Shown here piece by piece: positions 1-64,000 of a DNA stretch of 64,000 nucleotides. Source of the DNA: Paenibacillus phytohabitans (lineage in GTDB: Bacteria > Bacillota > Bacilli > Paenibacillales > Paenibacillaceae). Location of the stretch: assembly GCF_013141775.1 (NCBI RefSeq), contig NZ_WHOB01000082.1:39922-103921 (forward strand). The letters are read 5' to 3'. How positions within the stretch are numbered: position 1 is the first letter of the stretch; each line of letters begins with the position of its first letter. A program made the translations under genes and the position numbers. The notes below the pieces were generated by a model. That model saw only the letters and a program-made list of their open reading frames with translations, did not search any database and was not told the DNA's origin.

Positions 1-206
1 GATGCCATTTATACGAAATGGATTGGTAAAGCTCCAGCGAAATAAGCATGTTCTAAGCTTCAGCTTACTTAACAACCTGCCTTATATTACTCGCAGAAAC
101 GGATGCCATCCCATGAGGATGGCACTGCCGTTTCTACTTGTTTATAGGAAGGATTCCTATATGGGGCAAGAATGAACTCATCTTTGGGCAAAGGCAGGTG
201 AAATCT

Positions 207-857
207 ATGGAATTTTCAATATTAACGAATTATTTCGGGCTGTATATGGAAGGGTTCTACGGCACCGTGCTGTCCAGTGTATTGGCCCTGATCGGCAGCT
301 TCCTGATCGGAGCGGTAATTGCGGTCTTCCGCATTACTACCGTGAGAGCGCTGCGCTGGTTCGGAACGGCGTATGTGGAGTTCATCCGCAATATCCCGCT
401 GCTGCTTGTAGTGTACATCTTCTATTATGGACCTTCTGCTCTGGGCTTTACGCTGGACGGCTTCAAGGCAGGAACGATCGGACTTGCGGTATACACCTCG
501 GCCTTCATCGCCGAAGCGATCCGTGCCGGAATCATGGCTGTTCCCAAGGGACAAATGGAGGCCTCACGTTCATCCGGCCTAAGCTACATACAGACGATGC
601 TGCATATCATCCTGCCGCAGGCGATCAAGCTGGTCATCCCGCCGCTCGGCAACCAGTTCATCAACCTGATCAAGAACTCCTCGGTACTGACGCTGGTAGC
701 CGGCCTTGATCTGATGTACTTCGCGGACAGTATCTCAACAGAGACTTACCGTACCTTCGACACCTATATCTTCGTGGCGTTGTTCTATCTGGTGCTTACC
801 CTTCCGCTCAGCTACGGCGTACGCGTGTGGGAACGCAGACTGCAGCGCAAATATTAA
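207..857 (+). CDS. Amino-acid ABC transporter permease (His/Glu/Gln/Arg/opine family). Likely start is ATG 207 (MEFSIL...) rather than 138.
   Basis: Multi-TM protein with the EAA-type permease loop 'IAEAIRAGIMAVPKGQMEASRSSGLS'. RBS-like AAAGGCAGGTG lies upstream of ATG 207. Confidence 0.85.
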   Translation: MEFSILTNYFGLYMEGFYGTVLSSVLALIGSFLIGAVIAVFRITTVRALRWFGTAYVEFIRNIPLLLVVYIFYYGPSALGFTLDGFKAGTIGLAVYTSAFIAEAIRAGIMAVPKGQMEASRSSGLSYIQTMLHIILPQAIKLVIPPLGNQFINLIKNSSVLTLVAGLDLMYFADSISTETYRTFDTYIFVALFYLVLTLPLSYGVRVWERRLQRKY

Positions 858-888
858 GAAGCCACTCAAAGCATAAAGGAGGGATATC

Positions 889-1539
889 ATGGATTTTATT
901 GGTGCATACTCCGCCGATAATTTGAAGTTTTTGCTGGACGGACTGTATATTACGCTGATCGTTGCCTTTGTATCAATCATTCTGAGTTTTGTCATTGGCT
1001 GTATTATTGGAGTCATCCGCTATTCGGAAGTGCCGGTATTGTCTCCGGTGATGTTCTACCTGGTCGAGCTGATCCGTAATCTGCCGCTGCTGCTGATCAT
1101 ATTCTTCATCCGCTTCGCTTTGCCGGAGGTAGGGATTAAGCTTGGACTGATTACGGCGGCGATTGCTGCACTAACGATATTCGAGGCGGCGATGATCGCT
1201 GAGATTGTCCGGGGCGGGTTGACGTCCATTGATAAAGGACAGATTGAGGCTGCACGTTCCTCCGGTCTCAGCAATTTTCAGACTCTGTGGCATATCGTGC
1301 TCCCCCAGGGACTGCGGCGGATGGTTCCGCCACTGGTCAGCCAGTTCATTTCGCTGCTGAAGGATACCTCGCTCGCGGTAGTCATTTCATTGCCGGAGCT
1401 GATGCACAATGCCAATATCGTAATCGGGCACAGCTATGGCTATGCTATACCGACGCTCGCGCTTGTGGCACTGATCTATTTCACCGTAAACTTCCTGCTG
1501 TCGATGCTCTCCAGAAGACTTGAGAACAAAACAGCATAA
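889..1539 (+). CDS. Second amino-acid ABC transporter permease, paralog of the previous gene.
   Basis: AAGGAGGG RBS at 874-881. Same permease signature 'IAEIVRGGLTSIDKGQIEAARSSGLS'. Five to six predicted TM helices. Confidence 0.85.
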   Translation: MDFIGAYSADNLKFLLDGLYITLIVAFVSIILSFVIGCIIGVIRYSEVPVLSPVMFYLVELIRNLPLLLIIFFIRFALPEVGIKLGLITAAIAALTIFEAAMIAEIVRGGLTSIDKGQIEAARSSGLSNFQTLWHIVLPQGLRRMVPPLVSQFISLLKDTSLAVVISLPELMHNANIVIGHSYGYAIPTLALVALIYFTVNFLLSMLSRRLENKTA

Positions 1540-1626
1540 ATAGGATAGAATCGGGGCAAAGCCGTATAAAATAAAGTGCGGGTATGATACTATAATTGTC
1601 AACATCTCTAGGCAGGAGCAGTGGCG

Positions 1627-2916
1627 ATGGGACAATCTATTCTGAGAATGAGAGTTGCACAGATTCTGCTGGTAGCGGTCGTTACGGCTGTAGCCGGTGA
1701 ATTCAAAATAAATCCGTTTGACGGGGACATCTTCCGGATCGCTATGGGCAGCAGCGCTTTTCTGCTGTTTTTGCTTTTAATGAGGCAGTTGCCGTATATC
1801 AGTACAGGCATTGCTACGGGTGTGGTCGTCCTGCTGTTCCGGACGGCAATGGATGCAGTGGAAGGAAGCGGACTGACGTTTGAGCAGAGCCTGAGCAGTC
1901 ATTTCTCCGCGATGGTCTATTATATTGTGTTCGCCTTGCTGATGCATGCCATCAAAAGCCGGCTGGATACCTTCCATCCGCTGGTGCTGGGCGCTGTTGC
2001 CGCGGTAATCGATCTTTTGTCGAATGAAATGGAGCTGCTGACGCGGCTGATTGTGCTGGATTCGGCCTCCTTCCGGCTGAACGAGTGGACTTATCTGATG
2101 GCGATTGCTGTCCTGCGTACGTATTTCACAACCGGGGTATACAGTAGTATCTCGGTCAGCCAGATGCGGATCAGAGCGCGTGAGCAGAATGAGCGGATTG
2201 AGCAGATGCTCGGATTCGGCTCCGGCCTGTACGGCGAAGTATTCTATCTGAAGAAATCCATCGGAACACTGGAGAATGTGACGCTAAACAGCTTCGAGCT
2301 GTACCGCAATCTGAAGGCCGGGGAAGGACCGGAGCCGTATAGCCGGCAGGTGCTGGATATCACCCAGCAGATTCATGAGGTGAAGAAGGATTCCCAGCGG
2401 ATTCTGGCCGGGCTTGTGAAGCTGGTGGAGCGCGAGGTTACCGGTGATATGCAGTTATCGGGAATTCTGCGGTTCACGGTCAAGAGCAATGCCAAATACG
2501 CCGAAATGCTGGACAAGCAGATCGATTTTCATATTCATATTACCTCCGATTACACAACCGACAGTTATATTCCTCTGCTGACTCTGCTTAACAACCTCAC
2601 TGCCAATGCGGTGGAAGTCATCAAACGTAAAGGCAGCATCAACCTGGATGCTTATGAGAAAGACGGCATGACCATTTTTACAGTGACCGATAGCGGGGCA
2701 GGGATTCAAAAGCGTGACCTGGAGCTGCTGTTCGAGCCGGGTTTTACTACGAAATTTGATGAAGAGGGAATCGCCGCTACGGGGATTGGACTCTCTCATG
2801 TACGGGATATAGTGAATATGTTCGGGGGAACGATTACCGTTCAGCCGGTGTCGCATGCCGGAGGGGCGATGTTCCAGATTATTGTGCCGAGTGCAAAGCT
2901 GCGGAAGGAGGAATAG
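1627..2916 (+). CDS. Membrane sensor histidine kinase. N-terminal multi-TM (5TM-Lyt-like) domain and C-terminal GHKL ATPase. GlnK/YcbA-like.
   Basis: Hydrophobic N-terminal ~160 aa, coiled linker, then C-terminal N/G boxes 'NNLTANAVEV', 'DSGAGI', 'GIGLSHV'. Followed 3 bp later by a response regulator. Confidence 0.75.
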   Translation: MGQSILRMRVAQILLVAVVTAVAGEFKINPFDGDIFRIAMGSSAFLLFLLLMRQLPYISTGIATGVVVLLFRTAMDAVEGSGLTFEQSLSSHFSAMVYYIVFALLMHAIKSRLDTFHPLVLGAVAAVIDLLSNEMELLTRLIVLDSASFRLNEWTYLMAIAVLRTYFTTGVYSSISVSQMRIRAREQNERIEQMLGFGSGLYGEVFYLKKSIGTLENVTLNSFELYRNLKAGEGPEPYSRQVLDITQQIHEVKKDSQRILAGLVKLVEREVTGDMQLSGILRFTVKSNAKYAEMLDKQIDFHIHITSDYTTDSYIPLLTLLNNLTANAVEVIKRKGSINLDAYEKDGMTIFTVTDSGAGIQKRDLELLFEPGFTTKFDEEGIAATGIGLSHVRDIVNMFGGTITVQPVSHAGGAMFQIIVPSAKLRKEE

Positions 2917-2919
2917 AGA

Positions 2920-3822
2920 ATGCCGCTTTCTTTCTGTATTGTAGATGATGACGCGTCGGCAAGAAGAATGCTGCAGCATATTATTGAGGATAGCGGACTT
3001 GGCGAAGTGGTGGGTACGGCGGAATGCGGGCAGGAGGGGGTAGCCCTGATCCTGAGTGAGACGCCGGATATTGTGCTGATGGATCTGCTGATGCCGGACC
3101 AGGATGGTATTGAGACGATCATTTCCCTTCAGGCGCAGGGCTGCCGTTCCAAGTTCGTGATGATCTCACAGATTGAGAATGGTGATATGGTCAGCCGCGC
3201 ATACAAAAGCGGAATTGAATTCTTCATCCGTAAGCCGATCAACAAGATTGAAGTCGAATCTGTGCTATACAAGGTGAATGAACGTTATGCGATGGGCCGT
3301 TATCTGGATGAGATCAAGCTGACGCTCGGCAAGCTGGAGGGTCTGCAGTTCGGAATGCCGCAGATGCCATCCGGTAAACGTACGGTCAAAGAGATTATCC
3401 AGCCGATACTGATGAATATGGGAATGATCTCGGAGAACGGCAGCAGGGATATTATCACGATCATGGAGCTGGCGGTAGCGGGCGGGAACAGCGGGAGCCT
3501 TCCTCCGCTGAAGGAATTATACGAAATGGCCGCCGCTACGTACAAGCCGGTGCCGGCTGATGCCGCCAAAGAAGTCAAAGCCATTGAACAGCGGCTGCGC
3601 CGCGCGCTCGCGGCCGGACTGGCGAACCTGGCTTCCATCGGTCTGACGGATTACGGCAATCCGAAGTTCGAGCATTATGCGCCGCTGTATTTCGACTTTG
3701 AAGAAGTGCGCCTGAAGATGAAAGAGATTGAACAGGGGCGCGACACCGGCAAGGTGAAGGTGAACATCAAGAAGTTCCTGCAGGTGCTTCATCTGGAGGT
3801 ACTGGAGGGTATGGGCCGCTAG
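2920..3822 (+). CDS. Response regulator with receiver domain plus an ~180-aa non-canonical C-terminal domain (GlnL/YcbB-like).
   Basis: AAGGAGGAA RBS. Receiver motifs 'IVDDD' and 'DIVLMDLLMPDQDG'. C-terminal domain is not OmpR/NarL-type. Paired with the upstream kinase. Confidence 0.75.
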   Translation: MPLSFCIVDDDASARRMLQHIIEDSGLGEVVGTAECGQEGVALILSETPDIVLMDLLMPDQDGIETIISLQAQGCRSKFVMISQIENGDMVSRAYKSGIEFFIRKPINKIEVESVLYKVNERYAMGRYLDEIKLTLGKLEGLQFGMPQMPSGKRTVKEIIQPILMNMGMISENGSRDIITIMELAVAGGNSGSLPPLKELYEMAAATYKPVPADAAKEVKAIEQRLRRALAAGLANLASIGLTDYGNPKFEHYAPLYFDFEEVRLKMKEIEQGRDTGKVKVNIKKFLQVLHLEVLEGMGR

Positions 3823-3864
3823 AGCGGAATTGATACGGAAAATGAAGCAAAAATAAACCTCCGG

Positions 3865-3897
3865 AACCGCTGCCAGCGGACTGGCGGTTATTTTTTT
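3865..3897 (+). terminator. Rho-independent terminator after the two-component operon.
   Basis: Imperfect hairpin AACCGCTGCCAG..CTGGCGGTT followed by TTTTTTT. Confidence 0.6.
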
Positions 3898-4025
3898 GAG
3901 ATAACAGGAGCCGGGGCGGATACAGAGGTTTCATAATAGTAGGCCTCATGCGTTACAATAGTAGCAGGCCGACAGGCAACGGGCTGTTGCAAGGCGGATA
4001 GCAGGATAAGGTGGAGGACTCATAT

Positions 4026-4985
4026 ATGATACGAACGCTTGCGGTAACACATAAGGGCGAGGTGCTGACTGACCTGCCGCTTCAGAGTATAGTGCTGGAT
4101 AACTATGCCTGGATTTGGGCGGATTTTGCCATGCCTACGGAAGAAGAGACATTGCTGCTGGACACTTATTTTCATTTTCACCCGCTGGCTATTGAAGACT
4201 GTATGCATGTGCTGCAGCGTCCGAAGCTGGATTATTACGAGGATGTGCAGTTCTTCGTGCTGCATGCGCTTAATGAGCGTACGCTGGAGGCGGAAGAGGT
4301 CGACCTTTTTCTCAGCAAAAAATTCCTCGTTTCCTACCATCACCAGAATAAATCGGAAATGGAGGAAGCGTGGCAGATGGTTCAAGCTGAAATTCATAGC
4401 CGTAAGGGCTGGTCGGGCGGGCCGATGGCTGCTGCTTACACTGTAATGGACAAGCTGGTCGACAGGTATTTCCCGTCACTGTACACCCTGGAGGATGAAC
4501 TGGCAGATCTGGAGAGCAAGAGTGACAGTGAATCGGTGGAAGAGCTGATGAGTCAGGTGTTCAACGTGCGCGGAAGACTGCTCAAGCTGCGCCGGACGAT
4601 CGTGCCGATGCGTGATCTGATGTACCGGATTGTCAACTCGCAGCATGTGCAGAGCAACGGGGAGGAGCGGATCTACTTCGGTGATATTTATGATCATCTG
4701 CTGAAGCTGACCGACATGATTGAAGTTGACCGGGAAATGACCGCCGATCTGCGTGACAGCTACATCTCGCTCAACTCCAACCGGATGAATTCCATTATGA
4801 AAACACTGACGGTAATCACTACCGTATTTATGCCGCTGACGCTGATCGCCGGAATCTACGGGATGAACTTCAGGGTAATGCCGGAGCTGGACTGGGATTA
4901 TGGTTATTTCGCGGTATTGCTGCTGATGCTGGTGCTGGGAGTAGGGATGTTCAGGTGGTTCCGGCGGAGCGGCTGGTTTAAGTGA
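4026..4985 (+). CDS. corA: CorA-family magnesium/cobalt transporter.
   Basis: GMN signature 'YGMNF' followed by two C-terminal TM helices. GGTGGAGG RBS sits 8 nt before ATG 4026. Confidence 0.9.
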   Translation: MIRTLAVTHKGEVLTDLPLQSIVLDNYAWIWADFAMPTEEETLLLDTYFHFHPLAIEDCMHVLQRPKLDYYEDVQFFVLHALNERTLEAEEVDLFLSKKFLVSYHHQNKSEMEEAWQMVQAEIHSRKGWSGGPMAAAYTVMDKLVDRYFPSLYTLEDELADLESKSDSESVEELMSQVFNVRGRLLKLRRTIVPMRDLMYRIVNSQHVQSNGEERIYFGDIYDHLLKLTDMIEVDREMTADLRDSYISLNSNRMNSIMKTLTVITTVFMPLTLIAGIYGMNFRVMPELDWDYGYFAVLLLMLVLGVGMFRWFRRSGWFK

Positions 4986-5100
4986 AACCGTGCGAGAACC
5001 GGACAAGGACCGGCGGTATAAAAGAATGGTTATGGCTGACGACGCATGGGTATTCATGGAATACAGCGGTCCGGCAGCAGAGAGAAAAGGCGTGTTAAAC

Positions 5101-5122
5101 GCCGCCGCTTAAGAACGGCGGC
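5101..5122. terminator. GC hairpin GCCGCCG-cttaagaa-CGGCGGC spanning the 3' end of the minus-strand gene. Possible bidirectional terminator.
   Basis: 7-bp perfect stem seen directly in the sequence. T/A runs are weak. Confidence 0.35.
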
Positions 5123-5659
5123 GCTTAACAGAGGAAGGGGCCCCGGTTTTGCGGCTCTTGGAGGTATTTTTGCGGCGCTGCGTGGTTGGGCGTCTTTTTT
5201 TGCGCCGTTTGGGGGTATACAGTGCCGCATCTTCTTCCGCCGCAAGTGCTCCCGCTGCGCTTCCCTTGCCTTTGCCGAATCCGCCCATCACCAGCTTCAC
5301 CATCGGAGCCATCTGTGAAAAGCCCTGCATGACCTTCTGTACCTTGCCCATGGAGTTGACGATTCCGTCAATCCCGCCCATCCGGTCGACAATTCCCTTG
5401 ATCTGCTCCATATTCGCGAGACTCCCGAGGTTGCCCAGCCCGCCCAGCAGACCGCCGGCTTTCGCAGTAGCAGCTTCGGCAGCGGGTATAGCAAGTGCAG
5501 TATCGGCAACTTCTGCACCGAAGGCAGGCAGTATTCCGGGTTCTCCGGGAAGCGGGGCAGGCGCGTAGGAAGAGAGGCCCGGATAGGGTGACGGATTGTA
5601 CGGCTCAGCCAGTGAACGCCCTTCCCTGCGGGAATGATTATAGTAATGCTCAGGCATAA
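5109..5659 (-). CDS. Hypothetical Pro/Gly/Ala-rich low-complexity protein with a strongly basic Lys/Arg C-terminal tail. Possibly spore- or nucleic-acid-associated.
   Basis: ORF with RBS-like AAGGAATGTGAT before ATG 5659. Composition 'GGLLGGLGNLGSL...' and C-terminal 'KRRKKRRPTTQRRKNTSKSRK'. No recognisable enzymatic motif. Confidence 0.5.
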
Positions 5660-6086
5660 TATCACATTCCTTCGTTAGTGGTTTGCTATACTGTATGTCA
5701 TGGGCGAACATACGGTATAGACGAATGCCCGGGTAACCGGGATACTAGCGGAAAAGGGCGAATGCCTACAAGAACCCTCTGGAAGTGAAGAAACCGTGTC
5801 CATGCTTGATTTCGTGAGGTTTTGTAGTACTATAGTTAAGGCGGTAGAACCTAGGAATCAGAGGAAGAAGGCCGTAAGCTCCATTAGTGGTGTGCGCCCG
5901 GGGTGGACGTTTGTCCATCATTTTCGTTCTTTACAGCGTGAAACCGTTAATGCTTGAAAAATGTGCTCCAGTGCAATATAGTAGAGGCAAGATAGTCACA
6001 TTAAGTTTATGCTTCCGAGTATCTAATTTGTACGAAGCTTAATCAGTGATGCTAATGCTGACCAAACTTTTAGGGGATGATTAACG

Positions 6087-6377
6087 ATGCAGCTTAAGAA
6101 GCTAAACGATAAAAGTATCGATCAATTATTTGAGGCTATTTTAACATTGAAAAATATGGAAGAATGCTATGTGTTCTTTGATGATTTGTGCACGGTGAAC
6201 GAAATTCAATCGCTCTCGCAGCGCCTTGAAGTCGCGCGGATGCTGGGCAAAGGGTCTACATACAATCAAATTGAAGCAGAAACAGGTGCCAGCACAGCAA
6301 CAATCTCCCGTGTGAAGCGCTGCCTGAACTACGGCAATGACGGCTACAAGCTCACGCTGGAACGTCTGGGACGTTAA
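6087..6377 (+). CDS. yerC: YerC/YecD-family TrpR-like DNA-binding protein.
   Basis: 96 aa with 'LSQRLEVARML..GSTYNQIEAETGASTATISRVKRCL', the characteristic YerC/YecD pattern. Sits upstream of dagK as in Bacillus. Confidence 0.8.
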   Translation: MQLKKLNDKSIDQLFEAILTLKNMEECYVFFDDLCTVNEIQSLSQRLEVARMLGKGSTYNQIEAETGASTATISRVKRCLNYGNDGYKLTLERLGR

Positions 6378-7151
6378 TTGATGCAGCCGGGTGTGCTGAT
6401 GATCAGTCACGGCTCCCGCGATAAGACCTGGGTGTCGATCGTAGAGGAAGCCGTGAGTCATTTATCGCTGGGGGAAGAGATTCCCGTGGCGGTATCTTTC
6501 CTGGAGCTGGTAGAAGGACGATTGATTCAGGACGGTATAGACGAGCTGGAACATGCAGGGGTCACAGATATTATTGTGATCCCCTTGTTTGTGTCCTCCG
6601 GCAGTACGCATATCGATGAGATAGAGTATGCACTGGGCGCTAAGCCGGTTCCAGAACGGGAGACGGATCTGGAACGGTTCCGGGTTACAGCGCAGATTCA
6701 CTTCGGCTATCCCGTTGACGACGATCCGGACATTGCGCTGATGATCTGGGATAAGCTCCGGGAACTCTCGAAGAATCCGGAGCGGGAGACCCTGCTGCTT
6801 GTCGGACACGGCAGCAGGCATGAGGGCTTCCGGCAGCGCTGGGAGCAGGGGATCTCCTCACTCGCGGCGCGGGTACGGGACATAAGCGGGCTGGCTGCGG
6901 CCGATTACGGGCTGCTGAACCCGGACAGCGTAAGAAGCAGAGTGGAGTATTGGCAGGAGCAGGGCCATGATGTACTGGTGGCTCCGCTCTTTTTAAGTGA
7001 GGGGTATTTCACCAAGGTTGTTATTCCGCAGCGGCTGGAAGGGCTCGAATATGCCTACTCCGGCCAGACCCTGCTGCCGCATCCGCTGCTGCCGCGCTGG
7101 ATTGAACGGCAGGTGGAGGCGGCGCTGCTGCGTCTGCGGGGCCGGGGTTAG
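6378..7151 (+). CDS. CbiX/SirB-family sirohydrochlorin chelatase, two-domain long form.
   Basis: Duplicated 'HGSR' motifs ('MISHGSRD', 'LLVGHGSRHE'). The start (TTG 6378 or ATG 6381) abuts the yerC stop. Confidence 0.75.
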   Translation: MMQPGVLMISHGSRDKTWVSIVEEAVSHLSLGEEIPVAVSFLELVEGRLIQDGIDELEHAGVTDIIVIPLFVSSGSTHIDEIEYALGAKPVPERETDLERFRVTAQIHFGYPVDDDPDIALMIWDKLRELSKNPERETLLLVGHGSRHEGFRQRWEQGISSLAARVRDISGLAAADYGLLNPDSVRSRVEYWQEQGHDVLVAPLFLSEGYFTKVVIPQRLEGLEYAYSGQTLLPHPLLPRWIERQVEAALLRLRGRG

Positions 7152-7453
7152 AAAATAACATATGCGAGAAGGATCGAAGGGGATTTTGGAACTGTAGGAG
7201 CGTTAGCGATCGCCTGAAAGCTTTCCGCAGGAAAGCTCGCTACGGAAGCGGCGTGCCCAGTCACCGGATATTCACCGTAGTGACGATTGAGCTTGAAGTT
7301 AGTATTTTAAGTTCAGCTTATATAGAAAAAATAGAATGCGTCCAGTATTTATTTTGGCAGCCGCCGCATACATATATCTATACTTTCTGCCGGGCTGAGG
7401 AGTCTTTGGCGCTGCACGGGAGTATAAATATAATCCTCTAAAGCTCCCTGACA

Positions 7454-7483
7454 TTGCTTGTGGGGTGCTGAATTGGGTATAAT
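7454..7483 (+). promoter_or_regulatory. Candidate sigma-A promoter for dagK: -35 TTGCTT, 18-bp spacer, -10 TATAAT.
   Basis: Hexamers read directly from the sequence about 45 bp upstream of the dagK ATG. Confidence 0.4.
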
Positions 7484-7524
7484 CAGTAAGGTTATCCATT
7501 ATATAAACAGGTGGCGTTCCGGTA

Positions 7525-8418
7525 ATGAAAACTGCGAGATTGATTTATAATCCCACTTCTGGTCGGGAAGAAATGAAAAGACGACTCGCCGATATTTTAG
7601 ACCGGCTGGATGTTGGCGGCATTGAAGCCTCCTGTCATGCAACAACCGGAGAGGGCGATGCCACAGCAGCCGCAGCTGAGGCTGTAGAGCGCGGTACGTA
7701 TGATCTGATCATAGCTGCCGGAGGCGACGGTACGCTCAATGAAGTAATCAACGGGATGGCTGAGAAGCCTAACCTTCCCCCGCTCGGCTTATTACCGCTC
7801 GGGACTACCAACGATTTTGCCAGGGCCATGGGCATTCCGAAGAATTGGGAGGATTCCTGCGACCTGATTCTGCGCCAGGAGTCGCGCCTGATTGACCTCG
7901 GCAAAGCCAATGACCGTTATTTCATTAATATAGCCGGCGGCGGCCAGCTGACGGAGCTTACCTATGAGGTTCCCAGTAAGCTGAAGACCATGATGGGCCA
8001 GCTTGCCTATTACCTGAAGGGTATTGAGAAGATGGCCAGCCTTGCTCCGCAGGAGCTGTACATCCGCGCGAACGGCCAAGAGATGATCCATGACGAGTTC
8101 ATGCTCTTCCTGATCGCCAATACGAACTCCGTCGGCGGCTTCGAGAAGCTGGCTCCGGGTGCCAGAATCGATGACGGTCTGCTCGATGTAATTGCCGTCA
8201 AGAAATGCAACCTGGCCGAATTCATCCGGCTGGTCCGGCTTACGATCCGCGGCGATCATCTGAATGACAAGAAGGTTATCCATTTCCGCACGGATGCGAT
8301 GGAGGTTACCTCCCCAGGCTACGTCCAGCTTAATCTGGACGGCGAACTCGGCGGCACGCTGCCGGGCAATTTCAGTATTCTGCCGCATCATCTGCGGATC
8401 TTCGCGCAGAATAATTAA
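7525..8418 (+). CDS. dagK: Diacylglycerol kinase (DagK/YegS lipid-kinase family).
   Basis: 'AAGGDGTLNEVING' DAGK catalytic motif. ~300 aa. Followed by rlmCD, as in B. subtilis yerQ-yefA. Confidence 0.85.
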   Translation: MKTARLIYNPTSGREEMKRRLADILDRLDVGGIEASCHATTGEGDATAAAAEAVERGTYDLIIAAGGDGTLNEVINGMAEKPNLPPLGLLPLGTTNDFARAMGIPKNWEDSCDLILRQESRLIDLGKANDRYFINIAGGGQLTELTYEVPSKLKTMMGQLAYYLKGIEKMASLAPQELYIRANGQEMIHDEFMLFLIANTNSVGGFEKLAPGARIDDGLLDVIAVKKCNLAEFIRLVRLTIRGDHLNDKKVIHFRTDAMEVTSPGYVQLNLDGELGGTLPGNFSILPHHLRIFAQNN

Positions 8419-8461
8419 CAAGATTAATAGTGAAGATAATGAAAGAAGTGAACCTATACAC

Positions 8462-9925
8462 ATGAGTAAACACCGCAGCGGGCGCAGCGCAAGCCGCCGG
8501 GAACAAGGACCGGCTTCTGTCGCCGGACTGCCAGTGAATAAGAATGATGAGGTCCTGCTCGATATTATCGGCATGACGCATGAAGGTGAAGGGGTAGGCC
8601 GTGTAGAGGGCTTTACCCTTTTTGTGCAGGGTGCTCTTCCCGGTGAGAAGGTCCGCGCCAGAGTGCTGAAGACCAAGAAGCAGTATGGCTATGCCAAGCT
8701 GATGGAGCTGGTGCAGGCTAGTCCCGACCGAATAGGGCCGCCATGCCCGATCTATGATCAATGCGGCGGCTGCCAGCTGCAGCATATGGACTATACCGCC
8801 CAGCTGGCGTGGAAACGGCAGCTGGTGGTGGACAACCTGCAGCGGATCGGGAAGCTGCAGGTGGCGGATGCGGCTGACGGTAATGCCGCAACAGCTGAAG
8901 GGACCCGAGTCCTGCCTACCCTTGGCATGGACGAGCCTTGGCGTTACCGCAACAAGGCTCAGGTGCCAATTGGCGTGACCGATGGCGGCCTGGTCGGCGG
9001 CTTCTACGCACGCGGCAGCCACCGGATCATCGACATGGAGACCTGTCTGATTCAGCATGAAGATAATGACAAGGTCGTCGCCACCGTGAAGAGCCTAGGC
9101 CGTGAGCTTGGCATTACCGCCTATGACGAAGAGACCGGCCGCGGGCTGCTGCGCCACGTTGTGGTGAAGAAGGCCTTCCGCACCGGGCAGATGATGCTGG
9201 TGCTGGTAACCAATGGCCGGGATATCCCGCATCTGGATGCCTGGCTCGGCAGTATCCGTGAGCAGCTTCCTGAAGTGGCGAGCATCTGCCAGAACATTAA
9301 CATCCAGAAGACCAATGTAATCTTCGGTAACGATACCCGCGTCTTATGGGGCAGCGATGTGATCTACGACTACATCGGAGATGTGCAGTTCGCTATCTCA
9401 GCACGATCCTTCTATCAGGTGAATCCGGTACAGACCGAGGTACTGTACGGCAGAACCCTGGACTACGCTGCGTTAACCGGCAGCGAGACCGTAATCGACG
9501 CCTACTGCGGCATCGGAACCATCTCGCTGTTCCTGGCCCAGCATGCCGACCAGGTCTACGGTGTAGAAATTGTGCCCGAAGCTATTGAAGACGCCCGGGC
9601 CAATGCCAAGCTTAACCACATGACCAATGTGAAGTTTGAAGTCGGCGCTTCAGAGGATGTCATCCCCGCCTGGAAAGAGCAGGGCATCACCCCGGACGTT
9701 ATCGTCGTCGATCCGCCGCGCAAGGGCTGCGACCCGCGTCTGCTGGAAACGATCCTGCTGATGCAGCCGGAGCGTGTGGTGTATGTATCGTGCAACCCGT
9801 CCACCCTGGCCCGCGATTTGCGGGTCCTGGAAGATGGCGGGTACAGAACCGTGGAGGTCACTCCGGTGGATATGTTCCCGCATACGGTGCATGTGGAGTC
9901 GGTGGCTTGGCTGGAGCGGAAGTAG
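8462..9925 (+). CDS. rlmCD: 23S rRNA (uracil-C5)-methyltransferase RlmCD/RumA: TRAM domain, 4Fe-4S cysteines, SAM methyltransferase. Start ATG 8462 (MSKHRSG...).
   Basis: Cys cluster 'CPIYDQCGGCQLQH', SAM motif 'DAYCGIGTISL', and C-terminal 'DPPRKG'/'VYVSCNP' motifs. Confidence 0.85.
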   Translation: MSKHRSGRSASRREQGPASVAGLPVNKNDEVLLDIIGMTHEGEGVGRVEGFTLFVQGALPGEKVRARVLKTKKQYGYAKLMELVQASPDRIGPPCPIYDQCGGCQLQHMDYTAQLAWKRQLVVDNLQRIGKLQVADAADGNAATAEGTRVLPTLGMDEPWRYRNKAQVPIGVTDGGLVGGFYARGSHRIIDMETCLIQHEDNDKVVATVKSLGRELGITAYDEETGRGLLRHVVVKKAFRTGQMMLVLVTNGRDIPHLDAWLGSIREQLPEVASICQNINIQKTNVIFGNDTRVLWGSDVIYDYIGDVQFAISARSFYQVNPVQTEVLYGRTLDYAALTGSETVIDAYCGIGTISLFLAQHADQVYGVEIVPEAIEDARANAKLNHMTNVKFEVGASEDVIPAWKEQGITPDVIVVDPPRKGCDPRLLETILLMQPERVVYVSCNPSTLARDLRVLEDGGYRTVEVTPVDMFPHTVHVESVAWLERK

Positions 9926-10126
9926 TACAGGGGGAATCCTTTGTGTATCAAGGGTTGTTGCGATGATACAGATGCGTGGAAGTTAGTAGGACAGTGTGTC
10001 CAATTGTACATTGGTGCAAATGTGGTGCAAAAAATAAAGATAATCGCCAGTAACTGGTGATAATTCGACATAAAAGCAAGCAAGAAGACGCTCGGGAATT
10101 GTTCTCCGCAGCGTCTTTATTTTTGC
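9888..10126 (+). repeat. Direct repeat copy A (~239 bp): last 37 nt of rlmCD, its ~190-nt 3' UTR and the terminator. Copy B lies at 12397-12634.
   Basis: The two copies align at roughly 88% identity by eye. They flank the 2.27 kb segment that carries the serine-hydrolase gene. Confidence 0.85.
10085..10125 (+). terminator. Rho-independent terminator AAGACGCT..AGCGTCTT + TATTTTTG.
   Basis: 8-bp perfect stem followed by a T-run. Same left arm 'AAGACGCTCGGGA' as the terminators at 12594 and 32325. Confidence 0.75.
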
Positions 10127-10285
10127 GATTTTGATTTGTTGAGGTATGGCGCAGATCGTGGAAGCGGATATAGCGTAGGTTGTTATTCTGAATGAACTGC
10201 CTGAACCATAGGTAAGTTCGCTCATGATGGAACGGCGATCCGTAGGCTTCTTTGCGTTCTGCGAAGTTCTCATTTCATGAGCAAT

Positions 10286-12163
10286 CTAAAAGTACAAATC
10301 CCAGCCGATGATAAGGGCGCTGAACAGCAATGCTGAAAAGCCGGACAGTGCATATAAGATTGTTCTTCGTTTGCCGTTCTTTTGCTTCCTGAGTTTAAGT
10401 CCAAGCAGTACGATATAACCCGCTGTCAGCACAACATAAACGATGTTCAATATTAGGTGAATGCGAAGGGATGAATAGGTCGACAGGATCAAGGTTCTAT
10501 AGCCCAGGATTGCAGTATTCGCAATAAAGGCAAGTCCTGCAGCATTCATCCAAAGATGGTATTTGTTCAACGGTGCTGGCATTTTTGGTGTTTTTTTAAA
10601 TCTGTGAATGATCCATTTGATCAGGCCGCCAAGAAGAGAAAAGATTATGATTGCTGTACCAAGACTGAATGCAACCAGGGTTATTCGAATACTTTGTGCG
10701 GACAGGCCTGTGAGCGAAAAAAAGTCGTTATACGGGTTCGAGAATTTGATCACTGCTCCCCCGGCATCCCGCACAAAATACATAAATCCAGAACTATAGA
10801 CCGGAACATAAGCATCAGGCGATATTTGGCTCAAGGGCTGGCCGTTATGATTTATATAGGAAGGGTTACTAGCGGTAATCTTCTCAGTATAAAAGAAGTC
10901 ACGGATTTTGGTGAATCCGTGGACCACTCTTCGCGCAGTTATATATTCACCAGCCACCTGTGAACTATCCGGAAGCTCGCCGCTGTAGACTGCGGGCAGG
11001 TAGTTGCCGAACACCTTGTCGACAAGGCCGGTGGTATAGTTCGACTCATTATACTGGTTGGTCATCACTACCATGCCGAAGCCGGATTGCGGGTCCAGCA
11101 CGAACTTGCTTGTGAAGCCGAGCGTATTCCCGGCATGTTCCAGCGCAGGAACAGCATAATTCACTGCAAAAAAACCGTGGGCAATTCTTGGAATGTCAGT
11201 CCCTTCATAGTACAGGCTGGGGGACAGCATTTCCTGTAATGTGGCATTATCGTGGAATAACGGACTGTTACGGCCCGCTGGAGGCAATAGAGCCGCCACG
11301 AATTTCGCTGCGTCCTTTGCTGTTCCTATGGTACTTCCTGCCGGATAAATACTGAGATAGGCTCTATTCTTCTTAATCAGCTTCAGCTTCGTTGTGTATC
11401 CTTGAATTCGGCTTCTCCCTTCGGCAACTGCCGGATTGTCCTGTTGCGCCCAGTGAATGGAGGTATGGTCCATGCCAAGCACTTCAAAGATATGCTTTTG
11501 CACATAGGTATAAAAGGGCATGCCGCTCTGCAGTTCCACAATATAGCCGGCCAGCGCTACTCCGAAATTGGAATAAGCTACAACCTTGCCTGGCGGGTTG
11601 ATCTGCCGGGGTTCAAGGCGCTGAAGTGCGTCTCCAAGTTCAGGGACATCTTCCTCTGCAAAATACCACAAATCAGTGCTCAGCTCCTGCCAGCCCGCGT
11701 TGTGATTCATCAGGTTCAGCAGAGAAACAGGCGTCTCATATTCTAGCTTGCTGAGAAAGCCTTCAGGAAGATATTCACGGATATCCGTCTCCAGATTAAG
11801 CTTCCCCTGCTCAACCAGCTGCATCACGCTGGTCCATACCAGCAGCTTCGTGCAGGAGCCCCACTCAAACACAGTATCTGTATCTGCAGGAACCTGACGC
11901 TCTATGTCTGCAAATCCATACGCTTTATCGAAGAGGGTGTCGCCATCGTTAACCACCGCCACAGACACGGCTGCAGTCGTCGGCTCATAGACAGTTTCAT
12001 GATTATCGGTCAACCCCTCAAGCGAAGACAAGGGTGAGCCGGAAGGAAGCAGAGCTTGCCCTTCCTCAGCTGCATATGCAGGAACTGCCAGCATCAGCAT
12101 AATGACAACAAGCATACTGGCGGAGAACTGCTTAACTCTGTTCCTTCTGTTTTGTTCTCTCAT
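10286..12163 (-). CDS. Serine hydrolase of the beta-lactamase/PBP (class C-like) fold with a signal peptide and C-terminal multi-TM anchor.
   Basis: S-x-x-K motif 'SCTKLL'. N-terminal signal peptide and four hydrophobic C-terminal helices. 625 aa. Confidence 0.7.
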   Translation of the reverse strand: MREQNRRNRVKQFSASMLVVIMLMLAVPAYAAEEGQALLPSGSPLSSLEGLTDNHETVYEPTTAAVSVAVVNDGDTLFDKAYGFADIERQVPADTDTVFEWGSCTKLLVWTSVMQLVEQGKLNLETDIREYLPEGFLSKLEYETPVSLLNLMNHNAGWQELSTDLWYFAEEDVPELGDALQRLEPRQINPPGKVVAYSNFGVALAGYIVELQSGMPFYTYVQKHIFEVLGMDHTSIHWAQQDNPAVAEGRSRIQGYTTKLKLIKKNRAYLSIYPAGSTIGTAKDAAKFVAALLPPAGRNSPLFHDNATLQEMLSPSLYYEGTDIPRIAHGFFAVNYAVPALEHAGNTLGFTSKFVLDPQSGFGMVVMTNQYNESNYTTGLVDKVFGNYLPAVYSGELPDSSQVAGEYITARRVVHGFTKIRDFFYTEKITASNPSYINHNGQPLSQISPDAYVPVYSSGFMYFVRDAGGAVIKFSNPYNDFFSLTGLSAQSIRITLVAFSLGTAIIIFSLLGGLIKWIIHRFKKTPKMPAPLNKYHLWMNAAGLAFIANTAILGYRTLILSTYSSLRIHLILNIVYVVLTAGYIVLLGLKLRKQKNGKRRTILYALSGFSALLFSALIIGWDLYF

Positions 12164-12396
12164 AGGTAAACTCCCTTATATAATTCACATGAATTGAAAC
12201 GTTCTTGAGTATTTCCACAAAATTACATCATATTCCTTCTTTTCTTTATCAGGTTGAACGGTCCAGGTGATAACGAAGAAACTTTTTGATAGGATAGGCC
12301 TTGCCGGGTTTTTGAAAAGCTCCGTATTTATTAGCATCGCGTGGGTTTAGGCATCCCCGTTAATTGTTATTAAATGTGTTGACTCTGCTTACTCTA

Positions 12397-12634
12397 CACA
12401 TGTGGAGTCGGTGGCTTGGCTGGAGCTTAAATAGTACAGTGGAGGGAATCTTTGTGTATCAAGGGTTGTTGCGATGCTACAGATGCGTGGAAGTTAGTAG
12501 AACAGTGAGCCTAAATGTACATTGGTGCAAATGTGGTGCAAAAATCAAGATAATCGCCAGGAACTGGAGATATTTCGACATCAAAGCAAGTAAGAAGACG
12601 CTCGGGAATTACTCCTGAAGCGTCTTTATTTTTG
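12397..12634 (+). repeat. Direct repeat copy B, carrying a 12-codon relic of the rlmCD 3' end and its own terminator copy (12594-12633).
   Basis: See copy A. Contains 'catgtggagtcggtggcttggctggagc' and the AAGACGCTC...GAAGCGTCTT + T-run terminator. Confidence 0.85.
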
Positions 12635-12696
12635 CACTGGTGTTAACATTCGTTAATCTCTGAGGTTAGTAAAAGCAGAATGAGCGTACAATGCAA

Positions 12697-12721
12697 AAAA
12701 AGCCGTGCGCTAACACGGCTC
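12697..12721 (-). terminator. Minus-strand terminator downstream of the LRR gene.
   Basis: Plus-strand A7 followed by hairpin GCCGTG-cgctaa-CACGGC, which reads as hairpin then U-run on the minus strand. Confidence 0.5.
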
Positions 12722-12853
12722 TCTTTGCAATAGCCACTTTTAAGGGCGGTAGGCCGCAACAAACAGGACACGACAGATAGACCGCAACCCCTTGCTGGGA
12801 GAGCGGTCTATTTACGTTTATTGGACAGTAATTTCAGCAGGTATTTTCTGAAA

Positions 12854-14755
12854 TCAATACACGAGCACGCCCGCACCAAGCACGGATGTGTTCAACACGG
12901 AATTGCCGGCCAGAAATACCTTTTGCAGATTAGGCAAGCGGCTTAAGGTTTCTATATTGGAAATGGCATTGTTCTCCAGATGAAGCTCTTCGATGGCCTG
13001 CCACTTGCTCATGAACTCCAGAGAAGCCAAATTGCTGTCTTGCAGGGTGAAGGAACGCAGAGCGGACAGGTTGGAGAAATAAGGAAGCGCCTGGTCAACT
13101 TCACTGACGGAGTTATTGTTTATGCTAAAAGAGGGCCGGTCTAAGGTCAAATGCTCAAGCACGCTGTTCGCCGCGCCTGCCTTTTGGACGAAATCGAGAC
13201 GGCATTCCGAGCATACCAGCGTATTCACCTGCTTCAAACGAAATAAGGCATCGCTCTCCTTATACAGCGACGAATCGTAGATGCTTAGTGTCTTCAGGCG
13301 GGTCAAGTCGTCCAGGGCGTCAAGCTGGGCCATTTCGTCGATGTCCCAGAGGGAAAGCTGCGCAAGCTCCGGAAATTTCCTGAGAGCGGCCATATCGAGC
13401 TCCGCACTTCCGCCCCGGATTGTCAGGGCGGTTACGGCAGGCGCTTTCAGTCCGGGGAGAAAGTCGCCGGGTATTTCGACCTGCCTTACGCCCGGCAATG
13501 TCAGCGCTTCTGCCTTCTCGTAGTACCCGGACAACGTGAATTCCCGCAAAGAGGGCAGGCTGTTCACGGCCGCTACCGAGCTAAGCTGGCTTAAGGAAGC
13601 CAGGCGGAGTGTGGTAATGGAAGTCTTTCCGGCCAGAGGCTTCAGATTGGAAAAATTCAAATTTTCCGTGTCAAGCATTTGCAGAGCAGGCATGTTTTGC
13701 ACAAAGTCGATGGACTTTACATTGGTCAGATAAGAAAGGTGAAGCTCCTGAAGCTGGGTTAAGGCGTACAGCGGCTGCAGGTCTGTGGCTTCACTGTGAT
13801 GGATGGCCAGGGATGACAGCCCGGTCATGGACGATAACCACCCCAGTTCATCGACAAAGGTAAGCGACAGGGACTTCAGCGGCAGCTTATTCAATAAATG
13901 AAAATCCGTCACAGACTCATCCACATAGGTAATGGCCAGAGAGCTTAGATTGGGGAATTCCAGCAACATCGCCAATTCCTGATTGCTGCGAAGCTGGGTG
14001 GTTAGCTCCGTAATTTTAGACTTATCGCCAAAGTAGCGGGAAAATGTGCTGAAGGATTCGTTAAAGGCACCGCCATAGCTTTTTAATCCGGCCATATGGG
14101 CAAACGTTGTTTGGTCCGCCTGGGAGATTTCGTAGGTATCCATCAGGTTCAGTGCCGTCAGCCCCTTAAAGGCTTCGAAATCCCGCTGATCGATCCGCTG
14201 GGTATTCAGTCTTTTGTCCTGGGTAACATAAGTGATCTTCTCGGCCCGCTCATTGCTGAAGGGGTCGGAGAGGCTGTAGGTGAAACGCCACTGGTCATTC
14301 TCCGATTGATCTACGCTTAAATAGCGCAGACGGGCCAATTCTTCTTCTGTCGGCATTGCAGAGCCTTTATCCAAGATCTCCCGCAAAAAGGAGAGCAGGA
14401 CCTCGCTTTCGGGCATCTTCCGCACAGACAGATTGGCTTCTGTTGTGTGCTGAGGGGAGTCTAAGCCGTAATAGAAATAAGTACCGATAGCGCCTGATAT
14501 GACGAGCAACAGGATAAGTACCAGCCTTAGGGGGACGGAGACAGAGACGGACGGCTTTGGCGTGGCCGTGGCCTCAGGAACTGTCCCGTGATAATGGTTA
14601 ATGGTCTGATCCACATAGTAGACATGATTTTGCTTCAATAGAAGCTCTGTATGGCAATAGGGACACTTGAGGATCGTACCTTCCTTGTATTCAATTCTTC
14701 CGCTGCAATTGGGACAGTTTAACGGAATAAATGCCACGAATGCCTCCTCCTTCAT
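12854..14755 (-). CDS. Membrane-anchored leucine-rich-repeat (internalin-like) protein with an N-terminal zinc ribbon.
   Basis: 'CPNCSGR...CPYCHTEL' zinc ribbon, one TM helix, then ~20 LxxLxL LRR units. An alternative GTG start at 14737 has a better RBS. Confidence 0.6.
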   Translation of the reverse strand: MKEEAFVAFIPLNCPNCSGRIEYKEGTILKCPYCHTELLLKQNHVYYVDQTINHYHGTVPEATATPKPSVSVSVPLRLVLILLLVISGAIGTYFYYGLDSPQHTTEANLSVRKMPESEVLLSFLREILDKGSAMPTEEELARLRYLSVDQSENDQWRFTYSLSDPFSNERAEKITYVTQDKRLNTQRIDQRDFEAFKGLTALNLMDTYEISQADQTTFAHMAGLKSYGGAFNESFSTFSRYFGDKSKITELTTQLRSNQELAMLLEFPNLSSLAITYVDESVTDFHLLNKLPLKSLSLTFVDELGWLSSMTGLSSLAIHHSEATDLQPLYALTQLQELHLSYLTNVKSIDFVQNMPALQMLDTENLNFSNLKPLAGKTSITTLRLASLSQLSSVAAVNSLPSLREFTLSGYYEKAEALTLPGVRQVEIPGDFLPGLKAPAVTALTIRGGSAELDMAALRKFPELAQLSLWDIDEMAQLDALDDLTRLKTLSIYDSSLYKESDALFRLKQVNTLVCSECRLDFVQKAGAANSVLEHLTLDRPSFSINNNSVSEVDQALPYFSNLSALRSFTLQDSNLASLEFMSKWQAIEELHLENNAISNIETLSRLPNLQKVFLAGNSVLNTSVLGAGVLVY

Positions 14756-15072
14756 GATGTGATGATGATAAGCTCATCTGAGCTGGCATCTGAGTTTATT
14801 ATACTTCTTTTATTCTATTACACTTTCCAGAGAGGATAGAGCCAGCTGTTGTCAAAAAGCAAGTGATTTGTAGGTGGCTTGGTTGGTGAGGGCAGGTAAA
14901 GGTGATACAGATGGCGGGAGACAGATTTGACATAATATTAATGTGGAAATCCACCAATTTCAACCTATTTCCCCCAAAATGAAAAGAAGCCCCCAGGAAA
15001 CTGCAAGTCCTGGGGGCTTCTTTTTTGTACTTATGTTTCATCATAGAGAATTAATAATGCTTGTTAACGAAC

Positions 15073-16059
15073 TTACCAGGCCCGTCCAGCCTGCATCGTC
15101 AATTGTACCAATTCCTCCAGCAGCTGCTCCTCCAGACTGATGATTTCACACATTCTTCTATGAATCTTCTCCCGCCCGGCCGGCTTATTGCCGGAGCACA
15201 TCACCTTGATCATGAATTGATTAATCAGATCCCACTGCTCTCCTGCATGACGGTAGCCCTCCGCGGCCCGGGAGAGTGCAGGTACAGAAGCCTCGCGGTT
15301 AAGCAGCTGCAGGAACTGGCTGAACCGGATCCGGCTGATGGGCAGGGCGTTGGCGTACAGCTTGAAGCGGGAACCGGCCTCGGCAGAATTATCGGCGGGG
15401 ATTCCTGTATGCAGATAGGTCCCGGCATAGGATCTGAGGTTAGCAGGAACCTCGCCCGGCTGAACCTGATTGGTTGGATCTGTCAGCATTCCTTGAAGCG
15501 TAGTCTGCCAATCCGTGTATGAATGCGTAGACTCACAACGGTCAAATAAGGCATAGAAATGGCAGGCCTGCTCAAGGATATCGAAATCTATTGCTTCAAG
15601 CTCTTTGCCATAGTAGGCATCCGTCAGATAGATGATGTTACCGGGCCGGTCCAGTCCAACAGCGAGACAGGCATGGCTGGTATGCAGCCTGCGGAAGGCC
15701 ACACACCAGGGGCAGTCATAAGAATCGAAGCCGACCAGCACCGGCATTCCCGAAGACAGCCGGCTCTCCAGAAGGTCAAGCATAAAGTCCTTATCCATCG
15801 CCGGCCCCTTCCGTTCAATATAATGGAATAGAAGGCCATGATACGCAGATAGGGATTCTGTACTGATCCGCGGCAGCACTAACCGCTCAATTAACGGCTG
15901 ATCCGGGGACTGCTGTTCTGCAAAGGACATCTGCCAGGCATTGCCGTACATGCACTTGCTGTCCTTGCCCTGCCACTCTGCAACAGACTGGATACAGTCA
16001 TCAATACAGCTGCGCAGGGTAGGATAGGGCGTACTTTTAATGGGAGCAATGTTCAGCAC
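15073..16059 (-). CDS. Hypothetical protein, possibly BtrH_N/DUF4872-like (papain-like acyl/aminoacyl transferase fold). Overlaps the 3' end of the AraC gene by 23 bp.
   Basis: ~330 aa with an N-terminal Cys-containing segment 'LRSCIDDCIQS'. The family call comes from length, architecture and context (adjacent carrier protein plus ATP-grasp). Not verified. Confidence 0.35.
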   Translation of the reverse strand: MLNIAPIKSTPYPTLRSCIDDCIQSVAEWQGKDSKCMYGNAWQMSFAEQQSPDQPLIERLVLPRISTESLSAYHGLLFHYIERKGPAMDKDFMLDLLESRLSSGMPVLVGFDSYDCPWCVAFRRLHTSHACLAVGLDRPGNIIYLTDAYYGKELEAIDFDILEQACHFYALFDRCESTHSYTDWQTTLQGMLTDPTNQVQPGEVPANLRSYAGTYLHTGIPADNSAEAGSRFKLYANALPISRIRFSQFLQLLNREASVPALSRAAEGYRHAGEQWDLINQFMIKVMCSGNKPAGREKIHRRMCEIISLEEQLLEELVQLTMQAGRAW

Positions 16060-16996
16060 TGCTCATCATCTCCTTTGCCGACAAAAAGTGACTCTGCAAC
16101 CGGTTTCGATAAGAGGCAGGAGTCATACCGCTATATTCACGAAATAGCCGGTAAAAATATTTCATGTCATAAATTCCGACCTCCAGGGCAATGGACTGTA
16201 TCCCAAGCTCTGTGAACATCAGCAGGAGGCAGCTATATTTCATGCGGATTTCCTGGAGCATCTGGATATAGGACCTGCCGGTCTTAATTTTGAATAATCT
16301 CTGAAACTGGCGGGAGCTCACCGCAATCTGGCGGCTCATCTCCTTCAGTGTGATTTTCTCTCTGAAATGACTGATCATATACAGGATGACGTCATGCAGC
16401 GGATCATAGTCTATTTCGGGCTGCTGAGCGAACGGAAGGGCGGCTGCGGGCATTATGAGGTCTGCGAGTTCAAATAGCAACGGGTATAGCTGCTGTTCGT
16501 CCCCAAGTGAGCCGCAGCTCTGCATCTCATGCATACGGCGGAGCAATAAGGCCAGCTCCATGCTGCTCTCCCTATACCCGAACCATTGCTTGACCTCCAG
16601 AAGCTCCAGGAGCGGGAACATCTCTTCTTCAGAAAAGGGTTCCGGCAGCCTCCTGAGCATCCTGCCAAGCTCAGGCCTGAGCATACAATTGTAGATGAGG
16701 AGCGGCTCTGCACCGGTCAGATCCTGCGGCTGGAAGACATGGGAAACCCCGGGCGGTATAACTAACAAATCCCCTTGCATAACCTGCATTTTATCCTCAT
16801 CCGCTTGGTGGATGCCTTCCCCCTGAACCACATAGGCGAGCTCTACAAAATCGTGCTGATGACGTACGGAAGTGACCGTTTCCTGAGTCAGGAGCATTTG
16901 TACCGGCGAACAGGAGTCAAATAGATATTCCCCAGTAAAGACCGGAAAAACTTCCATAACACAAACCTCCGTTTCCTGCTTCCTTAAGATAGACAT
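16037..16996 (-). CDS. AraC-family transcriptional regulator with an N-terminal cupin ligand-binding domain and C-terminal HTH.
   Basis: Cupin segment 'HQHDFVELAYVVQGEG'. C-terminal AraC HTH 'ITLKEMSRQIAVSSRQFQRLFK...YFYRLFREYSGMTPASYR'. Confidence 0.85.
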   Translation of the reverse strand: MSILRKQETEVCVMEVFPVFTGEYLFDSCSPVQMLLTQETVTSVRHQHDFVELAYVVQGEGIHQADEDKMQVMQGDLLVIPPGVSHVFQPQDLTGAEPLLIYNCMLRPELGRMLRRLPEPFSEEEMFPLLELLEVKQWFGYRESSMELALLLRRMHEMQSCGSLGDEQQLYPLLFELADLIMPAAALPFAQQPEIDYDPLHDVILYMISHFREKITLKEMSRQIAVSSRQFQRLFKIKTGRSYIQMLQEIRMKYSCLLLMFTELGIQSIALEVGIYDMKYFYRLFREYSGMTPASYRNRLQSHFLSAKEMMSSAEHCSH

Positions 16997-17114
16997 CTGG
17001 AATCCATCCTAGTATATCTGAATATTTTGGCGTATTCAACCATATATTAACAGTCTGCTATTTGGTATATTCATCCTATTCATTCCTATCATGCCTACTG
17101 AAAGGGGTATACAC

Positions 17115-17357
17115 ATGCAGCAAAAGGTTATTGAGATTATCGCGGAAATCAAGGAGGAGCCGGGCCTGCGTCAGACGCTGAGCGGAGCTTCCGATCTGAC
17201 GCTGGACGCCGCACTGGATTCGCTGCAAATCATCAACTTTATTCTGAGAATCGAAGATGAATTCGATGTCGAAGTAGACTTTGATACCTTTGATCTTGAG
17301 CATTTGAAATCGGTGGACCGCTTCTCCGCGTATGTCGCCGAGCTTGCTGTACGATGA
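17115..17357 (+). CDS. Acyl/peptidyl carrier protein with a phosphopantetheine attachment site.
   Basis: 80 aa, acidic, with 'LDAALDSLQI' (DSL serine). AAAGGGG RBS. Its stop overlaps the next gene's ATG (ATGA). Confidence 0.75.
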   Translation: MQQKVIEIIAEIKEEPGLRQTLSGASDLTLDAALDSLQIINFILRIEDEFDVEVDFDTFDLEHLKSVDRFSAYVAELAVR

Positions 17358-18703
17358 AGCACGCTGTACACTGCGGCAGCCTGGAGTCGGAACGGTACTG
17401 GCGGGAGGAAGACCTGGCTGCGCTGCCATCCGTTCCTGATGCGAAGGCTCTGGCTATCGTGCAGGCCATGGATGAACTGCTGTTTGTCTTCTGCGGGAGC
17501 GGAGATATTCTATTAACCCGCCATGGGATGGACAAGGCTCAATATGACTATCTGCAATCTCTCAATTATTCATTCAAGACCAATATGAATCCTTTAACCC
17601 TGGGCGTGGAGGCACCTGGCACAGCACAGAACGCACTGAATGCAATGAATGTATTCGAGCTGCTGGGCAGGCTGAACCCCGGGCAGGAGCCGGACAGGTT
17701 AATACCGGAAGGAGCATGGCTTGAGCCCTTTGCCGTGCTTCCCGGAACGCATGAGGCGGTTAAGCGGTATAAGCTTCAGCCCGCTCTCCCGGATGAACAG
17801 ACTGTGCGCAAAGTGAACACCAAAACCTACTCTGCTGCTATGCGGGACAGGCTGCTGCTGCCGAATATCGCTGTTGTTGTCCATAGCGCGGAAGAGCTGC
17901 TGCAATCCGGACAAGCGCTGCTGGAGAAGGGGGCTTTTCTGATCAAGGATGAGTATGGTGTATCCGGCAAAGGCAATCAGCTCGTGGACACTGAGCGGAT
18001 ATTGCGCCGGATTGCCGGGTACCTGGAATCCAGCCGGAACCAGGACAAACGAATAAAGTTTGTGCTCGAACCGCTGCTGGACCGGGAGACCGACTTCTCC
18101 TGCCAATTTCACATTGATCCGGAAGGCCGGATCTCGATATTGTCCGTTCAGCAGCTGGTCAACCATGGCTTTGCCTTCGGAGAGTCCCACTCCCCGGAGC
18201 CGGCTCTGCTCGAAAGGCTGGACCGGGAAGACTATTGGGAGATCATGCACAGCATTGGGCGGGAGCTGTATGCAGACGGTTACTTCGGTGATGTATGCGT
18301 GGATTCCATGCTGCTGCGTGACGGAAGCCTCGCCCCTCTGGTCGAGATCAATGCCCGGAAGTCGATGAGTCTGATCAAGCATAATGTAGACCGCCAGCTC
18401 AAGCAGGAAGGAATGCATACCTGCCTGTTACAGGTGCCGCTGGCAACCATGGGCGAGGTTCATTATGCAGAGCTGCTGGGGCGGCTTGAGCGGGAAGGCA
18501 TATTATTTTCGCTGGGAGCGGGGGAAGGCGTGATTCCGTTGGCTTCGGGCACACTCCAGCCTCCTGACCCGTCCCGGTCTGCCGGTTCCACTAAGGGCAA
18601 GCTGTATGCCGCACTCGCTTACCGGGATGAAGACAGCAAGCACAGACTCACCCGCAAGCTGGACGAATCGCTTCTGCGCTCGGGCTACACTATACTGCGA
18701 TAA
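17354..18703 (+). CDS. ATP-grasp family ligase, putative carrier-protein aminoacyl/carboxylate ligase (BtrJ-like role).
   Basis: Glycine-rich loop 'LIKDEYGVSGKGNQL' and Mg-binding 'LVEINARKSMS' (E-x-N-x-R). 449 aa. Translationally coupled to the carrier protein. Confidence 0.6.
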   Translation: MKHAVHCGSLESERYWREEDLAALPSVPDAKALAIVQAMDELLFVFCGSGDILLTRHGMDKAQYDYLQSLNYSFKTNMNPLTLGVEAPGTAQNALNAMNVFELLGRLNPGQEPDRLIPEGAWLEPFAVLPGTHEAVKRYKLQPALPDEQTVRKVNTKTYSAAMRDRLLLPNIAVVVHSAEELLQSGQALLEKGAFLIKDEYGVSGKGNQLVDTERILRRIAGYLESSRNQDKRIKFVLEPLLDRETDFSCQFHIDPEGRISILSVQQLVNHGFAFGESHSPEPALLERLDREDYWEIMHSIGRELYADGYFGDVCVDSMLLRDGSLAPLVEINARKSMSLIKHNVDRQLKQEGMHTCLLQVPLATMGEVHYAELLGRLEREGILFSLGAGEGVIPLASGTLQPPDPSRSAGSTKGKLYAALAYRDEDSKHRLTRKLDESLLRSGYTILR

Positions 18704-18719
18704 AGAAAGGGACCCTCCA

Positions 18720-19841
18720 ATGAATAACACCGTGACGATTCTATGCTCTGGTTTTGGTCTGGGCTTCTATGTCCCCGGCCTGCTGATGGAACGGAGACTT
18801 ACCGCACTTGGCATCCAGGCGGAGATTGAGGTTTTTGAAACACTCATGTCCGACAGCAAAAAACAGCAGACAGACAACAGCCGCAAAGCGTACCAGCAGA
18901 GCTTTGCCGTAGCCTTGACCTCGCAGAAAATACCGGGTGATATCCGGGGCAGCCTGGATGCTGCGGCCGTGGAACATTTATTACAGCAATGGAAGCAGGA
19001 AGAACGGCAGCGCTTCATTGTATTATCCGGGCATTGGGTGCATGTCATGGACAGGTACCGTGAACTGGCCGGCTTTCCTGTGGAGGCTGACCTGCTCTAT
19101 ATTGATGCCGACCTCTCGCCGTCATGGAAGAATCTCCGCAGGCTGAATCCCGGTTACGCGGAAGGCTACCGCGAAGTAATTATGTATGACCCTGCGGCAA
19201 GGGAGATTCTATGCAGCATAGATGCCGGACCCGCGGAGGCATTGCCCGCTGCGGCCAGGAACGGGAGACTGGTTGTTCATGGCGGCGGCTGGGGAATTGG
19301 CACCTTCCGTGAGAAGTTTGATAGCCTGGAGTCGGCAGGGTATGAACTGGATATAGCCTCATACAGTCCTCAGGAGATTGGAGAGGCCGTCCATGGAAGA
19401 CGTTATTATATGAACGATCCGGAGTGGCGGACCTGGAAGCGTGACAGCAGCGGGCAGTATACCTTCCCGCCTTTTGCAGAAGTAACCGTCAGCCAGCCGG
19501 ACCGCTATCCGCCCTGCCGTAACTACCAGGACGGGATGTATGGCGTCATCCGTCAGGCATTCGCAGTTATCAGCAAGCCCGGTGGAGGCGCCCTGATTGA
19601 TTCACTGGCCTCAGGCACACCGCTGGTGCTGCTGGACCCTTTCGGCCCGCATGAGAAGATTAACAGCGATCTGTGGGTAGAGCTTGGGTACGGCATCCGG
19701 TACGGGGAGTGGGCCGAGATGGGCTTTGACCGTGAGGCACTGCGGAAGCTGGCGGACAACCTCCAGTCAGCCAAGGGCCGGTACCCGGATTATGCGGCAA
19801 GCTATGCGGAGCAGCTATCCGCAGCAGAAGGGAGAAGCTAA
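18720..19841 (+). CDS. GT-B glycosyltransferase, GT28/MGDG-synthase/UgtP-like.
   Basis: C-terminal 'ISKPGGGALIDSLASGTPLVLLDPFGPHEKINSDL' matches the MurG/UgtP donor-binding region. The N-terminal 'ILCSGFGLGF' occupies the position of the GxGH loop but lacks the His. Confidence 0.6.
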   Translation: MNNTVTILCSGFGLGFYVPGLLMERRLTALGIQAEIEVFETLMSDSKKQQTDNSRKAYQQSFAVALTSQKIPGDIRGSLDAAAVEHLLQQWKQEERQRFIVLSGHWVHVMDRYRELAGFPVEADLLYIDADLSPSWKNLRRLNPGYAEGYREVIMYDPAAREILCSIDAGPAEALPAAARNGRLVVHGGGWGIGTFREKFDSLESAGYELDIASYSPQEIGEAVHGRRYYMNDPEWRTWKRDSSGQYTFPPFAEVTVSQPDRYPPCRNYQDGMYGVIRQAFAVISKPGGGALIDSLASGTPLVLLDPFGPHEKINSDLWVELGYGIRYGEWAEMGFDREALRKLADNLQSAKGRYPDYAASYAEQLSAAEGRS

Positions 19842-21034
19842 TGCAGCCTACCAGTAGAGTGAGCCTGGACGCCAAGTCCTTTGAGGCCCTGAAACGTACG
19901 ATTAAGAATGTGGTGGTCCCGCACAGGGAACGCAAGCTAGATCCAGGGTTCAAAACCGTTATGCCGGAGATTATGTCCCTGAAGCTGACCAACCGCTGTA
20001 ATCTCCGCTGCAAGCATTGCTACCAGTGGAATGAATCCGGCTATCATCATGATATGGACACCGCCGAGCAGAACCTCGATATGGATGTGGAGATGATCCG
20101 GAGGCTGCTGGAGGAGACGGATGAAGCGCAGTCCCGCCTGTATTTATGGGGCGGCGAGCCGCTGTTTCACCGGGATACCAAGCAGATTCTGGAGCTCCTG
20201 CAAGAGCATCCCCGGGACACCACGATCTGTACCAATGCCTATCTGATTCCTAAGTATGAAGAGGAGCTGTGTGCAATCTCCGACAACCTGGAGCTGCTGA
20301 TTCCGATCGAGGGGTTCGAGGCGGAGCATGATTTGCTGCGCGGCAAAGGTTCCTTTCAGAAGGTGATCGAGAGCGTCGAACGGCTGCTCGAGCTGCGCAG
20401 GCAAGGCCGCTTCCGCGGCCGGATCTCTGTGCACAATGTGATTAATGACAATATGATCGGCAGATTGTATGAGCTGGTGGAGTTTTTTGAGCACAAGGGC
20501 GTCGATCTGGTACTGCTCTGCTTCCCGTGGTATATCTCTGCGGACACCAGCCTGGAAATGGACCGGTTCTACGATGAGCACTTCCAGTGGCTGGCGGAGC
20601 TTCCGCCGGATCACCGGAGCAGCTGGCATGCCTTCAAATACCATATCAAACCGGAGAATGTCACAAGGCTGACCGAAGACCTGAAGCGGATCAACAGCAA
20701 CACCTGGCATAATACCCGAATCCGTTACCAGCCGGGGCTCGACTTTGATGAAATCGAGGATTTTGTGGCGGGCAAGCCGATGCTCTCCCGCAGTACATCG
20801 AAATGTCTGGCGCTCAGTACCCGGGTGGATATTGCTCCGAACGGGATGGTGAGTGCCTGCAAATTTTTTGGCGAGCTGGCCATTGGCAATGTGAAGGAGC
20901 AACCGCTGACGGAAATATGGAATTCAGCCCGCTACGACAGGCTGCGGCGGATTCTGGATGAAGGCTTGTCGCCGGCCTGCTCCAAATGCAATGTGCTGTA
21001 CCTGAATACCTATGCTGCCCTGACGCATGTATGA
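19841..21034 (+). CDS. Radical SAM enzyme with a C-terminal SPASM/twitch auxiliary-cluster domain.
   Basis: 'CNLRCKHCY' CxxxCxxC motif. C-terminal Cys-rich 'SACKFF...CSKCNV'. Start overlaps the upstream stop (TAATG). Confidence 0.8.
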   Translation: MQPTSRVSLDAKSFEALKRTIKNVVVPHRERKLDPGFKTVMPEIMSLKLTNRCNLRCKHCYQWNESGYHHDMDTAEQNLDMDVEMIRRLLEETDEAQSRLYLWGGEPLFHRDTKQILELLQEHPRDTTICTNAYLIPKYEEELCAISDNLELLIPIEGFEAEHDLLRGKGSFQKVIESVERLLELRRQGRFRGRISVHNVINDNMIGRLYELVEFFEHKGVDLVLLCFPWYISADTSLEMDRFYDEHFQWLAELPPDHRSSWHAFKYHIKPENVTRLTEDLKRINSNTWHNTRIRYQPGLDFDEIEDFVAGKPMLSRSTSKCLALSTRVDIAPNGMVSACKFFGELAIGNVKEQPLTEIWNSARYDRLRRILDEGLSPACSKCNVLYLNTYAALTHV

Positions 21035-22044
21035 AGAACGGGTGTGATCAGCCTGCCTATAGGCTCGGTATCCTGGGTGCCTCGAATATTGCTGTACCCG
21101 CCATGCTGGAGCCAGCGCGGGTTGTGGAGAAGGTGCGGATAGCTGCAATCGCCAACCGGACATTGGAAAAGGCAGTGAAACTGGCGGAGGCTTACCAGAT
21201 TCCTTATGTGGCGGGCAGTCTGGAGGAGCTGCTGGAGCTTGGCGGTCTGGATGGGGTATATATTGCACTCAGCAATGAGCTTCATGCAGAATGGGCATTC
21301 CGGGCATTGGAGGCGGGGAAGCATGTATTGGTAGAAAAGCCGATGTGCCTGCATCCCGAAGAAGCTGAACGGTTACGGCTGGTAAAAGAAAGCTCCGCCG
21401 CTCCGAAGCTCGCCGAAGGTCTCATGATTGCCTTCCACCCCTGGCAGCAGGCGCTTAAGTCCATAGTCGACTCCGGGCAATTCGGCCCGCTCTATAAGAT
21501 CAGTACAAGAATATCCGTACCTGCCAAGGACAGATATGCCGGGAATTACCGCAGTGTCAAGGCGAAGGGCGGAGGTGCTTTTGCCGATCTGGGCTGCTAT
21601 TGGCTGCAGTTTCTGCAGACCCTTATCGGTCTTCAGCCCAGTGAAATCAGGGCGAAGTCTGCTTTTGACGGGCCGGAGGGCTGTGATTGGACCTTTCAGG
21701 CGGCGCTGCAATATGAGAACGGTCTGGAAGCTGAATGTCTGACTTCCTTCGAGCTGCCCTTCCGGGCTTCGCATACCCTGCATTTCGCGCAGACAGTGCT
21801 GACGGTCCCGGATTTCTTCCGGCCGGTCAAAGGCTTCTACAAAATCAAAATACGGCATGATCTGCCGGACAACCGCAGCACCCTGTGTGAATTCGAGCCG
21901 ATGAACTATTATGTCAATCAGCTGGAGGCTTTCGCAGAAATAATGAGCGGGCAAAAGGCGGAGAAGCTGGAAGCTACATGGGAACGGGTACACCTGCAAT
22001 CCCTGATCATGGCCGAGGCGCAGCAGCACCGGGTTTATCTATGA
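21031..22044 (+). CDS. Gfo/Idh/MocA-family NAD(P)-dependent oxidoreductase.
   Basis: Rossmann N-terminus 'LGILGASNIAVPA' and 'GKHVLVEKPM' motif. ATGA overlap with the radical SAM gene. Confidence 0.8.
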   Translation: MKNGCDQPAYRLGILGASNIAVPAMLEPARVVEKVRIAAIANRTLEKAVKLAEAYQIPYVAGSLEELLELGGLDGVYIALSNELHAEWAFRALEAGKHVLVEKPMCLHPEEAERLRLVKESSAAPKLAEGLMIAFHPWQQALKSIVDSGQFGPLYKISTRISVPAKDRYAGNYRSVKAKGGGAFADLGCYWLQFLQTLIGLQPSEIRAKSAFDGPEGCDWTFQAALQYENGLEAECLTSFELPFRASHTLHFAQTVLTVPDFFRPVKGFYKIKIRHDLPDNRSTLCEFEPMNYYVNQLEAFAEIMSGQKAEKLEATWERVHLQSLIMAEAQQHRVYL

Positions 22045-22114
22045 AGTAGCAATCTGCCCCTGGCCCAAACGTCAAAACAGCGATTCTCCATCATCGGAGA
22101 GTCGCTGTTTGTTG

Positions 22115-22912
22115 TTAACGGTCCTGCAAGGAAGGAGGCTGCTCTATCCAAGAGCGCTCGTTGCTCACCACATAAATGCCCAGCGCCTGCTCGAAGGTAA
22201 GGCCGTGATTATAGAAAGCCAGCACCTTCGCGGCGAAGCGCATACTCTTATCTGCGCCGGGCGACTGCAGCAGCTCTGCAGCGAGCTTACGGAAGTCCTT
22301 CGGCTTAGCTTCTGCAGCCTCAACAGCATCCAGCAGCCCCTTGTGGCTTGGAAAGAGCATCCGGTTATAGGCCAGGATCATTCGCCCGCTGAAGAAGACC
22401 AGGTTGCTGGCCGTGTGAGCGAGCAGGTAGGCGTCGTTCTTCCGGGCCGCTTCTTTGGCGAAATAGAAAGCATACAGGAAGATCTGGGCGCAAAAGTCCC
22501 GCAGATTGTGTTCCCGGTTCTCTTCAGGATAGATTGGGATTCGGGCAACCAGCTCGCCCAGCTCCGGGATTCTGGAGAATAGTACATCCGATCCGGTAAA
22601 AGCATACCTCGTCGGCTCGTTGCCCCGCCCCGCGGCAAGCTCCAGGAACCGGAGGTTGATCACTTTGATATCGGCGTAACCGCCTTCATAGGTACTGACT
22701 TCCCGGTCTACGTAGGACAGCCTATTCTTCCGGTCATACTCTTCATAGGCCTCATCGGTGAATACCAGATGAACATCCACATCCGAGGTCTCCTTGGCGG
22801 TTCCCTGGGCTACCGAACCGCTGGTGATTACTGCCAGGCAGGAAGGGTCCTTCGCCTGCTTCTCCACCAGCTTCTCCAGCGTCTGTCTATGGTGCGCATA
22901 CATCTCTTTCAT
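22115..22912 (-). CDS. Pol-beta-superfamily nucleotidyltransferase (aminoglycoside/lincosamide nucleotidyltransferase-like).
   Basis: 'ITSGSVAQGTAKETSDVDVHLVF' matches the G[SG]...SD[IV]D nucleotidyltransferase signature, followed by a helical C-terminal domain. Confidence 0.6.
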   Translation of the reverse strand: MKEMYAHHRQTLEKLVEKQAKDPSCLAVITSGSVAQGTAKETSDVDVHLVFTDEAYEEYDRKNRLSYVDREVSTYEGGYADIKVINLRFLELAAGRGNEPTRYAFTGSDVLFSRIPELGELVARIPIYPEENREHNLRDFCAQIFLYAFYFAKEAARKNDAYLLAHTASNLVFFSGRMILAYNRMLFPSHKGLLDAVEAAEAKPKDFRKLAAELLQSPGADKSMRFAAKVLAFYNHGLTFEQALGIYVVSNERSWIEQPPSLQDR

Positions 22913-22984
22913 CCTCCCTTAACGTGCTCCTGCACATTAAGCGTAACCATTAGACAGCTCACCAGCTATGGTCAATTCAGACAT

Positions 22985-24649
22985 TTAGGGTTCAATTCCG
23001 TAGATCAGCTGGCCTTGATGATAAATCGTGATGTGGTCATTCGCGGCGTAGCTGATGATGGCGGGCTGGAATGAGTAGTCATTAGCCTGGTTGAGATTCG
23101 CCCAATTCGTGTTGTGAATGCGGAACTGAATATCTCCGGTTGTGCCGGAAGCTGCGAGTGAGCCAGCACCTGCCGTGAACCCGATCTCCGCATAAGTATC
23201 TGCACCTGTTCGCGGTGTAGCCAAGGGGACGATTTGCGTCAGCAATTTTTCTTTGCCGATGACCGCGTAATCAAATTCCAGGGTCTGTGCAGCATTCCCA
23301 TCTCTGTTGTACCAATAACGTATCGTAAGCTCATTCAGCGGAATAGAGGTGCCGGATTCGTTCTTCAGCTGTAGACTCGCCCGGATTGAGCCCACGGCCG
23401 TCCCCGTCTCACCGGCACGGTAGAGCAGTGTGGCATGAGGGTCGCCAGATCCGGGGCCTTCACCGGGTCCGCCAGGATCACCAATAGGGGTGAAGGTGAC
23501 CGGCTTCATAATAAGGTCCAGCATAGCCTGCTTCGGCGCATTCCAGGAGGTCCAGTCATCCAGCAGCAGTCCGCCGGTGTCTCCGCTGTTCGGATTCAGA
23601 CTCCAGTACGTCCAGTAGAGATTGTTCTGGCCGATGTAGCTTACAAGCGCATGCTGCCATTTCCCTTCCGCCGAGAGGGTATCTACGCTGCGCCCGCCGA
23701 ATTCTCCGGCAAGAACCGGGGCAATTTGTTCCTTGCTGATGTATCCCCAGGTATCATCCCACAGCTTCGGCAGATTATTGGGGAAGTCGGCAGCACTGAA
23801 CCAGGTCTGTGAGGCAACGCCGGGACCATAATCATGCGGGGAATAGACCACCCGGTCCGGTACAGTAAGCGTGACCGGGTAATTACGCACGCCTGTCAGA
23901 TTACCGCCCCACCAATAGCTGCTGGAGTTGCCCTGAACGTTGGTCTCAATGCCTTCGACAATAATGAGCCAGTTCGGATTCGCGGCGAGAATGGCATTGC
24001 CTGCCCGTTGACTGGCCAGCCGCCAGTCTGTGGCAGGATTACCTGTTCCCCAGCTTGCCGTACCATGCGGTTCGTTATGCAGGTCGGCTCCAATGACGGT
24101 AGGATTATCTGCATAGCGCTGGGCCAGCATCACCCAGTCACTGATCCAGCGGGTTTCGGGATAGGCCGCAGTATACCACAGCGCTGATTGTCCGCCGGAG
24201 TCCGGCCGGTGCCGGTCAAGGAAGATCCGGATGCCGCGGTTTCCGGCTTTCTCAATCAGTTTATCCATAATCTGCACCGGCGTAAGGCCGGCCAGATCAG
24301 GATTTTTGGCATAATCGATACTATTGGCTGCAGAGCCTGCATCGAACATCTGGTTGCAGTAGGGCAGCCGGATCAGGTTATAGCCTTCCGTCTTGATCTG
24401 GTCGAGCACATCATCCATGGAACGGGACCACAGCCCATGCGGAGAGTAATTCGCGGTTTCGAAGCCAAACCAGTTCAGTCCGTTGAATACGGCCGGATTC
24501 CCGGCGGAATCCACGATTTTGTTGCCTGAGGTGTGATAATAGCCTGCTGCACCTTCAGCCTTCACTTCATAACCCGGATACGCATAAGCACCTGCCAGCA
24601 ATATCAAAGCTGCAAACCATACACCCAACTTCCGGAACCCGAACGACAT
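22985..24649 (-). CDS. Secreted GH5 endoglucanase (cellulase) with a C-terminal CBM3 module.
   Basis: Signal peptide, catalytic 'HNEPHG' (acid/base) and 'LAGEFGG' (nucleophile). C-terminal 'LTIRYWYNRDG' CBM3 hallmark. Confidence 0.85.
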   Translation of the reverse strand: MSFGFRKLGVWFAALILLAGAYAYPGYEVKAEGAAGYYHTSGNKIVDSAGNPAVFNGLNWFGFETANYSPHGLWSRSMDDVLDQIKTEGYNLIRLPYCNQMFDAGSAANSIDYAKNPDLAGLTPVQIMDKLIEKAGNRGIRIFLDRHRPDSGGQSALWYTAAYPETRWISDWVMLAQRYADNPTVIGADLHNEPHGTASWGTGNPATDWRLASQRAGNAILAANPNWLIIVEGIETNVQGNSSSYWWGGNLTGVRNYPVTLTVPDRVVYSPHDYGPGVASQTWFSAADFPNNLPKLWDDTWGYISKEQIAPVLAGEFGGRSVDTLSAEGKWQHALVSYIGQNNLYWTYWSLNPNSGDTGGLLLDDWTSWNAPKQAMLDLIMKPVTFTPIGDPGGPGEGPGSGDPHATLLYRAGETGTAVGSIRASLQLKNESGTSIPLNELTIRYWYNRDGNAAQTLEFDYAVIGKEKLLTQIVPLATPRTGADTYAEIGFTAGAGSLAASGTTGDIQFRIHNTNWANLNQANDYSFQPAIISYAANDHITIYHQGQLIYGIEP

Positions 24650-24863
24650 CCATTTTCCTCCTCTTAGTGATTTCAGTGAGGTCAGACTTTATAGCATACG
24701 ATCCGAATGTTAACGTATTCATCTGGATTAGGATGAATTATGAATAATTGGAAACGTTTATGTTAATTCGCATTTGGGATATATTCGGAAATTGAAAAAG
24801 CACAGGGCAGCCGTAGAGCCGCCCTGTGCTAATTGCAGTTGGGGTAAGTTGGGGGAGAAGAAG

Positions 24864-26162
24864 CTATTCCTCCAACCTCCAGATATGTTTGTCCGCCCGG
24901 AACGGCAGACAAGATAATGCACCGGTGATTCCGATTACCAGGAATAGCAAAGCTGCTCCGGAGCCTTTGCCTGTTCCGACCAGTGCGACCCACAGGCTGC
25001 CTAGCGGCTGCCCTGCCATAAAGGGTTCAAACACCCTGTCTACCAATATACCGCCGCACAGATATCCCAATGGAATGGTGAAAAACTGCAAGGTATTCCT
25101 TGCCGAATAGACACGCCCCTGCATCTCAATAGGAATTGTGGAGCGGAACAGCACATCCATATTAGCGTTCATAACAGGAATGAATATCCATCCGAGGATT
25201 GCACCCAAACACCATATAGGCGTGCTTCTGCCAAAGGCAAGGAAGAAATTCTCGGTGCTCATGGAAAAAAGCAGGCAATTACAAATGACCCGGACCCGGC
25301 TTCTGGGCGGCGGCAGGATAGCAACCGAAATACTCCCAAGCATCAGGGCTATCCCTGTAACGGTGTTGACCATCCCCAGCGCCAGCTCTCCGCCACCCGT
25401 CCGTGAGAGCATCATTGCGGGCAGGGCAGCATTGAAAATGGAGGCGGTGAAATTGATCAAGGCCAAAAAAAGGATCAAATCCAGAATGCCACGGTTATCC
25501 CTGAGATACCGCAGGCCGCTTGAAGCCGATTGCAATATCGTCTCGCTATCGGTGCTGCTCCGCTTAGGAACCTGCGGGATATGGACACAGCATAGCAATG
25601 CCGTGAACGCTGTGGCAAAGGTAATCAGATCAAACAGAATCACAACCCGGACACTGGTGAAGGAAAGTATTGAAGTAGCGAGTATAGGCGTCAATATGGT
25701 AACCAGTGAGTTGGAAAAGGAACGCATTCCGCTAACCTTCTGATAATGTTGCTGCGGAGCCAGCAGGCTGATCGCTACATCCGACGCCGGCTGCTGTACA
25801 GTGTTCATTACGCCAGTCAAGGTATTAATCAGATACAGATGCCAGATCTGGAGTTTACCCATTGTCATCAGTATAAGGACCGTGACGGTACAAAGTGCCG
25901 CAAAGCTGTCACTGATCAGCATCGTAGCCTTCTTGTTCCAGCGGTCGCTCAGTGCACCTGCGAAGATACTGAGCAGCACATAAGGTGCGTAGGAACAGAT
26001 AACCAACAGAGAGCTGGTTAGAGCCGATCCATTCTGCTGATAAGACCAGATCACCAGGGCAAAGGCGGTCATTGCACTGCCCAGTGCCGAGAAGGACTGT
26101 GTAATCCATAAAATCAGGAAAGTACGAAGCTCCCTGAGGTTGACTTTGAATTTTGTTATCAT
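24864..26162 (-). CDS. MFS transporter (12 TM, EntS/macrolide-efflux-like).
   Basis: 12 hydrophobic segments, 432 aa. GAGGAG RBS. Confidence 0.75.
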   Translation of the reverse strand: MITKFKVNLRELRTFLILWITQSFSALGSAMTAFALVIWSYQQNGSALTSSLLVICSYAPYVLLSIFAGALSDRWNKKATMLISDSFAALCTVTVLILMTMGKLQIWHLYLINTLTGVMNTVQQPASDVAISLLAPQQHYQKVSGMRSFSNSLVTILTPILATSILSFTSVRVVILFDLITFATAFTALLCCVHIPQVPKRSSTDSETILQSASSGLRYLRDNRGILDLILFLALINFTASIFNAALPAMMLSRTGGGELALGMVNTVTGIALMLGSISVAILPPPRSRVRVICNCLLFSMSTENFFLAFGRSTPIWCLGAILGWIFIPVMNANMDVLFRSTIPIEMQGRVYSARNTLQFFTIPLGYLCGGILVDRVFEPFMAGQPLGSLWVALVGTGKGSGAALLFLVIGITGALSCLPFRADKHIWRLEE

Positions 26163-26470
26163 GACTCTGCTCCTCTTTCAATGAATTCTTAACGATTCAA
26201 TGAAAGTGCAAAGCCGAACGGACGAGTTCAATCCGCTCCGTGCAGTTTCGTCCGGTTCAGACTTTGCACGGAGCGTTGTCACTGCATATTCTCATATTCA
26301 TTCTCCTTCTTGATCGCTTGAAGTTACATTCACCTGGAAAGTAAATTCTTCTTTATTTTACCATATGCGAGTCGTTCCGTCTTACATGAATTAATTGGGT
26401 AAGTATGTTTCCTCCGGGATTATGATATAATTTGCTTTAATATCTTGCTATTTATAGAGAGGTTTTTAAT

Positions 26471-27460
26471 ATGATGAATAATTTCTGGCGTGAACTACCA
26501 CGCCCTTTTTTCATACTGGCACCCATGGAGGATGTGACGGATGTCGTGTTTCGCCATGTCGTAAGTGAAGCGGGCAGACCGGATGTGTTCTTCACGGAGT
26601 TTGCGAATTCAGAGAGCTATTGTCACCCGGAGGGGCACCATGCTGTGCGCGGGCGTCTGACTTATACAGAGGATGAACAGCCGATTGTCGCTCATATCTG
26701 GGGGGATAAGCCGGAATACTTCCGGCAGATGAGCATCGGCATGGCTGAGGAAGGCTTCAAGGGCATCGATATAAATATGGGGTGTCCTGTAGCGAATGTA
26801 GCCGAGAACGGGAAGGGAAGCGGCCTGATCTGCCGTCCCGAACTCGCAGCAGAGATCATCCAGGCGGCGAAAGCCGGAGGACTACCCGTCAGTGTGAAGA
26901 CAAGACTCGGGTTCACTGACCTGGGAGAATGGCGCGGCTGGTTAACCCATATTTTGCAGCAGGACATTGTGAATCTGTCGATTCATCTGCGTACCCGGGA
27001 GGAAATGAGCAAGGTGGATGCCCACTGGGAGCTGATTCCGGAGATCAAGAAGCTTCGTGATGAGATCGCACCGCATACCCTGCTGACTATTAACGGGGAT
27101 ATCCCCGACCGTCAGACCGGCCTGAGGCTCGCTGAAGAGTATGGTGTGGACGGGATTATGATCGGGCGCGGGATTTTTCAGAATCCGTTTGCGTTCGAGC
27201 AGGAGCCGAAGGAACACAGCAGTGCGGAACTACTTGATCTGCTGCGGCTGCATCTGGATCTCTATGATGAGTATTCGGAACAGAAGCCACGTTCATTCAG
27301 TCCGCTTCAGCGGTTCTTCAAAATCTATGTCCGCGGCTTCCGCGGGGCCAGTGAATTAAGAAATAACTTAATGAACACGAAGTCGACAAGTGAAGTGCGT
27401 GCGCTGCTGGAGGAGTTCGGGAGCAGGGAGCAGGACGGGGCGGACGAGCTTGGGAATTAG
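26471..27460 (+). CDS. dus: tRNA-dihydrouridine synthase (Dus family).
   Basis: '[15 protein letters not shown]' and 'DINMGCP' Dus TIM-barrel motifs. Confidence 0.9.
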
Positions 27461-27501
27461 ACGGCCAGGATTCTAGAATTCCGTGTGGAAGGTGGGATTA
27501 C

Positions 27502-28071
27502 ATGTCCTGGAGCAAATTGAAGCAGCAGCTGGAGGGCTTTCTCAGTCCTGCGTTAGAGGGCAGGGTAGAATACCGCGCGCCGGGTTACCGTTATCTGCCT
27601 GATAAATCGGGAATCTGTTACATCTCAGTAGACAGAAGGAACATACTCAATATGGGCGATAAAACGAACACGATCCGATGGTATCAGACAGAGCTGGAGA
27701 TTAAGAATGATCCGGAAATCCGCATTCCTGTCAGTAAGGACGACATTGAAGCGGTCAGACAAGCTGCCAAGGGACCCGTGCCGGAGGATCGCCTAATCAT
27801 AATGGCCAGAAGCAGATTAAGTACAGAGCATGCCAAAGAGCTAATGTCCGCACAGGCAACACTCGTTAAATCGAATTTCATCGTGGCCGCGAATAAGTTC
27901 CTGACTACTCCTATTGAGGAGAGCCTGGAGAGCAGGGACATGGTACTTAATATTCTTGCGCTGGTGGATCGAAGAGTCGGGAAAAAGCGGATTTTGAGTA
28001 TGACGGAGAAGATGGAGTTGAAGCATCCGGTGGTGCAGTATTTCTATGAGCTGCGGCGGGGGGCGCTCTGA
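27502..28071 (+). CDS. Hypothetical protein (189 aa). A degraded paralog fragment lies at 37340-37690.
   Basis: Good coding statistics. No motif I can name. Confidence 0.6.
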   Translation: MSWSKLKQQLEGFLSPALEGRVEYRAPGYRYLPDKSGICYISVDRRNILNMGDKTNTIRWYQTELEIKNDPEIRIPVSKDDIEAVRQAAKGPVPEDRLIIMARSRLSTEHAKELMSAQATLVKSNFIVAANKFLTTPIEESLESRDMVLNILALVDRRVGKKRILSMTEKMELKHPVVQYFYELRRGAL

Positions 28072-28136
28072 ATAGTATGCCAAAGGTTCAAGCGAGAGTT
28101 CATGCTTGAACCTTTATTATGGGAACATTGCTATGC

Positions 28137-28829
28137 TCAACGCTTGCCGGCAACCAGCATATATCCGGCCCCCCGAATCGTAAGGATTCTCTCCGGATTG
28201 ACAGGATCTGCCTCGATTTTTTTGCGTAAATTACTGATGTGTACGGCGACCGTTCTCGTATCCTCCAGACTCTTCATTCCCCAGATGAGATGAAACAACG
28301 TATCGACCGTGACGACTTGATTAACGTTTTGTGCCATATAGGACAGTAGACTGAACTCTTTCTTCGATAAAAAAATCGTTTTACTGCCCATGTTGACGGA
28401 CTGTGCGTAGAAATCCAGCGTCAAGCCCGGTAACTCCAGCAGCTGTTCCCTTCTGCCCGTCGATACTCTGCGAAGGTGAGCCTTAATCTTGGCCATGAGG
28501 ACTCCCGGACTGAACGGCTTGGTCACATAATCATCGCCGCCATAAGATAATGCGCTGATCTTCACCTCGTCTTCCTCCTGACTGCTCAGAAACACAATCG
28601 GCGCATTCGTGTAGCTGCGTGCGTTCCTACACCAGTCAATGCCGTTCTCATTAGCGAGCAGTACATCCAGTACAATCAGATCCGGATTAAACGATGCAAG
28701 CAGCAGCATGGCTTCTGTCCCGCTATGGCTATACGAGGATACGAAGCCTTCCCGTTCGCAATACGCCTGGACAATCTCACAGATATGGGGATCATCATCG
28801 ACGATCATAATTTTGTACGTGTCCATCAT
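28137..28829 (-). CDS. OmpR-family response regulator (receiver plus winged helix). Start is ATG 28829.
   Basis: 'IMIVDDD', 'DLIVLDVLL' receiver motifs and a C-terminal wHTH. Its start overlaps the kinase stop (ATGATGA). Confidence 0.85.
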   Translation of the reverse strand: MMDTYKIMIVDDDPHICEIVQAYCEREGFVSSYSHSGTEAMLLLASFNPDLIVLDVLLANENGIDWCRNARSYTNAPIVFLSSQEEDEVKISALSYGGDDYVTKPFSPGVLMAKIKAHLRRVSTGRREQLLELPGLTLDFYAQSVNMGSKTIFLSKKEFSLLSYMAQNVNQVVTVDTLFHLIWGMKSLEDTRTVAVHISNLRKKIEADPVNPERILTIRGAGYMLVAGKR

Positions 28830-30988
28830 GTTGTCACCTTCCTGCTTCCCGGATACAAAGGCAGCGATACATAGAATAACGACCCCGTCTTGCCGTCGCT
28901 CTCCGCCCGGACCGTTCCGCCATGCGCTTGTACGATTTCCCTGCAAATCGCCAGCCCAAGCCCGCTGCCCTCTACTCCCATGTCCATACCCGGCCGCTCA
29001 ACCCTGTAATTGCGGTCGAAGATTTGCTCGAGCTGCTCAGGGGGAATGCCCGTACCAGAGTCTTGTACGCTAATGATTGCAGAGCGGGTATCCTTCACCT
29101 CATCCCAGGTTAGAGCAAGACGCACCATCCCGCCGCTAGAGGTGAACTTCATCGCATTCGACACCAGATTAAATAGCGCCTGCGTTAATCTTTGCGCATC
29201 GATCCCGGCAACAGGCAAGAAGGCTCCCAGATCCTCCGTATGTCCGGTATCCAGGTTGAAATCAAGCCCCGCGTCACGCACTACCAGCTCATATTGTTCA
29301 TAGAAACCGCGCAGGAAGTGAATCACATGAACCGGCTCCATACGATATTCTACCTGCCCCGTCTCCAGATGCGACAAGAAGGACAACTCCCCGATCATGC
29401 GGTTAATCCTTACCGTGTTATCCCGGATATACTCCAGGTACTGTTCATTGCGTTCCGGCTTAACCATGTCGATCACAGCCTCGACATATCCAAGCATGCT
29501 GGACAGCGGCATACGCAGATCATGTGTAATGTAGGCAAGCAGCTTCTTCCTGCCTTGCTCGGATTGAAGTAACCGCTCATACGACATGCGGAGGTCTTCG
29601 TGGGCTGCGGATAAGGCATGTGTACGCTCCATTACGAGCTGCTCCAGATTGGAATTCATTTCAGTCAGCTTGTTATTGGCTTCGTACAGCTCACGTGCAA
29701 TTCTCTCTTCGTTCGTTACCGCCCGCGTATATCTGGAAGACAGCAGAATCATCTGTGCGATCGTGAATATGAGCAGCCCAAACGGAGAGGTATTACCGAT
29801 GAGTGACCATTCATTGAAATACAGGAAATCGTTGATCACCGTTACCAGAGCAACCATCGACACGAGCAGGAAGATCAGCGCACCCTCCATACGCCGCACA
29901 GCCGCTTCAGCCAGACCCACCATCAGATACACCATGTGAAGAACAACGATTACACCGATCAGCAGTAACATTCTTGAATATATAATTGCAGGGGTCAGTA
30001 CAACAACCAGACAGAGCGCGCTCGTTACGATCCGGCTGCCCAGACGAAACCACCGCGACACATAATTCGGGAAAATGCATTCAAAATACATGGTGATGAT
30101 ATAACCACTGACACATAGAATCAGATACTCGAGCTTGAACTGCAATTCCCACGGAAAACGGGGAAACCATTGTGTGAACATGAGCTCGCCGACCAGCAGG
30201 GACCGGATACCGAACAACACAGTGAATAGTCCAAAATAAAGCGGTGCCCTGTCCTTGCGCCGCAGCATGTAGAGTAGCAGATGATACACGCCGATGACCA
30301 GCAGGCTTGCGGTTATGAACATCTCTGCGGCAACCTTCCGAGTGGTCTTGGCCGCTAATACGTTACTGCCACCCAGCTCTATAGACGTGGTGATGCCGCC
30401 CCGCTTATGATGGAAGTTTGCAACTTGTATAACCAGCTCTACGGTATCGCTCCCGGGCTGGAAGAACACCAGCTTCGTTGCCAGACGCGGTGTCACGCTA
30501 CTCTTGTCCTGACCAACCTCGCCAACTTCCGCCAGCAGATCTCCATTCACCCATAATTTATATGCATGAAAAATGGTAGGCAGCCGCAGCGCAAGCCGCT
30601 CATTCCTGTCCTGTTCACTAAGCCGGGTGACCAGCCGAAAGGTTGCATAGCCTTGCCCTTCCAGCTCTTGACCATCAAGCTTGTAGCCCAGCCAGGAGCT
30701 GGGGATGCTGATATACTGGTCAGCCCTTTCCCCGCTTGCCATCCGGCTCCGTATATCCTCTGGCGAGAGCAGCTCCTGCCAGTAGAATTCCCATTCCCCC
30801 TGCAACTTTAGCGGAGTCTTAAGGATAGAATCCTGCGTTAGATCCAGAACGCCTTCTTCGCTTCGAAGCTTGGGGGCGCCTGGCGTTACAGGCACGATGG
30901 CATAGCTTATGGCGAGACCGATAACAACGGCAACCGCTATGTGAAAGAAGATATTACGAGAAACGAACCTTAGAATACCCCTCATCAT
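28826..30988 (-). CDS. 7TMR-DISM-type sensor histidine kinase: extracellular DISMED2-like domain, 7 TM helices, HisKA, HATPase.
   Basis: Signal/TM, ~180-aa extracytoplasmic domain, seven hydrophobic helices, H-box 'ITHDLRMPLSS', G-box 'DSGTGI...GSGLGLAI'. Confidence 0.8.
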   Translation of the reverse strand: MMRGILRFVSRNIFFHIAVAVVIGLAISYAIVPVTPGAPKLRSEEGVLDLTQDSILKTPLKLQGEWEFYWQELLSPEDIRSRMASGERADQYISIPSSWLGYKLDGQELEGQGYATFRLVTRLSEQDRNERLALRLPTIFHAYKLWVNGDLLAEVGEVGQDKSSVTPRLATKLVFFQPGSDTVELVIQVANFHHKRGGITTSIELGGSNVLAAKTTRKVAAEMFITASLLVIGVYHLLLYMLRRKDRAPLYFGLFTVLFGIRSLLVGELMFTQWFPRFPWELQFKLEYLILCVSGYIITMYFECIFPNYVSRWFRLGSRIVTSALCLVVVLTPAIIYSRMLLLIGVIVVLHMVYLMVGLAEAAVRRMEGALIFLLVSMVALVTVINDFLYFNEWSLIGNTSPFGLLIFTIAQMILLSSRYTRAVTNEERIARELYEANNKLTEMNSNLEQLVMERTHALSAAHEDLRMSYERLLQSEQGRKKLLAYITHDLRMPLSSMLGYVEAVIDMVKPERNEQYLEYIRDNTVRINRMIGELSFLSHLETGQVEYRMEPVHVIHFLRGFYEQYELVVRDAGLDFNLDTGHTEDLGAFLPVAGIDAQRLTQALFNLVSNAMKFTSSGGMVRLALTWDEVKDTRSAIISVQDSGTGIPPEQLEQIFDRNYRVERPGMDMGVEGSGLGLAICREIVQAHGGTVRAESDGKTGSLFYVSLPLYPGSRKVTT

Positions 30989-31280
30989 GAAGCCGACTCC
31001 AATCTACAAAATTCGCTATAAATGAGTTGATTGTTTCATGATAGCATCATTACAGGAAGCTGTGTTGATAGCGTGAAGTAAAAGTTATGTAAAAATTTCA
31101 TGAATGCGTTAAATCACCAGGATGGAACCAAATGTAAGGAGTGAAAACGCGGAATTTGTCATAACAGCAAGGGGTTGGGGAGTAAAATTGATGGAATTAT
31201 TTTCACAAACGACAATACAATATACCTGTGGTTCGCCTAATGGGCGAAACCGGTAAATTAAATAAAGGAGGTTTAAGAGA

Positions 31281-32297
31281 TTGATTAAAAAAGTTCCAGC
31301 CAGAGCCTTATCCCTTTTGGTAGTTGCAGCCATATTCCTGTCCCTGTTCTTCACAGCCTTACCGCAGGCAAACGCGGCCACCAGAGGAGCATGGGCTCCT
31401 AATACGGCATATGCAGTAAATGATACAGTAACCTATAGCGGAGGTACGTATACCTGTCTTCAGGCACATACTTCCCTCACAGGCTGGGAGCCGCCTAATG
31501 TTCCTGCACTATGGAAGAGCGGAACAACAACAACACCGACCCCTACACCAACCACACCCCCATCAACAAACGGAGTCACATTCTATGCAGATATCAACTA
31601 TGGCGGGAAGGCAGTAACCCTTGGAGTAGGCAATTATGTACTGTCCCAGCTGAATGCTGCAGGCATTCCGAATGACTGGATGTCCTCGCTCAAGGTTCCC
31701 GGCGGCTGGACGGTTGAAGTCTATGAGAATGATAGCTTTGGAGGAGCCAAATGGACCTATTCGGCAGATTCCTCCTGGGTTGGCGACAGTGTCAACGACA
31801 AGATGACCTCGGTTAAGATCTATACCGGATCACAGCCTCCTTCTGTAACCAAGCCTGCTGAGGTTCCAAGCCAAATCTGGACCTATGTCGTGAATGCAGA
31901 CAATGCTTATGGCAAGGGTGGAGATTTCGCACTGCTGCTGAGTGCGGTGATTAAGAAGGAGAGCAGCTTCGGAGCAGGCCTGCCCGGCAGCCCATCCGCC
32001 GGCGACGGATTAATGCAGGTCGAACCGAACACCCGGGGTGCCTATGCCTCACAATTCAGCGCCAAATTCGGCCGCGCGTATAATCACAGCAGCGAACAGG
32101 ATCAGGTATACCTGGGCGCATTGATCCTGAATGAGAAGATTGTCAGATTCGGAGATATCTATAACGGATTGCTGCATTATAACGGAGGCGACAACTGGTA
32201 TCCGGGCGCTACCGACTCCTATGGCCGTCCTATCCTGGCAGATCAATATGCCAATGCCGTATACGCTACATATAAGGGGTATGGGGGGAAGAATTAA
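31281..32297 (+). CDS. Secreted three-domain protein: CBM5/12 chitin-binding domain, Thr/Pro linker, beta/gamma-crystallin-like domain, and an SLT-type lytic transglycosylase domain. TTG start.
   Basis: Signal peptide ending 'ANA'. 'AWAPNTAYAVNDTVTYSGGTYTCLQAHTSLTGWEP' (CBM5/12). 'FYADINYGG...YENDSFGG' (crystallin-like). 'ESSF...GLMQV' (SLT catalytic Glu). Confidence 0.7.
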   Translation: MIKKVPARALSLLVVAAIFLSLFFTALPQANAATRGAWAPNTAYAVNDTVTYSGGTYTCLQAHTSLTGWEPPNVPALWKSGTTTTPTPTPTTPPSTNGVTFYADINYGGKAVTLGVGNYVLSQLNAAGIPNDWMSSLKVPGGWTVEVYENDSFGGAKWTYSADSSWVGDSVNDKMTSVKIYTGSQPPSVTKPAEVPSQIWTYVVNADNAYGKGGDFALLLSAVIKKESSFGAGLPGSPSAGDGLMQVEPNTRGAYASQFSAKFGRAYNHSSEQDQVYLGALILNEKIVRFGDIYNGLLHYNGGDNWYPGATDSYGRPILADQYANAVYATYKGYGGKN

Positions 32298-32324
32298 TAG
32301 GGTTATCTTCATAAAAGAAGGAGA

Positions 32325-32366
32325 AAGACGCTCGGGAGGAGTCTCGGAGCGTCTTTGTTATATGTT
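32325..32366 (+). terminator. Rho-independent terminator, third copy of the AAGACGCTCGGGA-type hairpin.
   Basis: AAGACGCTC..GAGCGTCTT stem followed by a T-rich run. Confidence 0.6.
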
Positions 32367-32371
32367 CAGCT

Positions 32372-32412
32372 AAAATAGCTTCACTGACAGCAGCTGTCAG
32401 TGAAGCTATTTT
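32372..32412. promoter_or_regulatory. 41-bp perfect palindrome (20-bp arms) immediately before a TATAAT box and 36 bp before the DJ-1/PfpI start. Candidate operator.
   Basis: AAAATAGCTTCACTGACAGC-A-GCTGTCAGTGAAGCTATTTT, exact in the sequence. Confidence 0.5.
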
Positions 32413-32447
32413 ATAATACAGGAAAGGACTTGAAGGAGGACGTACAA

Positions 32448-33065
32448 ATGAATAATAAGGTATATCTATATGTGCTCGACACCATGGCAGACTGGGAGAT
32501 AGGGTATTTAACTGCCGAACTGAACTCGGGAAGATACTACAAGAAGGGGCAAGCCCCATCTAAAATAGTTACCGTAGCCAATGAGAAGACGCTTATCACT
32601 ACAATGGGCGGACTGGCAATAATGCCTGACATCACGGTGGATGAGTGCAGCATTACAAGCGCAGATGCCTTGATTCTACCCGGTGGAGAGACATGGACCG
32701 AAGCCATTCATAAGCCCATCCTCGGGCTTGCCGCGAGATGTATACAGGAAGATATATTAGTGGCAGCGATTTGTGGGGCTACAATGGGGCTTGCCCAGGC
32801 TGGACTATTGAATTCACGCCCACATACAAGCAATGATCTGGAGTACCTCAAAATGATCTGTCCCGCGTACACTGGCGAAGAGCTCTACCAGATGCAGTCT
32901 GCTGTAACGGATGGCAAGCTGATCACTGCCTCTGGAATAGCGCCGCTAGAATTCACTGTACATGTCTTGAAAGCCCTGGATGTAATGGCTCCAGAAAAAT
33001 TGAAGGCCTGGTATAGTCTCTACAAGACTCAGGAAGCTAAGTATTTCTATGAGTTGATGGGATAA
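32448..33065 (+). CDS. DJ-1/PfpI-family protein (class I glutamine-amidotransferase-like fold).
   Basis: Nucleophile elbow 'AICGATMGLA'. GAAGGAGG RBS. Confidence 0.8.
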   Translation: MNNKVYLYVLDTMADWEIGYLTAELNSGRYYKKGQAPSKIVTVANEKTLITTMGGLAIMPDITVDECSITSADALILPGGETWTEAIHKPILGLAARCIQEDILVAAICGATMGLAQAGLLNSRPHTSNDLEYLKMICPAYTGEELYQMQSAVTDGKLITASGIAPLEFTVHVLKALDVMAPEKLKAWYSLYKTQEAKYFYELMG

Positions 33066-33077
33066 GAGTAGTTAATG

Positions 33078-33112
33078 AAGCGCCCTCTCTTTACGGAGAG
33101 GGTTTTTCTGTT
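33078..33112 (+). terminator. Rho-independent terminator at the left edge of the AT-rich island.
   Basis: CCCTCTC-tttacg-GAGAGGG followed by TTTTTCTGTTT. Confidence 0.65.
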
Positions 33113-33196
33113 TGTCCGGCCAGGGATGGCAGGACATCTTCTGGACATCTATAAGTAGTTGTGGGGGGATTTGCCGTGCTCCACTATAGGGTGAAT

Positions 33197-33760
33197 TTAA
33201 GTTGCAGTTTTCATGTTACTGCGTAGAATTTTGAAATCTTCTAATATATTGGAGATTCTTAGAATCATATCTCTATTCATATCTTGTTCTGTAGGGTTAT
33301 TTGGTAAGTACAAGCCCCACTGCTGAAACTTGCCCTCTAATAGAACAAATCCGGATACATGAGCTCCAAAACCATTTATTCTTGCAGATTCAAGAGTTAA
33401 TCTGTCGTCATGAAATACATTCACCAGTAGATTCTCAGTCCCCATGAAAAATACCGGATACGTTATGTTACTGAAAAAATCTTTATATTCCTGCTTGGCT
33501 GCTTCAGCCAGATAATCCTTTGCAATGATTAAGCCATCATAATTTATATTATGATCTTCAATAATATCTTTGAGGCTTTTGGGTATGTAGCTTAGATTTC
33601 TAATGTTATCAAAAGGAACATCACCAACAACTGCAATTTCTAACTGGATTGAAGGGGGATTATAAAGCTCCTCCGTCTGAGGCTCATTTACAATTTTGAT
33701 GTCACAGCTTACAAACAACACGGATAACAATATAAGAAGTAATAACATTTTGTTTTTCAT
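33197..33760 (-). CDS. Putative lipoprotein, hypothetical.
   Basis: Signal peptide with lipobox 'LFVSC'. AT-rich. Confidence 0.5.
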   Translation of the reverse strand: MKNKMLLLLILLSVLFVSCDIKIVNEPQTEELYNPPSIQLEIAVVGDVPFDNIRNLSYIPKSLKDIIEDHNINYDGLIIAKDYLAEAAKQEYKDFFSNITYPVFFMGTENLLVNVFHDDRLTLESARINGFGAHVSGFVLLEGKFQQWGLYLPNNPTEQDMNRDMILRISNILEDFKILRSNMKTAT

Positions 33761-33882
33761 TAGTGAGTATCCTTTTTTGTTTTATTATAATGGTTACTTT
33801 ATATTTAAAAATATAGAAAAATAATCCTTTTTGCAAGTGGATAATTAACTCGTTTGAGCCTCGAATGATAGGAGGAAGGAAA

Positions 33883-34191
33883 ATGAATGAAATAACCTCT
33901 CATAATTGTAATCTGAATATTTGGGCTCATCTGCCTGATGAAGTATGGAATACAGTTGCTAATATTTATGAGCGTATGCCTGGTTGGAGAGGGTACATAG
34001 ATGGGATTCCACACTGGTTTGGGCAGGAAGATGAGGATGTTTATATTCAGGCATCCGTTGAGCCAAGTGGATTATCATTCTTTGCTCGAATGAATCAGAG
34101 TGATTGGGATTCTTGGATTGGAGCGTTTAAATCAGAAGCAACTAAAGTGTTAGGGTTTGAGGTGGGGGAGCCTGAGGATGGGTTTGTGTAG
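33883..34191 (+). CDS. Hypothetical small protein.
   Basis: ORF with GGAGGAAGG RBS. No recognisable motif. Confidence 0.4.
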   Translation: MNEITSHNCNLNIWAHLPDEVWNTVANIYERMPGWRGYIDGIPHWFGQEDEDVYIQASVEPSGLSFFARMNQSDWDSWIGAFKSEATKVLGFEVGEPEDGFV

Positions 34192-34246
34192 TATGAAATT
34201 TTAGAAGGTAAGGCAATTCATAGATAACTCGAAAGCGGGTGTAAAC

Positions 34247-34819
34247 ATGAATATAAACCAAGCGATTAACGTTATAGATAAGGAATTATCTCAAACATTA
34301 AGTGACTACCAACACTGGTTTACTTTAAATCCCGAAGAACTATCCTTTAAACCTCAGACCGGATGGAGTATTGAACAAATATTAGAGCATGTAACACTAA
34401 CCAATCACTTTTTATTGATCCTAATAAGAAAAGGGACTCGGAAAGCAATAGAACTATCAACAAAGAAAGATTTAAATACAATAATAGAATCAAGCCAAAT
34501 TAATTTACAAGAGCTTGATGCGATAGCTATACATAAGTCTTTTGATTGGATCAGACCAGAACATATGGAGCCTAAAGGAGAAACAGAACTAGGACAAATA
34601 AGCGCATTACTAGATAATCAAATTAACGAATGTAAAGAGCTTTTGAAAGAGATGAGAAACGGTGAAGGAATACTTTATAAAACTACAATGACGGTAAATA
34701 GCTTAGGCAAGATTGATGTTTATCAATATATCTATTTTCTGTGCCAACATGCCAAACGCCACATTGTACAAATGCAAAAAGTAACGGATGAGTATAGCAA
34801 ATTAAGTGAGGCTGAGTAA
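34247..34819 (+). CDS. DinB/YfiT-like (DinB_2 superfamily) metal-dependent four-helix-bundle protein.
   Basis: His triad context 'EQILEHVTLTNHF' and C-terminal 'CQHAKRHIVQMQ'. Confidence 0.45.
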   Translation: MNINQAINVIDKELSQTLSDYQHWFTLNPEELSFKPQTGWSIEQILEHVTLTNHFLLILIRKGTRKAIELSTKKDLNTIIESSQINLQELDAIAIHKSFDWIRPEHMEPKGETELGQISALLDNQINECKELLKEMRNGEGILYKTTMTVNSLGKIDVYQYIYFLCQHAKRHIVQMQKVTDEYSKLSEAE

Positions 34820-35000
34820 TTCAGATTCATGGAATCAGCATTTGATTTGGTGAATTGAGTTAAGGACTTCTGATTATCAGGAGTCCTTTTCTGTGTAATT
34901 TTAGGAATTTCATGGATTTACATTGAGGATTGGGCTATCATTATTTTGTGCAGAGCAAGTGTTAGAGATTGAATTAGATCAACATGAAGAGGTGCTAGAA

Positions 35001-35330
35001 ATGGACGAACTAATCGAAAAAATCATCCAATTCCGCGACGACAGGGACTGGAAGCAATTCCACGATCCCAAAGATCTGGCGCTCTCTATCTCGCTAGAGT
35101 CTAGCGAACTGTTGGAACTCTTCCAATGGAAGAACAGCCAGCAAGCCATAGAGCAACATTACTCCGACATGCAGGACGAAATCGCTGATATTCTCATCTA
35201 CACGCTAACGCTCGTTCATGATTTGAATATCGACGTAAAGGAAGCTGTCCTTCAGAAAATAAACAAAAACGCGGAGAAATATCCGGTATCCAGTTCCAAG
35301 GGAAGTTCGCAAAAAAGTAAGCGGCAGTGA
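35001..35330 (+). CDS. MazG-like nucleotide pyrophosphohydrolase (small YpjD-type).
   Basis: 'ESSELLELFQW' and 'EIADILIYTLTLVHDLNIDV' MazG helices. GAAGAGGTG RBS. Confidence 0.65.
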   Translation: MDELIEKIIQFRDDRDWKQFHDPKDLALSISLESSELLELFQWKNSQQAIEQHYSDMQDEIADILIYTLTLVHDLNIDVKEAVLQKINKNAEKYPVSSSKGSSQKSKRQ

Positions 35331-35349
35331 ATGAATAGGGGAGAACTCC

Positions 35350-37242
35350 ATGATTATCTATGAATCGACCAAGCAGCAATTTATGAATGATGTGACCGAA
35401 GACAGCATTGCGGTAAAGATTCATAACCAGTACGTCCAAAAAGTCGGCAGAGTTTCCATGGGCGAAATCAACGCATGGAACAATTCCATGAACTACCTTT
35501 ATAAGGTATTAAACACATCAACCATTCCAGATGACGTAGGAATCGCGATTGAATATAAAATTCCAGCGACCTCGAGAAGAGTCGACTTCATGATTACGGG
35601 CTTGAATGAACAGGATCAATACTCTGTAGTTATCATTGAGCTTAAGCAATGGACAGAAGTTGAAACGGTTGAGGACGCGGATGGTCTTGTTAAAACCTAC
35701 TTTAATCGAACAAAGACTAGAACGCCGCATCCTTCTTTTCAAGCATGGTCTTACGCCAGGTTGATTAGCGAATATAACGAAACCGTGCAGAATGAAGCGG
35801 TCCAACTCTATCCTTGCGCTTATTTACATAACTATGTACAGACCGATAACGATCCTCTATTGCATCCTGTCTACAATCAATATCTGGAGGATGCTCCTGT
35901 CTTCTCTAAGGGAGATGCTCTAAAGTTAAGAGGGTTTATTTCGACTTTCATTAAAAAAACCGATAGAAGCAAGTCGCTTTACCTCATTGAACATGGCAAA
36001 ATTAAACCTTCTAAATCGCTGCAGGATTCACTCCTCAGTATGCTACAGGGAAATCAAGAATTCATTATGATAGACGATCAGAAGGTAGTATATGAAGAAG
36101 CATTAAGATTGGCTCAGCAAGCACAGTCGGGCAAGAAACAGGTCCTGATTGTCGAAGGCGGACCAGGGACAGGGAAGTCGGTTCTCGGAATTAATCTTTT
36201 GGTAGAGCTTACGGCAAGAGAACTAGTCTGCCAATATGTAACCAAGAATAGTGCGCCTCGTGCCGTGTACATGAAAAAGCTACAGCAAAACGTGAAGAAA
36301 TCGTTCATAGATAACTTATTTAAGGGATCAGGTGTGTACTATGAAGCATTGCCCGATGAATTCGGTTGCTTGATTGTTGACGAGGCGCATCGCTTAAATG
36401 AGAAGTCAGGCCTGTTCAAAAATAAAGGGATTAATCAGACGATGGAGATTATCCGCGCTGCCCGGTTTTCTGTATTTTTCATTGATGAATATCAGAAAAT
36501 CGCCATGCATGATGTGGGCAGCAAAGAGCAGATTAGACATTATGCCGAACAAATGGATGCGGATATTACTGAACTGACATTGGCTTCTCAATTCAGGTGT
36601 AATGGCTCCGACGGATATCTGGCATGGCTCGATGATGTGCTTGATATCCGTGAAACGGCAAATGCAGATGGGTTCGATTTCGACTATGATATCCGACTCT
36701 ATGATGACCCAAATGAATTACGGGATGAAATCTTCAGCAAGAATCAGATCAATAATAAGGCAAGAATGCTTGCCGGATACTGCTGGGATTGGAAGACGGA
36801 TGGCAAGAACAATCCTGGCGTTCATGACATTCAGCTAGATCAGTATCAATTCTTCATGAGCTGGAACCTTAACAATACGACGACCTGGGCGATCGACCCT
36901 GAATCCATCGAACAAGTGGGCTGCATACATACCTCACAGGGACTTGAATTTGACTATGTCGGAGTTATCATTGGCGAAGATATGCGTTACGAGAATAACC
37001 GTATCATCACCGACCCGTTCAAACGAGCGAAGACGGATAAGTCCCTTTCAGGCTTCAAGACCTTGTATAAGAAAGATAAGGACGAGGCGCTCCGAATGGC
37101 CGATCAAATTATACGAAACACCTACCGGACGTTAATGACCCGGGGAACGAAGGGGTGCTATATCTACTGTGTGGACCCTCATCTGAAGGCGTACTTGCAA
37201 AGGCGATTGGCTTTGCAAAGTTCGGCGGTAATTTCGGGATAA
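35350..37242 (+). CDS. DUF2075-family (Schlafen-like) ATPase with an N-terminal PD-(D/E)xK-like nuclease motif. Defense-island-associated.
   Basis: 'RRVDFMI...VVIIELKQW' (D...ELK), Walker A 'VEGGPGTGKSVLGINLL', Walker B 'LIVDEAHRL'. 630 aa. Confidence 0.55.
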   Translation: MIIYESTKQQFMNDVTEDSIAVKIHNQYVQKVGRVSMGEINAWNNSMNYLYKVLNTSTIPDDVGIAIEYKIPATSRRVDFMITGLNEQDQYSVVIIELKQWTEVETVEDADGLVKTYFNRTKTRTPHPSFQAWSYARLISEYNETVQNEAVQLYPCAYLHNYVQTDNDPLLHPVYNQYLEDAPVFSKGDALKLRGFISTFIKKTDRSKSLYLIEHGKIKPSKSLQDSLLSMLQGNQEFIMIDDQKVVYEEALRLAQQAQSGKKQVLIVEGGPGTGKSVLGINLLVELTARELVCQYVTKNSAPRAVYMKKLQQNVKKSFIDNLFKGSGVYYEALPDEFGCLIVDEAHRLNEKSGLFKNKGINQTMEIIRAARFSVFFIDEYQKIAMHDVGSKEQIRHYAEQMDADITELTLASQFRCNGSDGYLAWLDDVLDIRETANADGFDFDYDIRLYDDPNELRDEIFSKNQINNKARMLAGYCWDWKTDGKNNPGVHDIQLDQYQFFMSWNLNNTTTWAIDPESIEQVGCIHTSQGLEFDYVGVIIGEDMRYENNRIITDPFKRAKTDKSLSGFKTLYKKDKDEALRMADQIIRNTYRTLMTRGTKGCYIYCVDPHLKAYLQRRLALQSSAVISG

Positions 37243-37339
37243 GGCAATTGGGGGCGATAGAGAGTTATATTATTGATTTGAAAAGATTGAGGAAAGATTG
37301 ATTGGAGAGGGGGTAACCCGGAGCCATTCTGCCGATCCT

Positions 37340-37690
37340 CTGTTTTGTTATGGATGGGGATTAAAAGTCCTTGAGCAAACTGAAGCAATCACTGGAGGAC
37401 TCTTTCTATATCTTGCGTTAGAGAGAGAGGGGGAATGTGGCACCAGGATACCGTTATCTGCATGATAAATCAGGGATTTGTTATATCACGTTAGATAAAA
37501 AGAACATGCTCAAACATGAGTGATAATACAAATGCTATCTGATGGTATCAAACAGAGCTGTAGGTTAAGGATGATCCAGATACCCAAATCCCTATCACTG
37601 TGACGAGGTTGAAGCGATCAGACAAGCAAAGGGCCAGTGCCAGAGGATCTCTAATAGTAAGGGGCAGAAGCAAAAAAAGGACTTAAATTG
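37340..37690 (+). pseudogene. Degraded paralog of the 27502-28071 gene, including its RBS region, at about 75-80% nucleotide identity with in-frame stops.
   Basis: Direct alignment to 27490-27810, for example 'ccgttatctgcatgataaatcagggatttgttatatc' versus 'ccgttatctgcctgataaatcgggaatctgttacatc'. Stops 'tgagtgataa' and 'tag'. Confidence 0.75.
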
Positions 37691-37841
37691 GATATATCCA
37701 TACTGTTTTTTGCTAGTTATAAGACTATCGATAAAAGGGGAATATTCCATTTTTATATTCAAAGTAGAGCGACAGAGTTATAATACTTTCAGGTGTTACG
37801 GTTTAGAAAAGTATTACTAATAGTAAATACAGGGGATAAAT

Positions 37842-40800
37842 ATGGATAATGAATTCTTTAAAAGGCCTATACTCAATTCGCCTTATGAATATCCCGCAAG
37901 ATATTGGGAGTTAGATGAACAGGGTCAGCCTACGCATCAAATTATTAAAAATAGAAGGCCTGCTGAGTTTATCACACCGATTCCGAAACCTAGAAAAAGG
38001 AAAGAATCAGTCGAACAAATACAGATAGTATTTGATGAAGGCAGGGGGCTTTCAAATGAGGAACAACAGTACGATCCGACTTCAATTATCAATGCCATAA
38101 GGCGCCATGTGGATCACTGGAGAAACCTTCCGAATCCTGCTGATTGGCACGTCACTCCGGAAACCGCTCGCTTGCTCCAACATTGGCGTAATCATAAGTT
38201 CAGCAATACGCGCCCATTTTTTTGTCAGGTTGAGGCGGTTGAAACAGCCATTTGGTTAATAGAGGTAGCTCCAAAGATAGGTAAAACGGGGAAAGATTTT
38301 CTCGACCATCTTGTTAATGCTAGTAATGATGCGAATCCAGAACTGATAAGGCTTGCTCTTAAACTCGCAACTGGTGCAGGTAAGACGACTGTTATGGCAA
38401 TGGTCATAGCTTGGCAAACAATTAATGCAGTTCGTCGACCTACAAGCAACAACTTTACGCGTGCCTTCTTAATTGTTGCGCCTGGATTAACCATTCGTGA
38501 TCGGCTTAGGGTTCTTCAACCTAACGATCCTGATAGCTACTATAAAAGCCGGGAACTTGTCCCTAATGATATGCTTGGAATTTTGGATCGCACCAAGATT
38601 GTAATTACTAACTACCATGCGTTCAAGCTGCGCGAGCGGGTAGAACTTTCGAAGAGTGGTCGCGCACTTCTTCAGGGAAGAGGTGATGAACTCAATACCT
38701 TAGAATCTGAAGGGCAAATGCTCCAACGTGTACTACCGGAACTTATGGGTATGAAAAATATCATGATCATTAACGATGAAGCGCATCACTGCTATCGCGA
38801 GAAAAGGAGTTCAGATTCCGAAACGGAGATGACTCCGGATGAGAAGAAAGAGGCTGAGCTAAATAACGAGGCTGCTCGGTTATGGATTTCGGGTCTCGAA
38901 ACAGTTAATAGGAAAATCGGCATTAGACGAGTCATTGATTTATCAGCAACGCCGTTTTTCCTTAGTGGGTCGGGATATGCCGAGGGAACGCTGTTCCCTT
39001 GGACTGTGAGTGATTTTTCTCTAATGGACGCAATCGAGTGCGGTATAGTAAAACTCCCTCGTGTTCCCGTGGCTGACAATATCCCAGGAGGGGAGATGCC
39101 AAAATTTCGTAACCTTTGGGAGCATATTCGTGCTCGAATGCCGAAGAAGGGTCGAGGCAAAGCAAATTCACTCGATCCACTCAGCTTACCGGTTGAATTG
39201 TTAACCGCTTTAGACGCATTGTACGGTCACTACGAAAAAACCTTTGAGCTGTGGAAAGCTAGTGGTATTAAAGTGCCTCCGTGTTTTATTGTTGTTTGCA
39301 ATAATACTTCAACTTCTAAATTGGTCTATGATTATATATCTGGTTTTCAGCGTTTACATGATGATGGGTCTACAACTCTTGAGAATGGACGTTTAAAGCT
39401 TTTTCGTAATTTCGATGACATGGGAACCCCAATTGCACGTCCACGTACTCTTTTGATCGATAGCGAACAACTGGAATCTGGCAATGCATTAGACAAAGAC
39501 TTTCGGAATATGGCTGATGATGAAATACAACGTTTTCGTAGAGAAATTATAGAACGAACTGGTGATCGCCGACGGGCTGAGGCGCTCTCCGATCAAGAAT
39601 TGCTTCGCGAGGTCATGAATACAGTAGGTAGAGAAGGTCGCCTTGGCGAGTCAATCCGGTGCGTTGTATCAGTATCCATGCTTACAGAAGGGTGGGACGC
39701 TAACACGGTGACACATGTGTTAGGCGTTCGCGCTTTCAGCACTCAGCTTTTATGTGAGCAAGTTATCGGCCGTGCTTTGCGTCGACAATCATACGAATTA
39801 AATGAAGAAGGTCGTTTTAATGTGGAGTATGCGGATGTACTGGGAATACCGTTTGATTTTACAGCTAAGCCAGTTATTGCACCTCCACAGCCTCCTCGGG
39901 AAACAATTCATGTTAAAGCTGTTCGTCCTGAGCGTGATCATCTTGAGATAAAATTTCCACGGGTAGAAGGCTATCGAGTGGAACTTCCTGAAGAACGACT
40001 TTCTGCCATATTCGATACAGATTCCATTCTGGAACTAACTCCAGATATTGTTGGTCCTTCAATCACGAAAAACGCAGGGATTATAGGTGAAGACGTTGAC
40101 TTGAGTTTAGGACACTTAAAAGATATACGTGACTCGACACTACTTTTTAATATTACTAAACGTTTGCTCTACACGAAGTGGCGGGATAGTGGAGAAGATC
40201 CTAAACTTCATCTTTTTGGACAGCTCAAGAAGATAACTACGCAATGGCTTGACACTTGCTTGCTCTGCAGAGGGGGAACTTACCCAGCGCTGTTAATGTA
40301 CCAAGAATTGGCGGATATGGCCTGTAATCGTATTACTGCTGGCATTACCCGATCCTTGATAGGTGACAGGCCTGTCAAGGTTGTGCTTGACGCCTATAAC
40401 CCTAGTGGATCTACGAAGTATGTAAGTTTCAATACGTCGAAAGTAACACGTTGGGAAACAGATGTTAGGAAAAGTCACGTAAACTGGGTGATATTGGACA
40501 GCGACTGGGAAGCTGAATTTTGCCGTGTTGCCGAGTCACATCCATTGGTAAAGTCATATGTCAAAAACCATAATCTTGGGATGATGGTTCCGTACCGTTA
40601 TGGTTCTGAGCAAAGGAAGTACATTCCTGACTTTATTGTTCTCGTTGATGATGGACGTGGAGATGAAGATTTGCTACATTTGGTAATTGAAATAAAAGGG
40701 TATAGGCGTGAGGATGCTAAAGAAAAGAAAACTACAATGGATACCTACTGGATTCCTGGAGTTAATAACCTTGGCCGATATGGTCGTTGGTCTTTCGCTG

Positions 40801-40898
40801 AATTTACACAGGTTTACGAGATCGAATCTGATTTTGAGGCAAGATTACGGTCCGAATTCAATGAAATGATTATTTCAGCTACAACTCGAACGATGTAA
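37842..40898 (+). CDS. Type III restriction enzyme Res subunit-like SF2 helicase/endonuclease.
   Basis: Motif I 'LATGAGKTTVMAMV', motif II 'IINDEAHH', C-terminal PD-(D/E)xK 'IPDFIV...LVIEIKGY'. 1018 aa. Confidence 0.75.
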   Translation: MDNEFFKRPILNSPYEYPARYWELDEQGQPTHQIIKNRRPAEFITPIPKPRKRKESVEQIQIVFDEGRGLSNEEQQYDPTSIINAIRRHVDHWRNLPNPADWHVTPETARLLQHWRNHKFSNTRPFFCQVEAVETAIWLIEVAPKIGKTGKDFLDHLVNASNDANPELIRLALKLATGAGKTTVMAMVIAWQTINAVRRPTSNNFTRAFLIVAPGLTIRDRLRVLQPNDPDSYYKSRELVPNDMLGILDRTKIVITNYHAFKLRERVELSKSGRALLQGRGDELNTLESEGQMLQRVLPELMGMKNIMIINDEAHHCYREKRSSDSETEMTPDEKKEAELNNEAARLWISGLETVNRKIGIRRVIDLSATPFFLSGSGYAEGTLFPWTVSDFSLMDAIECGIVKLPRVPVADNIPGGEMPKFRNLWEHIRARMPKKGRGKANSLDPLSLPVELLTALDALYGHYEKTFELWKASGIKVPPCFIVVCNNTSTSKLVYDYISGFQRLHDDGSTTLENGRLKLFRNFDDMGTPIARPRTLLIDSEQLESGNALDKDFRNMADDEIQRFRREIIERTGDRRRAEALSDQELLREVMNTVGREGRLGESIRCVVSVSMLTEGWDANTVTHVLGVRAFSTQLLCEQVIGRALRRQSYELNEEGRFNVEYADVLGIPFDFTAKPVIAPPQPPRETIHVKAVRPERDHLEIKFPRVEGYRVELPEERLSAIFDTDSILELTPDIVGPSITKNAGIIGEDVDLSLGHLKDIRDSTLLFNITKRLLYTKWRDSGEDPKLHLFGQLKKITTQWLDTCLLCRGGTYPALLMYQELADMACNRITAGITRSLIGDRPVKVVLDAYNPSGSTKYVSFNTSKVTRWETDVRKSHVNWVILDSDWEAEFCRVAESHPLVKSYVKNHNLGMMVPYRYGSEQRKYIPDFIVLVDDGRGDEDLLHLVIEIKGYRREDAKEKKTTMDTYWIPGVNNLGRYGRWSFAEFTQVYEIESDFEARLRSEFNEMIISATTRTM

Positions 40899-40912
40899 AG
40901 GAGAAGTATTAA

Positions 40913-43708
40913 TTGGACGAATATACAACAAGGAGAACGGTTGAAATTCTTAGACACGATGAGGCAACCCGCAAGAATATTCCTACGGTGGAATACCATT
41001 CTGTCATGTCTAAGGAAGAGCAAGAGACTATTCGAGTTTCCTATAATCGTCGGAATGTTGATCTTGATCCACAATTGGTTTGGCGTGGGAAAGACGATCA
41101 GGATTGGTCCGATCTGGTGGTTCAAACACCGCCTCTTTATATTCAGGAGAAGGTTCATCCCAAATTCTTGATCGATGATCTGCAGCGTCGTTCCGATAAT
41201 GAGGAGAAATTGGACGACCTCCAGCTTGATTTATTTGACGATTTTAATGGTTTGCTAAATGAAAATGCAAAAACTGAGTTTTATCAGCATAATGCCAACT
41301 GGACAAATCGAATGATACTCGGTGACAGTCTTCAAGTCATGGCCTCACTTGCAGAACGTGAGGGCTTGCGCGGCAATGTGCAATGTATCTATATTGATCC
41401 GCCTTATGGTATAAAGTTTAATTCAAACTTCCAGTGGTCGACTGCGAACCGAGATGTAAAAGATGGAAACACAGGTCACATCACTCGCGAACCAGAGCAA
41501 GTTAAGGCTTTTCGAGATACTTGGCGAGATGGGATTCATTCTTACTTGACTTATTTAAGGGACAGACTAACTGCTGCACGAGATTTGTTGAGTGATACTG
41601 GTTGTGTTGTTCTTCAAATCGGAGATGAAAACGTCCATCGGGCTAGGGTGCTTCTTGACGAAGTTTTTGGTGATAGTAATTTTGTCTGTCTCATTACTGT
41701 AAAGAAGACACATCACCAAGAATCCAACTACGTTCCGTCAGTGTCTGACTATTTGGTCGTGTATGCTAAGTCTAAGACTCAACTTAAGTATCGTCCTATT
41801 CGCCCTAAAAAGGCGTTGGACGGAATAGATTTCTCAAAATTTAACAAGACGCTAGACTCAGAACTACGTGTGAACTCGATTCCAAAGGAATGGAAGGAAA
41901 ATCCGGAGTTAATTCCAGAAGATCGCGTACCAATTCGAACAGACATTACTTTAACGCAGGATGGGGATTCTCAGAACTCGCAGGTGCCTTGGAATGTCTT
42001 TTCCAAAGAATACTATCCAGGTAAAGGGCGGCACTGGAGAACACATGAGGAAGGACGGCGGCGTCTAGAATATGCTGGCCGAGTTTCCAAAGGTACTACT
42101 AGACCATTCTATATCGAACCGTGGAACGATAAACCGGCTGCACCAAACAACAACATCTGGACCAAGAATCTTGCAGGTGCACAGCATAAGGTTTATGTTG
42201 TTCAGACAAACGTAAGGATTGTTGAACAAATACTCTTGATGTTTAGCGATCCAGGTGATCTCATACTTGATCCTACATGCGGCTCTGGAACTACTGCATA
42301 CGTTGCGGAGCAGTGGGGACGTCGTTGGATTACGATTGACACTTCACGAGTAGCCCTTGCTTTAGCGCGCGCAAGGGTAATGGGAGCAACATACCCGTAT
42401 TATTATTTGGCCGACAGTAGGGATGGTCAAATTAAAGAGGCTGAGTTAACTCGCACCGCACTTTCTGAAGGACAGACACACAATGACATACGTCATGGTT
42501 TTGTCTATGATCGAGTACCGCATATCACGTTAAAATCGATTGCCAACAATTCAGAGATTGATGTTATTTGGGAGAGATTTGACGATATTCTTGAACCAAT
42601 TCGGAAAGCCTTAAATCGAGAAACTGGGAATGAGTTTAAAGAATGGGAGATTACACGAGAGGCTGACGAGAAATGGTCAGTAGGTGCGAAGGAACTGCAT
42701 GCTGAGTGGTGGAATCACCGTATCGCCCGGCAAAAAGAAATAGACGCATCTATTGCAGCAAAGGCTGAATTCGAATATCTCTATGATAAACCGTTTGAAG
42801 ATAATAAGAAAATTCGTGTTGCAGGGCCATTTACCGTAGAGAGTCTGTTGCCGCACCGTGTTCTAGCGGTGGATGAGAATGACGAGTTGATTGATTTCAT
42901 TGTAGAATCAAAGGAAAGTTATGATGAGGTGCAGGATTTCATAATGATGATTCTTGAAAATCTGAGGACTGCGGGCGTGCAACAGGCCAATAAAGAAGAC
43001 AAAATTAATTTCTCCTCTGTTACGCCTTGGCCTGGAGATTTAATATGTGCTGAAGGACGTTTTGCCGATGAATCTGGGGATTCGGTTATTGAAAAGCGTG
43101 CTGCAATCTTTGTTGGGCCTGAATTTGGAACTGTTTCGAGACCTGATCTTGTTGCCGCTGCACGTGAGGCAGGTGACGCAGGCTTTGATATACTCATTGC
43201 CTGTGCTTTTAATTATGATGCTCATTCTTCAGAGTTTCATAAGATTGGACGTTTACCGGTACTTAAAGCACGTATGAACGCAGATTTGCATATGGCCAAT
43301 GATCTCAAGAATAATGGAAAAGGCAATTTATTTGTAATTTTTGGCGAGCCAGATATAGACCTCGTATATAGCGGGGATGATAAAGTTCAGGTAAAGATTA
43401 ACGGAGTTGATGTCTTCCATCCAAGCACAGGTGAGGTACGTAGCGACGGGGCTGACGGGATTGCTTGTTGGTTTATCGATACTGATTATAATGAGGAAAG
43501 TTTTTTTGTACGCCATGCCTATTTCTTGGGGGCCGATGATCCCTATAAGGCTCTCAAAAATACACTCAAGGCTGAAATTGACATAGAATCATGGGAAACA
43601 TTAAACAGTGATATATCGCGAACTTTTATTAAACCTAAAAGTGGACGCATAGCCGTCAAGGTTATCAACCATCTTGGGGATGAAGTGATGAAAGTCTTTC
43701 GTTTATAG
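40913..43708 (+). CDS. Beta-class N6-adenine/N4-cytosine DNA methyltransferase (Type III Mod-like) with a long C-terminal extension. TTG start.
   Basis: Motif IV 'IYIDPPYGI' precedes motif I 'ILDPTCGSGTTAYVA'. AAAGGAGA RBS sits 8 nt before TTG. 931 aa. Confidence 0.75.
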   Translation: MDEYTTRRTVEILRHDEATRKNIPTVEYHSVMSKEEQETIRVSYNRRNVDLDPQLVWRGKDDQDWSDLVVQTPPLYIQEKVHPKFLIDDLQRRSDNEEKLDDLQLDLFDDFNGLLNENAKTEFYQHNANWTNRMILGDSLQVMASLAEREGLRGNVQCIYIDPPYGIKFNSNFQWSTANRDVKDGNTGHITREPEQVKAFRDTWRDGIHSYLTYLRDRLTAARDLLSDTGCVVLQIGDENVHRARVLLDEVFGDSNFVCLITVKKTHHQESNYVPSVSDYLVVYAKSKTQLKYRPIRPKKALDGIDFSKFNKTLDSELRVNSIPKEWKENPELIPEDRVPIRTDITLTQDGDSQNSQVPWNVFSKEYYPGKGRHWRTHEEGRRRLEYAGRVSKGTTRPFYIEPWNDKPAAPNNNIWTKNLAGAQHKVYVVQTNVRIVEQILLMFSDPGDLILDPTCGSGTTAYVAEQWGRRWITIDTSRVALALARARVMGATYPYYYLADSRDGQIKEAELTRTALSEGQTHNDIRHGFVYDRVPHITLKSIANNSEIDVIWERFDDILEPIRKALNRETGNEFKEWEITREADEKWSVGAKELHAEWWNHRIARQKEIDASIAAKAEFEYLYDKPFEDNKKIRVAGPFTVESLLPHRVLAVDENDELIDFIVESKESYDEVQDFIMMILENLRTAGVQQANKEDKINFSSVTPWPGDLICAEGRFADESGDSVIEKRAAIFVGPEFGTVSRPDLVAAAREAGDAGFDILIACAFNYDAHSSEFHKIGRLPVLKARMNADLHMANDLKNNGKGNLFVIFGEPDIDLVYSGDDKVQVKINGVDVFHPSTGEVRSDGADGIACWFIDTDYNEESFFVRHAYFLGADDPYKALKNTLKAEIDIESWETLNSDISRTFIKPKSGRIAVKVINHLGDEVMKVFRL

Positions 43709-45214
43709 CAAATGATTCAAATGTGGGCAACATTAAGGACAAAAACATTCTAACCTTTAAGTTAATAATCTATGTAGAGTGAACTTAAAAATCTAACTTG
43801 CTGTATGGACGAAATCCTGGGTAGCAAGGAAGGCGTCTATCAGCTGGCCATCATTCTTAAGTTCTTCTTAATATAGTAGGGACTCATAAACTTAAATTAC
43901 TGGCCTAAGCGAATAGACGAAATACTAAGATACTGCAATTCATATGAGCGCCTTTTGGTGGGTGTGGTGGAATGGAAAAAAGACCGAATCAATATTAAAT
44001 TATTACCAAAGACCAAGCGTTAAAGGAAACATATGAAGTTTTAAGAAATAAACACATCCCAGAAGGGTGAAAAAAGATTTTCACAATTTAATAATGGTGA
44101 AAACTACCAAACAAAGTTTTCCTGGAAATTATTAGGAAATAAGTGTTGGTCACAAGGTGCTCTACTCAGTACATTGATAGTAGTAAAAAAGGATTGCATC
44201 ACGAGCTCGTAACCACAAAAAACTTAATTTATAAGAATCATTTGCCGATTCATTTTTTGGAGGTGGATTTAGAGGAACCTGAGTATTGGTTGGATGTGTG
44301 TATTCGCTTGCATGATTACTGATGAAGAGAATAAACTGTATTTGGGTGGGAAACTAACAACAAACATTAATGGTTTATGAGAAAATGGGCGAGTTACCTT
44401 AAGGCAGGTCTTACAGACATTTGGATTGTTAAATGGGAGGAAAGAACCTCAATTCAAACATAAAAAAAGACCTGATTTACGGAAAAAATTATATAAATTT
44501 ATAATTCATGATACCTCCTTAAAAGCGTGATCCATACGCTACAGCGAAACGAGGATTTGAACTTTCACGGTTCGCCGCTTTAGACCACATACAACTATAG
44601 AAGGATGCCCAATCGGGTATCCTTTATTTCGCTTTATAGAATCGTATCATAAATAGTAGTTAAGTAGAGTGGAGAATAATTATTATTTTTTTATTTTTAA
44701 TTATGATTTCACTTTCATTCCCCCAACACCTCCCCAACAGAAACCTCCAACGCTCTCGCAATAGCAACCACCTCATAATCCTGCATAAGTCTATATTGAC
44801 CTTCCAATCGCTATAAACTGGTTGGGCTACTTTCTAAGCCGAAGGTTTGTAACCTGGCGAGAAAATCCTTTTGCTTCATTCGCTTAGCTTTTTGAATGGA
44901 CCACTCGGGTTCTGATGATATTTTTGTCACCTGGTGGTTCTGGGCAATGCTTCATTTCGAAGTCGCCTCACAATATTTTATTTTATTTCGATATTCGCAT
45001 TAAAATAATACTTACCTCGCATACAATTGGATTAATACGCACTGAAATTTCTATATATCGTCTATAGACATACCCTTCCAGAAAGGAGGGAGTGTAATTC
45101 AACAACTAATGCACAAATACGAGGAGGAAAAGCGCAAGTTGAATGAACTCGGGCAGTGGTCACTGGAGCAGGGTATTTCGTTAAGCGGCAATGTAGCAAG
45201 CCCAGAGTCGTAGA

Positions 45215-45589
45215 GTGGATGAACTTATTAATCAGATGTATCAAGAAAAGAACGGATATTCACATGCGTTTCGGTTAAACTTCTGTCGTGGAGGAGATGT
45301 GGTGAGCTTTCCAGTATGGTTTATAGAAACGATTCGAGGTCGATTGGATGAGGTGAGCGCACGGATTGAACGTCAATCGGAGCCTAGACAAGCTTTTGAA
45401 GAAGAGCAAAAAGCTTTTCAAGCGTTGTTTGTCTCCATGGATATTGCACGTAAGCCAGAGTTTGAGTATTGGGAAGATAAGCTTTCTTTAAAGCACTCCG
45501 TTATTTATGAACGTCTATATCTACAAGGGTTTAAGGATGGAATGCAGCTTGCTAATGCATTTGCTGCTCCTTCTATTCTCTCAGATTAA
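45215..45589 (+). CDS. Hypothetical protein (GTG start), preceded by a 34-codon ORF at 45109-45213.
   Basis: ORF only. No motif I can name. Confidence 0.3.
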   Translation: MDELINQMYQEKNGYSHAFRLNFCRGGDVVSFPVWFIETIRGRLDEVSARIERQSEPRQAFEEEQKAFQALFVSMDIARKPEFEYWEDKLSLKHSVIYERLYLQGFKDGMQLANAFAAPSILSD

Positions 45590-45733
45590 GACGGAATCCA
45601 AGGTATACGTTAACTTTATGTTGGGGCTGTCCATGCGACAGTCTTTTTTTGTTGTGTATTTTTGGAAGGTAATCCTTCCCATATTGTCGAATTACCATAC
45701 ATATTGTAAATCCAGATGATATGAGGTTGGGCT

Positions 45734-46423
45734 ATGTTTAAAGCACTGTTGTCTCTCTTCAAAAAGTCAGACGCTAAACCGTCACTGGCTGTGCGTAAGG
45801 CACCAACTCCAAAGTCGAAGCCGAAGGTAGCCCCCACACGAATTGGAGAGTTAGGCGAGCATAAAATCAATATCCAACTTGACCAACTACCCAAGGAGTG
45901 TAAACCGTTAAGCGATCTGTTGCTCCCTAATTCTAGGTCACGAACAGGTTACACCCAGGTAGATCATGTTGTTATTTCTCCATATTGCTTATTTGTCATC
46001 GAGACGAAAAACTACAATGGGTAAATTAAGGGTGGACGGACGGATCAGCAATGGTCAGTGAGCAATCGTTATAAGATGTATAATCCGCTGAAGCAGAACT
46101 ACGGGCATATCAGGGCCATTGAGAGTCTGATAAAAGGTGTAGCAGTAGTGAAGTTTGTCTCTATGATCTCATTCACAATGAGATGTCGGTTTAGTATTGA
46201 TCCTGAGCTTCGGAAGATTCATTCGGACGAGCTGGTTGTCTATGATGTGGAACTAAGTGAGTTTATCTCTAGGAAGCTGATTAGTTTGAAGAATGGAACT
46301 CCTGAGCCTCCCATTTCTGTGGCGCAGGCCCAGACCATATACGATCATTTAGTTCAGGCTAATATCACCGATCCCGAGATTCGTAAGCTTCATATACAGA
46401 GAATAAAGGGGAATAAGGTGTAG
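45734..46423 (+). pseudogene. NERD-domain nuclease-related gene interrupted by an in-frame TAA at 46022-46024.
   Basis: 'QVDHVVISPYCLFVIETKNYNG' then TAA then 'IKGGRTDQQWSV...YNPLKQNYGH' in the same reading frame. This is the NERD pattern hVvis..gifviEtKn..G.i.G......W. Confidence 0.6.
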
Positions 46424-46466
46424 CAACAGTAAAATACCTATCATTGGACTAAGGGAGTTAACATAC

Positions 46467-48656
46467 ATGATCAAACAACTACGAAGCTGGTGGAAGGATA
46501 CAGAGATATCTAACTTAATCGGCCGCAAAAAAGTGGACTTTTCCATCTTTCGTGATGGTACGCATATTCCCGTTGAGTTTCATCCGGATTTCCTGGAAGC
46601 GAATCAAGGTCAACAGCCTAACCTGGGTGAAGGAATAAAGGTTAAGCTCTTCTATGAAGATCGAGACTATGAAGCCACGCTATTTAAAATTGATCAAGCA
46701 TCCGCTAGTCGGGAAGCTCTTCAACTTCGCTATAACGGAAATCAGACGTTGAAGGAGTTGTTAATTGAAGTCTTCAAGCATTCCTATTCCTACATTATGC
46801 AAGAGAGAACGAATCAACTAGCAGATGATGCGAAGCGACCTCAGGTTGTTGTTCCTGAAGATCAAGCCGAATACATAGATTTCTTTGCGACAGGAGTTCC
46901 TTTCGAATACCGTTTAGAGTTCATAACGTATCAGCCGAAGCCTAATGTATGGTGGGTGAATCAGGGAACCACCATTCAAGCGGAGAAGGAAGCGGGGATT
47001 CTGTGGGCACCTCTACTGAATACTCAAGGCCGTAAGCTATATCACTGGGAGACGATGAAGGAGGTTAAACAAGGAGATATCATCCTTCATTACTCCAATA
47101 AGGCTATTCGTTATGTTAGCCAGGTTACAGATGCGGCAGTAGAAGCACCGAAACCAGGCTCTATGGCTAATACGGGTTGGCAAGAGGAAGGAAGCCTGGT
47201 TCGCACCAATTACGTAGAACTCATTCCGTTCATTGCGTTACAACAGTTCAATCAGCAAATTATGCAACTGAATATCACCCAAGGACCGCTCCATACTGGA
47301 GGCGGAGTGAATCAAGGGTATTTGTTCCGCTTTTCAAGACAAGGGCTTCAAGTGCTTCAGTCACTCACGACAGAAGTGAATTGGCCTAATTTTACTATTC
47401 TAGAGCAAGATGAGGTTGCCTCCAGTATGGAGAGCTTGCGTGAGGTGATTCCTATTCTACCACCATCCGATTCTAGCATTACAGCTTTTCTCCACCAAAT
47501 CCAATCCCACATCCGCCGCCAAGGCTTCTTTTTCCCAGAGCACCTGATCGAGAACTTCTACCTCTCGCTGAAGGCGAAGCCGTTTGTCATTCTGGCGGGG
47601 ATATCGGGGACGGGGAAGACACGCCTGGTGAAGCTGTTTGCGGAGGCGCTGGGGGCGACGCGGGATAATGAACAGTATACCTTGATTCCGGTGCGGCCGG
47701 ATTGGAGTGATCCTGCGGATCTGCTGGGGTATAAGGATCTGTCGGGCAGGTTCCAGCCGGGTCCGATGACGAAGGTGTTCGTGGAGGCGCGGCAGCCAGA
47801 GAATCGGCATAAGCCTTATTTTATCTGCCTGGATGAGATGAATTTGGCCCGGGTGGAGCATTATTTCAGTGATCTGTTAAGTGTGCTGGAAACGCAGGAG
47901 TGGCGGGACAGTGAGATTCAGACGCAGGAGCTTATCTCTCGTGCCTTGCTGGGTACACCTGAGGATCGAGAGATATATGGCGGCCTGGGCATCCCGGAGA
48001 ATGTGTTCCTGATCGGGACGGTGAATATGGATGAGACTACGCATCCTTTTAGCAAAAAAGTTCTGGACCGTGCAAGCACCCTGGAGTTCAATTACATCAA
48101 TCTGCAGCAGTATCCGCAAGGGGCTGAGCAGGACGCGGGTGATCCCGCTGATCTTAATGAGCTGAATCATCTCTTCCTCCGTTCCGATTATTTGCAGCTG
48201 GTGGATGCCTATGATACTCATCAGGAGCTCGTTGTGCGGACAACGGAGAGACTGGTTCAGATTAATACGCTGCTGGAGGATATCCATGCTCATGTGGGCT
48301 TCCGGGTGCGGGATGCGGTTTGCTTCTATATGATCTATAACGAGCGCTATGGTCTGATGGTTGAGGAAGAGGCGTTTGACTGGCAACTGCTGCAAAAGAT
48401 TCTGCCGCGTATCCAGGGAAGTCATTCCTCCGTGCGCCGGGTGCTGCTTAATCTGATGAAGGTTGCGATAGGTAGCAGTGCCGGCATTACGGTTAATGTT
48501 CGAGAACTCATGGACGATGATGCTTCGCCACTCTATCTGAGATGGGCTGCCGGGCAGAATCCGCCTGGGGTCAAGCATCCGCAAAGTGCCCGTAAATTGG
48601 CTTATATGCTTAGGAGGCTGGAGGAAGATGGATTCACCTCATACTGGCTCTCTTAA
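46467..48656 (+). CDS. McrB-like AAA+ GTPase (Type IV restriction) with a ~330-aa N-terminal putative DNA/modified-base-binding domain.
   Basis: 'FVILAGISGTGKTRL' (Walker A), 'FICLDEMNLARVEHYF' (Walker B/NxxR region), 'FLIGTVNMDE..LDRAST'. 729 aa. Confidence 0.8.
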   Translation: MIKQLRSWWKDTEISNLIGRKKVDFSIFRDGTHIPVEFHPDFLEANQGQQPNLGEGIKVKLFYEDRDYEATLFKIDQASASREALQLRYNGNQTLKELLIEVFKHSYSYIMQERTNQLADDAKRPQVVVPEDQAEYIDFFATGVPFEYRLEFITYQPKPNVWWVNQGTTIQAEKEAGILWAPLLNTQGRKLYHWETMKEVKQGDIILHYSNKAIRYVSQVTDAAVEAPKPGSMANTGWQEEGSLVRTNYVELIPFIALQQFNQQIMQLNITQGPLHTGGGVNQGYLFRFSRQGLQVLQSLTTEVNWPNFTILEQDEVASSMESLREVIPILPPSDSSITAFLHQIQSHIRRQGFFFPEHLIENFYLSLKAKPFVILAGISGTGKTRLVKLFAEALGATRDNEQYTLIPVRPDWSDPADLLGYKDLSGRFQPGPMTKVFVEARQPENRHKPYFICLDEMNLARVEHYFSDLLSVLETQEWRDSEIQTQELISRALLGTPEDREIYGGLGIPENVFLIGTVNMDETTHPFSKKVLDRASTLEFNYINLQQYPQGAEQDAGDPADLNELNHLFLRSDYLQLVDAYDTHQELVVRTTERLVQINTLLEDIHAHVGFRVRDAVCFYMIYNERYGLMVEEEAFDWQLLQKILPRIQGSHSSVRRVLLNLMKVAIGSSAGITVNVRELMDDDASPLYLRWAAGQNPPGVKHPQSARKLAYMLRRLEEDGFTSYWLS

Positions 48657-51042
48657 TCAGGCGGTGGAATTGCTCCGTATCGAGACGGAGCTTTTTACGC
48701 TATATGTGCAGGGGCGGCCCTATCATCCTACGGTGGAGACGTTGCAGCTTCATCGCTCCCCGCAGCAGGAGTGGGTGAATGCTCAGCTTGGAATTACCTG
48801 CTCGCAACGGCTTGGGGAAGTGCAGATTAAGGTGTTCTCGCCTGAAGCCTATGGGCTGGTAGACTGGCAGCCGGGAGAGTCGTCCTTTCCTTGCTTTTAT
48901 GAGACGCAGCCGTATGAACTGGTGATTCAGAACAAGACAACGGATAACCTAACTTTTTACCATGAAAATGTGCTGCTACGGCAGGCGGTTAAGCCGCTGG
49001 GTGAGTCTATCCTTGCAGGTGTGCTGAACTTTGGGAATGAGGTTGGGCTGACGGAATGGGAAGTTCGTAGTAATGGACAGACCTTGTTGCGGGTGGAGAT
49101 GGAGATTTTCCCCTCAAAGCTGGATTATAAGCTGGATTACCAGAACCTTCTGCATGAGGTGAATGCACAGATCTATAATTTGGCCTTTGATTTTCTGCGC
49201 CGGACCTACCAGCTAACTGGCCTTAAGGAGACGCAGCATCAGAGCCTGACGGAGTTCTTCGCCATCCTACAGCATGTATTCAGACAGCTCTTGGATGCCG
49301 TTGAGCGGATCAACAAGAATCCTAATGTTGCACTGCTCCAGGAACGCCGATTAATGGATGCAGGCCGGGTCAAAAAAGCCGGAAGAGAGAACATTCGCGA
49401 GCTCGCGAAGCATCCTGAACGGTTAAGAGAAGACATGGACCATGGCTTCTTAACGATCGGCAACCGGACCTACACAGCATCGCACTTAATAGAGACACGG
49501 AAGCGCCTTGCCTATGATACAAGTGAGAACCGGTTCATCCGCTGGATGCTGGAACGTATTCACGGGAAGCTGAAGGAGCTTAAAAGCCGCTGGAAAGAGA
49601 ACAGCCGAACCTCAGATTCGCTACTCATCCGAAGAATCGACACATTGCTCACTCAGCTAGAGCGGGTACTTAAGATTGATTTCCTGCGGGAGGCTGGAGC
49701 ACTGAAGCAGATGTCCGTTACGCTGGTGCTGCAGATGGCCCCCGGATACCGGGAGGTCTATCGCTGTTATCTCATGCTGCTCAAAGGCCTGTCGATCCAA
49801 GGCGACTTGCTTCGCCTATCCATGAAGGATGTCGCGCAGCTCTATGAATACTGGTGCTTCCTTAAGCTGAATCAGCTTCTGGGGCAGAAGTATAAGCTAG
49901 TGAAGCAGGATATTATTAAGGTGAACCGGAATGGGATCTTTGTGACGCTGGATCGCTCGCAGAGCGCTCAGATGGTCTATGAGAATCCGCTCAACGGGGA
50001 ACAGTTCATCCTGTACTACAATGCGATTCCTGGAACAGACAGGACCCCGACGCTCAGTCAACGTCCTGACAATGTGCTTACCTTGAAGAAGAAGGATGCG
50101 GGTCAGATCAAGGAGTATAAGTATGTGTTCGATGCGAAGTATCGGTTGAATCCGGCGTATGAGGGGACTTCCTATCAGCAGAAATATAGACAGCCTGGAC
50201 CGGAAGAGGATGATATTAATACGATGCACCGCTACCGGGACGCGATAGTCTATCAGGAGACAGGTTCCGGGGAATACGAGCGAAGCATGTTCGGGGCGTA
50301 TGTGTTATTTCCGTATCCTGATGAGGAGCGGTACAAGACCCACCGTTTCTACAAAAGCATCGGGCTGCTGAACATTGGCGCCTTGCCGTTCCTGCCGAAT
50401 TCTACAAGCCTGGTGGAGCAATTCTTAGCTGAGATTATTCAGGATAGTCCGGAAAAAGCTTACGAACGCTCGACACGTCCGCGCGGCACGAAGGAATACT
50501 ACGTCAATCAGCTTGCGGGCAAAAATGTGCTGGTCGGATCTGTCCGGGGGCCGGAGCAGGTGGCGGTGGCGGTGCGGAAAGCTTTTTATCATATGCCGCT
50601 TAAGAATCTTGCCAGCCAGAAGCTCCTAACCCAGATCGAATACATTGCTATGTGCCAATCTCGAAAGAAGTTCATTGATCCCGCCAAAACAGGCATTCAC
50701 TGGGTAGGGAAGGTAGCGGATTGGAAGGTGCTGCGGCGTAAGGAGATTCAGGAAATCCCTTGTCGGCCGGGTACCGAGGAGGAGCTGTATGTACGCTTCA
50801 CGATTGAGGAATGGAAGAACATAGCCGTTCCTATTACGCTGGGGGGCCAAGGGATCTACACAGTGCTCTATACCAGTAAGTATATCCTGGACCGGGCTTT
50901 GGAGATTGCCGAGCTCCGTCTAGAAACAGAGGAAGCGCTGCGGGAATGGCGGGAGAAGCGTCGCAAGGGCCGGGTGAAGGTAAAGCTGGATCATGAGGAG
51001 TATGTGGATTTGGGTAGGGTTGTGGAGGTTAGGAATATATAG
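48628..51042 (+). CDS. McrC-like PD-(D/E)xK nuclease partner with a long N-terminal extension, possibly DUF2357-type.
   Basis: Overlaps the McrB 3' end by 29 nt. 'PDNVLT...YKYVFDAKYR' D..D-A-K nuclease motif. 804 aa from ATG 48628. Confidence 0.65.
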   Translation: MDSPHTGSLNQAVELLRIETELFTLYVQGRPYHPTVETLQLHRSPQQEWVNAQLGITCSQRLGEVQIKVFSPEAYGLVDWQPGESSFPCFYETQPYELVIQNKTTDNLTFYHENVLLRQAVKPLGESILAGVLNFGNEVGLTEWEVRSNGQTLLRVEMEIFPSKLDYKLDYQNLLHEVNAQIYNLAFDFLRRTYQLTGLKETQHQSLTEFFAILQHVFRQLLDAVERINKNPNVALLQERRLMDAGRVKKAGRENIRELAKHPERLREDMDHGFLTIGNRTYTASHLIETRKRLAYDTSENRFIRWMLERIHGKLKELKSRWKENSRTSDSLLIRRIDTLLTQLERVLKIDFLREAGALKQMSVTLVLQMAPGYREVYRCYLMLLKGLSIQGDLLRLSMKDVAQLYEYWCFLKLNQLLGQKYKLVKQDIIKVNRNGIFVTLDRSQSAQMVYENPLNGEQFILYYNAIPGTDRTPTLSQRPDNVLTLKKKDAGQIKEYKYVFDAKYRLNPAYEGTSYQQKYRQPGPEEDDINTMHRYRDAIVYQETGSGEYERSMFGAYVLFPYPDEERYKTHRFYKSIGLLNIGALPFLPNSTSLVEQFLAEIIQDSPEKAYERSTRPRGTKEYYVNQLAGKNVLVGSVRGPEQVAVAVRKAFYHMPLKNLASQKLLTQIEYIAMCQSRKKFIDPAKTGIHWVGKVADWKVLRRKEIQEIPCRPGTEEELYVRFTIEEWKNIAVPITLGGQGIYTVLYTSKYILDRALEIAELRLETEEALREWREKRRKGRVKVKLDHEEYVDLGRVVEVRNI

Positions 51043-51255
51043 GGGAGTAAAGGATGCGTAATAGTAAGTGAAATAGAAAACGCAGCGGTACAGAGTTTAT
51101 CTGTATCGCTTTTTTTGGTGTATAACGATGAAGATTTAGTGAGATCTATTACAAATATTCCTATTCTAGGTATACTTAATGGCAGAGCTCTTAGGGAGCA
51201 GCCTTGTTTACGAAGCTGGATTACTGTGTGTTCTTAAGCGAACTAGCTTTTTACG

Positions 51256-54246
51256 ATGGAGATCAAATATATATTTCAGGAGTCTGATATGAACAGAGAA
51301 GCAGAAAGTGTTACAAAGTATTTCAGAAGTGCTGTGGCGGCCCAGGCAAATACAGGCTTGGATTTTAAAAACGATACCTTTTTTATTATTGAGCCCTCTC
51401 AATTGTTGGAGGGAAGAATTCATAGTGAGGTGTGCGAGAAGGTCTTTGTTGAAGCTAATAAGGATTCCAATGATGAGGGTTACAAGCCTAAAAAAACATC
51501 TATTAACGTCATTGCTTGTATTAAAACAGTAAAGACAATATATGAAGCAAGTGCCAAAATACAAGATGATATTGACGAGTTGACAGGACTGTTTTTTGTA
51601 CCTGCAAAATTAAACGATAACGGCTACCTTTCATTCGACTCTGATAATAAAAAGCTGCCATGGTTCCCCAGAGAGTACTTGCAACCGATGATAGAACCTA
51701 AATTAGCTATCGGTAGTGCAAGTAATGTTGATTCTTATATAAGTGACCATGTTGATCAAGTACAGTTGATTAAAACATGGGACGATTATCTCTCGTTTGT
51801 TATAGAGTTTTATGAAAAGATAACGAGTAGTAAATTTGAAGATAGCAGCATTACTAATGAAGAAGAGCATACTCAGATTGAACTGGAAAAGAATATGTAT
51901 CTTTTTATTGATAGCACAGTTAATGCTACATTCAATATTATGAGGCTGTATAATCACATCCTTGAAGATTCACAGGCTAAGCCCCTATATGATACCTTCA
52001 TTTCAACATCAGAAGCGATCTCGGAGCCATTGATTCCTAATTCACTGTCTAATATGTATTTGCATGCTGGACAAATGGGTGGAGAGTACCCACTATCTCC
52101 TTCTCAAAGAGAAGCCATTAATCATTACAATAATATGAATAACGGTGAAGTGCTGGCTGTCAACGGGCCCCCGGGAACCGGGAAAACCACGCTCTTACAA
52201 TCTATAGTTGCTGATACATATGTGAAAAGAGCAATTTCAGAAGACAAGCCGCCTCTGATTGTAGCAACATCAACCAATAATCAAGCTGTTACGAATATTA
52301 TTGCCTCCTTTGGCAATATTAAAAAAATGTTTGATTCGAGTCTTGAAGAACGTTGGGTAGAAGGTGTTCATAGCTTTGCTACTTATTTCCCTTCTGGAAT
52401 GAAAGTGAAGGAGGCGGCACAAGGCTATCAAATCACCAATAATAAAGGCGAATACTTTTTATCAGATATCGAGACGGAAACGAATATTAATAATTCCAAA
52501 GCTAAAATAATAGATCAATGCGGGAAACATTTTAGTAAAGAATTCAATACAGTGGGGGAGTGCCGCATTGCTCTTCACCAAGAGTTATTGTTCTTGGAGG
52601 AAAAGAAAAAAAATCTACTTGCCCTATGTGAGGAATCTAAACAATTCCATAATCCTGATTTCCCCATAAATCTGCAGTTAGATAAGCTTAAGGAAAAGAT
52701 AGATGGTTTCGAAGAGCAAATTCATAGATATCAAGATAGAGTATCTGGGTGGGAAGCGACATATAGCAAAGTACCTTACTTGGTTAGACTTTTCTCGAAA
52801 ATAATTAGAAAAAATCTCAAAAGAATTCAAACGGAATTCAGGCTATTTATTTCCACGGATGAGCTTACGATTCTTAATGAATACATGACTGTTGAAGACA
52901 TCAAGGAAATATACAGTCTCAAAATTTCTGAACTCCGGAGTTCATCTGTATCCTTACAAAAAGATGCACAATTCATTGAGGACTGGATTAAGAGTTATGA
53001 CGAACAATTGAAAATACTGAGAGAGCACGGGGTCACCCTCCATGATCACGAATCTGATATGTATAAGATTTCGATGGATACAATCAATGAACTAATTGAT
53101 AAGAAAATTCGTTACCATGAGTTTTGGTTAGCGGTTCATTACTTCGAATGTAGGTGGGCAAGCGGCGAAGATGAACTGAGTGACAAGCAAAAAGGCAGAA
53201 ATTATGAAAATGTACTTGTTAAATTGTATAACAGACTCTCTTTGATTACTCCTTGCTTAGTAATGACTTTCCACACGCTTCCCAAGCAATTCTTGGCATA
53301 TACAGGTCAGAAGAATACTTTTCTCTACAACTTTATTGATTTGTTAATTGTAGATGAAGCTGGACAAGTATCACCGGAACTTGCCGCTGGCGCATTCGCA
53401 CTCGCAAAGAAAGCGGTTGTCGTTGGGGATGTTTATCAGATTGAACCTGTATGGAGTGTTAACAAGTCGTTGGATAATACATTGGCTCTGACTAGCGGGT
53501 TAATCCAATCAGCTGACGAATACAGTAATTTAGAAGAGCTTGGTTTGACCAGCTTCGGATCAAGTGTAATGAAGGTTGCCTCAAAAAGCTGTAAATATGA
53601 AAAATATGATGAGAAGGGTTTGTTTCTATCCGAACATCGGCGTTGTTATGATGAAATCATAGATTATTGCAATAAGCTGGTGTATAGAGGAAACCTCATT
53701 CCTATGAGAGGAAGAGGAGCTAACCGTAAGAATCGTCTGCAAGCTTGGCCGCAAATGGGATTTCATCAAATTGAAAGCGATAAATCAAAGAAACAAGGAG
53801 CCAGTAGGTATAACCATACGGAGGCAGCTGAAATCGCTGAATGGGTGCATCAACATTTTGATACAATCCGTAGTGCATACCCGGAAGATGCGGAGAATAA
53901 TCTGATTGGAATAATAACGCCGTTTAAATCTCAAGTAGGATATATAAAAGCAGCATTAAAGAGAAAAATGCCTCAATTATGGAAAAAAATAAGTGTGGGC
54001 ACTGTGCATGCATTTCAGGGGGCTGAACGGAATATAATCATACTCTCAACAGTATATGGTGTGAATGATGGATGCTATTTTATTGATGCTAATAAGAGCC
54101 TCATGAACGTAGCCGTATCGCGGGCCAAAGATCATTTCTTTGTATTTGGGGATACTCGTTGCTTGAAAAATAACCAAAGTAGCGCTAGCGGACTGCTTAA
54201 ATCGGTTATGCAGGGAACAGTGAACGCTAAGGAAGTGAAAATATAA
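51256..54246 (+). CDS. Upf1-like SF1 helicase (AAA_11/AAA_12) with a ~300-aa N-terminal domain of unknown function. Alternative start at ATG 51289.
   Basis: Walker A 'VNGPPGTGKTTLLQ', Walker B 'LLIVDEAGQ', motif V/VI 'GTVHAFQGAERNIIIL', 'AVSRAK'. Large coiled insertion inside the RecA1 domain. Confidence 0.7.
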   Translation: MEIKYIFQESDMNREAESVTKYFRSAVAAQANTGLDFKNDTFFIIEPSQLLEGRIHSEVCEKVFVEANKDSNDEGYKPKKTSINVIACIKTVKTIYEASAKIQDDIDELTGLFFVPAKLNDNGYLSFDSDNKKLPWFPREYLQPMIEPKLAIGSASNVDSYISDHVDQVQLIKTWDDYLSFVIEFYEKITSSKFEDSSITNEEEHTQIELEKNMYLFIDSTVNATFNIMRLYNHILEDSQAKPLYDTFISTSEAISEPLIPNSLSNMYLHAGQMGGEYPLSPSQREAINHYNNMNNGEVLAVNGPPGTGKTTLLQSIVADTYVKRAISEDKPPLIVATSTNNQAVTNIIASFGNIKKMFDSSLEERWVEGVHSFATYFPSGMKVKEAAQGYQITNNKGEYFLSDIETETNINNSKAKIIDQCGKHFSKEFNTVGECRIALHQELLFLEEKKKNLLALCEESKQFHNPDFPINLQLDKLKEKIDGFEEQIHRYQDRVSGWEATYSKVPYLVRLFSKIIRKNLKRIQTEFRLFISTDELTILNEYMTVEDIKEIYSLKISELRSSSVSLQKDAQFIEDWIKSYDEQLKILREHGVTLHDHESDMYKISMDTINELIDKKIRYHEFWLAVHYFECRWASGEDELSDKQKGRNYENVLVKLYNRLSLITPCLVMTFHTLPKQFLAYTGQKNTFLYNFIDLLIVDEAGQVSPELAAGAFALAKKAVVVGDVYQIEPVWSVNKSLDNTLALTSGLIQSADEYSNLEELGLTSFGSSVMKVASKSCKYEKYDEKGLFLSEHRRCYDEIIDYCNKLVYRGNLIPMRGRGANRKNRLQAWPQMGFHQIESDKSKKQGASRYNHTEAAEIAEWVHQHFDTIRSAYPEDAENNLIGIITPFKSQVGYIKAALKRKMPQLWKKISVGTVHAFQGAERNIIILSTVYGVNDGCYFIDANKSLMNVAVSRAKDHFFVFGDTRCLKNNQSSASGLLKSVMQGTVNAKEVKI

Positions 54247-54277
54247 AATTCTACAACTGGAAATAAACTGAATCCCC

Positions 54278-54330
54278 AAAAAAAGCTCAAGCGCAGGCTT
54301 CCCATCCCTGCCTTTGAGCTTTTTTCTATG
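54278..54330. terminator. Bidirectional-looking terminator AAAAAAGCTCAAG...CTTTGAGCTTTTTT.
   Basis: 11-bp outer stem with A-run and T-run on either side. Confidence 0.6.
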
Positions 54331-54894
54331 CAGTTCAAGACTCCCCTCTGGAAATTTATTCTTCCGTCGTAATACTTTCGCCATGTTCGTTCGGGGGGAT
54401 ATCAGCGATGATAGAACCTGTAAGATGATAACGCCGAGCGCGTTCATCCTACATCCGGTTCTTATCCGGGCGGGCGTAACGAGGCGGGGATCTCAGGTGA
54501 TCCCGCAGTGCCGGCATGTATGTTACGGTATCCTGTACGGTCCGTTTCGGTAAGAGTCCCTAATCGCCTTCTAAGCGACGTTGGTACAGTACTCGATTTC
54601 CATCGAGCGACAATTGAAGCGCAATCTGAGTAAGGAAACCAATGGACAGAATCTCTGGCGGCTAGTAGAGCGCACTGCGGAAGGGCTTTGCAATCCGTGG
54701 ATACCGATGGTGCGGCAACTGGGGAGGCTGTGGCAAGGATTGAAGGGAACGAAGGCCGGCTGAAGTAGGGTTAGCCTCGGACCTCAAGTAGTCCTCCCGG
54801 ACCTCCCGGCAGGGCCGCCTGTCTCAAACGTGATTCCGCCTGAGCTGCAGCGGGATTCTGTCAGCCATTGGTCAAACATGAAGGAGGCATACAT

Positions 54895-55998
54895 ATGTTG
54901 AAGCAAATAACGATTCAAGCGGACCAGCGCGGTCTGCTCTTTCATAAGGGAAGTTATGTGAAGCGGCTGCTGCCGGGAACCTACCGTTACTTATCATGGT
55001 CGCAGCATACAGTGGCAGTACTGAATATTGCCAAACCGTTTGGTGTCGAGGGCAAAGACCTGCAGCTGTTCCTACAGGATGATGAACTCCTCCGGGAGCT
55101 CGATGTCGTACGCGTACAGGATCATGAGATTGTTCTGCACTATGAGGATGGCCAATTCATGCAGCTGCTGAAGCCGGGTGTGTATGCTTATTGGAACCTC
55201 CTGAGAAAGCACACCTTCGTACATACGGATATAGGGCAGCCGGAGCTGCCTGCCGGGATCGACCGCTCGATTATCTCGAAGCTTACTCCGTATGTGCAGT
55301 GCTGCGAAATCGCGAGCTACGAGCAGGGATTCCTGTTCTATGATCATACGCTCAAGCGGGAGCTTACGCCTGGTAAGTATTATTTCTGGAAGGGTCCGGT
55401 CTCGGTGCTGACGAAGACGGTCGATCTAAGACAACAGCAGATGGATCTGGTTGGCCAGGAAATGATGACAGAAGATAAGGTCTCGCTGCGTCTGAACTTC
55501 GTATGCCAGTACACCATCGTAAGTCCGCACCGCGTTCTGGAGATGAAGGCTTTTGACGAGCAGATACACATCCAGCTACAGCTCCTGCTCCGGGAATATG
55601 TCGGGACGCTGAAATTGGACGATCTCCTGAAACGAAAAGAGGATGTTGCCACATTCATTCTGTCCCGTATCCAGGAGAAGGAAGAGGCGTTCGGGGTGCG
55701 TTTCCTCGGGGCGGGGGTGAAGGATGTAATTCTGCCGGGGGAAATGAAAGACATCCTAAACACCGTGCTGCTCGCAGAGAAGAAGGCGCAGGCGAACCTG
55801 CTTACCCGCCGGGAAGAGACGGCTTCCACGCGCAGCCTGTTGAATACAGCGAAGCTGATGGATGAGAATCAGACACTGTTCCGTCTGAAGGAGCTGGAAT
55901 TCCTCGAGAAAATATGCGACAAAATCGGCTCTATCTCTGTAACCGGCGGTGGAGACCTCCTGGAGCGGTTAAGCTCGCTTATCGGCAGTAATAAGTAG
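54895..55998 (+). CDS. SPFH/band-7 (stomatin/prohibitin-like) domain protein with a ~180-aa N-terminal soluble region and no TM helix.
   Basis: AAGGAGG RBS. C-terminal half has the SPFH pattern and a coiled-coil tail ('VKDVILPGEMKDILNTVLLAEKKAQANL'). N-terminal half unassigned. Confidence 0.55.
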   Translation: MLKQITIQADQRGLLFHKGSYVKRLLPGTYRYLSWSQHTVAVLNIAKPFGVEGKDLQLFLQDDELLRELDVVRVQDHEIVLHYEDGQFMQLLKPGVYAYWNLLRKHTFVHTDIGQPELPAGIDRSIISKLTPYVQCCEIASYEQGFLFYDHTLKRELTPGKYYFWKGPVSVLTKTVDLRQQQMDLVGQEMMTEDKVSLRLNFVCQYTIVSPHRVLEMKAFDEQIHIQLQLLLREYVGTLKLDDLLKRKEDVATFILSRIQEKEEAFGVRFLGAGVKDVILPGEMKDILNTVLLAEKKAQANLLTRREETASTRSLLNTAKLMDENQTLFRLKELEFLEKICDKIGSISVTGGGDLLERLSSLIGSNK

Positions 55999-56134
55999 AT
56001 CGCCTCCTGGCGGTCTATTTTAGTGCGGATAGATAGAATTAAGCTTAGTCAAAGTTCCGGAAAACAGGTAATTACATAGAAGCTATAGAACTAAGCTATA
56101 GAGCGGATTAAGCCAAACCCGAGGAAGTGACTCC

Positions 56135-56929
56135 ATGGACAACAAAGCAAAGAAAATCCTCATGAACACCTTCTGGACCTCCGCTGGCTGGAAAAGCAGC
56201 CCTGCTGCCTTCACCGGTGAGGATTTCGACTATGCCAAAAGCAAAGGCCTGATGTTCGATCCTGTGACAATTACTCATGACGAGATTGTCTTGCGGCTGC
56301 ATGAGCTGCATGGGGCGATTACCAAGGAGCGGGCAGCGGCCGCGTTCCTGCACAGTCTGTCGACGAAGAAGGTCTATTTGCGGAGCGCCCTGTCAAGCTG
56401 GGTTCTGACTTCCGCGCTACCAGTACATACTTATGAGCAGCGGAGTGTTGTCCGGCCCAATTATAGCAGCTGCGGGGATTGTAACTTTTACAGATTAATG
56501 TCAGACCGGGAATATATAAATAATGATCTGAATGTGCTGAATTTCGAACGGGTCAAATGGGGCGGTATTCGTCTGAACTGGCTTTTATACTGCTGGATGG
56601 ACCTTGAATTATTAAGTAAAGAAGAAGAGTTCGAGGTTACCACCGAGGATACTGCCATACTCTCCGGGATGCTCGAAGCGATACGGGATTGTGCGGACCA
56701 TGAGAGTGCGCGGATGCTGGAGAAGCGGTGGAAGGACGTAATTCCCTCCAGTAAGAATGAACGGGATGTGTTGATGGAGGTCTGGGGCTATGCCGGATTG
56801 CTGGTACCGCGGGACACACCCCGGAAGCGCAAAGGCGGGAGTCATGATTTTAACTCTATGGCGGAGTGGCAGGGAGAAGACGGCTATTCTCAGGAGGCGG
56901 TAGAGTTGTATTTCGGCGCGTTTTTGTAG
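56135..56929 (+). CDS. Hypothetical protein (264 aa) immediately upstream of the NADAR gene.
   Basis: ORF with GAGGAAG RBS. No motif recognised. Confidence 0.45.
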   Translation: MDNKAKKILMNTFWTSAGWKSSPAAFTGEDFDYAKSKGLMFDPVTITHDEIVLRLHELHGAITKERAAAAFLHSLSTKKVYLRSALSSWVLTSALPVHTYEQRSVVRPNYSSCGDCNFYRLMSDREYINNDLNVLNFERVKWGGIRLNWLLYCWMDLELLSKEEEFEVTTEDTAILSGMLEAIRDCADHESARMLEKRWKDVIPSSKNERDVLMEVWGYAGLLVPRDTPRKRKGGSHDFNSMAEWQGEDGYSQEAVELYFGAFL

Positions 56930-56986
56930 ATTTACTATGAACTTGAATGACGGTTAGATAATATAGGACAAGGAGGCACGCTCATT

Positions 56987-57730
56987 ATGAACACCCCGGA
57001 ACACATCCAGAAGATACTTGAAGACAACAGAAGAAAGCTGCTGGCTCTCAATCCCGAAGAACGCTTTATACGCTTCTATGAAACAGATAAGCCTTACGGT
57101 TGTTTCTCTAATTTTGCCAAGTACCCCATTGTGTTAAAAGGCAAGGCGTGGGCAACCACGGAACATTATTTTCAGGCGCAGAAGTTCACAGGCACTGAGC
57201 ATGAGGAAGAGGTCCGGCTCGCCGGAACGCCGATGGAGACAGCACGGTTGGGGCGGGACCGGAGTAAGCCGCTTCGTTCCGATTGGGAAGAATGCAAGGT
57301 TGAGGTCATGAGAGAAGCGCTGATGGCTAAGGTTGAGCAGCATCCCGCTATAAAGTCCATCCTGTTGTCGACGGGCGATTGTACCTTAGTTGAACATACG
57401 GCCAATGATGCCTACTGGGGAGACGGCGGTAACGGCCAAGGCGGCAATATGCTGGGCAAGCTGCTGATGGAGATTCGGAACGGATTAGATGAATATGTGC
57501 CGGAATTCTTGCTGCCGCAATGGCTGGTGTATCCTGAAATTGAGCCGTTCAGCATTGGCTGGAGAATGGGGTATGGTGAAGATTACTTGATTCATTTACG
57601 GGAATGGAGAGAGCAGCAGTCGCCGGAGGCGCTGAAGGAGTACGATGCGTACTTCACTCCGCCGGAGGAGTGGGCTGAGGCTAAAAGAATCCAAGAGGAA
57701 TATAGGAAAAAGAATAAGGATCAGGACTGA
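56987..57730 (+). CDS. NADAR (YbiA/DUF1768) family ADP-ribose-processing hydrolase with a ~70-aa C-terminal extension.
   Basis: 'YGCFSNFAKYPI', 'TTEHYFQAQKF', 'NDAYWGDGGNGQGGNMLGKLLMEIR'. AAGGAGG RBS. Confidence 0.8.
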   Translation: MNTPEHIQKILEDNRRKLLALNPEERFIRFYETDKPYGCFSNFAKYPIVLKGKAWATTEHYFQAQKFTGTEHEEEVRLAGTPMETARLGRDRSKPLRSDWEECKVEVMREALMAKVEQHPAIKSILLSTGDCTLVEHTANDAYWGDGGNGQGGNMLGKLLMEIRNGLDEYVPEFLLPQWLVYPEIEPFSIGWRMGYGEDYLIHLREWREQQSPEALKEYDAYFTPPEEWAEAKRIQEEYRKKNKDQD

Positions 57731-57757
57731 ACCCCGTAGACAATCCATTACTTCATG

Positions 57758-57790
57758 CCGCCACCCTTCGTGGCGGTTTTCTTGTTTATT
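57758..57790 (+). terminator. Rho-independent terminator after the NADAR gene.
   Basis: GCCGCCAC-cctt-cGTGGCGG followed by TTTTCTTGTTTATT. Confidence 0.7.
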
Positions 57791-57857
57791 CTACGTTTAG
57801 CGCTGTCGTGTAGAATAAATTGATGTAGAAAAAATGAAAATAATGGAGGAAAAGGCA

Positions 57858-60800
57858 TTGAGATTTAAACGGATAATCGCCTTGTTGCTAGTGTTTGCCA
57901 TGGTCATACCGACGGGCTTGATACATGCGGCTGATCTGGTATTGAAAGAGGATGCAAATATAGTGAAGCAGATGCCTTCTGGTTTGACAGAGCTGGAAGG
58001 TATTATTGATGTTACGGATGAACCGTATGAGGCAGAGATAATTGTTACCTCTGCGTATGGGATATTGGCTTATAGTCCACAATCTGTCCAATTATCAATT
58101 GAGGAAGAAAATCCGGTAGGCAAGCGGATTGTGGGCAACAAACTGCTCATTGATCAAGGAGCTCCAGCTGGAACGATTACCATCAAAGCTGTATTGCCTG
58201 GGAATTATTACACTACTCATACTATTACTGTGAATTCAGGTGGGGGTACTCAGCAACCGGCGCAGCCAAGAATAGCCCATACGCTGCTGGATACAAGTGA
58301 TCTTAATCATCTCATCGTAAGTGCAACGGCACTGGATGGCGGAATTCACAATGTACAGATAAGAACATTTTATAAGAATGCCTCAGGAATGGTAGGGGGA
58401 GACATTTCCAATCTGACCCGGGAAGGCAATAGTTCAGTATTTTCTGCAGACATTACCGATCAGGTCTCCAGTAAGATGAGAGATTCCAATGCCTATGAAA
58501 TGACTTATTTCTTCACGATGTCTAATGAAGATGAGGAATTCCTGCAATATCCCGAGGTTATTGACATGAACTCGTTGGAGGGTGCTTTGACGGTTAAGCT
58601 GGCTGATCCACCGGATTTATCCACAGCAGCTATAGTCGAGCATACCCCGCCTGTTGTTACCAGTTTCGACAACATACCCGCTACATTCAAGATTACGCAG
58701 TTGCAGGAAGGCGAAGTTCCAACAATCAATGTCTATTACAGATCAGAATTAAATTCCAACAGTTTAAGTATAGTGAAGGGAATGGGCCAATTAACCCATG
58801 TGGACGGTGATACGTATACCGTTAATTTAGCTGACCCCGAATTTAAACAATTGAAAGCCCATACGATAGAGTACTTTATATCCACGAATCGGGGAAACCA
58901 ATGGGTTTATTACCCGCAGGGCATGAATCCTTCTGCTCTTACCGGCTTATATAGCACCTCCATCCCACGCGAATTATACGGTTCGGAGGAACCGGAAGAG
59001 CCGGAAGAACCGGAGATAAAAAAGGCTGACTTAGAATCCAAAATTTTCGAAGCGTCCGACCTTTGGTTTAATAGCATTGAGGGGAACGGTGTAGGAGAAT
59101 ATTCTAGACAAGCAAGAGACGCTTTACTCGATGCCCTTATGCAAGCAGAAGATGTGTACTACTTTTCAGAAAATCAAATGCAAATTAACAATGCATATCA
59201 AATGTTATCCGATGCAATAGAGATATTTCGCGCGGCAGCAGTGACTCCGCTTCAGGCTATTATTAACGATGCACAATGGCAATATGACTATTACCCGATA
59301 GGGTCAGATTTCGATCAATATCCGGCTGAGGCAAAAAATGCGTTAGGAGCTGCTATTACTTCGGCTAAAGAATGGAATAATCCGACCTCTACCGAAGCTG
59401 AGCTAGATGCTGCCTATCAAGCTTTAGATGCCGCAATTACAAAATTCTTAGACTCCATAATTAAGAGGGGAGATCCCTCGGTACTCCAGGAGAAAATTGA
59501 TGAAATTCACAACATTTTGATATTTACTTCGGAAGGGGATGGACCAGGACAGTATCCTTACTCAGCATACAGAGATTTGGATAGTGTCATCGATGCCGCA
59601 AATCATTTGATTTTTTATTCAGGAACCCAAGCACAAATTAATGAGGCATACGAGAATTTGAAGGACGCATTTCAAATTTTCCTGGATGCCAAAAATCCCG
59701 ATGCAGATAAAGTCGCGCTCCAGGCTGCGATTGAGACTGCCAAGGCATTTTTGAACAACAATGTGGTAGGTACCAAAGTTGGACAATATCCGGAAAATTC
59801 GAAGAACATCCTCCAAGGTTCCATAGATGCTGCGTGGGAGACGTTAATCAACCTGATGTCTACACAAATTGAGGTTGATCAAGCGTTAACTTCTGTGAAT
59901 AATACATTGGCGGATTTCAAGGCATCTGTCCTCGTACAAGGAAATCAGCTATTCCTTCACGTAACCATCATTGATGCGAAAGAGCTCCTGGATAATAGTC
60001 CAGTAGGAGAGGGTGCTGGTCAATTCCCATCTGATGCTATGCATGCACTTGAAGCAGCAATTGGTGTGGCGGAAACGGCAATCAGCGGACCGATGACGCA
60101 AGTCGAGCTTGATGAAGCGCGGCAAGTGCTGGAAACAGCAGTCACGACCTTTAAAGCTGCAGAAATCAAGGCAGTAGATAAAACAGCGTTACAGGGCAAA
60201 ATTGACGACGCGACATCTGCTTACAATATGAGCCGGGTTGGCACTGATTTTGGAGAATATCCGGCTGAAGCAAAAACGGCTTTGAAGGCAGCCATTGACG
60301 CTGCTAAAGTTCTGATCGACAAGTCAGCAGCTTCGCAAGCTGAGATTGACGCGGCAACTCAAACACTAAATGCTGCAATTACAACCTTTTATGCTGCAGC
60401 GGTCGAAATGGGAGATTACCTTAAACTTCAAGAAAAAGTTATAGAAGCGCGATCCCTATATCGGGAAAGTCCACGAGGCGATGGGATCGGTGCATACCCA
60501 GATGCGGCATTTAATGACTTTGATGAAGCTATAGAGCTAGCTAATGAAATAGCGACCTATCTAGCCAGCCAAACCAAACTGGATAAGGCCCTCCAGGCAT
60601 TATCGGATGCAATGGAGAAATTCGAAGAATCTGTAATTAAGGCGGGAGACAATACAGCACTACAAGCCGCAATTACTGAGGCGAAAATCCTCCTGGAGGG
60701 AAGTACTGAAGGAAATGCTGTAGGAGAATATCCGCTAGAAGCCATGGACTTACTGGCATCCGCGATTACAGATGCAGAAAACTTGGCAAATGAAGAAGCG

Positions 60801-63800
60801 ACTCAAGTAGCAATGGATGAGGCTATCCTAACTCTGAACAACGCAGTTGCAGCTTTTGAAGCTGCGGTGATCAAGGAAGGGAACAGCACAGAGCTCCAAC
60901 TCAAAATTGAAGCAGCAAGAAATCTTTTGAGTTTTAGCGCAGAGGGTGATCGTCCTGGAGAGTATCCGTCAGAAGCCTTCGATGCTTTGGATAAGGCTGT
61001 TGAAGCTGCCGAGACTCTGATGGATTCCCCCGGGACACAGCAACAGATTGATGATGCCCATCATGATTTGGTACAAGCAATCGAAGCTTTCGAAAATGCT
61101 AAGATTCAGGAGGGCGAGTATGCCCCGCTTCTAATGGCGTTATCGGAGGCAATGACACTCTATGATACTAGCCCGGAGGGCTACGGTGCAGGGCAATATT
61201 GGCCGGAGGTCAAAGAGTTGTTCATGACAGCCATTGAGGAGGCAAACATAGTAGCAGGCGGGCCGTCAACTCAAGAAGAAATAGAGGAAGCACTTCAAAC
61301 ACTTGCGGATGCGGTTGAAGATTTTCAGAAATCTGTAGTTCGTGCCGGGGACAGCACAAATCTTCAATTGGCCATTACGGAATTGACCACTCTTTTGAGC
61401 AACAGCAAAGAGGGGGATGACGCAGGAGAATATCCGGCAGGTTCAAAAGCGATTTTGCAGGCAGCGGTTACGGCAGCATCGAATGTGATCAGCGAACCGG
61501 CTACCCAGCAGGAGATTGACCAGGCTTATGAGGAACTGATAGATGCGGCAGGTATTTTCATCGCTAAAATAATTCCAGCGGGCAATATCTCGAAAGCTCT
61601 CGAAAAAATTTATGAGGTAGGCAGGCTTTTGGAGGCCAGCAAAGCAGGAACCGGAGTTGGACAATATCCGGCTGAGGCAATAGCAGCATTGGAGGCAGTA
61701 TTTGATGCAGCGATTATTGTGGTCGATAAACCTTCTTCGCAAGTGAAGCTTGATGCTACTTACCAAGCCCTTGTAGACGCGGTCGATGTGTTTAAGAAGG
61801 CGCAGATACAGGCTGGCGATACTGAAGAAGCTGATGTGGTAGTGAGCAGCGCAGAAACGCTGCTGAGAGACAGCGTTGTAGGCGAAGGCGTAGGCGAATA
61901 TCCGCTGGCAGCCAAAACGACACTGGAAGCAGCGATTGCAGCAGCCAAAGAAGTGTTTGAACAACCAGCGACACAAGCGCAGATTGATACAGCTAAAGCG
62001 GCGTTGGAAGCAGCGATCACAACTTTCAAGAATACAGTGAATAAAGAAGGCAGCAGCGAAGAAGCTGACGCAGTCGTGAGCGAAGCGGAAACGCTGCTGA
62101 GAGACAGCATTGTAGGCGAAGGCGTAGGCCAATATCCACTGTCTGCCAAAACAACACTGGAGGCTGCGATTGCAGCAGCCAAGGAAGTGTTTGAACAACC
62201 GGCAACACAAGCGCAGATTGATACAGCCAAAACAACATTGGAAGCAGCAATCAAGGCATTTGAAGCTGGGGTGAATAAAGAAGGCAGCAGCGAAGAAGCT
62301 GATGCGGTAGTGACCGAAGCAGGAACGCTGCTGGAAGACAGCGTTGTAGGCGAAGGCGTAGGCGAATACCCGCTGGCAGCCAAAACAACACTGGAAGCTG
62401 CTATTGCAGCAGCTAAGGAAGTGCTGGAACAACCAGCGACACAAGCGCAGATTGATACAGCTAAAGCGGCGTTGGAAGCAGCGATCACAACTTTCAAGAA
62501 TACAGTGAATAAAGAAGGCAGCAGCGAAGAAGCTGATGCAGCTGTGACCGGCGCAGAAACGCTGCTGAGAGACAGCATTGTAGGCGAAGGCGTAGGCCAA
62601 TATCCACTGTCTGCCAAAACAACACTGGAGGCTGCGATTACAGCAGCCAAGGAAGTGTTTGAACAACCGGCAACACAAGTGCAGATTGATACAGCTAAGG
62701 CGGCGTTGGAAGCAGCGGTCGCAACTTTCAAAAATGCAGTGAATAAAGAAGGCAGCAGCGAAGAAGCTGATGTGGTAGTGAGCAGCGCAGAAACGCTGCT
62801 GAGAGACAGCATTGTAGGCGAAGGCATAGGCCAATATCCACTGTCTGCCAAAACATCACTGGAGGCTGCGATTACAGCAGCCAAGGAAGTGTTTGAACAA
62901 CCGGCAACACAAGCGCAGATTGATACAGCTAAGGCGGCGTTGGAAGCGGCAATTACCGCATTTGTAGCTAAGGTAAATGGAGCAGGTAGCAGTGAAGAAG
63001 CTGATGCGGTAGTGATCGGCGCAGAAACGCTACTGAAAGACAGCGTTGTAGGTGAAGGCATAGGTGAGTACCCGCTGGCAGCCAAAACAACACTGGAAGC
63101 AGCGATTGCAGCAGCCAAGGAAGTGTTCGAAAACCCTGCAACGCAGGCTCAGATTGATGAAGCCAAAGCAACGTTGGAAGCGGCAATCAGTACATTTGAA
63201 GCTGAAGTGAATAAAGAAGGCAGCAGCGAAGAAGCTGATGCAGCTGTGACCGAAGCAGAAGCTTTGTTGGTTGATGTGCCAGTAGGGGAAGGCGTAGGCC
63301 AATATCCGTCAGAAGCGGTCGACGTGTTAAAAGCAGCTATCAAGGCAGCCAAGGAAGTGTTCGAAAACCCTGCAACGCAGGCTCAGATTGACGAAGCCAA
63401 AGCAACATTGGAGGCGGCAATTACCGCTTTTGAAGCTGCAGTGAATAAAGAAGGCAGCAGCGAAGAAGTTGATGCAGCTGTGACCGAAGCAGAAGCTTTG
63501 TTGGTTGATGTACCAGTAGGCGAGGGCGTAGGCCAATATCCGTCAGAAGCTGTCGACGTATTGAAAGCAGCAATCAAGGCAGCGAAAGAAGTGTTCGAAA
63601 ACCCGGCAACGCAGGCGCAGATTGATGCAGCCAAAGCAACATTGGATGCAGCAATCACGACATTTGAAGCTGCAGTGAATAAAGAAGGTAACAGCGAAGA
63701 GGCTGACGCAGCTGTGACCGAAGCAGAAACATTGCTGGTCGACGTGCCAGTAGGCGATGGCGTAGGTCAATATCCGTCAGAAGCAGTCGACGTATTGAAA

Positions 63801-64000
63801 GCAGCAATCAAGGCAGCGAAAGAAGTGTTCGAAAACCCGGCGACACAAGCGCAGATTGATGCAGCCAAAGCAACATTGGAAGCAGCAATGACGACATTTG
63901 AAGCTGCAGTGAATAAAGAAGGCAACAGCGAAGAGGCTGACGCAGCTGTGACCGAAGCAGAAACATTGCTGGTCGACGTGCCAGTAGGCGATAGCGTAGG
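57858..64000 (+). CDS. Giant secreted surface protein, 5' partial. The ORF is open to the window end, at least 2047 codons. Built of signal peptide, ~380-aa N-terminal region, then at least 21 tandem 78-aa FIVAR-like repeats. Alternative ATG starts at 57834 and 57843.
   Basis: GGAGGAAAAGG RBS, then TTG 57858. Signal peptide 'RFKRIIALLLVFAMVIPTGLIHA'. Repeats of the form 'GD.T.LQ.AI..A..LL.GS.EG..VGEYP..A...L..AI..A......ATQ..ID.A...L..A...F'. Not in the ORF track because there is no stop within the window. Confidence 0.8.
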   Translation, partial: MRFKRIIALLLVFAMVIPTGLIHAADLVLKEDANIVKQMPSGLTELEGIIDVTDEPYEAEIIVTSAYGILAYSPQSVQLSIEEENPVGKRIVGNKLLIDQGAPAGTITIKAVLPGNYYTTHTITVNSGGGTQQPAQPRIAHTLLDTSDLNHLIVSATALDGGIHNVQIRTFYKNASGMVGGDISNLTREGNSSVFSADITDQVSSKMRDSNAYEMTYFFTMSNEDEEFLQYPEVIDMNSLEGALTVKLADPPDLSTAAIVEHTPPVVTSFDNIPATFKITQLQEGEVPTINVYYRSELNSNSLSIVKGMGQLTHVDGDTYTVNLADPEFKQLKAHTIEYFISTNRGNQWVYYPQGMNPSALTGLYSTSIPRELYGSEEPEEPEEPEIKKADLESKIFEASDLWFNSIEGNGVGEYSRQARDALLDALMQAEDVYYFSENQMQINNAYQMLSDAIEIFRAAAVTPLQAIINDAQWQYDYYPIGSDFDQYPAEAKNALGAAITSAKEWNNPTSTEAELDAAYQALDAAITKFLDSIIKRGDPSVLQEKIDEIHNILIFTSEGDGPGQYPYSAYRDLDSVIDAANHLIFYSGTQAQINEAYENLKDAFQIFLDAKNPDADKVALQAAIETAKAFLNNNVVGTKVGQYPENSKNILQGSIDAAWETLINLMSTQIEVDQALTSVNNTLADFKASVLVQGNQLFLHVTIIDAKELLDNSPVGEGAGQFPSDAMHALEAAIGVAETAISGPMTQVELDEARQVLETAVTTFKAAEIKAVDKTALQGKIDDATSAYNMSRVGTDFGEYPAEAKTALKAAIDAAKVLIDKSAASQAEIDAATQTLNAAITTFYAAAVEMGDYLKLQEKVIEARSLYRESPRGDGIGAYPDAAFNDFDEAIELANEIATYLASQTKLDKALQALSDAMEKFEESVIKAGDNTALQAAITEAKILLEGSTEGNAVGEYPLEAMDLLASAITDAENLANEEATQVAMDEAILTLNNAVAAFEAAVIKEGNSTELQLKIEAARNLLSFSAEGDRPGEYPSEAFDALDKAVEAAETLMDSPGTQQQIDDAHHDLVQAIEAFENAKIQEGEYAPLLMALSEAMTLYDTSPEGYGAGQYWPEVKELFMTAIEEANIVAGGPSTQEEIEEALQTLADAVEDFQKSVVRAGDSTNLQLAITELTTLLSNSKEGDDAGEYPAGSKAILQAAVTAASNVISEPATQQEIDQAYEELIDAAGIFIAKIIPAGNISKALEKIYEVGRLLEASKAGTGVGQYPAEAIAALEAVFDAAIIVVDKPSSQVKLDATYQALVDAVDVFKKAQIQAGDTEEADVVVSSAETLLRDSVVGEGVGEYPLAAKTTLEAAIAAAKEVFEQPATQAQIDTAKAALEAAITTFKNTVNKEGSSEEADAVVSEAETLLRDSIVGEGVGQYPLSAKTTLEAAIAAAKEVFEQPATQAQIDTAKTTLEAAIKAFEAGVNKEGSSEEADAVVTEAGTLLEDSVVGEGVGEYPLAAKTTLEAAIAAAKEVLEQPATQAQIDTAKAALEAAITTFKNTVNKEGSSEEADAAVTGAETLLRDSIVGEGVGQYPLSAKTTLEAAITAAKEVFEQPATQVQIDTAKAALEAAVATFKNAVNKEGSSEEADVVVSSAETLLRDSIVGEGIGQYPLSAKTSLEAAITAAKEVFEQPATQAQIDTAKAALEAAITAFVAKVNGAGSSEEADAVVIGAETLLKDSVVGEGIGEYPLAAKTTLEAAIAAAKEVFENPATQAQIDEAKATLEAAISTFEAEVNKEGSSEEADAAVTEAEALLVDVPVGEGVGQYPSEAVDVLKAAIKAAKEVFENPATQAQIDEAKATLEAAITAFEAAVNKEGSSEEVDAAVTEAEALLVDVPVGEGVGQYPSEAVDVLKAAIKAAKEVFENPATQAQIDAAKATLDAAITTFEAAVNKEGNSEEADAAVTEAETLLVDVPVGDGVGQYPSEAVDVLKAAIKAAKEVFENPATQAQIDAAKATLEAAMTTFEAAVNKEGNSEEADAAVTEAETLLVDVPVGDSV
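59000..64000 (+). repeat. Tandem coding repeat array with a 234-bp period. Copies from about 61806 onward are near-identical at the DNA level. Two sub-types are present (A: ...RDSIVGEGVGQYPLSAKTTLEAAIAAAKEVFEQPATQAQIDTAK..., B: ...VDVPVGEGVGQYPSEAVDVLKAAIKAAKEVFENPATQAQIDEAK...).
   Basis: Unit start anchors measured at 62040, 62274, 62508, 62742, 62976, 63210, 63444, 63678, 63912, each 234 bp apart. Confidence 0.9.

Follow-up and report, generated by a model that had tools for sequence, protein, structure and literature searches.

A mobile MazG-like and DUF2075 nuclease-helicase gene pair as a candidate defence cassette in Paenibacillus phytohabitans

The stretch of 64,000 nucleotides from Paenibacillus phytohabitans analysed here, referred to as the window, contains adjacent genes for a DinB-like, a MazG-like and a DUF2075 protein, which raises the question of which of these genes belong together and whether they serve in defence against phages. 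The first-pass annotation had described them as a single three-gene block and a candidate defence module. Its gene and domain calls hold, as three co-oriented ORFs are present on the + strand and Pfam upholds all three assignments. The short gaps, previously given as 182 and 19 bp, are 181 nt between DinB and MazG and 19 nt between MazG and DUF2075 if the MazG ORF starts with the ATG at 35001. This start is backed by homology over the alternative at 34923, and a GAGGTG ribosome-binding site lies upstream of it. The DUF2075 gene (35350-37242, + strand) encodes a protein of 630 amino acids (Table 1). The functional unit is a two-gene cassette of the MazG-like and DUF2075 genes, which is horizontally mobile and has its own candidate promoter.

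Table 1. Features of the cassette and its upstream neighbour (window coordinates)
Feature	Coordinates	Strand	Details
DinB_2-family gene	34247..34819	+	190 aa; Pfam DinB_2 1.2e-9, 39.1 bits vs cut-off 24.8; neighbour, outside the module
Intrinsic-terminator-like hairpin	34862..34888	+	12-bp stem, 3-nt loop, T-run; end of the DinB transcription unit
Sigma-70-like promoter candidate, TTTACA-16-CATTAT	34917..34944	+	Upstream of MazG; consensus match only
MazG-like / DCTPP1-type all-alpha NTP pyrophosphatase gene	35001..35330	+	109 aa; Pfam PF12643
DUF2075 protein, N-terminal restriction-endonuclease-like PD-(D/E)xK domain, aa 1-260	35350..36129	+	Invariant E68, D79, E97, K99
DUF2075 protein, SF1 helicase domain (SLFN group 3 / DUF2075), aa 263-630	36136..37242	+	Pfam PF09848

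The borders of the cassette are apparent from its nearest relative, a Paenibacillus locus (L083) with a DUF2075 protein that is 91% identical at the amino acid level. DNA homology between the two loci is confined to window positions 34879-37217, with 84.7% nucleotide identity and unrelated flanks, and covers only the promoter, MazG and DUF2075. Its left edge falls inside the terminator-like hairpin, and the promoter candidate within the block is retained in the relative. The cassette travels as a block of 2.3 kb between loci that have nothing else in common. A search for flanking direct or inverted repeats as marks of a mobile element gave only short matches at chance level, and no Rfam or tRNA matches to RNA genes were found in the window. 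At the related locus, DinB is present only as a C-terminal fragment ~4 kb upstream of the cassette. Since a terminator closes the DinB transcription unit, the homology starts after DinB and no DinB gene adjoins a DUF2075 orthologue in any of 80 related loci, DinB is an unrelated neighbour and is ruled out as a member of the module. Two hypothetical genes upstream, hyp108 (33865-34191) and hyp187 (33197-33760), and the Res and Mod genes downstream were likewise rejected as conserved partners, as each was found in 0/80 loci with the exception of one spurious Mod match.

Neighbourhood statistics across genomes, proposed as a check in the first-pass annotation, bear out the remaining part of its block, and the MazG-like and DUF2075 genes are a co-conserved, horizontally mobile pair. 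A MazG-like gene flanks the DUF2075 orthologue in 50 of the 80 independent genome loci and lies within 1 kb of it in 48. It is located directly upstream on the same strand in 34 loci, 12 of which show a 4-bp overlap, and has moved downstream with the linkage retained in seven, while in some loci inserted genes separate the two. Paired loci span Bacillota, Bacteroidota, Gammaproteobacteria, Saccharibacteria, Methanobrevibacter and Woesearchaeota. If each genome is assumed, in a simple model, to carry one MazG-like gene at a random position, the chance of finding at least 47 of them within 1 kb of DUF2075 is P ~1e-124. In the reverse direction, the 80 closest MazG-like genes from metagenomes were taken, of which 36 adjoin a DUF2075-family gene, with many of the others located on contigs too short to judge their neighbours. 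The DUF2075 partners found this way include proteins that are just 25-39% identical to that of the window, and the same MazG type is paired with very different DUF2075 N-termini. Distant DUF2075 homologues on B. thuringiensis pBMB400, on a Priestia plasmid and in the B. thuringiensis Lr3/2 pair SG193 also have an NTP pyrophosphatase partner. Moreover, the pairwise identities of the MazG and DUF2075 proteins correlate (r = 0.55), and none of 2000 permutations in a Mantel test reached this value.

MazG is not essential to its partner, since 30 of the 80 DUF2075 loci are devoid of it. These lineages are mostly Bacillaceae. A second conserved partner was not found in these 30 loci, the neighbours of which are heterogeneous; in a Turicibacter locus, a T5orf172/MUG113 gene occupies the MazG position. 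It looks as if MazG is ancestral to this orthologue group and has been lost repeatedly, with a nuclease-helicase that can persist alone, and MazG is probably an accessory component. The DUF2075 gene itself is patchily distributed and has clearly been transferred horizontally across phyla and domains. At the same time, its orthologues are 52-75% identical across phyla, an unusual degree of conservation for a defence gene.

The 109-aa MazG-like protein matches its Pfam family with an E-value of 2.4e-17 (63.4 bits, cut-off 27) and a PHROG pyrophosphatase with 1.2e-20. Its matches in the PDB are the archaeal structure 4qgp (3e-22) and the mammalian dCTP pyrophosphatase 1, DCTPP1 or RS21-C6 (2.5e-19), with which it shares the all-alpha MazG fold family. 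The ExxE...ExxD metal ligands E33, E36, E39, E60 and D63 show no variation among 16 DUF2075-associated partners and a conservation of at least 90% among about 50, and W17, H21, W43 and Y67 are invariant as well. Compared to DCTPP1, all metal ligands and eight of the nine base-pocket residues are matched (F11, W17, F20, H21, W43, I66, Y67, Y94), including the equivalents of DCTPP1 W47, W73, F50, H51, I101, Y102 and Y129. The protein has thus retained its catalytic motifs, along with most of the DCTPP1 base pocket, and is a predicted pyrophosphatase. That the catalytic and pocket residues are invariant speaks for an enzyme with a dNTP-like substrate and against a mere binding partner. DCTPP1 clears methylated or C5-modified dCTP and has two cytosine selectivity filters, His38 and His51, next to a Trp sandwich (PMC13291643). 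The window family differs from it in that the His38 position is taken by Ile or another hydrophobic residue, and in that the prokaryotic gene is operon-linked to a nuclease-helicase.

The DUF2075 protein combines two domains. The PD-(D/E)xK-like motif and the Walker motifs noted in the first-pass annotation are present and invariant in 44 orthologues, namely D79 (RVDFMI), E97-L98-K99 (IIELK), Walker A at G270-S277 (GGPGTGKS) and Walker B at D344-E345-A346-H347. The N-terminal nuclease domain has the catalytic D...(D/E)xK arrangement with an invariant E68/D79/E97-x-K99, and its fold best matches restriction endonucleases. The C-terminal SF1 domain carries both Walker motifs and matches the Pfam family SLFN-g3_helicase (PF09848), which corresponds to the DUF2075 of the earlier annotation and of the cited papers, with an E-value of 4.5e-102 over aa 263-609. 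In this domain, the conserved stretches GCIHTSQGLEFD and RTLMTRG were read by us as helicase-like. The full-length structural model (pLDDT 82.7) has human SLFN11 as its best Foldseek match (1.5e-9), followed by RecD2, nsp13, IGHMBP2, Dna2, Dda and Upf1. The SF1 helicase is complete, and its nearest structural counterpart is that of SLFN11. Human SLFN11 and the group III Schlafens belong to the same Pfam helicase family, and both sides of this comparison are antiviral or restriction-associated. A Schlafen core RNase domain of the AlbA_2 type is absent from the protein according to Pfam. A search of the PDB with the DUF2075 profile gave no match at E <= 0.001 and thus no solved structure of a close relative, and an exact-sequence look-up did not find the window protein on record.

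The same architecture of a PD-(D/E)xK nuclease and a DUF2075/SF1 helicase in one polypeptide occurs in Nhi from S. epidermidis (SERP2475, Bari 2022) and in Nhi-like from B. cereus FSL H8-0482 (Millman 2022), and the lactococcal abortive-infection protein AbiO likewise joins a PD-(D/E)xK N-terminus to an SLFN group-3-like SF1B helicase. Nevertheless, the window protein represents a separate, distantly related lineage. It shares only 23% identity with Nhi-like (E = 5e-6), and the PADLOC models for Nhi (39 bits, aa 236-418) and AbiO (1.6e-12, 45 bits, aa 235-418) match only these segments, whereas a full-length match to the Nhi, Nhi-like or AbiO models or to validated members was not found. Because of this low identity and the restriction of the PADLOC matches to part of the helicase, the transfer of function from Nhi or AbiO is weak. 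A weak PADLOC match to PDC-S41 was obtained as well. Furthermore, Nhi and Nhi-like are single-gene systems and no MazG partner has been described for the single-gene AbiO, whereas the window lineage carries a dedicated MazG.

The gene pair is not new, as it is already in the literature as a candidate. Table S2 of Millman et al. 2022 (bioRxiv 10.1101/2022.05.11.491447) lists a candidate 'Pyrophosphatase' consisting of a pyrophosphatase and a DUF2075 protein, with neither a mechanism nor a name. [quoted passage not shown] The pair from Bacillus firmus LK28 (SG192) is recorded as 'observed defense = x', i.e. no defence, and SG193 as 'cloning failed' (Millman et al. 2022, Table S2). SG192 has the same two genes in the same order; the window MazG is 54% identical to its pyrophosphatase over the full length, and the window DUF2075 is 54% identical to its counterpart over aa 1-399, the part given in the supplement. 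The window copy is located in Paenibacillus, in another island. The absence of a phage phenotype, part of what the first-pass annotation had named as evidence against a defence module, was thus observed once, for one homologue. Literature searches on DUF2075 with MazG, on Schlafen, MazG and phage defense, and on MazG-like with anti-phage returned nothing describing the pair beyond this candidate, and in line with the first-pass annotation no validated MazG and DUF2075 system was found. The DefensePredictor paper mentions MazG domains only generically, as predicted to be defensive.

The cassette lies in a defence island, beside a type III-like R-M system, a McrBC-like pair and Mokosh (MkoC). 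The McrBC-like genes, the nearest type IV-like genes in the window, are ~9 kb away. At the L083 locus, DUF4007 and BrxC/PglY genes follow downstream of the cassette. PADLOC matches among the neighbours in the related loci L001-L029 include a type IV REase, PbeA, a type I REase, BrxC, Mokosh and others; these are family counts obtained without a control set and are used qualitatively only.

A recurring theme among the neighbours is modified nucleotides. A type IV-like enzyme of the PLD-helicase-DUF3427 type lies within ~1.7 kb in eight of the 80 loci, an association for which there was no matched control, and a MutT-type NUDIX gene is present in four, in three of them beside such an enzyme. In a Priestia locus, the gene order is NUDIX, MrcB_N protein, MazG and DUF2075, and one MazG-like gene adjoins GmrSD. 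DUF2075 has also been reported beside modification-dependent enzymes of the McaZI group (Lutz 2019). These type IV enzymes are recurrent neighbours of DUF2075, of MazG-like genes or of both, which is an association only, and the window protein differs from them in having no recognizable PUA/EVE/SRA-type reader. Pfam and defence-profile scans of its 630 aa detected no modified-base reader of the PUA, EVE, SRA, DUF3427 or MrcB_N type, and such domains were found only in neighbouring genes of related loci. The related Nhi-like protein is apparently sensitised by phage DNA methylation, and phages escape it through loss of their DNA methylase.

The explanation considered best, with a rough probability of 45%, is a mobile defence cassette of MazG and a nuclease-helicase linked to modified nucleotides. 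The operon structure, the joint inheritance of both genes across phyla, their intact catalytic motifs and the setting in a defence island are shown, and the protective role and the division of labour are inferred from these. The nuclease-helicase would be the effector, loading onto and degrading invading DNA that is most likely base-modified or contains replication-type structures. MazG would hydrolyse non-canonical dNTPs, probably C5-modified pyrimidine dNTPs. Phages making hypermodified DNA could thereby be starved, or modified nucleotides released from degraded phage DNA could be kept out of the host chromosome, where their re-incorporation would expose the host to its own nuclease. The module borders, the co-conservation, the effector motifs, the defence context and the modified-nucleotide neighbours were counted in favour of this explanation. 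Counted against it were the lack of observed defence by the orthologous SG192 pair, the distance from Nhi-like and AbiO, the missing modified-base reader, the hydrophobic residue at the His38 position, the uncontrolled association with type IV-like enzymes, the high cross-phylum identity, the loci without MazG, and the housekeeping contexts of some close MazG-like genes, which lie beside an abhydrolase, a PurU-like gene and a CCA-adding enzyme.

A more specific version, in which nucleotide-pool sanitation by MazG through the hydrolysis of modified dNTPs is an integral part of a restriction-like defence, is possible but doubtful. Hypermodifying phages might then be denied their building blocks, leaving their DNA open to the nuclease-helicase and the neighbouring R-M systems. 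Alternatively, MazG may be the self-immunity part, keeping salvaged modified nucleotides from turning the host chromosome into a target of its own modification-sensing nuclease. The MutT-type NUDIX genes beside type IV-like enzymes would be a second case of the same principle.

The defence cassette would be of interest for several reasons. The DUF2075-helicase nucleases Nhi, Nhi-like and AbiO are validated anti-phage proteins, and their helicase is common to human antiviral Schlafens. The window lineage is very widespread in bacteria and archaea and carries a dedicated DCTPP1-like enzyme, as none of the validated members does. If MazG acts on modified dNTPs, the sanitation of the dNTP pool would be linked to the restriction of modified DNA, a self-versus-non-self safeguard without precedent described for type IV-like systems. 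The modified-dNTP idea could also account for the negative result with a standard phage panel.

Among the alternatives, a module for DNA repair and nucleotide-pool hygiene that confers no immunity is unlikely. Here, MazG would clear damaged or non-canonical dNTPs, the nuclease-helicase would process lesions or stalled forks, and DinB, from a damage-inducible superfamily, could share the theme. House-cleaning is the classical role of DCTPP1 and MutT-type enzymes, and the recurrence of NUDIX/MutT genes nearby, the very high sequence conservation of DUF2075, the housekeeping neighbours of some MazG-like relatives and the SG192 result would all suit such a role. However, it is at odds with the patchy distribution and the transfer between phyla and domains, the presence of the pair on plasmids, the mobility of the 2.3-kb cassette and its variable flanks, in which R-M, BREX-like, Mokosh and type IV enzymes abound, and DinB is unlinked.

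A similarly low probability is given to a toxin-antitoxin-like or abortive-infection pair, in which an intrinsically toxic nuclease-helicase would be restrained by the small, translationally coupled MazG, either by binding or by hydrolysis of an activating nucleotide, and freed by infection. The small upstream gene often overlapping the larger one by 4 bp, the co-evolution of the two proteins, the failed cloning of SG193 and the toxicity at high copy of AbiO, which has the same architecture, are compatible with this. Such a pair is nevertheless hard to reconcile with the 30 orthologues that persist without an adjacent MazG, with MazG genes located downstream or parted from DUF2075 by inserted genes, with the pairing of the same MazG type with very different DUF2075 N-termini, and with a MazG whose catalytic and substrate-pocket residues are all invariant.

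In immunity by nucleotide depletion, a role suggested for MazG in the first-pass annotation, MazG would be the effector and empty the pool of canonical dNTPs in the course of an infection, with the DUF2075 helicase as sensor or activator. Nucleotide-depleting defences such as dCTP deaminase and dGTPase exist and the DefensePredictor prediction would agree with it, but this is quite improbable, given that DUF2075 carries its own invariant nuclease triad and thus looks like the effector, that DCTPP1-type enzymes are pool sanitisers preferring modified dCTP (PMC13291643), that 30 of the 80 loci do without MazG, and that Pfam finds no regulatory domain on the small MazG protein. Finally, although the DinB, MazG and DUF2075 genes are co-oriented, closely spaced and all inside a low-GC island, a three-gene operon is highly improbable in view of the strong terminator between DinB and MazG, the 0/80 loci with DinB beside DUF2075, and the homology to the closest relative that begins after DinB.

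A phage origin of the DUF2075 gene was also considered and is ruled out, as a homologue is present in just 4 of 50,697 phage records. The gene was found on 94 plasmid records.

The two genes at 35001-37242, encoding a small MazG-like pyrophosphatase and a 630-aa nuclease-helicase with a DUF2075 domain, form a cassette of just these two, with a promoter region of its own. The first-pass annotation had described three co-oriented genes here, with a DinB gene in front; all three ORFs are present, and all three family assignments were matched in Pfam, where DUF2075, the name used in that annotation and in the cited papers, corresponds to SLFN-g3_helicase (PF09848). The mechanically called MazG ORF opens at TTG 34923, while ATG 35001, with GAGGTG just before it, is the start position common to all MazG homologues. 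With this start, the intergenic gaps are 181 nt and 19 nt, in line with that annotation.

Features of the cassette and its surroundings in the window
Feature	Position	Strand	Remarks
Two orphan genes	33197-34191	-, +	187 aa, lipoprotein-like (-); 108 aa (+)
DinB_2 gene	34247-34819	+	190 aa; Pfam DinB_2, 1.2e-9
Hairpin	34862-34888	+	12-bp stem and T-run, directly 3' of DinB stop
Promoter-like site	34917-34944	+	Downstream of hairpin, upstream of MazG
MazG-like gene	35001-35330	+	Pfam MazG-like PF12643, 2.4e-17
DUF2075 gene	35350-37242	+	630 aa; Pfam SLFN-g3_helicase PF09848, 4.5e-102, aa 263-609
R-M genes	37842-43708	+	BPTD_3080-family restriction endonuclease (NF046055, 1379 bits; ResIII, RE_endonuc), then 931-aa type III methyltransferase (PDLC03632)
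Low-GC stretch	43709-45214		~1.5 kb, GC ~0.38; only 59-aa and 50-aa ORFs
Split NERD-domain gene	45734-46423	+	Adjacent ORFs, 96 aa and 121 aa; Pfam NERD 5e-13, first ORF only
McrBC-like pair	46467-51042	+	AAA_5 ATPase with long N-terminal domain (PDC-M26A, 7e-55), then DUF2357 + PDDEXK_7 nuclease (PDC-M26B)
MkoC, type II Mokosh	51256-54246	+	PADLOC 3e-291; second low-GC patch, 0.37-0.39
Tandem repeat	61851-63971	+	234 bp, 9.1 copies, 83 % identity; coding region running off window end

The membership of DinB was rejected on account of the terminator-like hairpin between it and MazG and its absence from all 80 related loci, in none of which DinB, the two small upstream ORFs or the downstream Res/Mod genes were found by tblastn with the window proteins. 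The closest relative is a Paenibacillus locus with a 91 % identical DUF2075 protein, in which nucleotide homology to the window is confined to 34879-37217, exactly the promoter, MazG and DUF2075. Its flanks are unrelated, with an HTH gene and DUF4007 and BrxC/PglY downstream. It is very likely that MazG and DUF2075 without DinB constitute the functional unit, and an operon of all three genes is highly improbable.

The two genes are inherited and transferred together. The linkage was assessed in 80 genome loci encoding DUF2075 orthologues with 52-75 % identity to the window protein, from Bacillota, Bacteroidota, Gammaproteobacteria, Saccharibacteria, Methanobrevibacter and one Woesearchaeote. 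A MazG-like gene was detected by tblastn in 50 of them, and the same 50 were recovered by an iterated HMM. It lies upstream on the same strand with a gap of 1-100 nt (22 loci) or a 4-bp overlap (12), upstream at 100-900 bp (six, with an inserted gene identified in four) or more than 1 kb (two), downstream (seven) or on the opposite strand (one). No other neighbour family occurs in more than 8 of the 80 loci, and the neighbours vary among the 30 loci that lack MazG. Pairwise identities of MazG and DUF2075 correlate (r = 0.55; 0 of 2000 Mantel permutations as high). In a neighbour-joining tree of DUF2075, the linkage is found in nearly all deep clades, the main exceptions being a clade of Bacillaceae and a subclade of Clostridia; at least 13 changes of state are needed, a pattern that fits an ancestral partner that was lost repeatedly. 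In the reverse direction, a DUF2075-family gene adjoins 36 of the 80 closest MazG-like genes on metagenome contigs, many of the remaining contigs being too short to decide. The co-conservation suggested for checking in the first-pass annotation holds both ways. Many of the DUF2075-family partners share no more than 25-39 % identity with the window protein. Distant plasmid-borne DUF2075 homologues are likewise paired with an NTP pyrophosphatase; the gene order is PPase, HNH, DUF2075 on B. thuringiensis pBMB400 and NUDIX, MrcB_N protein, MazG-like, DUF2075 on a Priestia plasmid.

Some loci show variant arrangements. An Oxalobacter genome (L037, 5717-9863) carries a MazG-like gene and, after it, two DUF2075 paralogues in tandem, each of ~620 aa. 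In Turicibacter sanguinis (L081/L082, 7382-7960), a T5orf172/MUG113 (GIY-YIG-like) gene, whose protein cluster is found on 65 contigs, fills the MazG position directly upstream of DUF2075. Close MazG-like homologues without DUF2075 (L117 484-2573, L120, L114, L155, L142) occur in two contexts: one adjoins a GmrSD type IV enzyme, and four share a recurring, housekeeping-looking context, with an alpha/beta hydrolase on one side and a PurU-like formyltransferase on the other (confirmed with Pfam for L120 alone). This MazG subfamily is therefore not exclusively linked to defence.

The catalytic residues of the nuclease, the SF1 ATPase and the MazG pyrophosphatase are all intact. The DUF2075 motifs that had been quoted from the sequence are real: D79, E97-L98-K99, Walker A (G270-S277) and Walker B (D344-H347) are invariant in 44 orthologues. 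For the N-terminal 260 residues, a confident fold was predicted (pLDDT 85.9, pTM 0.85), in which a long helix precedes three consecutive beta strands that carry E68, D79 and E97-x-K99, a layout that we read as the PD-(D/E)xK core. The full-length model (pLDDT 82.7) matched human SLFN11 best in Foldseek (1.5e-9), followed by RecD2, nsp13, IGHMBP2, Dna2, Dda, Upf1 and UvrD; no PDB sequence matched the DUF2075 family profile.

MazG matches an archaeal pyrophosphatase (4qgp, 3e-22) and DCTPP1/RS21-C6 (2.5e-19). Projecting the alignment onto the human DCTPP1 pocket (PMC13291643) showed that the metal ligands (E33, E36, E39, E60, D63), the Trp sandwich (W17, W43), the His51 equivalent (H21) and further pocket positions (F11, F20, I66, Y67, Y94) are kept. 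Except for F20 and I66, these ligand and pocket residues are invariant in 16 family partners. The residue in the place of His38, which has been proposed as one of two cytosine selectivity filters, is hydrophobic. Given the conserved ligands and pocket, it is next to certain that MazG acts on a dNTP-like substrate, be its base cytosine or another.

The validated single-gene defences Nhi, Nhi-like and AbiO are defined by the same PD-(D/E)xK and DUF2075 helicase architecture, and the cassette can be described as a nuclease-helicase of this type with a dedicated DCTPP1-like partner. The relationship is distant: Nhi-like shares 23 % identity with the window protein (E = 5e-6), and PADLOC matches were weak and partial (PDC-S41 62.9 bits, AbiO 45 bits, Nhi 39 bits). 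Literature searches found no paper discussing the pair. As the first-pass annotation stated, no validated MazG-DUF2075 system is known, but the pair had already been seen as the candidate 'Pyrophosphatase' in Table S2 of Millman et al. 2022. There, construct SG192 from Bacillus firmus LK28 (pyrophosphatase 98 aa, DUF2075 643 aa), both proteins of which are 54 % identical to their window counterparts, is entered as 'observed defense = x', and SG193 from B. thuringiensis (DUF2075 619 aa, pyrophosphatase 108 aa) as 'cloning failed'. The cassette is widespread and strikingly conserved; it has yet to be validated, and the one test recorded was negative. Lack of co-conservation and of a phage phenotype had been named as grounds against a defence module; co-conservation was found, and one homologue failed a standard test. 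The choice of phages, or a native promoter working in a foreign host, could account for this negative, which is also exactly what non-defence explanations predict.

A defence cassette linked to modified nucleotides is our main reading, with a probability of about 0.45. The evidence leans towards a function in defence or against mobile elements, and the modified-nucleotide mechanism taken by itself is rather doubtful. The nuclease-helicase would be a DNA-degrading, Nhi-like effector, and MazG would handle non-canonical dNTPs, either starving hypermodifying phages of their special dNTPs or keeping modified nucleotides freed from degraded phage DNA out of the host chromosome. A common theme of base-modified DNA emerges from several independent hints. 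MazG resembles DCTPP1, which keeps methylated or C5-modified dCTP from being misincorporated (PMC13291643). A PLD-SF2 helicase-DUF3427 protein (PADLOC mREase_IV) lies within ~1.7 kb of DUF2075 in 8 of 80 loci, in three of them (L009, L014, L065) beside a MutT-type NUDIX gene. Further hints are the Priestia MrcB_N protein, GmrSD beside a MazG-like gene, a DUF3883/NOV_C protein adjoining a Streptomyces DUF2075, DUF2075 neighbours of McaZI-group modification-dependent enzymes (Lutz et al. 2019), and loss of a phage DNA methylase as an escape route from Nhi-like. Since the N-terminal domain is highly conserved, its target would more plausibly be something of constant chemistry than a phage protein that evolves quickly. 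If a pool-sanitation role of MazG were shown, the cassette would be of greater interest.

A house-cleaning and repair module, with which the lack of observed defence for SG192 agrees, is improbable, and so, to the same degree, is a toxin-antitoxin-like pair in which MazG regulates a toxic nuclease. A dNTP-depleting MazG effector with the helicase as sensor is less likely still.

The PLD-SF2 helicase-DUF3427 genes (L009 1352-4888, L014 10396-13765, L065 939-4192; also L012, L033, L069) are type IV-like and adjoin DUF2075 and/or MazG. With NUDIX, they could represent a second pairing of a restriction enzyme with a dNTP sanitiser; L024 has a NUDIX gene on the opposite strand without this enzyme.

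The cassette is located among defence genes, in the window and elsewhere. What stands of the proposed defence module is the co-conserved pair in this setting, without DinB and with a homologue lacking observed defence. Neighbours in loci L001-L029 match type IV REase, PbeA, type I REase, BrxC, Mokosh, DrmD, SoFic and Hhe (PADLOC, used qualitatively). DUF2075 homologues occur in 94 plasmid records and are nearly absent from phage genomes. In the window, the genes sit in a low-GC island (0.36-0.45 vs 0.50-0.55 in the flanks). The orphan genes at its left edge had no match in Pfam, NCBIfam, PADLOC or PHROGs and no homologue in the 80 related loci. The R-M genes, 600 bp downstream of DUF2075, look like a complete pair, and the low-GC stretch separating the methyltransferase from the genes after it could represent decayed genes or a junction of separately acquired island segments. 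The split NERD gene is probably a disrupted defence-associated gene, and the two McrBC-like ORFs overlap by ~70 nt as listed. The coding region with the tandem repeat has a strong A-over-T skew and probably encodes a large repetitive surface protein.

Follow-up and report, generated by a model that had tools for sequence, protein, structure and literature searches.

A PLD-less member of the MkoC (type II Mokosh) helicase family in a defence island of Paenibacillus phytohabitans

Gene, transcription signals and genomic surroundings

The analysed window, a stretch of 64 kb, carries on its + strand an uninterrupted open reading frame of 996 codons at 51256-54246. The continuous reading frame given in the initial annotation is thereby confirmed, with its likely start shifted to 51289. 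Judged from the sequence context, translation most likely begins at this second ATG instead of 51256, resulting in a protein of 985 aa. The ATG at 51289 has an AGGAG located 6 nt upstream, while the in-frame upstream ATG at 51256 comprises no ribosome-binding site. Furthermore, a homolog with 98% identity (P0001) has a length of 985 aa, the annotated start of an 89%-identical Paenibacillus ortholog aligns to M12 of the 996-codon frame, and the PADLOC alignment to MkoC likewise starts at residue 12. The gene and its signals are as follows:

51084-51110, + strand: terminator-like hairpin with an 11-bp stem (5 GC pairs) followed by TTTTTTT, which ends the upstream McrB-like/McrC-like operon and separates the helicase gene from it
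51148-51176, + strand: candidate sigma-70-like promoter of the helicase gene (ATTACA, 17 nt, TATACT), a consensus match only (9/12), such sites being no commoner in the region than expected by chance
51278-51282, + strand: Shine-Dalgarno sequence AGGAG, 6 nt 5' of the ATG at 51289
51289-54246, + strand: MkoC-like helicase without PLD, coding sequence of 985 codons and a stop codon
54279-54325, strand not assigned: bidirectional intrinsic terminator with A-run, imperfect 18-bp stem and U-run

The hairpin upstream, the promoter-like site of its own and the hairpin downstream agree with the earlier description of the gene as standing alone. The downstream terminator folds with -25.1 kcal/mol (z = -5.5), none of 200 shuffled sequences folded equally well, and its position coincides with the right edge of a low-GC island. 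Searches against Rfam gave no match, neither for the whole window at gathering thresholds nor for 54240-54900 at E<=1.

The GC content of the helicase gene is 0.38 vs 0.52 for window positions 1-31000, and its neighbours comprise a BPTD_3080-family restriction endonuclease with a type III methyltransferase, a Schlafen-group-3 helicase protein and, immediately upstream, a pair of a McrB-like protein and a DUF2357/PDDEXK_7 (McrC-like) protein. Together with the low GC, this set of genes bears out the proposed location within a defence island. A tRNA marking an integration site was not found in the window. The gene at 35350-37242 of the window showed a weak similarity to Nhi/AbiO.

The upstream pair raises the question of a three-gene system, in which the McrB-like GTPase and the DUF2357/PD-(D/E)xK McrC-like protein would supply the nuclease and the helicase would be the third component. 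The pair is found directly upstream both in the window and in the 89%-identical Paenibacillus locus, and a homologous pair adjoins a 54%-identical Syntrophobotulus-type homolog, which amounts to 3 of the 11 homolog contexts. However, it is absent from the other 8, it is divergently oriented at the Syntrophobotulus-type locus, and in the window the pair is separated from the helicase gene by the terminator and by the promoter-like site of the latter. Moreover, PADLOC assigns the pair to a self-contained two-gene candidate system (PDC-M26A/B). A joint system of the three genes is hence regarded as improbable. No conserved partner gene was found among the 11 contexts; two ORFs of 123 aa, each lying shortly ahead of the helicase gene at one of two homologous loci, were considered as a shared partner and turned out to be unrelated to each other.

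Domain architecture and the missing nuclease

Based on its sequence, the protein is a Upf1-like SF1B helicase with a complete motif set. The domains are arranged as follows:

51289-52080, + strand: Mokosh-II-specific N-terminal domain of mixed alpha/beta type, about 264 aa in length, conserved and under purifying selection
52081-52476, + strand: N-terminal part of RecA1 with motifs I and Ia, Walker A GPPGTGKTT at 52165-52191
52477-53160, + strand: helical, coiled-coil-like insertion within RecA1 of about 230 aa, according to the predicted model
53161-53442, + strand: C-terminal part of RecA1 with motifs II and III, Walker B IVDEAGQV at 53347-53370
53443-54168, + strand: RecA2 with motifs IV (LSEHRRC), V (GTVHAFQGAER) and VI (NVAVSRAKD), Pfam AAA_12
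54169-54243, + strand: short C-terminal helix and end of the protein

Pfam assigned AAA_11 to residues 280-397 and AAA_12 to residues 783-967. All SF1 motifs from I to VI are present and invariant across the clade of the protein, the Walker A lysine being K299 in the 985-aa numbering (K310 in the 996-aa frame) and the acidic pair of Walker B being D689 and E690. When PDB sequences were searched with a profile and the full model (pLDDT 84) was compared by Foldseek, only Upf1-like helicases were matched; the neighbours comprised Sen1/SETX, UPF1, IGHMBP2, DNA2, Aquarius and ZNFX1, with SETX, UPF1 and IGHMBP2 as the best Foldseek matches. The earlier assignment to the Upf1-like SF1 helicases is therefore upheld. 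Polarity (5'-3') and substrate are only predicted from this family membership. In the model, RecA1 is interrupted by the insertion, whose long helices (422-452, 460-493, 535-579 and 596-624) show a high pLDDT and which would sit where Upf1-like helicases have their 1B/1C accessory domains.

The closest kinship was observed to MkoC of type II Mokosh. Residues 12-985 matched positions 1-963 of the 1136 positions of the PADLOC MkoC profile (E=3e-291, 967 bits), and the first 404 residues were collinear from residue 1 with the validated reference MkoC (SG150 from E. coli 5-366-08_S1_C1, 1171 aa; E=2e-50). This agrees with the kinship to type II Mokosh stated in the initial annotation and, at the level of sequence, the homology to the validated E. 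coli protein includes the N-terminal domain. In type II Mokosh the nuclease of MkoC is a C-terminal PLD with the active site HxK(x)4D, as described in the literature, and the unmatched profile positions 964-1136 correspond to exactly this part. The profile match ended at 963 not only in the window protein, but also in a 991-aa Tenacibaculum homolog and in P0161, while the PLD-bearing controls P0249 and P0169 matched the profile across 1-1135, the tail of P0249 matching MkoB as well. PLD-bearing MkoC proteins carry a linker and a PLD domain of about 170-190 aa beyond the position of the short C-terminal helix. In the helicase itself, neither a Pfam PLDc match nor an HxK(x)4D motif was found. 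The RecA2 part is 42% identical to residues 1-151 of E. coli YjhR, and this alignment ends ahead of the YjhR PLD. A profile built from 42 MkoC PLD tails and run at maximum sensitivity gave nothing in the six-frame translation of the 64-kb window (best E 1.6) or within 8-10 kb on either side of 10 homologous loci; as a positive control, it recovered the fused MkoC of Frateuria with 3e-54. The view of Mokosh II as an N-terminal nuclease followed by a helicase, as given in the initial annotation, thus has to be corrected: its nuclease sits at the C-terminus, and the window protein has none there.

A further explanation would be that a PLD-bearing MkoC gene has decayed and that the present gene is what is left of it, without function. 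Remnants of MkoC genes exist, as can be seen for yjhR of E. coli K-12, an annotated pseudogene in which only the C-terminal part of the helicase and the PLD are left. In the present case, however, the protein ends exactly at a domain boundary, and this end is common to more than 100 clusters of uniform length from many genera. The helicase motifs are invariant, the dN/dS amounts to 0.18-0.27 in every region including the N-terminal domain (about 0.2 altogether), and the stop codon is followed by a clean terminator and no trace of a PLD. Decay is thus a very unlikely explanation.

Another way to account for the missing PLD would be a hidden nuclease in the 264-aa N-terminal domain or in the coiled-coil insertion, which would make the protein a canonical nuclease-helicase. 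The N-terminal domain is conserved and under purifying selection without an assigned function, and the clade alignment showed invariant polar residues (K79, R128, D208 and H259) besides nearly invariant ones (E129, E136 and D148). Pfam gave no match for residues 1-275, in line with the earlier remark that no motif could be assigned there, and PHROGs gave no match for the domain either. The check for a nuclease fold suggested earlier turned out negative against the PDB, where neither a solved fold nor a nuclease was matched by the domain model, which is moderately confident (pLDDT 73), so that a divergent catalytic fold could be missed. Altogether, a nuclease concealed in these regions seems quite unlikely.

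Tailless clade and proposed role

The lack of a tail is a property of a whole clade. Among the 120 closest clusters at 90% identity, 119 consist of complete proteins and all of these 119 are tailless. At 50% identity, the 148 representatives comprise 94 tailless proteins, 42 with a PLD and 12 with other tails; on more distant relatives, the same chassis bears a PLD, a TIR, TPR repeats or something else at its end. Among the non-PLD tails are a ThsB-like TIR, TPR repeats and a small module of no assigned family, and attempts to identify one C-terminal tail family of 8 members were without result. This variety agrees with a sensor/motor chassis whose C-terminal module can be exchanged.

Identities to the window protein amount to 57-89% in Paenibacillus, about 60% in Brevibacillus, about 50-59% in Clostridia and 60% in a Nitrospiraceae MAG, the closest named relative being that of Paenibacillus sp. 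IHBB 3054 (89%). The distribution is patchy and at odds with taxonomy. The NJ tree that was built is only indicative. A megablast search with the locus in 5,426 genomes of E. coli gave no match, and the window is not enterobacterial. When contigs were searched with the clade alignment, the generic GPPGTGKTT pattern dominated the result: mostly distant relatives were returned and none of the close clade, and the search served only to supply controls (L010 and L012).

With regard to the surroundings of the homologs, 8 of the 11 contexts are clearly related to defence or mobile elements (Wadjet, BREX, type I CRISPR-Cas, Mrr, HipA/MazE, SLFN-TIR and McrBC-like genes), while 3 (Brevibacillus, Alkaliphilus and Aminipila) are not obviously so. 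The latter, together with the lack of an effector domain in the helicase, could point to a helicase outside defence that serves mobile elements or the RNA/DNA metabolism of the host as an accessory and would lie in variable regions by chance. Upf1-like helicases have many roles outside immunity. However, the patchy distribution does not track taxonomy, most contexts are defence islands, the GC content is aberrantly low, and the closest characterised homolog is an anti-phage protein. A role outside defence is consequently considered rather unlikely.

With a confidence somewhat above even, we favour the interpretation of the protein as an effector-less member of the MkoC chassis family, acting as a single-gene anti-phage or anti-mobile-element protein. 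According to this interpretation, the N-terminal domain would serve as sensor or regulator and the helicase core as ATP-driven motor, which would move 5' to 3' along phage ssDNA, RNA or RNA/DNA intermediates. Since no nuclease is built in, interference would proceed by one of two routes. Either the motor itself would unwind or strip replication or transcription intermediates, comparable to Sen1, Upf1, MOV10 and ZNFX1, which have no nuclease domain of their own, or a nuclease encoded away from the helicase gene would be recruited.

As a more far-reaching and tentative proposal, to which we give less than even weight, the tailless clade might represent a functional nuclease-independent immunity, in which the N-terminal domain and the Upf1-like motor alone block the propagation of phages or plasmids, for example by dismantling ssDNA or RNA replication intermediates or R-loops. 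If so, MOV10, ZNFX1 and other antiviral helicases without an effector would have a bacterial counterpart in this clade, and the logic of recognition would reside in the Mokosh chassis, not in the PLD, the various tails (PLD, TIR and others) serving as optional amplifiers. A tailless form that defends alone would be a rare case of helicase-only immunity in bacteria and would strengthen the parallel in evolution to the Upf1-like antiviral helicases of eukaryotes.

In the publications consulted, no member of the tailless clade was found among the experimentally tested proteins. According to the Mokosh discovery paper, the tested PLD-bearing system no longer gave defence once the active site of its PLD was mutated, and therefore the chassis alone was insufficient there. 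In one report, the only phage against which Mokosh II gave protection was an ssDNA phage. The B. megaterium protein SG149 (named 'Mokosh type II' and negative in the same paper) was considered as a tested tailless Firmicute form. Since its N-terminus is unrelated and only motifs I/Ia align, its negative result is uninformative on the tailless clade.

Given the 967-bit match, HMM-based defence finders almost certainly call the gene 'Mokosh type II', and published genome reports describe such matches as helicase plus PLD nuclease. Since the nuclease is missing in a large Firmicute clade and in the Tenacibaculum homolog, counts of Mokosh II and mechanistic statements on it would partly concern a different protein. 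The same N-terminal domain and helicase bear a PLD, a TIR, TPR repeats, a small module or nothing, which marks the chassis as sensor/motor. The variety of tails therefore provides a natural experiment that separates sensing from killing in Mokosh.

Comparison with known systems

Like Nhi, the window protein is a single-gene defence candidate based on an SF1 helicase, and the initial annotation had proposed an Nhi-like architecture. The resemblance is superficial and goes no further than one gene that encodes an SF1 helicase with an extension at its N-terminus. In contrast to Nhi, the core is Upf1-like and not UvrD-like, in agreement with a published helicase phylogeny, where Nhi falls into the UvrD-like branch of SF1 and MkoA/MkoC into the Upf1-like one. 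The PADLOC Nhi model did not match the helicase at E<=0.01, and the tested Nhi-like protein has a recognisable N-terminal nuclease region, whereas none was detected here. An Nhi-like nuclease-helicase is thus already refuted at the level of sequence homology, and we regard it as the least credible of all explanations. Altogether, the initial annotation holds with respect to a single-gene, Upf1-like helicase in a defence island that is homologous to Mokosh II, but not with respect to the Nhi-like build and the premise of an N-terminal nuclease.

To Hhe, PDC-S37, ProA and the helicase-like protein of PLuB, partial matches of the helicase core were observed that cover the RecA regions only and lie far under the family cut-offs (111 bits vs 999 for PLuB, 65 vs 1500 for ProA and 27 vs 2000 for Hhe).

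In the case of type I Mokosh, the RecA2 part matched the MkoA models (E=1.5e-42, residues 695-985). In contrast to MkoA, Pfam revealed no Ser/Thr kinase domain, and the N-terminal domain is not common to MkoA. Moreover, no MkoB/PLD gene was found in the 64-kb window or within 8-10 kb on either side of 10 homologs.

Several eukaryotic Upf1-like helicases that have no nuclease domain themselves take part in RNA surveillance or in defence against viruses and transposons. The core fold and the motifs are shared with UPF1, Sen1/Senataxin, IGHMBP2, MOV10/MOV10L1, ZNFX1, DNA2 and Aquarius (Foldseek E 1e-18 to 1e-12), while the identity is only 12-16%, the N-terminal domain and the 230-aa coiled-coil insertion are absent from them, and the window protein comprises no CH, zinc-finger or other eukaryotic accessory domain. 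The MOV10L1/PLD6 parallel has been drawn in published work.

With MkoC of type II Mokosh, finally, the protein has the chassis in common from residue 1 to the end of RecA2 (N-terminal domain, Upf1-like helicase and long insertion), as well as the single-gene organisation and the defence-island habitat. It differs by the lack of the C-terminal PLD nuclease, by its size (985 aa, calculated about 113 kDa, compared to the reported 132-kDa monomer of Mokosh II) and by an identity of only about 32-37% to PLD-bearing relatives.

Gene start, transcription signals and helicase core

The open reading frame of the MkoC-like helicase comprises 996 codons without interruption and extends from 51256 to 54246 on the plus strand. 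Translation most likely begins at the second in-frame ATG (51289), which would yield a protein of 985 aa, since this codon is preceded by AGGAG at a distance of 6 nt, while the first ATG (51256) has no ribosome-binding site. Moreover, the 98% identical relative P0001 is 985 aa long, M12 of the reading frame is aligned with the annotated start of an 89% identical Paenibacillus ortholog, and the PADLOC alignment begins at residue 12. The preceding gene ends at 51042, and the following signals flank the helicase gene:

51084-51110, terminator-like hairpin with T-run after the end of the upstream gene
51148-51176, promoter-like site ahead of the helicase gene
54279-54325, hairpin between an A-run and a U-run after the helicase stop codon (-25.1 kcal/mol, z = -5.5)

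Based on these elements, the gene possesses its own transcription signals, in agreement with the initial annotation, in which it was described as standing alone with its own start region and terminator.

Pfam assigned only AAA_11 (residues 280-397) and AAA_12 (residues 783-967) to the protein, i.e. the two halves of an Upf1-type SF1 helicase, and no family over the first 275 residues or residues 400-780. All helicase motifs are present (I, GPPGTGKTT; Ia; II, DEAGQ; III, GDxxQ-type; IV, LSEHRRC; V, TVHAFQGAER; VI, NVAVSRAKD) and are invariant in 45 homologs. A search of the family profile against PDB sequences gave matches confined to Sen1, UPF1/NAM7, DNA2, IGHMBP2, ZNFX1 and Aquarius. The full-length AlphaFold2 model (pLDDT 84, pTM 0.76) predicts an N-terminal alpha/beta domain, RecA1, RecA2 and a single C-terminal helix, after which the chain ends; RecA1 is predicted to be interrupted by ~230 residues that form a helical, coiled-coil-like insertion. 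Foldseek against the PDB ranked SETX/Sen1, UPF1, IGHMBP2, Aquarius, DNA2 and ZNFX1 at the top (E 1e-18 to 1e-12). Pfam halves, motifs, profile matches and fold ranking thus all bear out the proposed Upf1-like SF1 helicase.

N-domain, missing PLD tail and family

The first 404 residues are colinear from residue 1 with the N-terminus of SG150, the validated E. coli MkoC of 1171 aa (E=2e-50). Landmarks invariant in the clade are matched in SG150 (YFRS/YWRN, PREYLQP/PRDLLEP, FNIMRLYNHIL/FHILSLYDHLL), and PLD-bearing representatives align as well, from query residue ~17. Judged from these alignments, the N-domain, which was modelled with only moderate confidence, is a Mokosh-II-specific module that occurs alongside the PLD in canonical proteins. 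This co-occurrence argues against the N-domain, in which a nuclease was suspected earlier, as the effector; a nuclease hidden in the N-domain or in the insertion is considered improbable.

The PADLOC-DB model of MkoC (type II Mokosh) matched the protein with E=3e-291 and 967 bits, covering profile positions 1-963 of 1136. Three tests indicate that positions 964-1136 represent the PLD module and that this module is absent here. Firstly, the product of E. coli K-12 yjhR, which is cited in the literature as a fused Mokosh, has a PLD domain of ~190 aa with HSKIVIED behind helicase motifs V and VI; our protein shares 42% identity with YjhR residues 1-151, where the alignment ends at query residue 981. 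Secondly, a profile built from the 42 PLD tails of relatives and run without filters gave no match in the six-frame translation of the 64-kb window (best E 1.6), and the HxK(x)4D motif, found in 40 of the 42 PLD tails, does not occur in the protein. Thirdly, the PLD-bearing PADLOC controls P0249 and P0169 were matched over profile positions 1-1135 (the tail of P0249 also matches MkoB), whereas the match ends at 963 for the protein studied here, for the relative P0161 and for a 991-aa homolog from Tenacibaculum discolor (Bacteroidota; locus L012, 9686-12661), which likewise lacks a PLD. Tailless "MkoC" thus also occurs outside the Firmicutes, and some of the Tenacibaculum proteins published as "Mokosh type II" may be devoid of the nuclease.

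The large protein search yielded over 2,400 relatives. The 120 closest 90%-identity clusters originate from Paenibacillus, Brevibacillus, many Clostridia, Sporomusa and a Nitrospiraceae MAG; apart from a few shorter fragments, nearly all measure 960-1010 aa, and all 119 with a complete C-end are tailless. An exhaustive search of 50%-identity representatives gave 1,048 matches below 1e-30. Tails were scored in the best 148 of these with a complete helicase end: 94 had none, 42 a PLD, 8 a shared small tail without family match, 2 a TPR tail (P0177, P0182), 1 a ThsB-like TIR in place of the tail (P0256) and 1 an orphan tail. The tail common to P0161, P0183, P0201, P0224, P0238, P0248, P0252 and P0255 consists of a disordered linker and a conserved module of ~70 aa without family match. 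In a rough neighbour-joining tree, our protein falls into an all-tailless block of ~40 clusters. Elsewhere in the tree, tailless and PLD-bearing forms are interleaved, which suggests that the C-terminal module was gained or lost repeatedly. A dead remnant is highly improbable: dN/dS against the Paenibacillus ortholog was 0.18-0.27 in all four regions, so that the tailless gene is maintained and is not a decaying fragment like K-12 yjhR.

Genomic surroundings

The GC content is 0.38 in the helicase gene and 0.43 in 32000-54300, compared to 0.52 in 1-31000. The following features surround the gene:

34247-37242, plus strand, DinB_2 protein (190 aa), MazG-like protein (135 aa), then Schlafen-group-3 helicase protein (630 aa; Pfam E=4.5e-102 for the Schlafen-group-3 domain)
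37842-43708, plus strand, BPTD_3080-family restriction endonuclease (1018 aa; NCBIfam 1379 bits), then type III methyltransferase (931 aa; PADLOC 1315 bits)
43709-46466, ~2.7 kb with short ORFs only
46467-51042, plus strand, overlapping pair of McrB-like AAA_5 protein (729 aa) and DUF2357/PDDEXK_7 McrC-like nuclease (818 aa) (PADLOC PDC-M26A, E=7e-55, and PDC-M26B)
54340-54870, GC-rich stretch of ~530 bp between terminator and SPFH gene, no convincing ORF
54868-57730, plus strand, SPFH/Band-7 protein (376 aa), 264-aa protein without family match, NADAR-domain protein (247 aa)
57819-63998 and past the window end, plus strand, very large ORF (>2,060 aa) with multiple FIVAR and DUF4972-like repeats

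The low-GC stretch with the Schlafen-group-3 helicase, the type III-like genes and the McrB-like/McrC-like pair substantiates the defence island noted before. The MazG-like and SLFN-type proteins may form a separate defence module; the 630-aa protein has weak PADLOC matches to PDC-S41, AbiO and Nhi, and the Nhi/AbiO-like similarity in the window belongs to it and not to the MkoC-like helicase. By its gene content, 37842-43708 looks like a complete type III-like restriction-modification system. The adjoining 43709-46466 probably holds decayed defence genes, since the syntenic Paenibacillus locus L001 carries intact NERD and DUF8426-Mrr_cat genes at this place; a 121-aa ORF (46058-46423) resembles the nuclease-related domain NERD over no more than its final ~37 positions.

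Downstream of the helicase, a 133-aa minus-strand ORF (54046-54447) overlaps the terminator. Rfam gave no match in 54340-54870 at a cut-off as loose as E<=1; this stretch may serve the SPFH gene as a long 5' leader or mark the island/chromosome junction. NADAR domains are linked to the reversal of ADP-ribosylation. L001 also has 264-aa and 386-aa genes 3' of the helicase, in a different order. The giant ORF probably encodes a surface or adhesin-type protein, and its repeats account for the strongly positive AT skew between 60 and 64 kb.

Ten homologous loci were compared with the window. The McrB-like/McrC-like pair adjoins the helicase in 3 of these 11 contexts, namely the window, a close Paenibacillus relative and a 54%-identical Syntrophobotulus-type locus, and this recurrence may be noteworthy. 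A three-gene system with the pair is nevertheless doubtful and given little weight, as the pair is absent from the eight other loci and divergently oriented in the Syntrophobotulus-type locus; it is probably an independent type-IV-restriction-like system. Other neighbours were Wadjet JetABCD with a Prim-Pol element, BREX with type I-D CRISPR-Cas, HipA/MazE/Mrr with type I CRISPR-Cas, an SLFN-TIR protein, and IS66/Mrr/recombinase, while those at three loci were ordinary or of unclear kind. No gene recurred in all 11 contexts, and no PLD was found in the flanks of the homologous loci. Such a pattern is typically shown by self-contained defence or accessory genes that move between variable regions. 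With contexts varying in this way, the housekeeping ortholog pattern that would have spoken against a defence role was not seen, and a non-defence helicase is rather unlikely, the distribution being associated with defence islands.

Proposed mode of action and relation to known systems

The protein combines a complete Upf1-like ATPase/helicase core and a conserved Mokosh-specific N-domain with its own transcription signals and no nuclease. Altogether, we slightly favour a single-gene anti-phage or anti-plasmid MkoC-like helicase without built-in nuclease. The N-domain would serve sensing or regulation, and the core, by analogy to family members, would translocate 5' to 3' on single-stranded nucleic acid. 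The motor itself may interfere by unwinding or stripping intermediates, as Sen1, Upf1, MOV10 and ZNFX1 do, or a nuclease encoded elsewhere may be recruited. The sole phenotype published for Mokosh II in a broad panel is that a 132-kDa monomer protects against a ssDNA phage, which would be in keeping with the recognition of single-stranded intermediates of replication. The chief counter-argument comes from the tested E. coli protein, for which the PLD active site is indispensable: in the Mokosh discovery paper, defence was abolished by mutations in the helicase ATP site and likewise by mutations in the PLD active site.

Among known systems, the Nhi-like architecture of the initial annotation could not be maintained, because the PADLOC model of Nhi gave no match at E<=0.01 and Nhi belongs to the UvrD-like helicase branch; an Nhi-like protein has a next to negligible probability. 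Type I Mokosh was rejected for want of a kinase and an MkoB partner, and Hhe, ProA and PLuB gave partial matches far below the cut-offs. In the searchable literature, we found no account of a Mokosh clade devoid of PLD or of MkoC relatives with a TIR tail, nor a description of TPR tails or the shared ~70-aa-module tail as Mokosh variants; genome reports label MkoC matches as "helicase plus PLD" without further comment. The protein is of use as a caution for annotation and as an entry point to the mechanism of Mokosh. Its counterpart by homology is the sensor/motor part of type II Mokosh, like which it would work, but the defining effector feature, the PLD, is wanting. For this reason it is not classed as a bona fide type II Mokosh, and it is a variant of a known system rather than a categorically new one.
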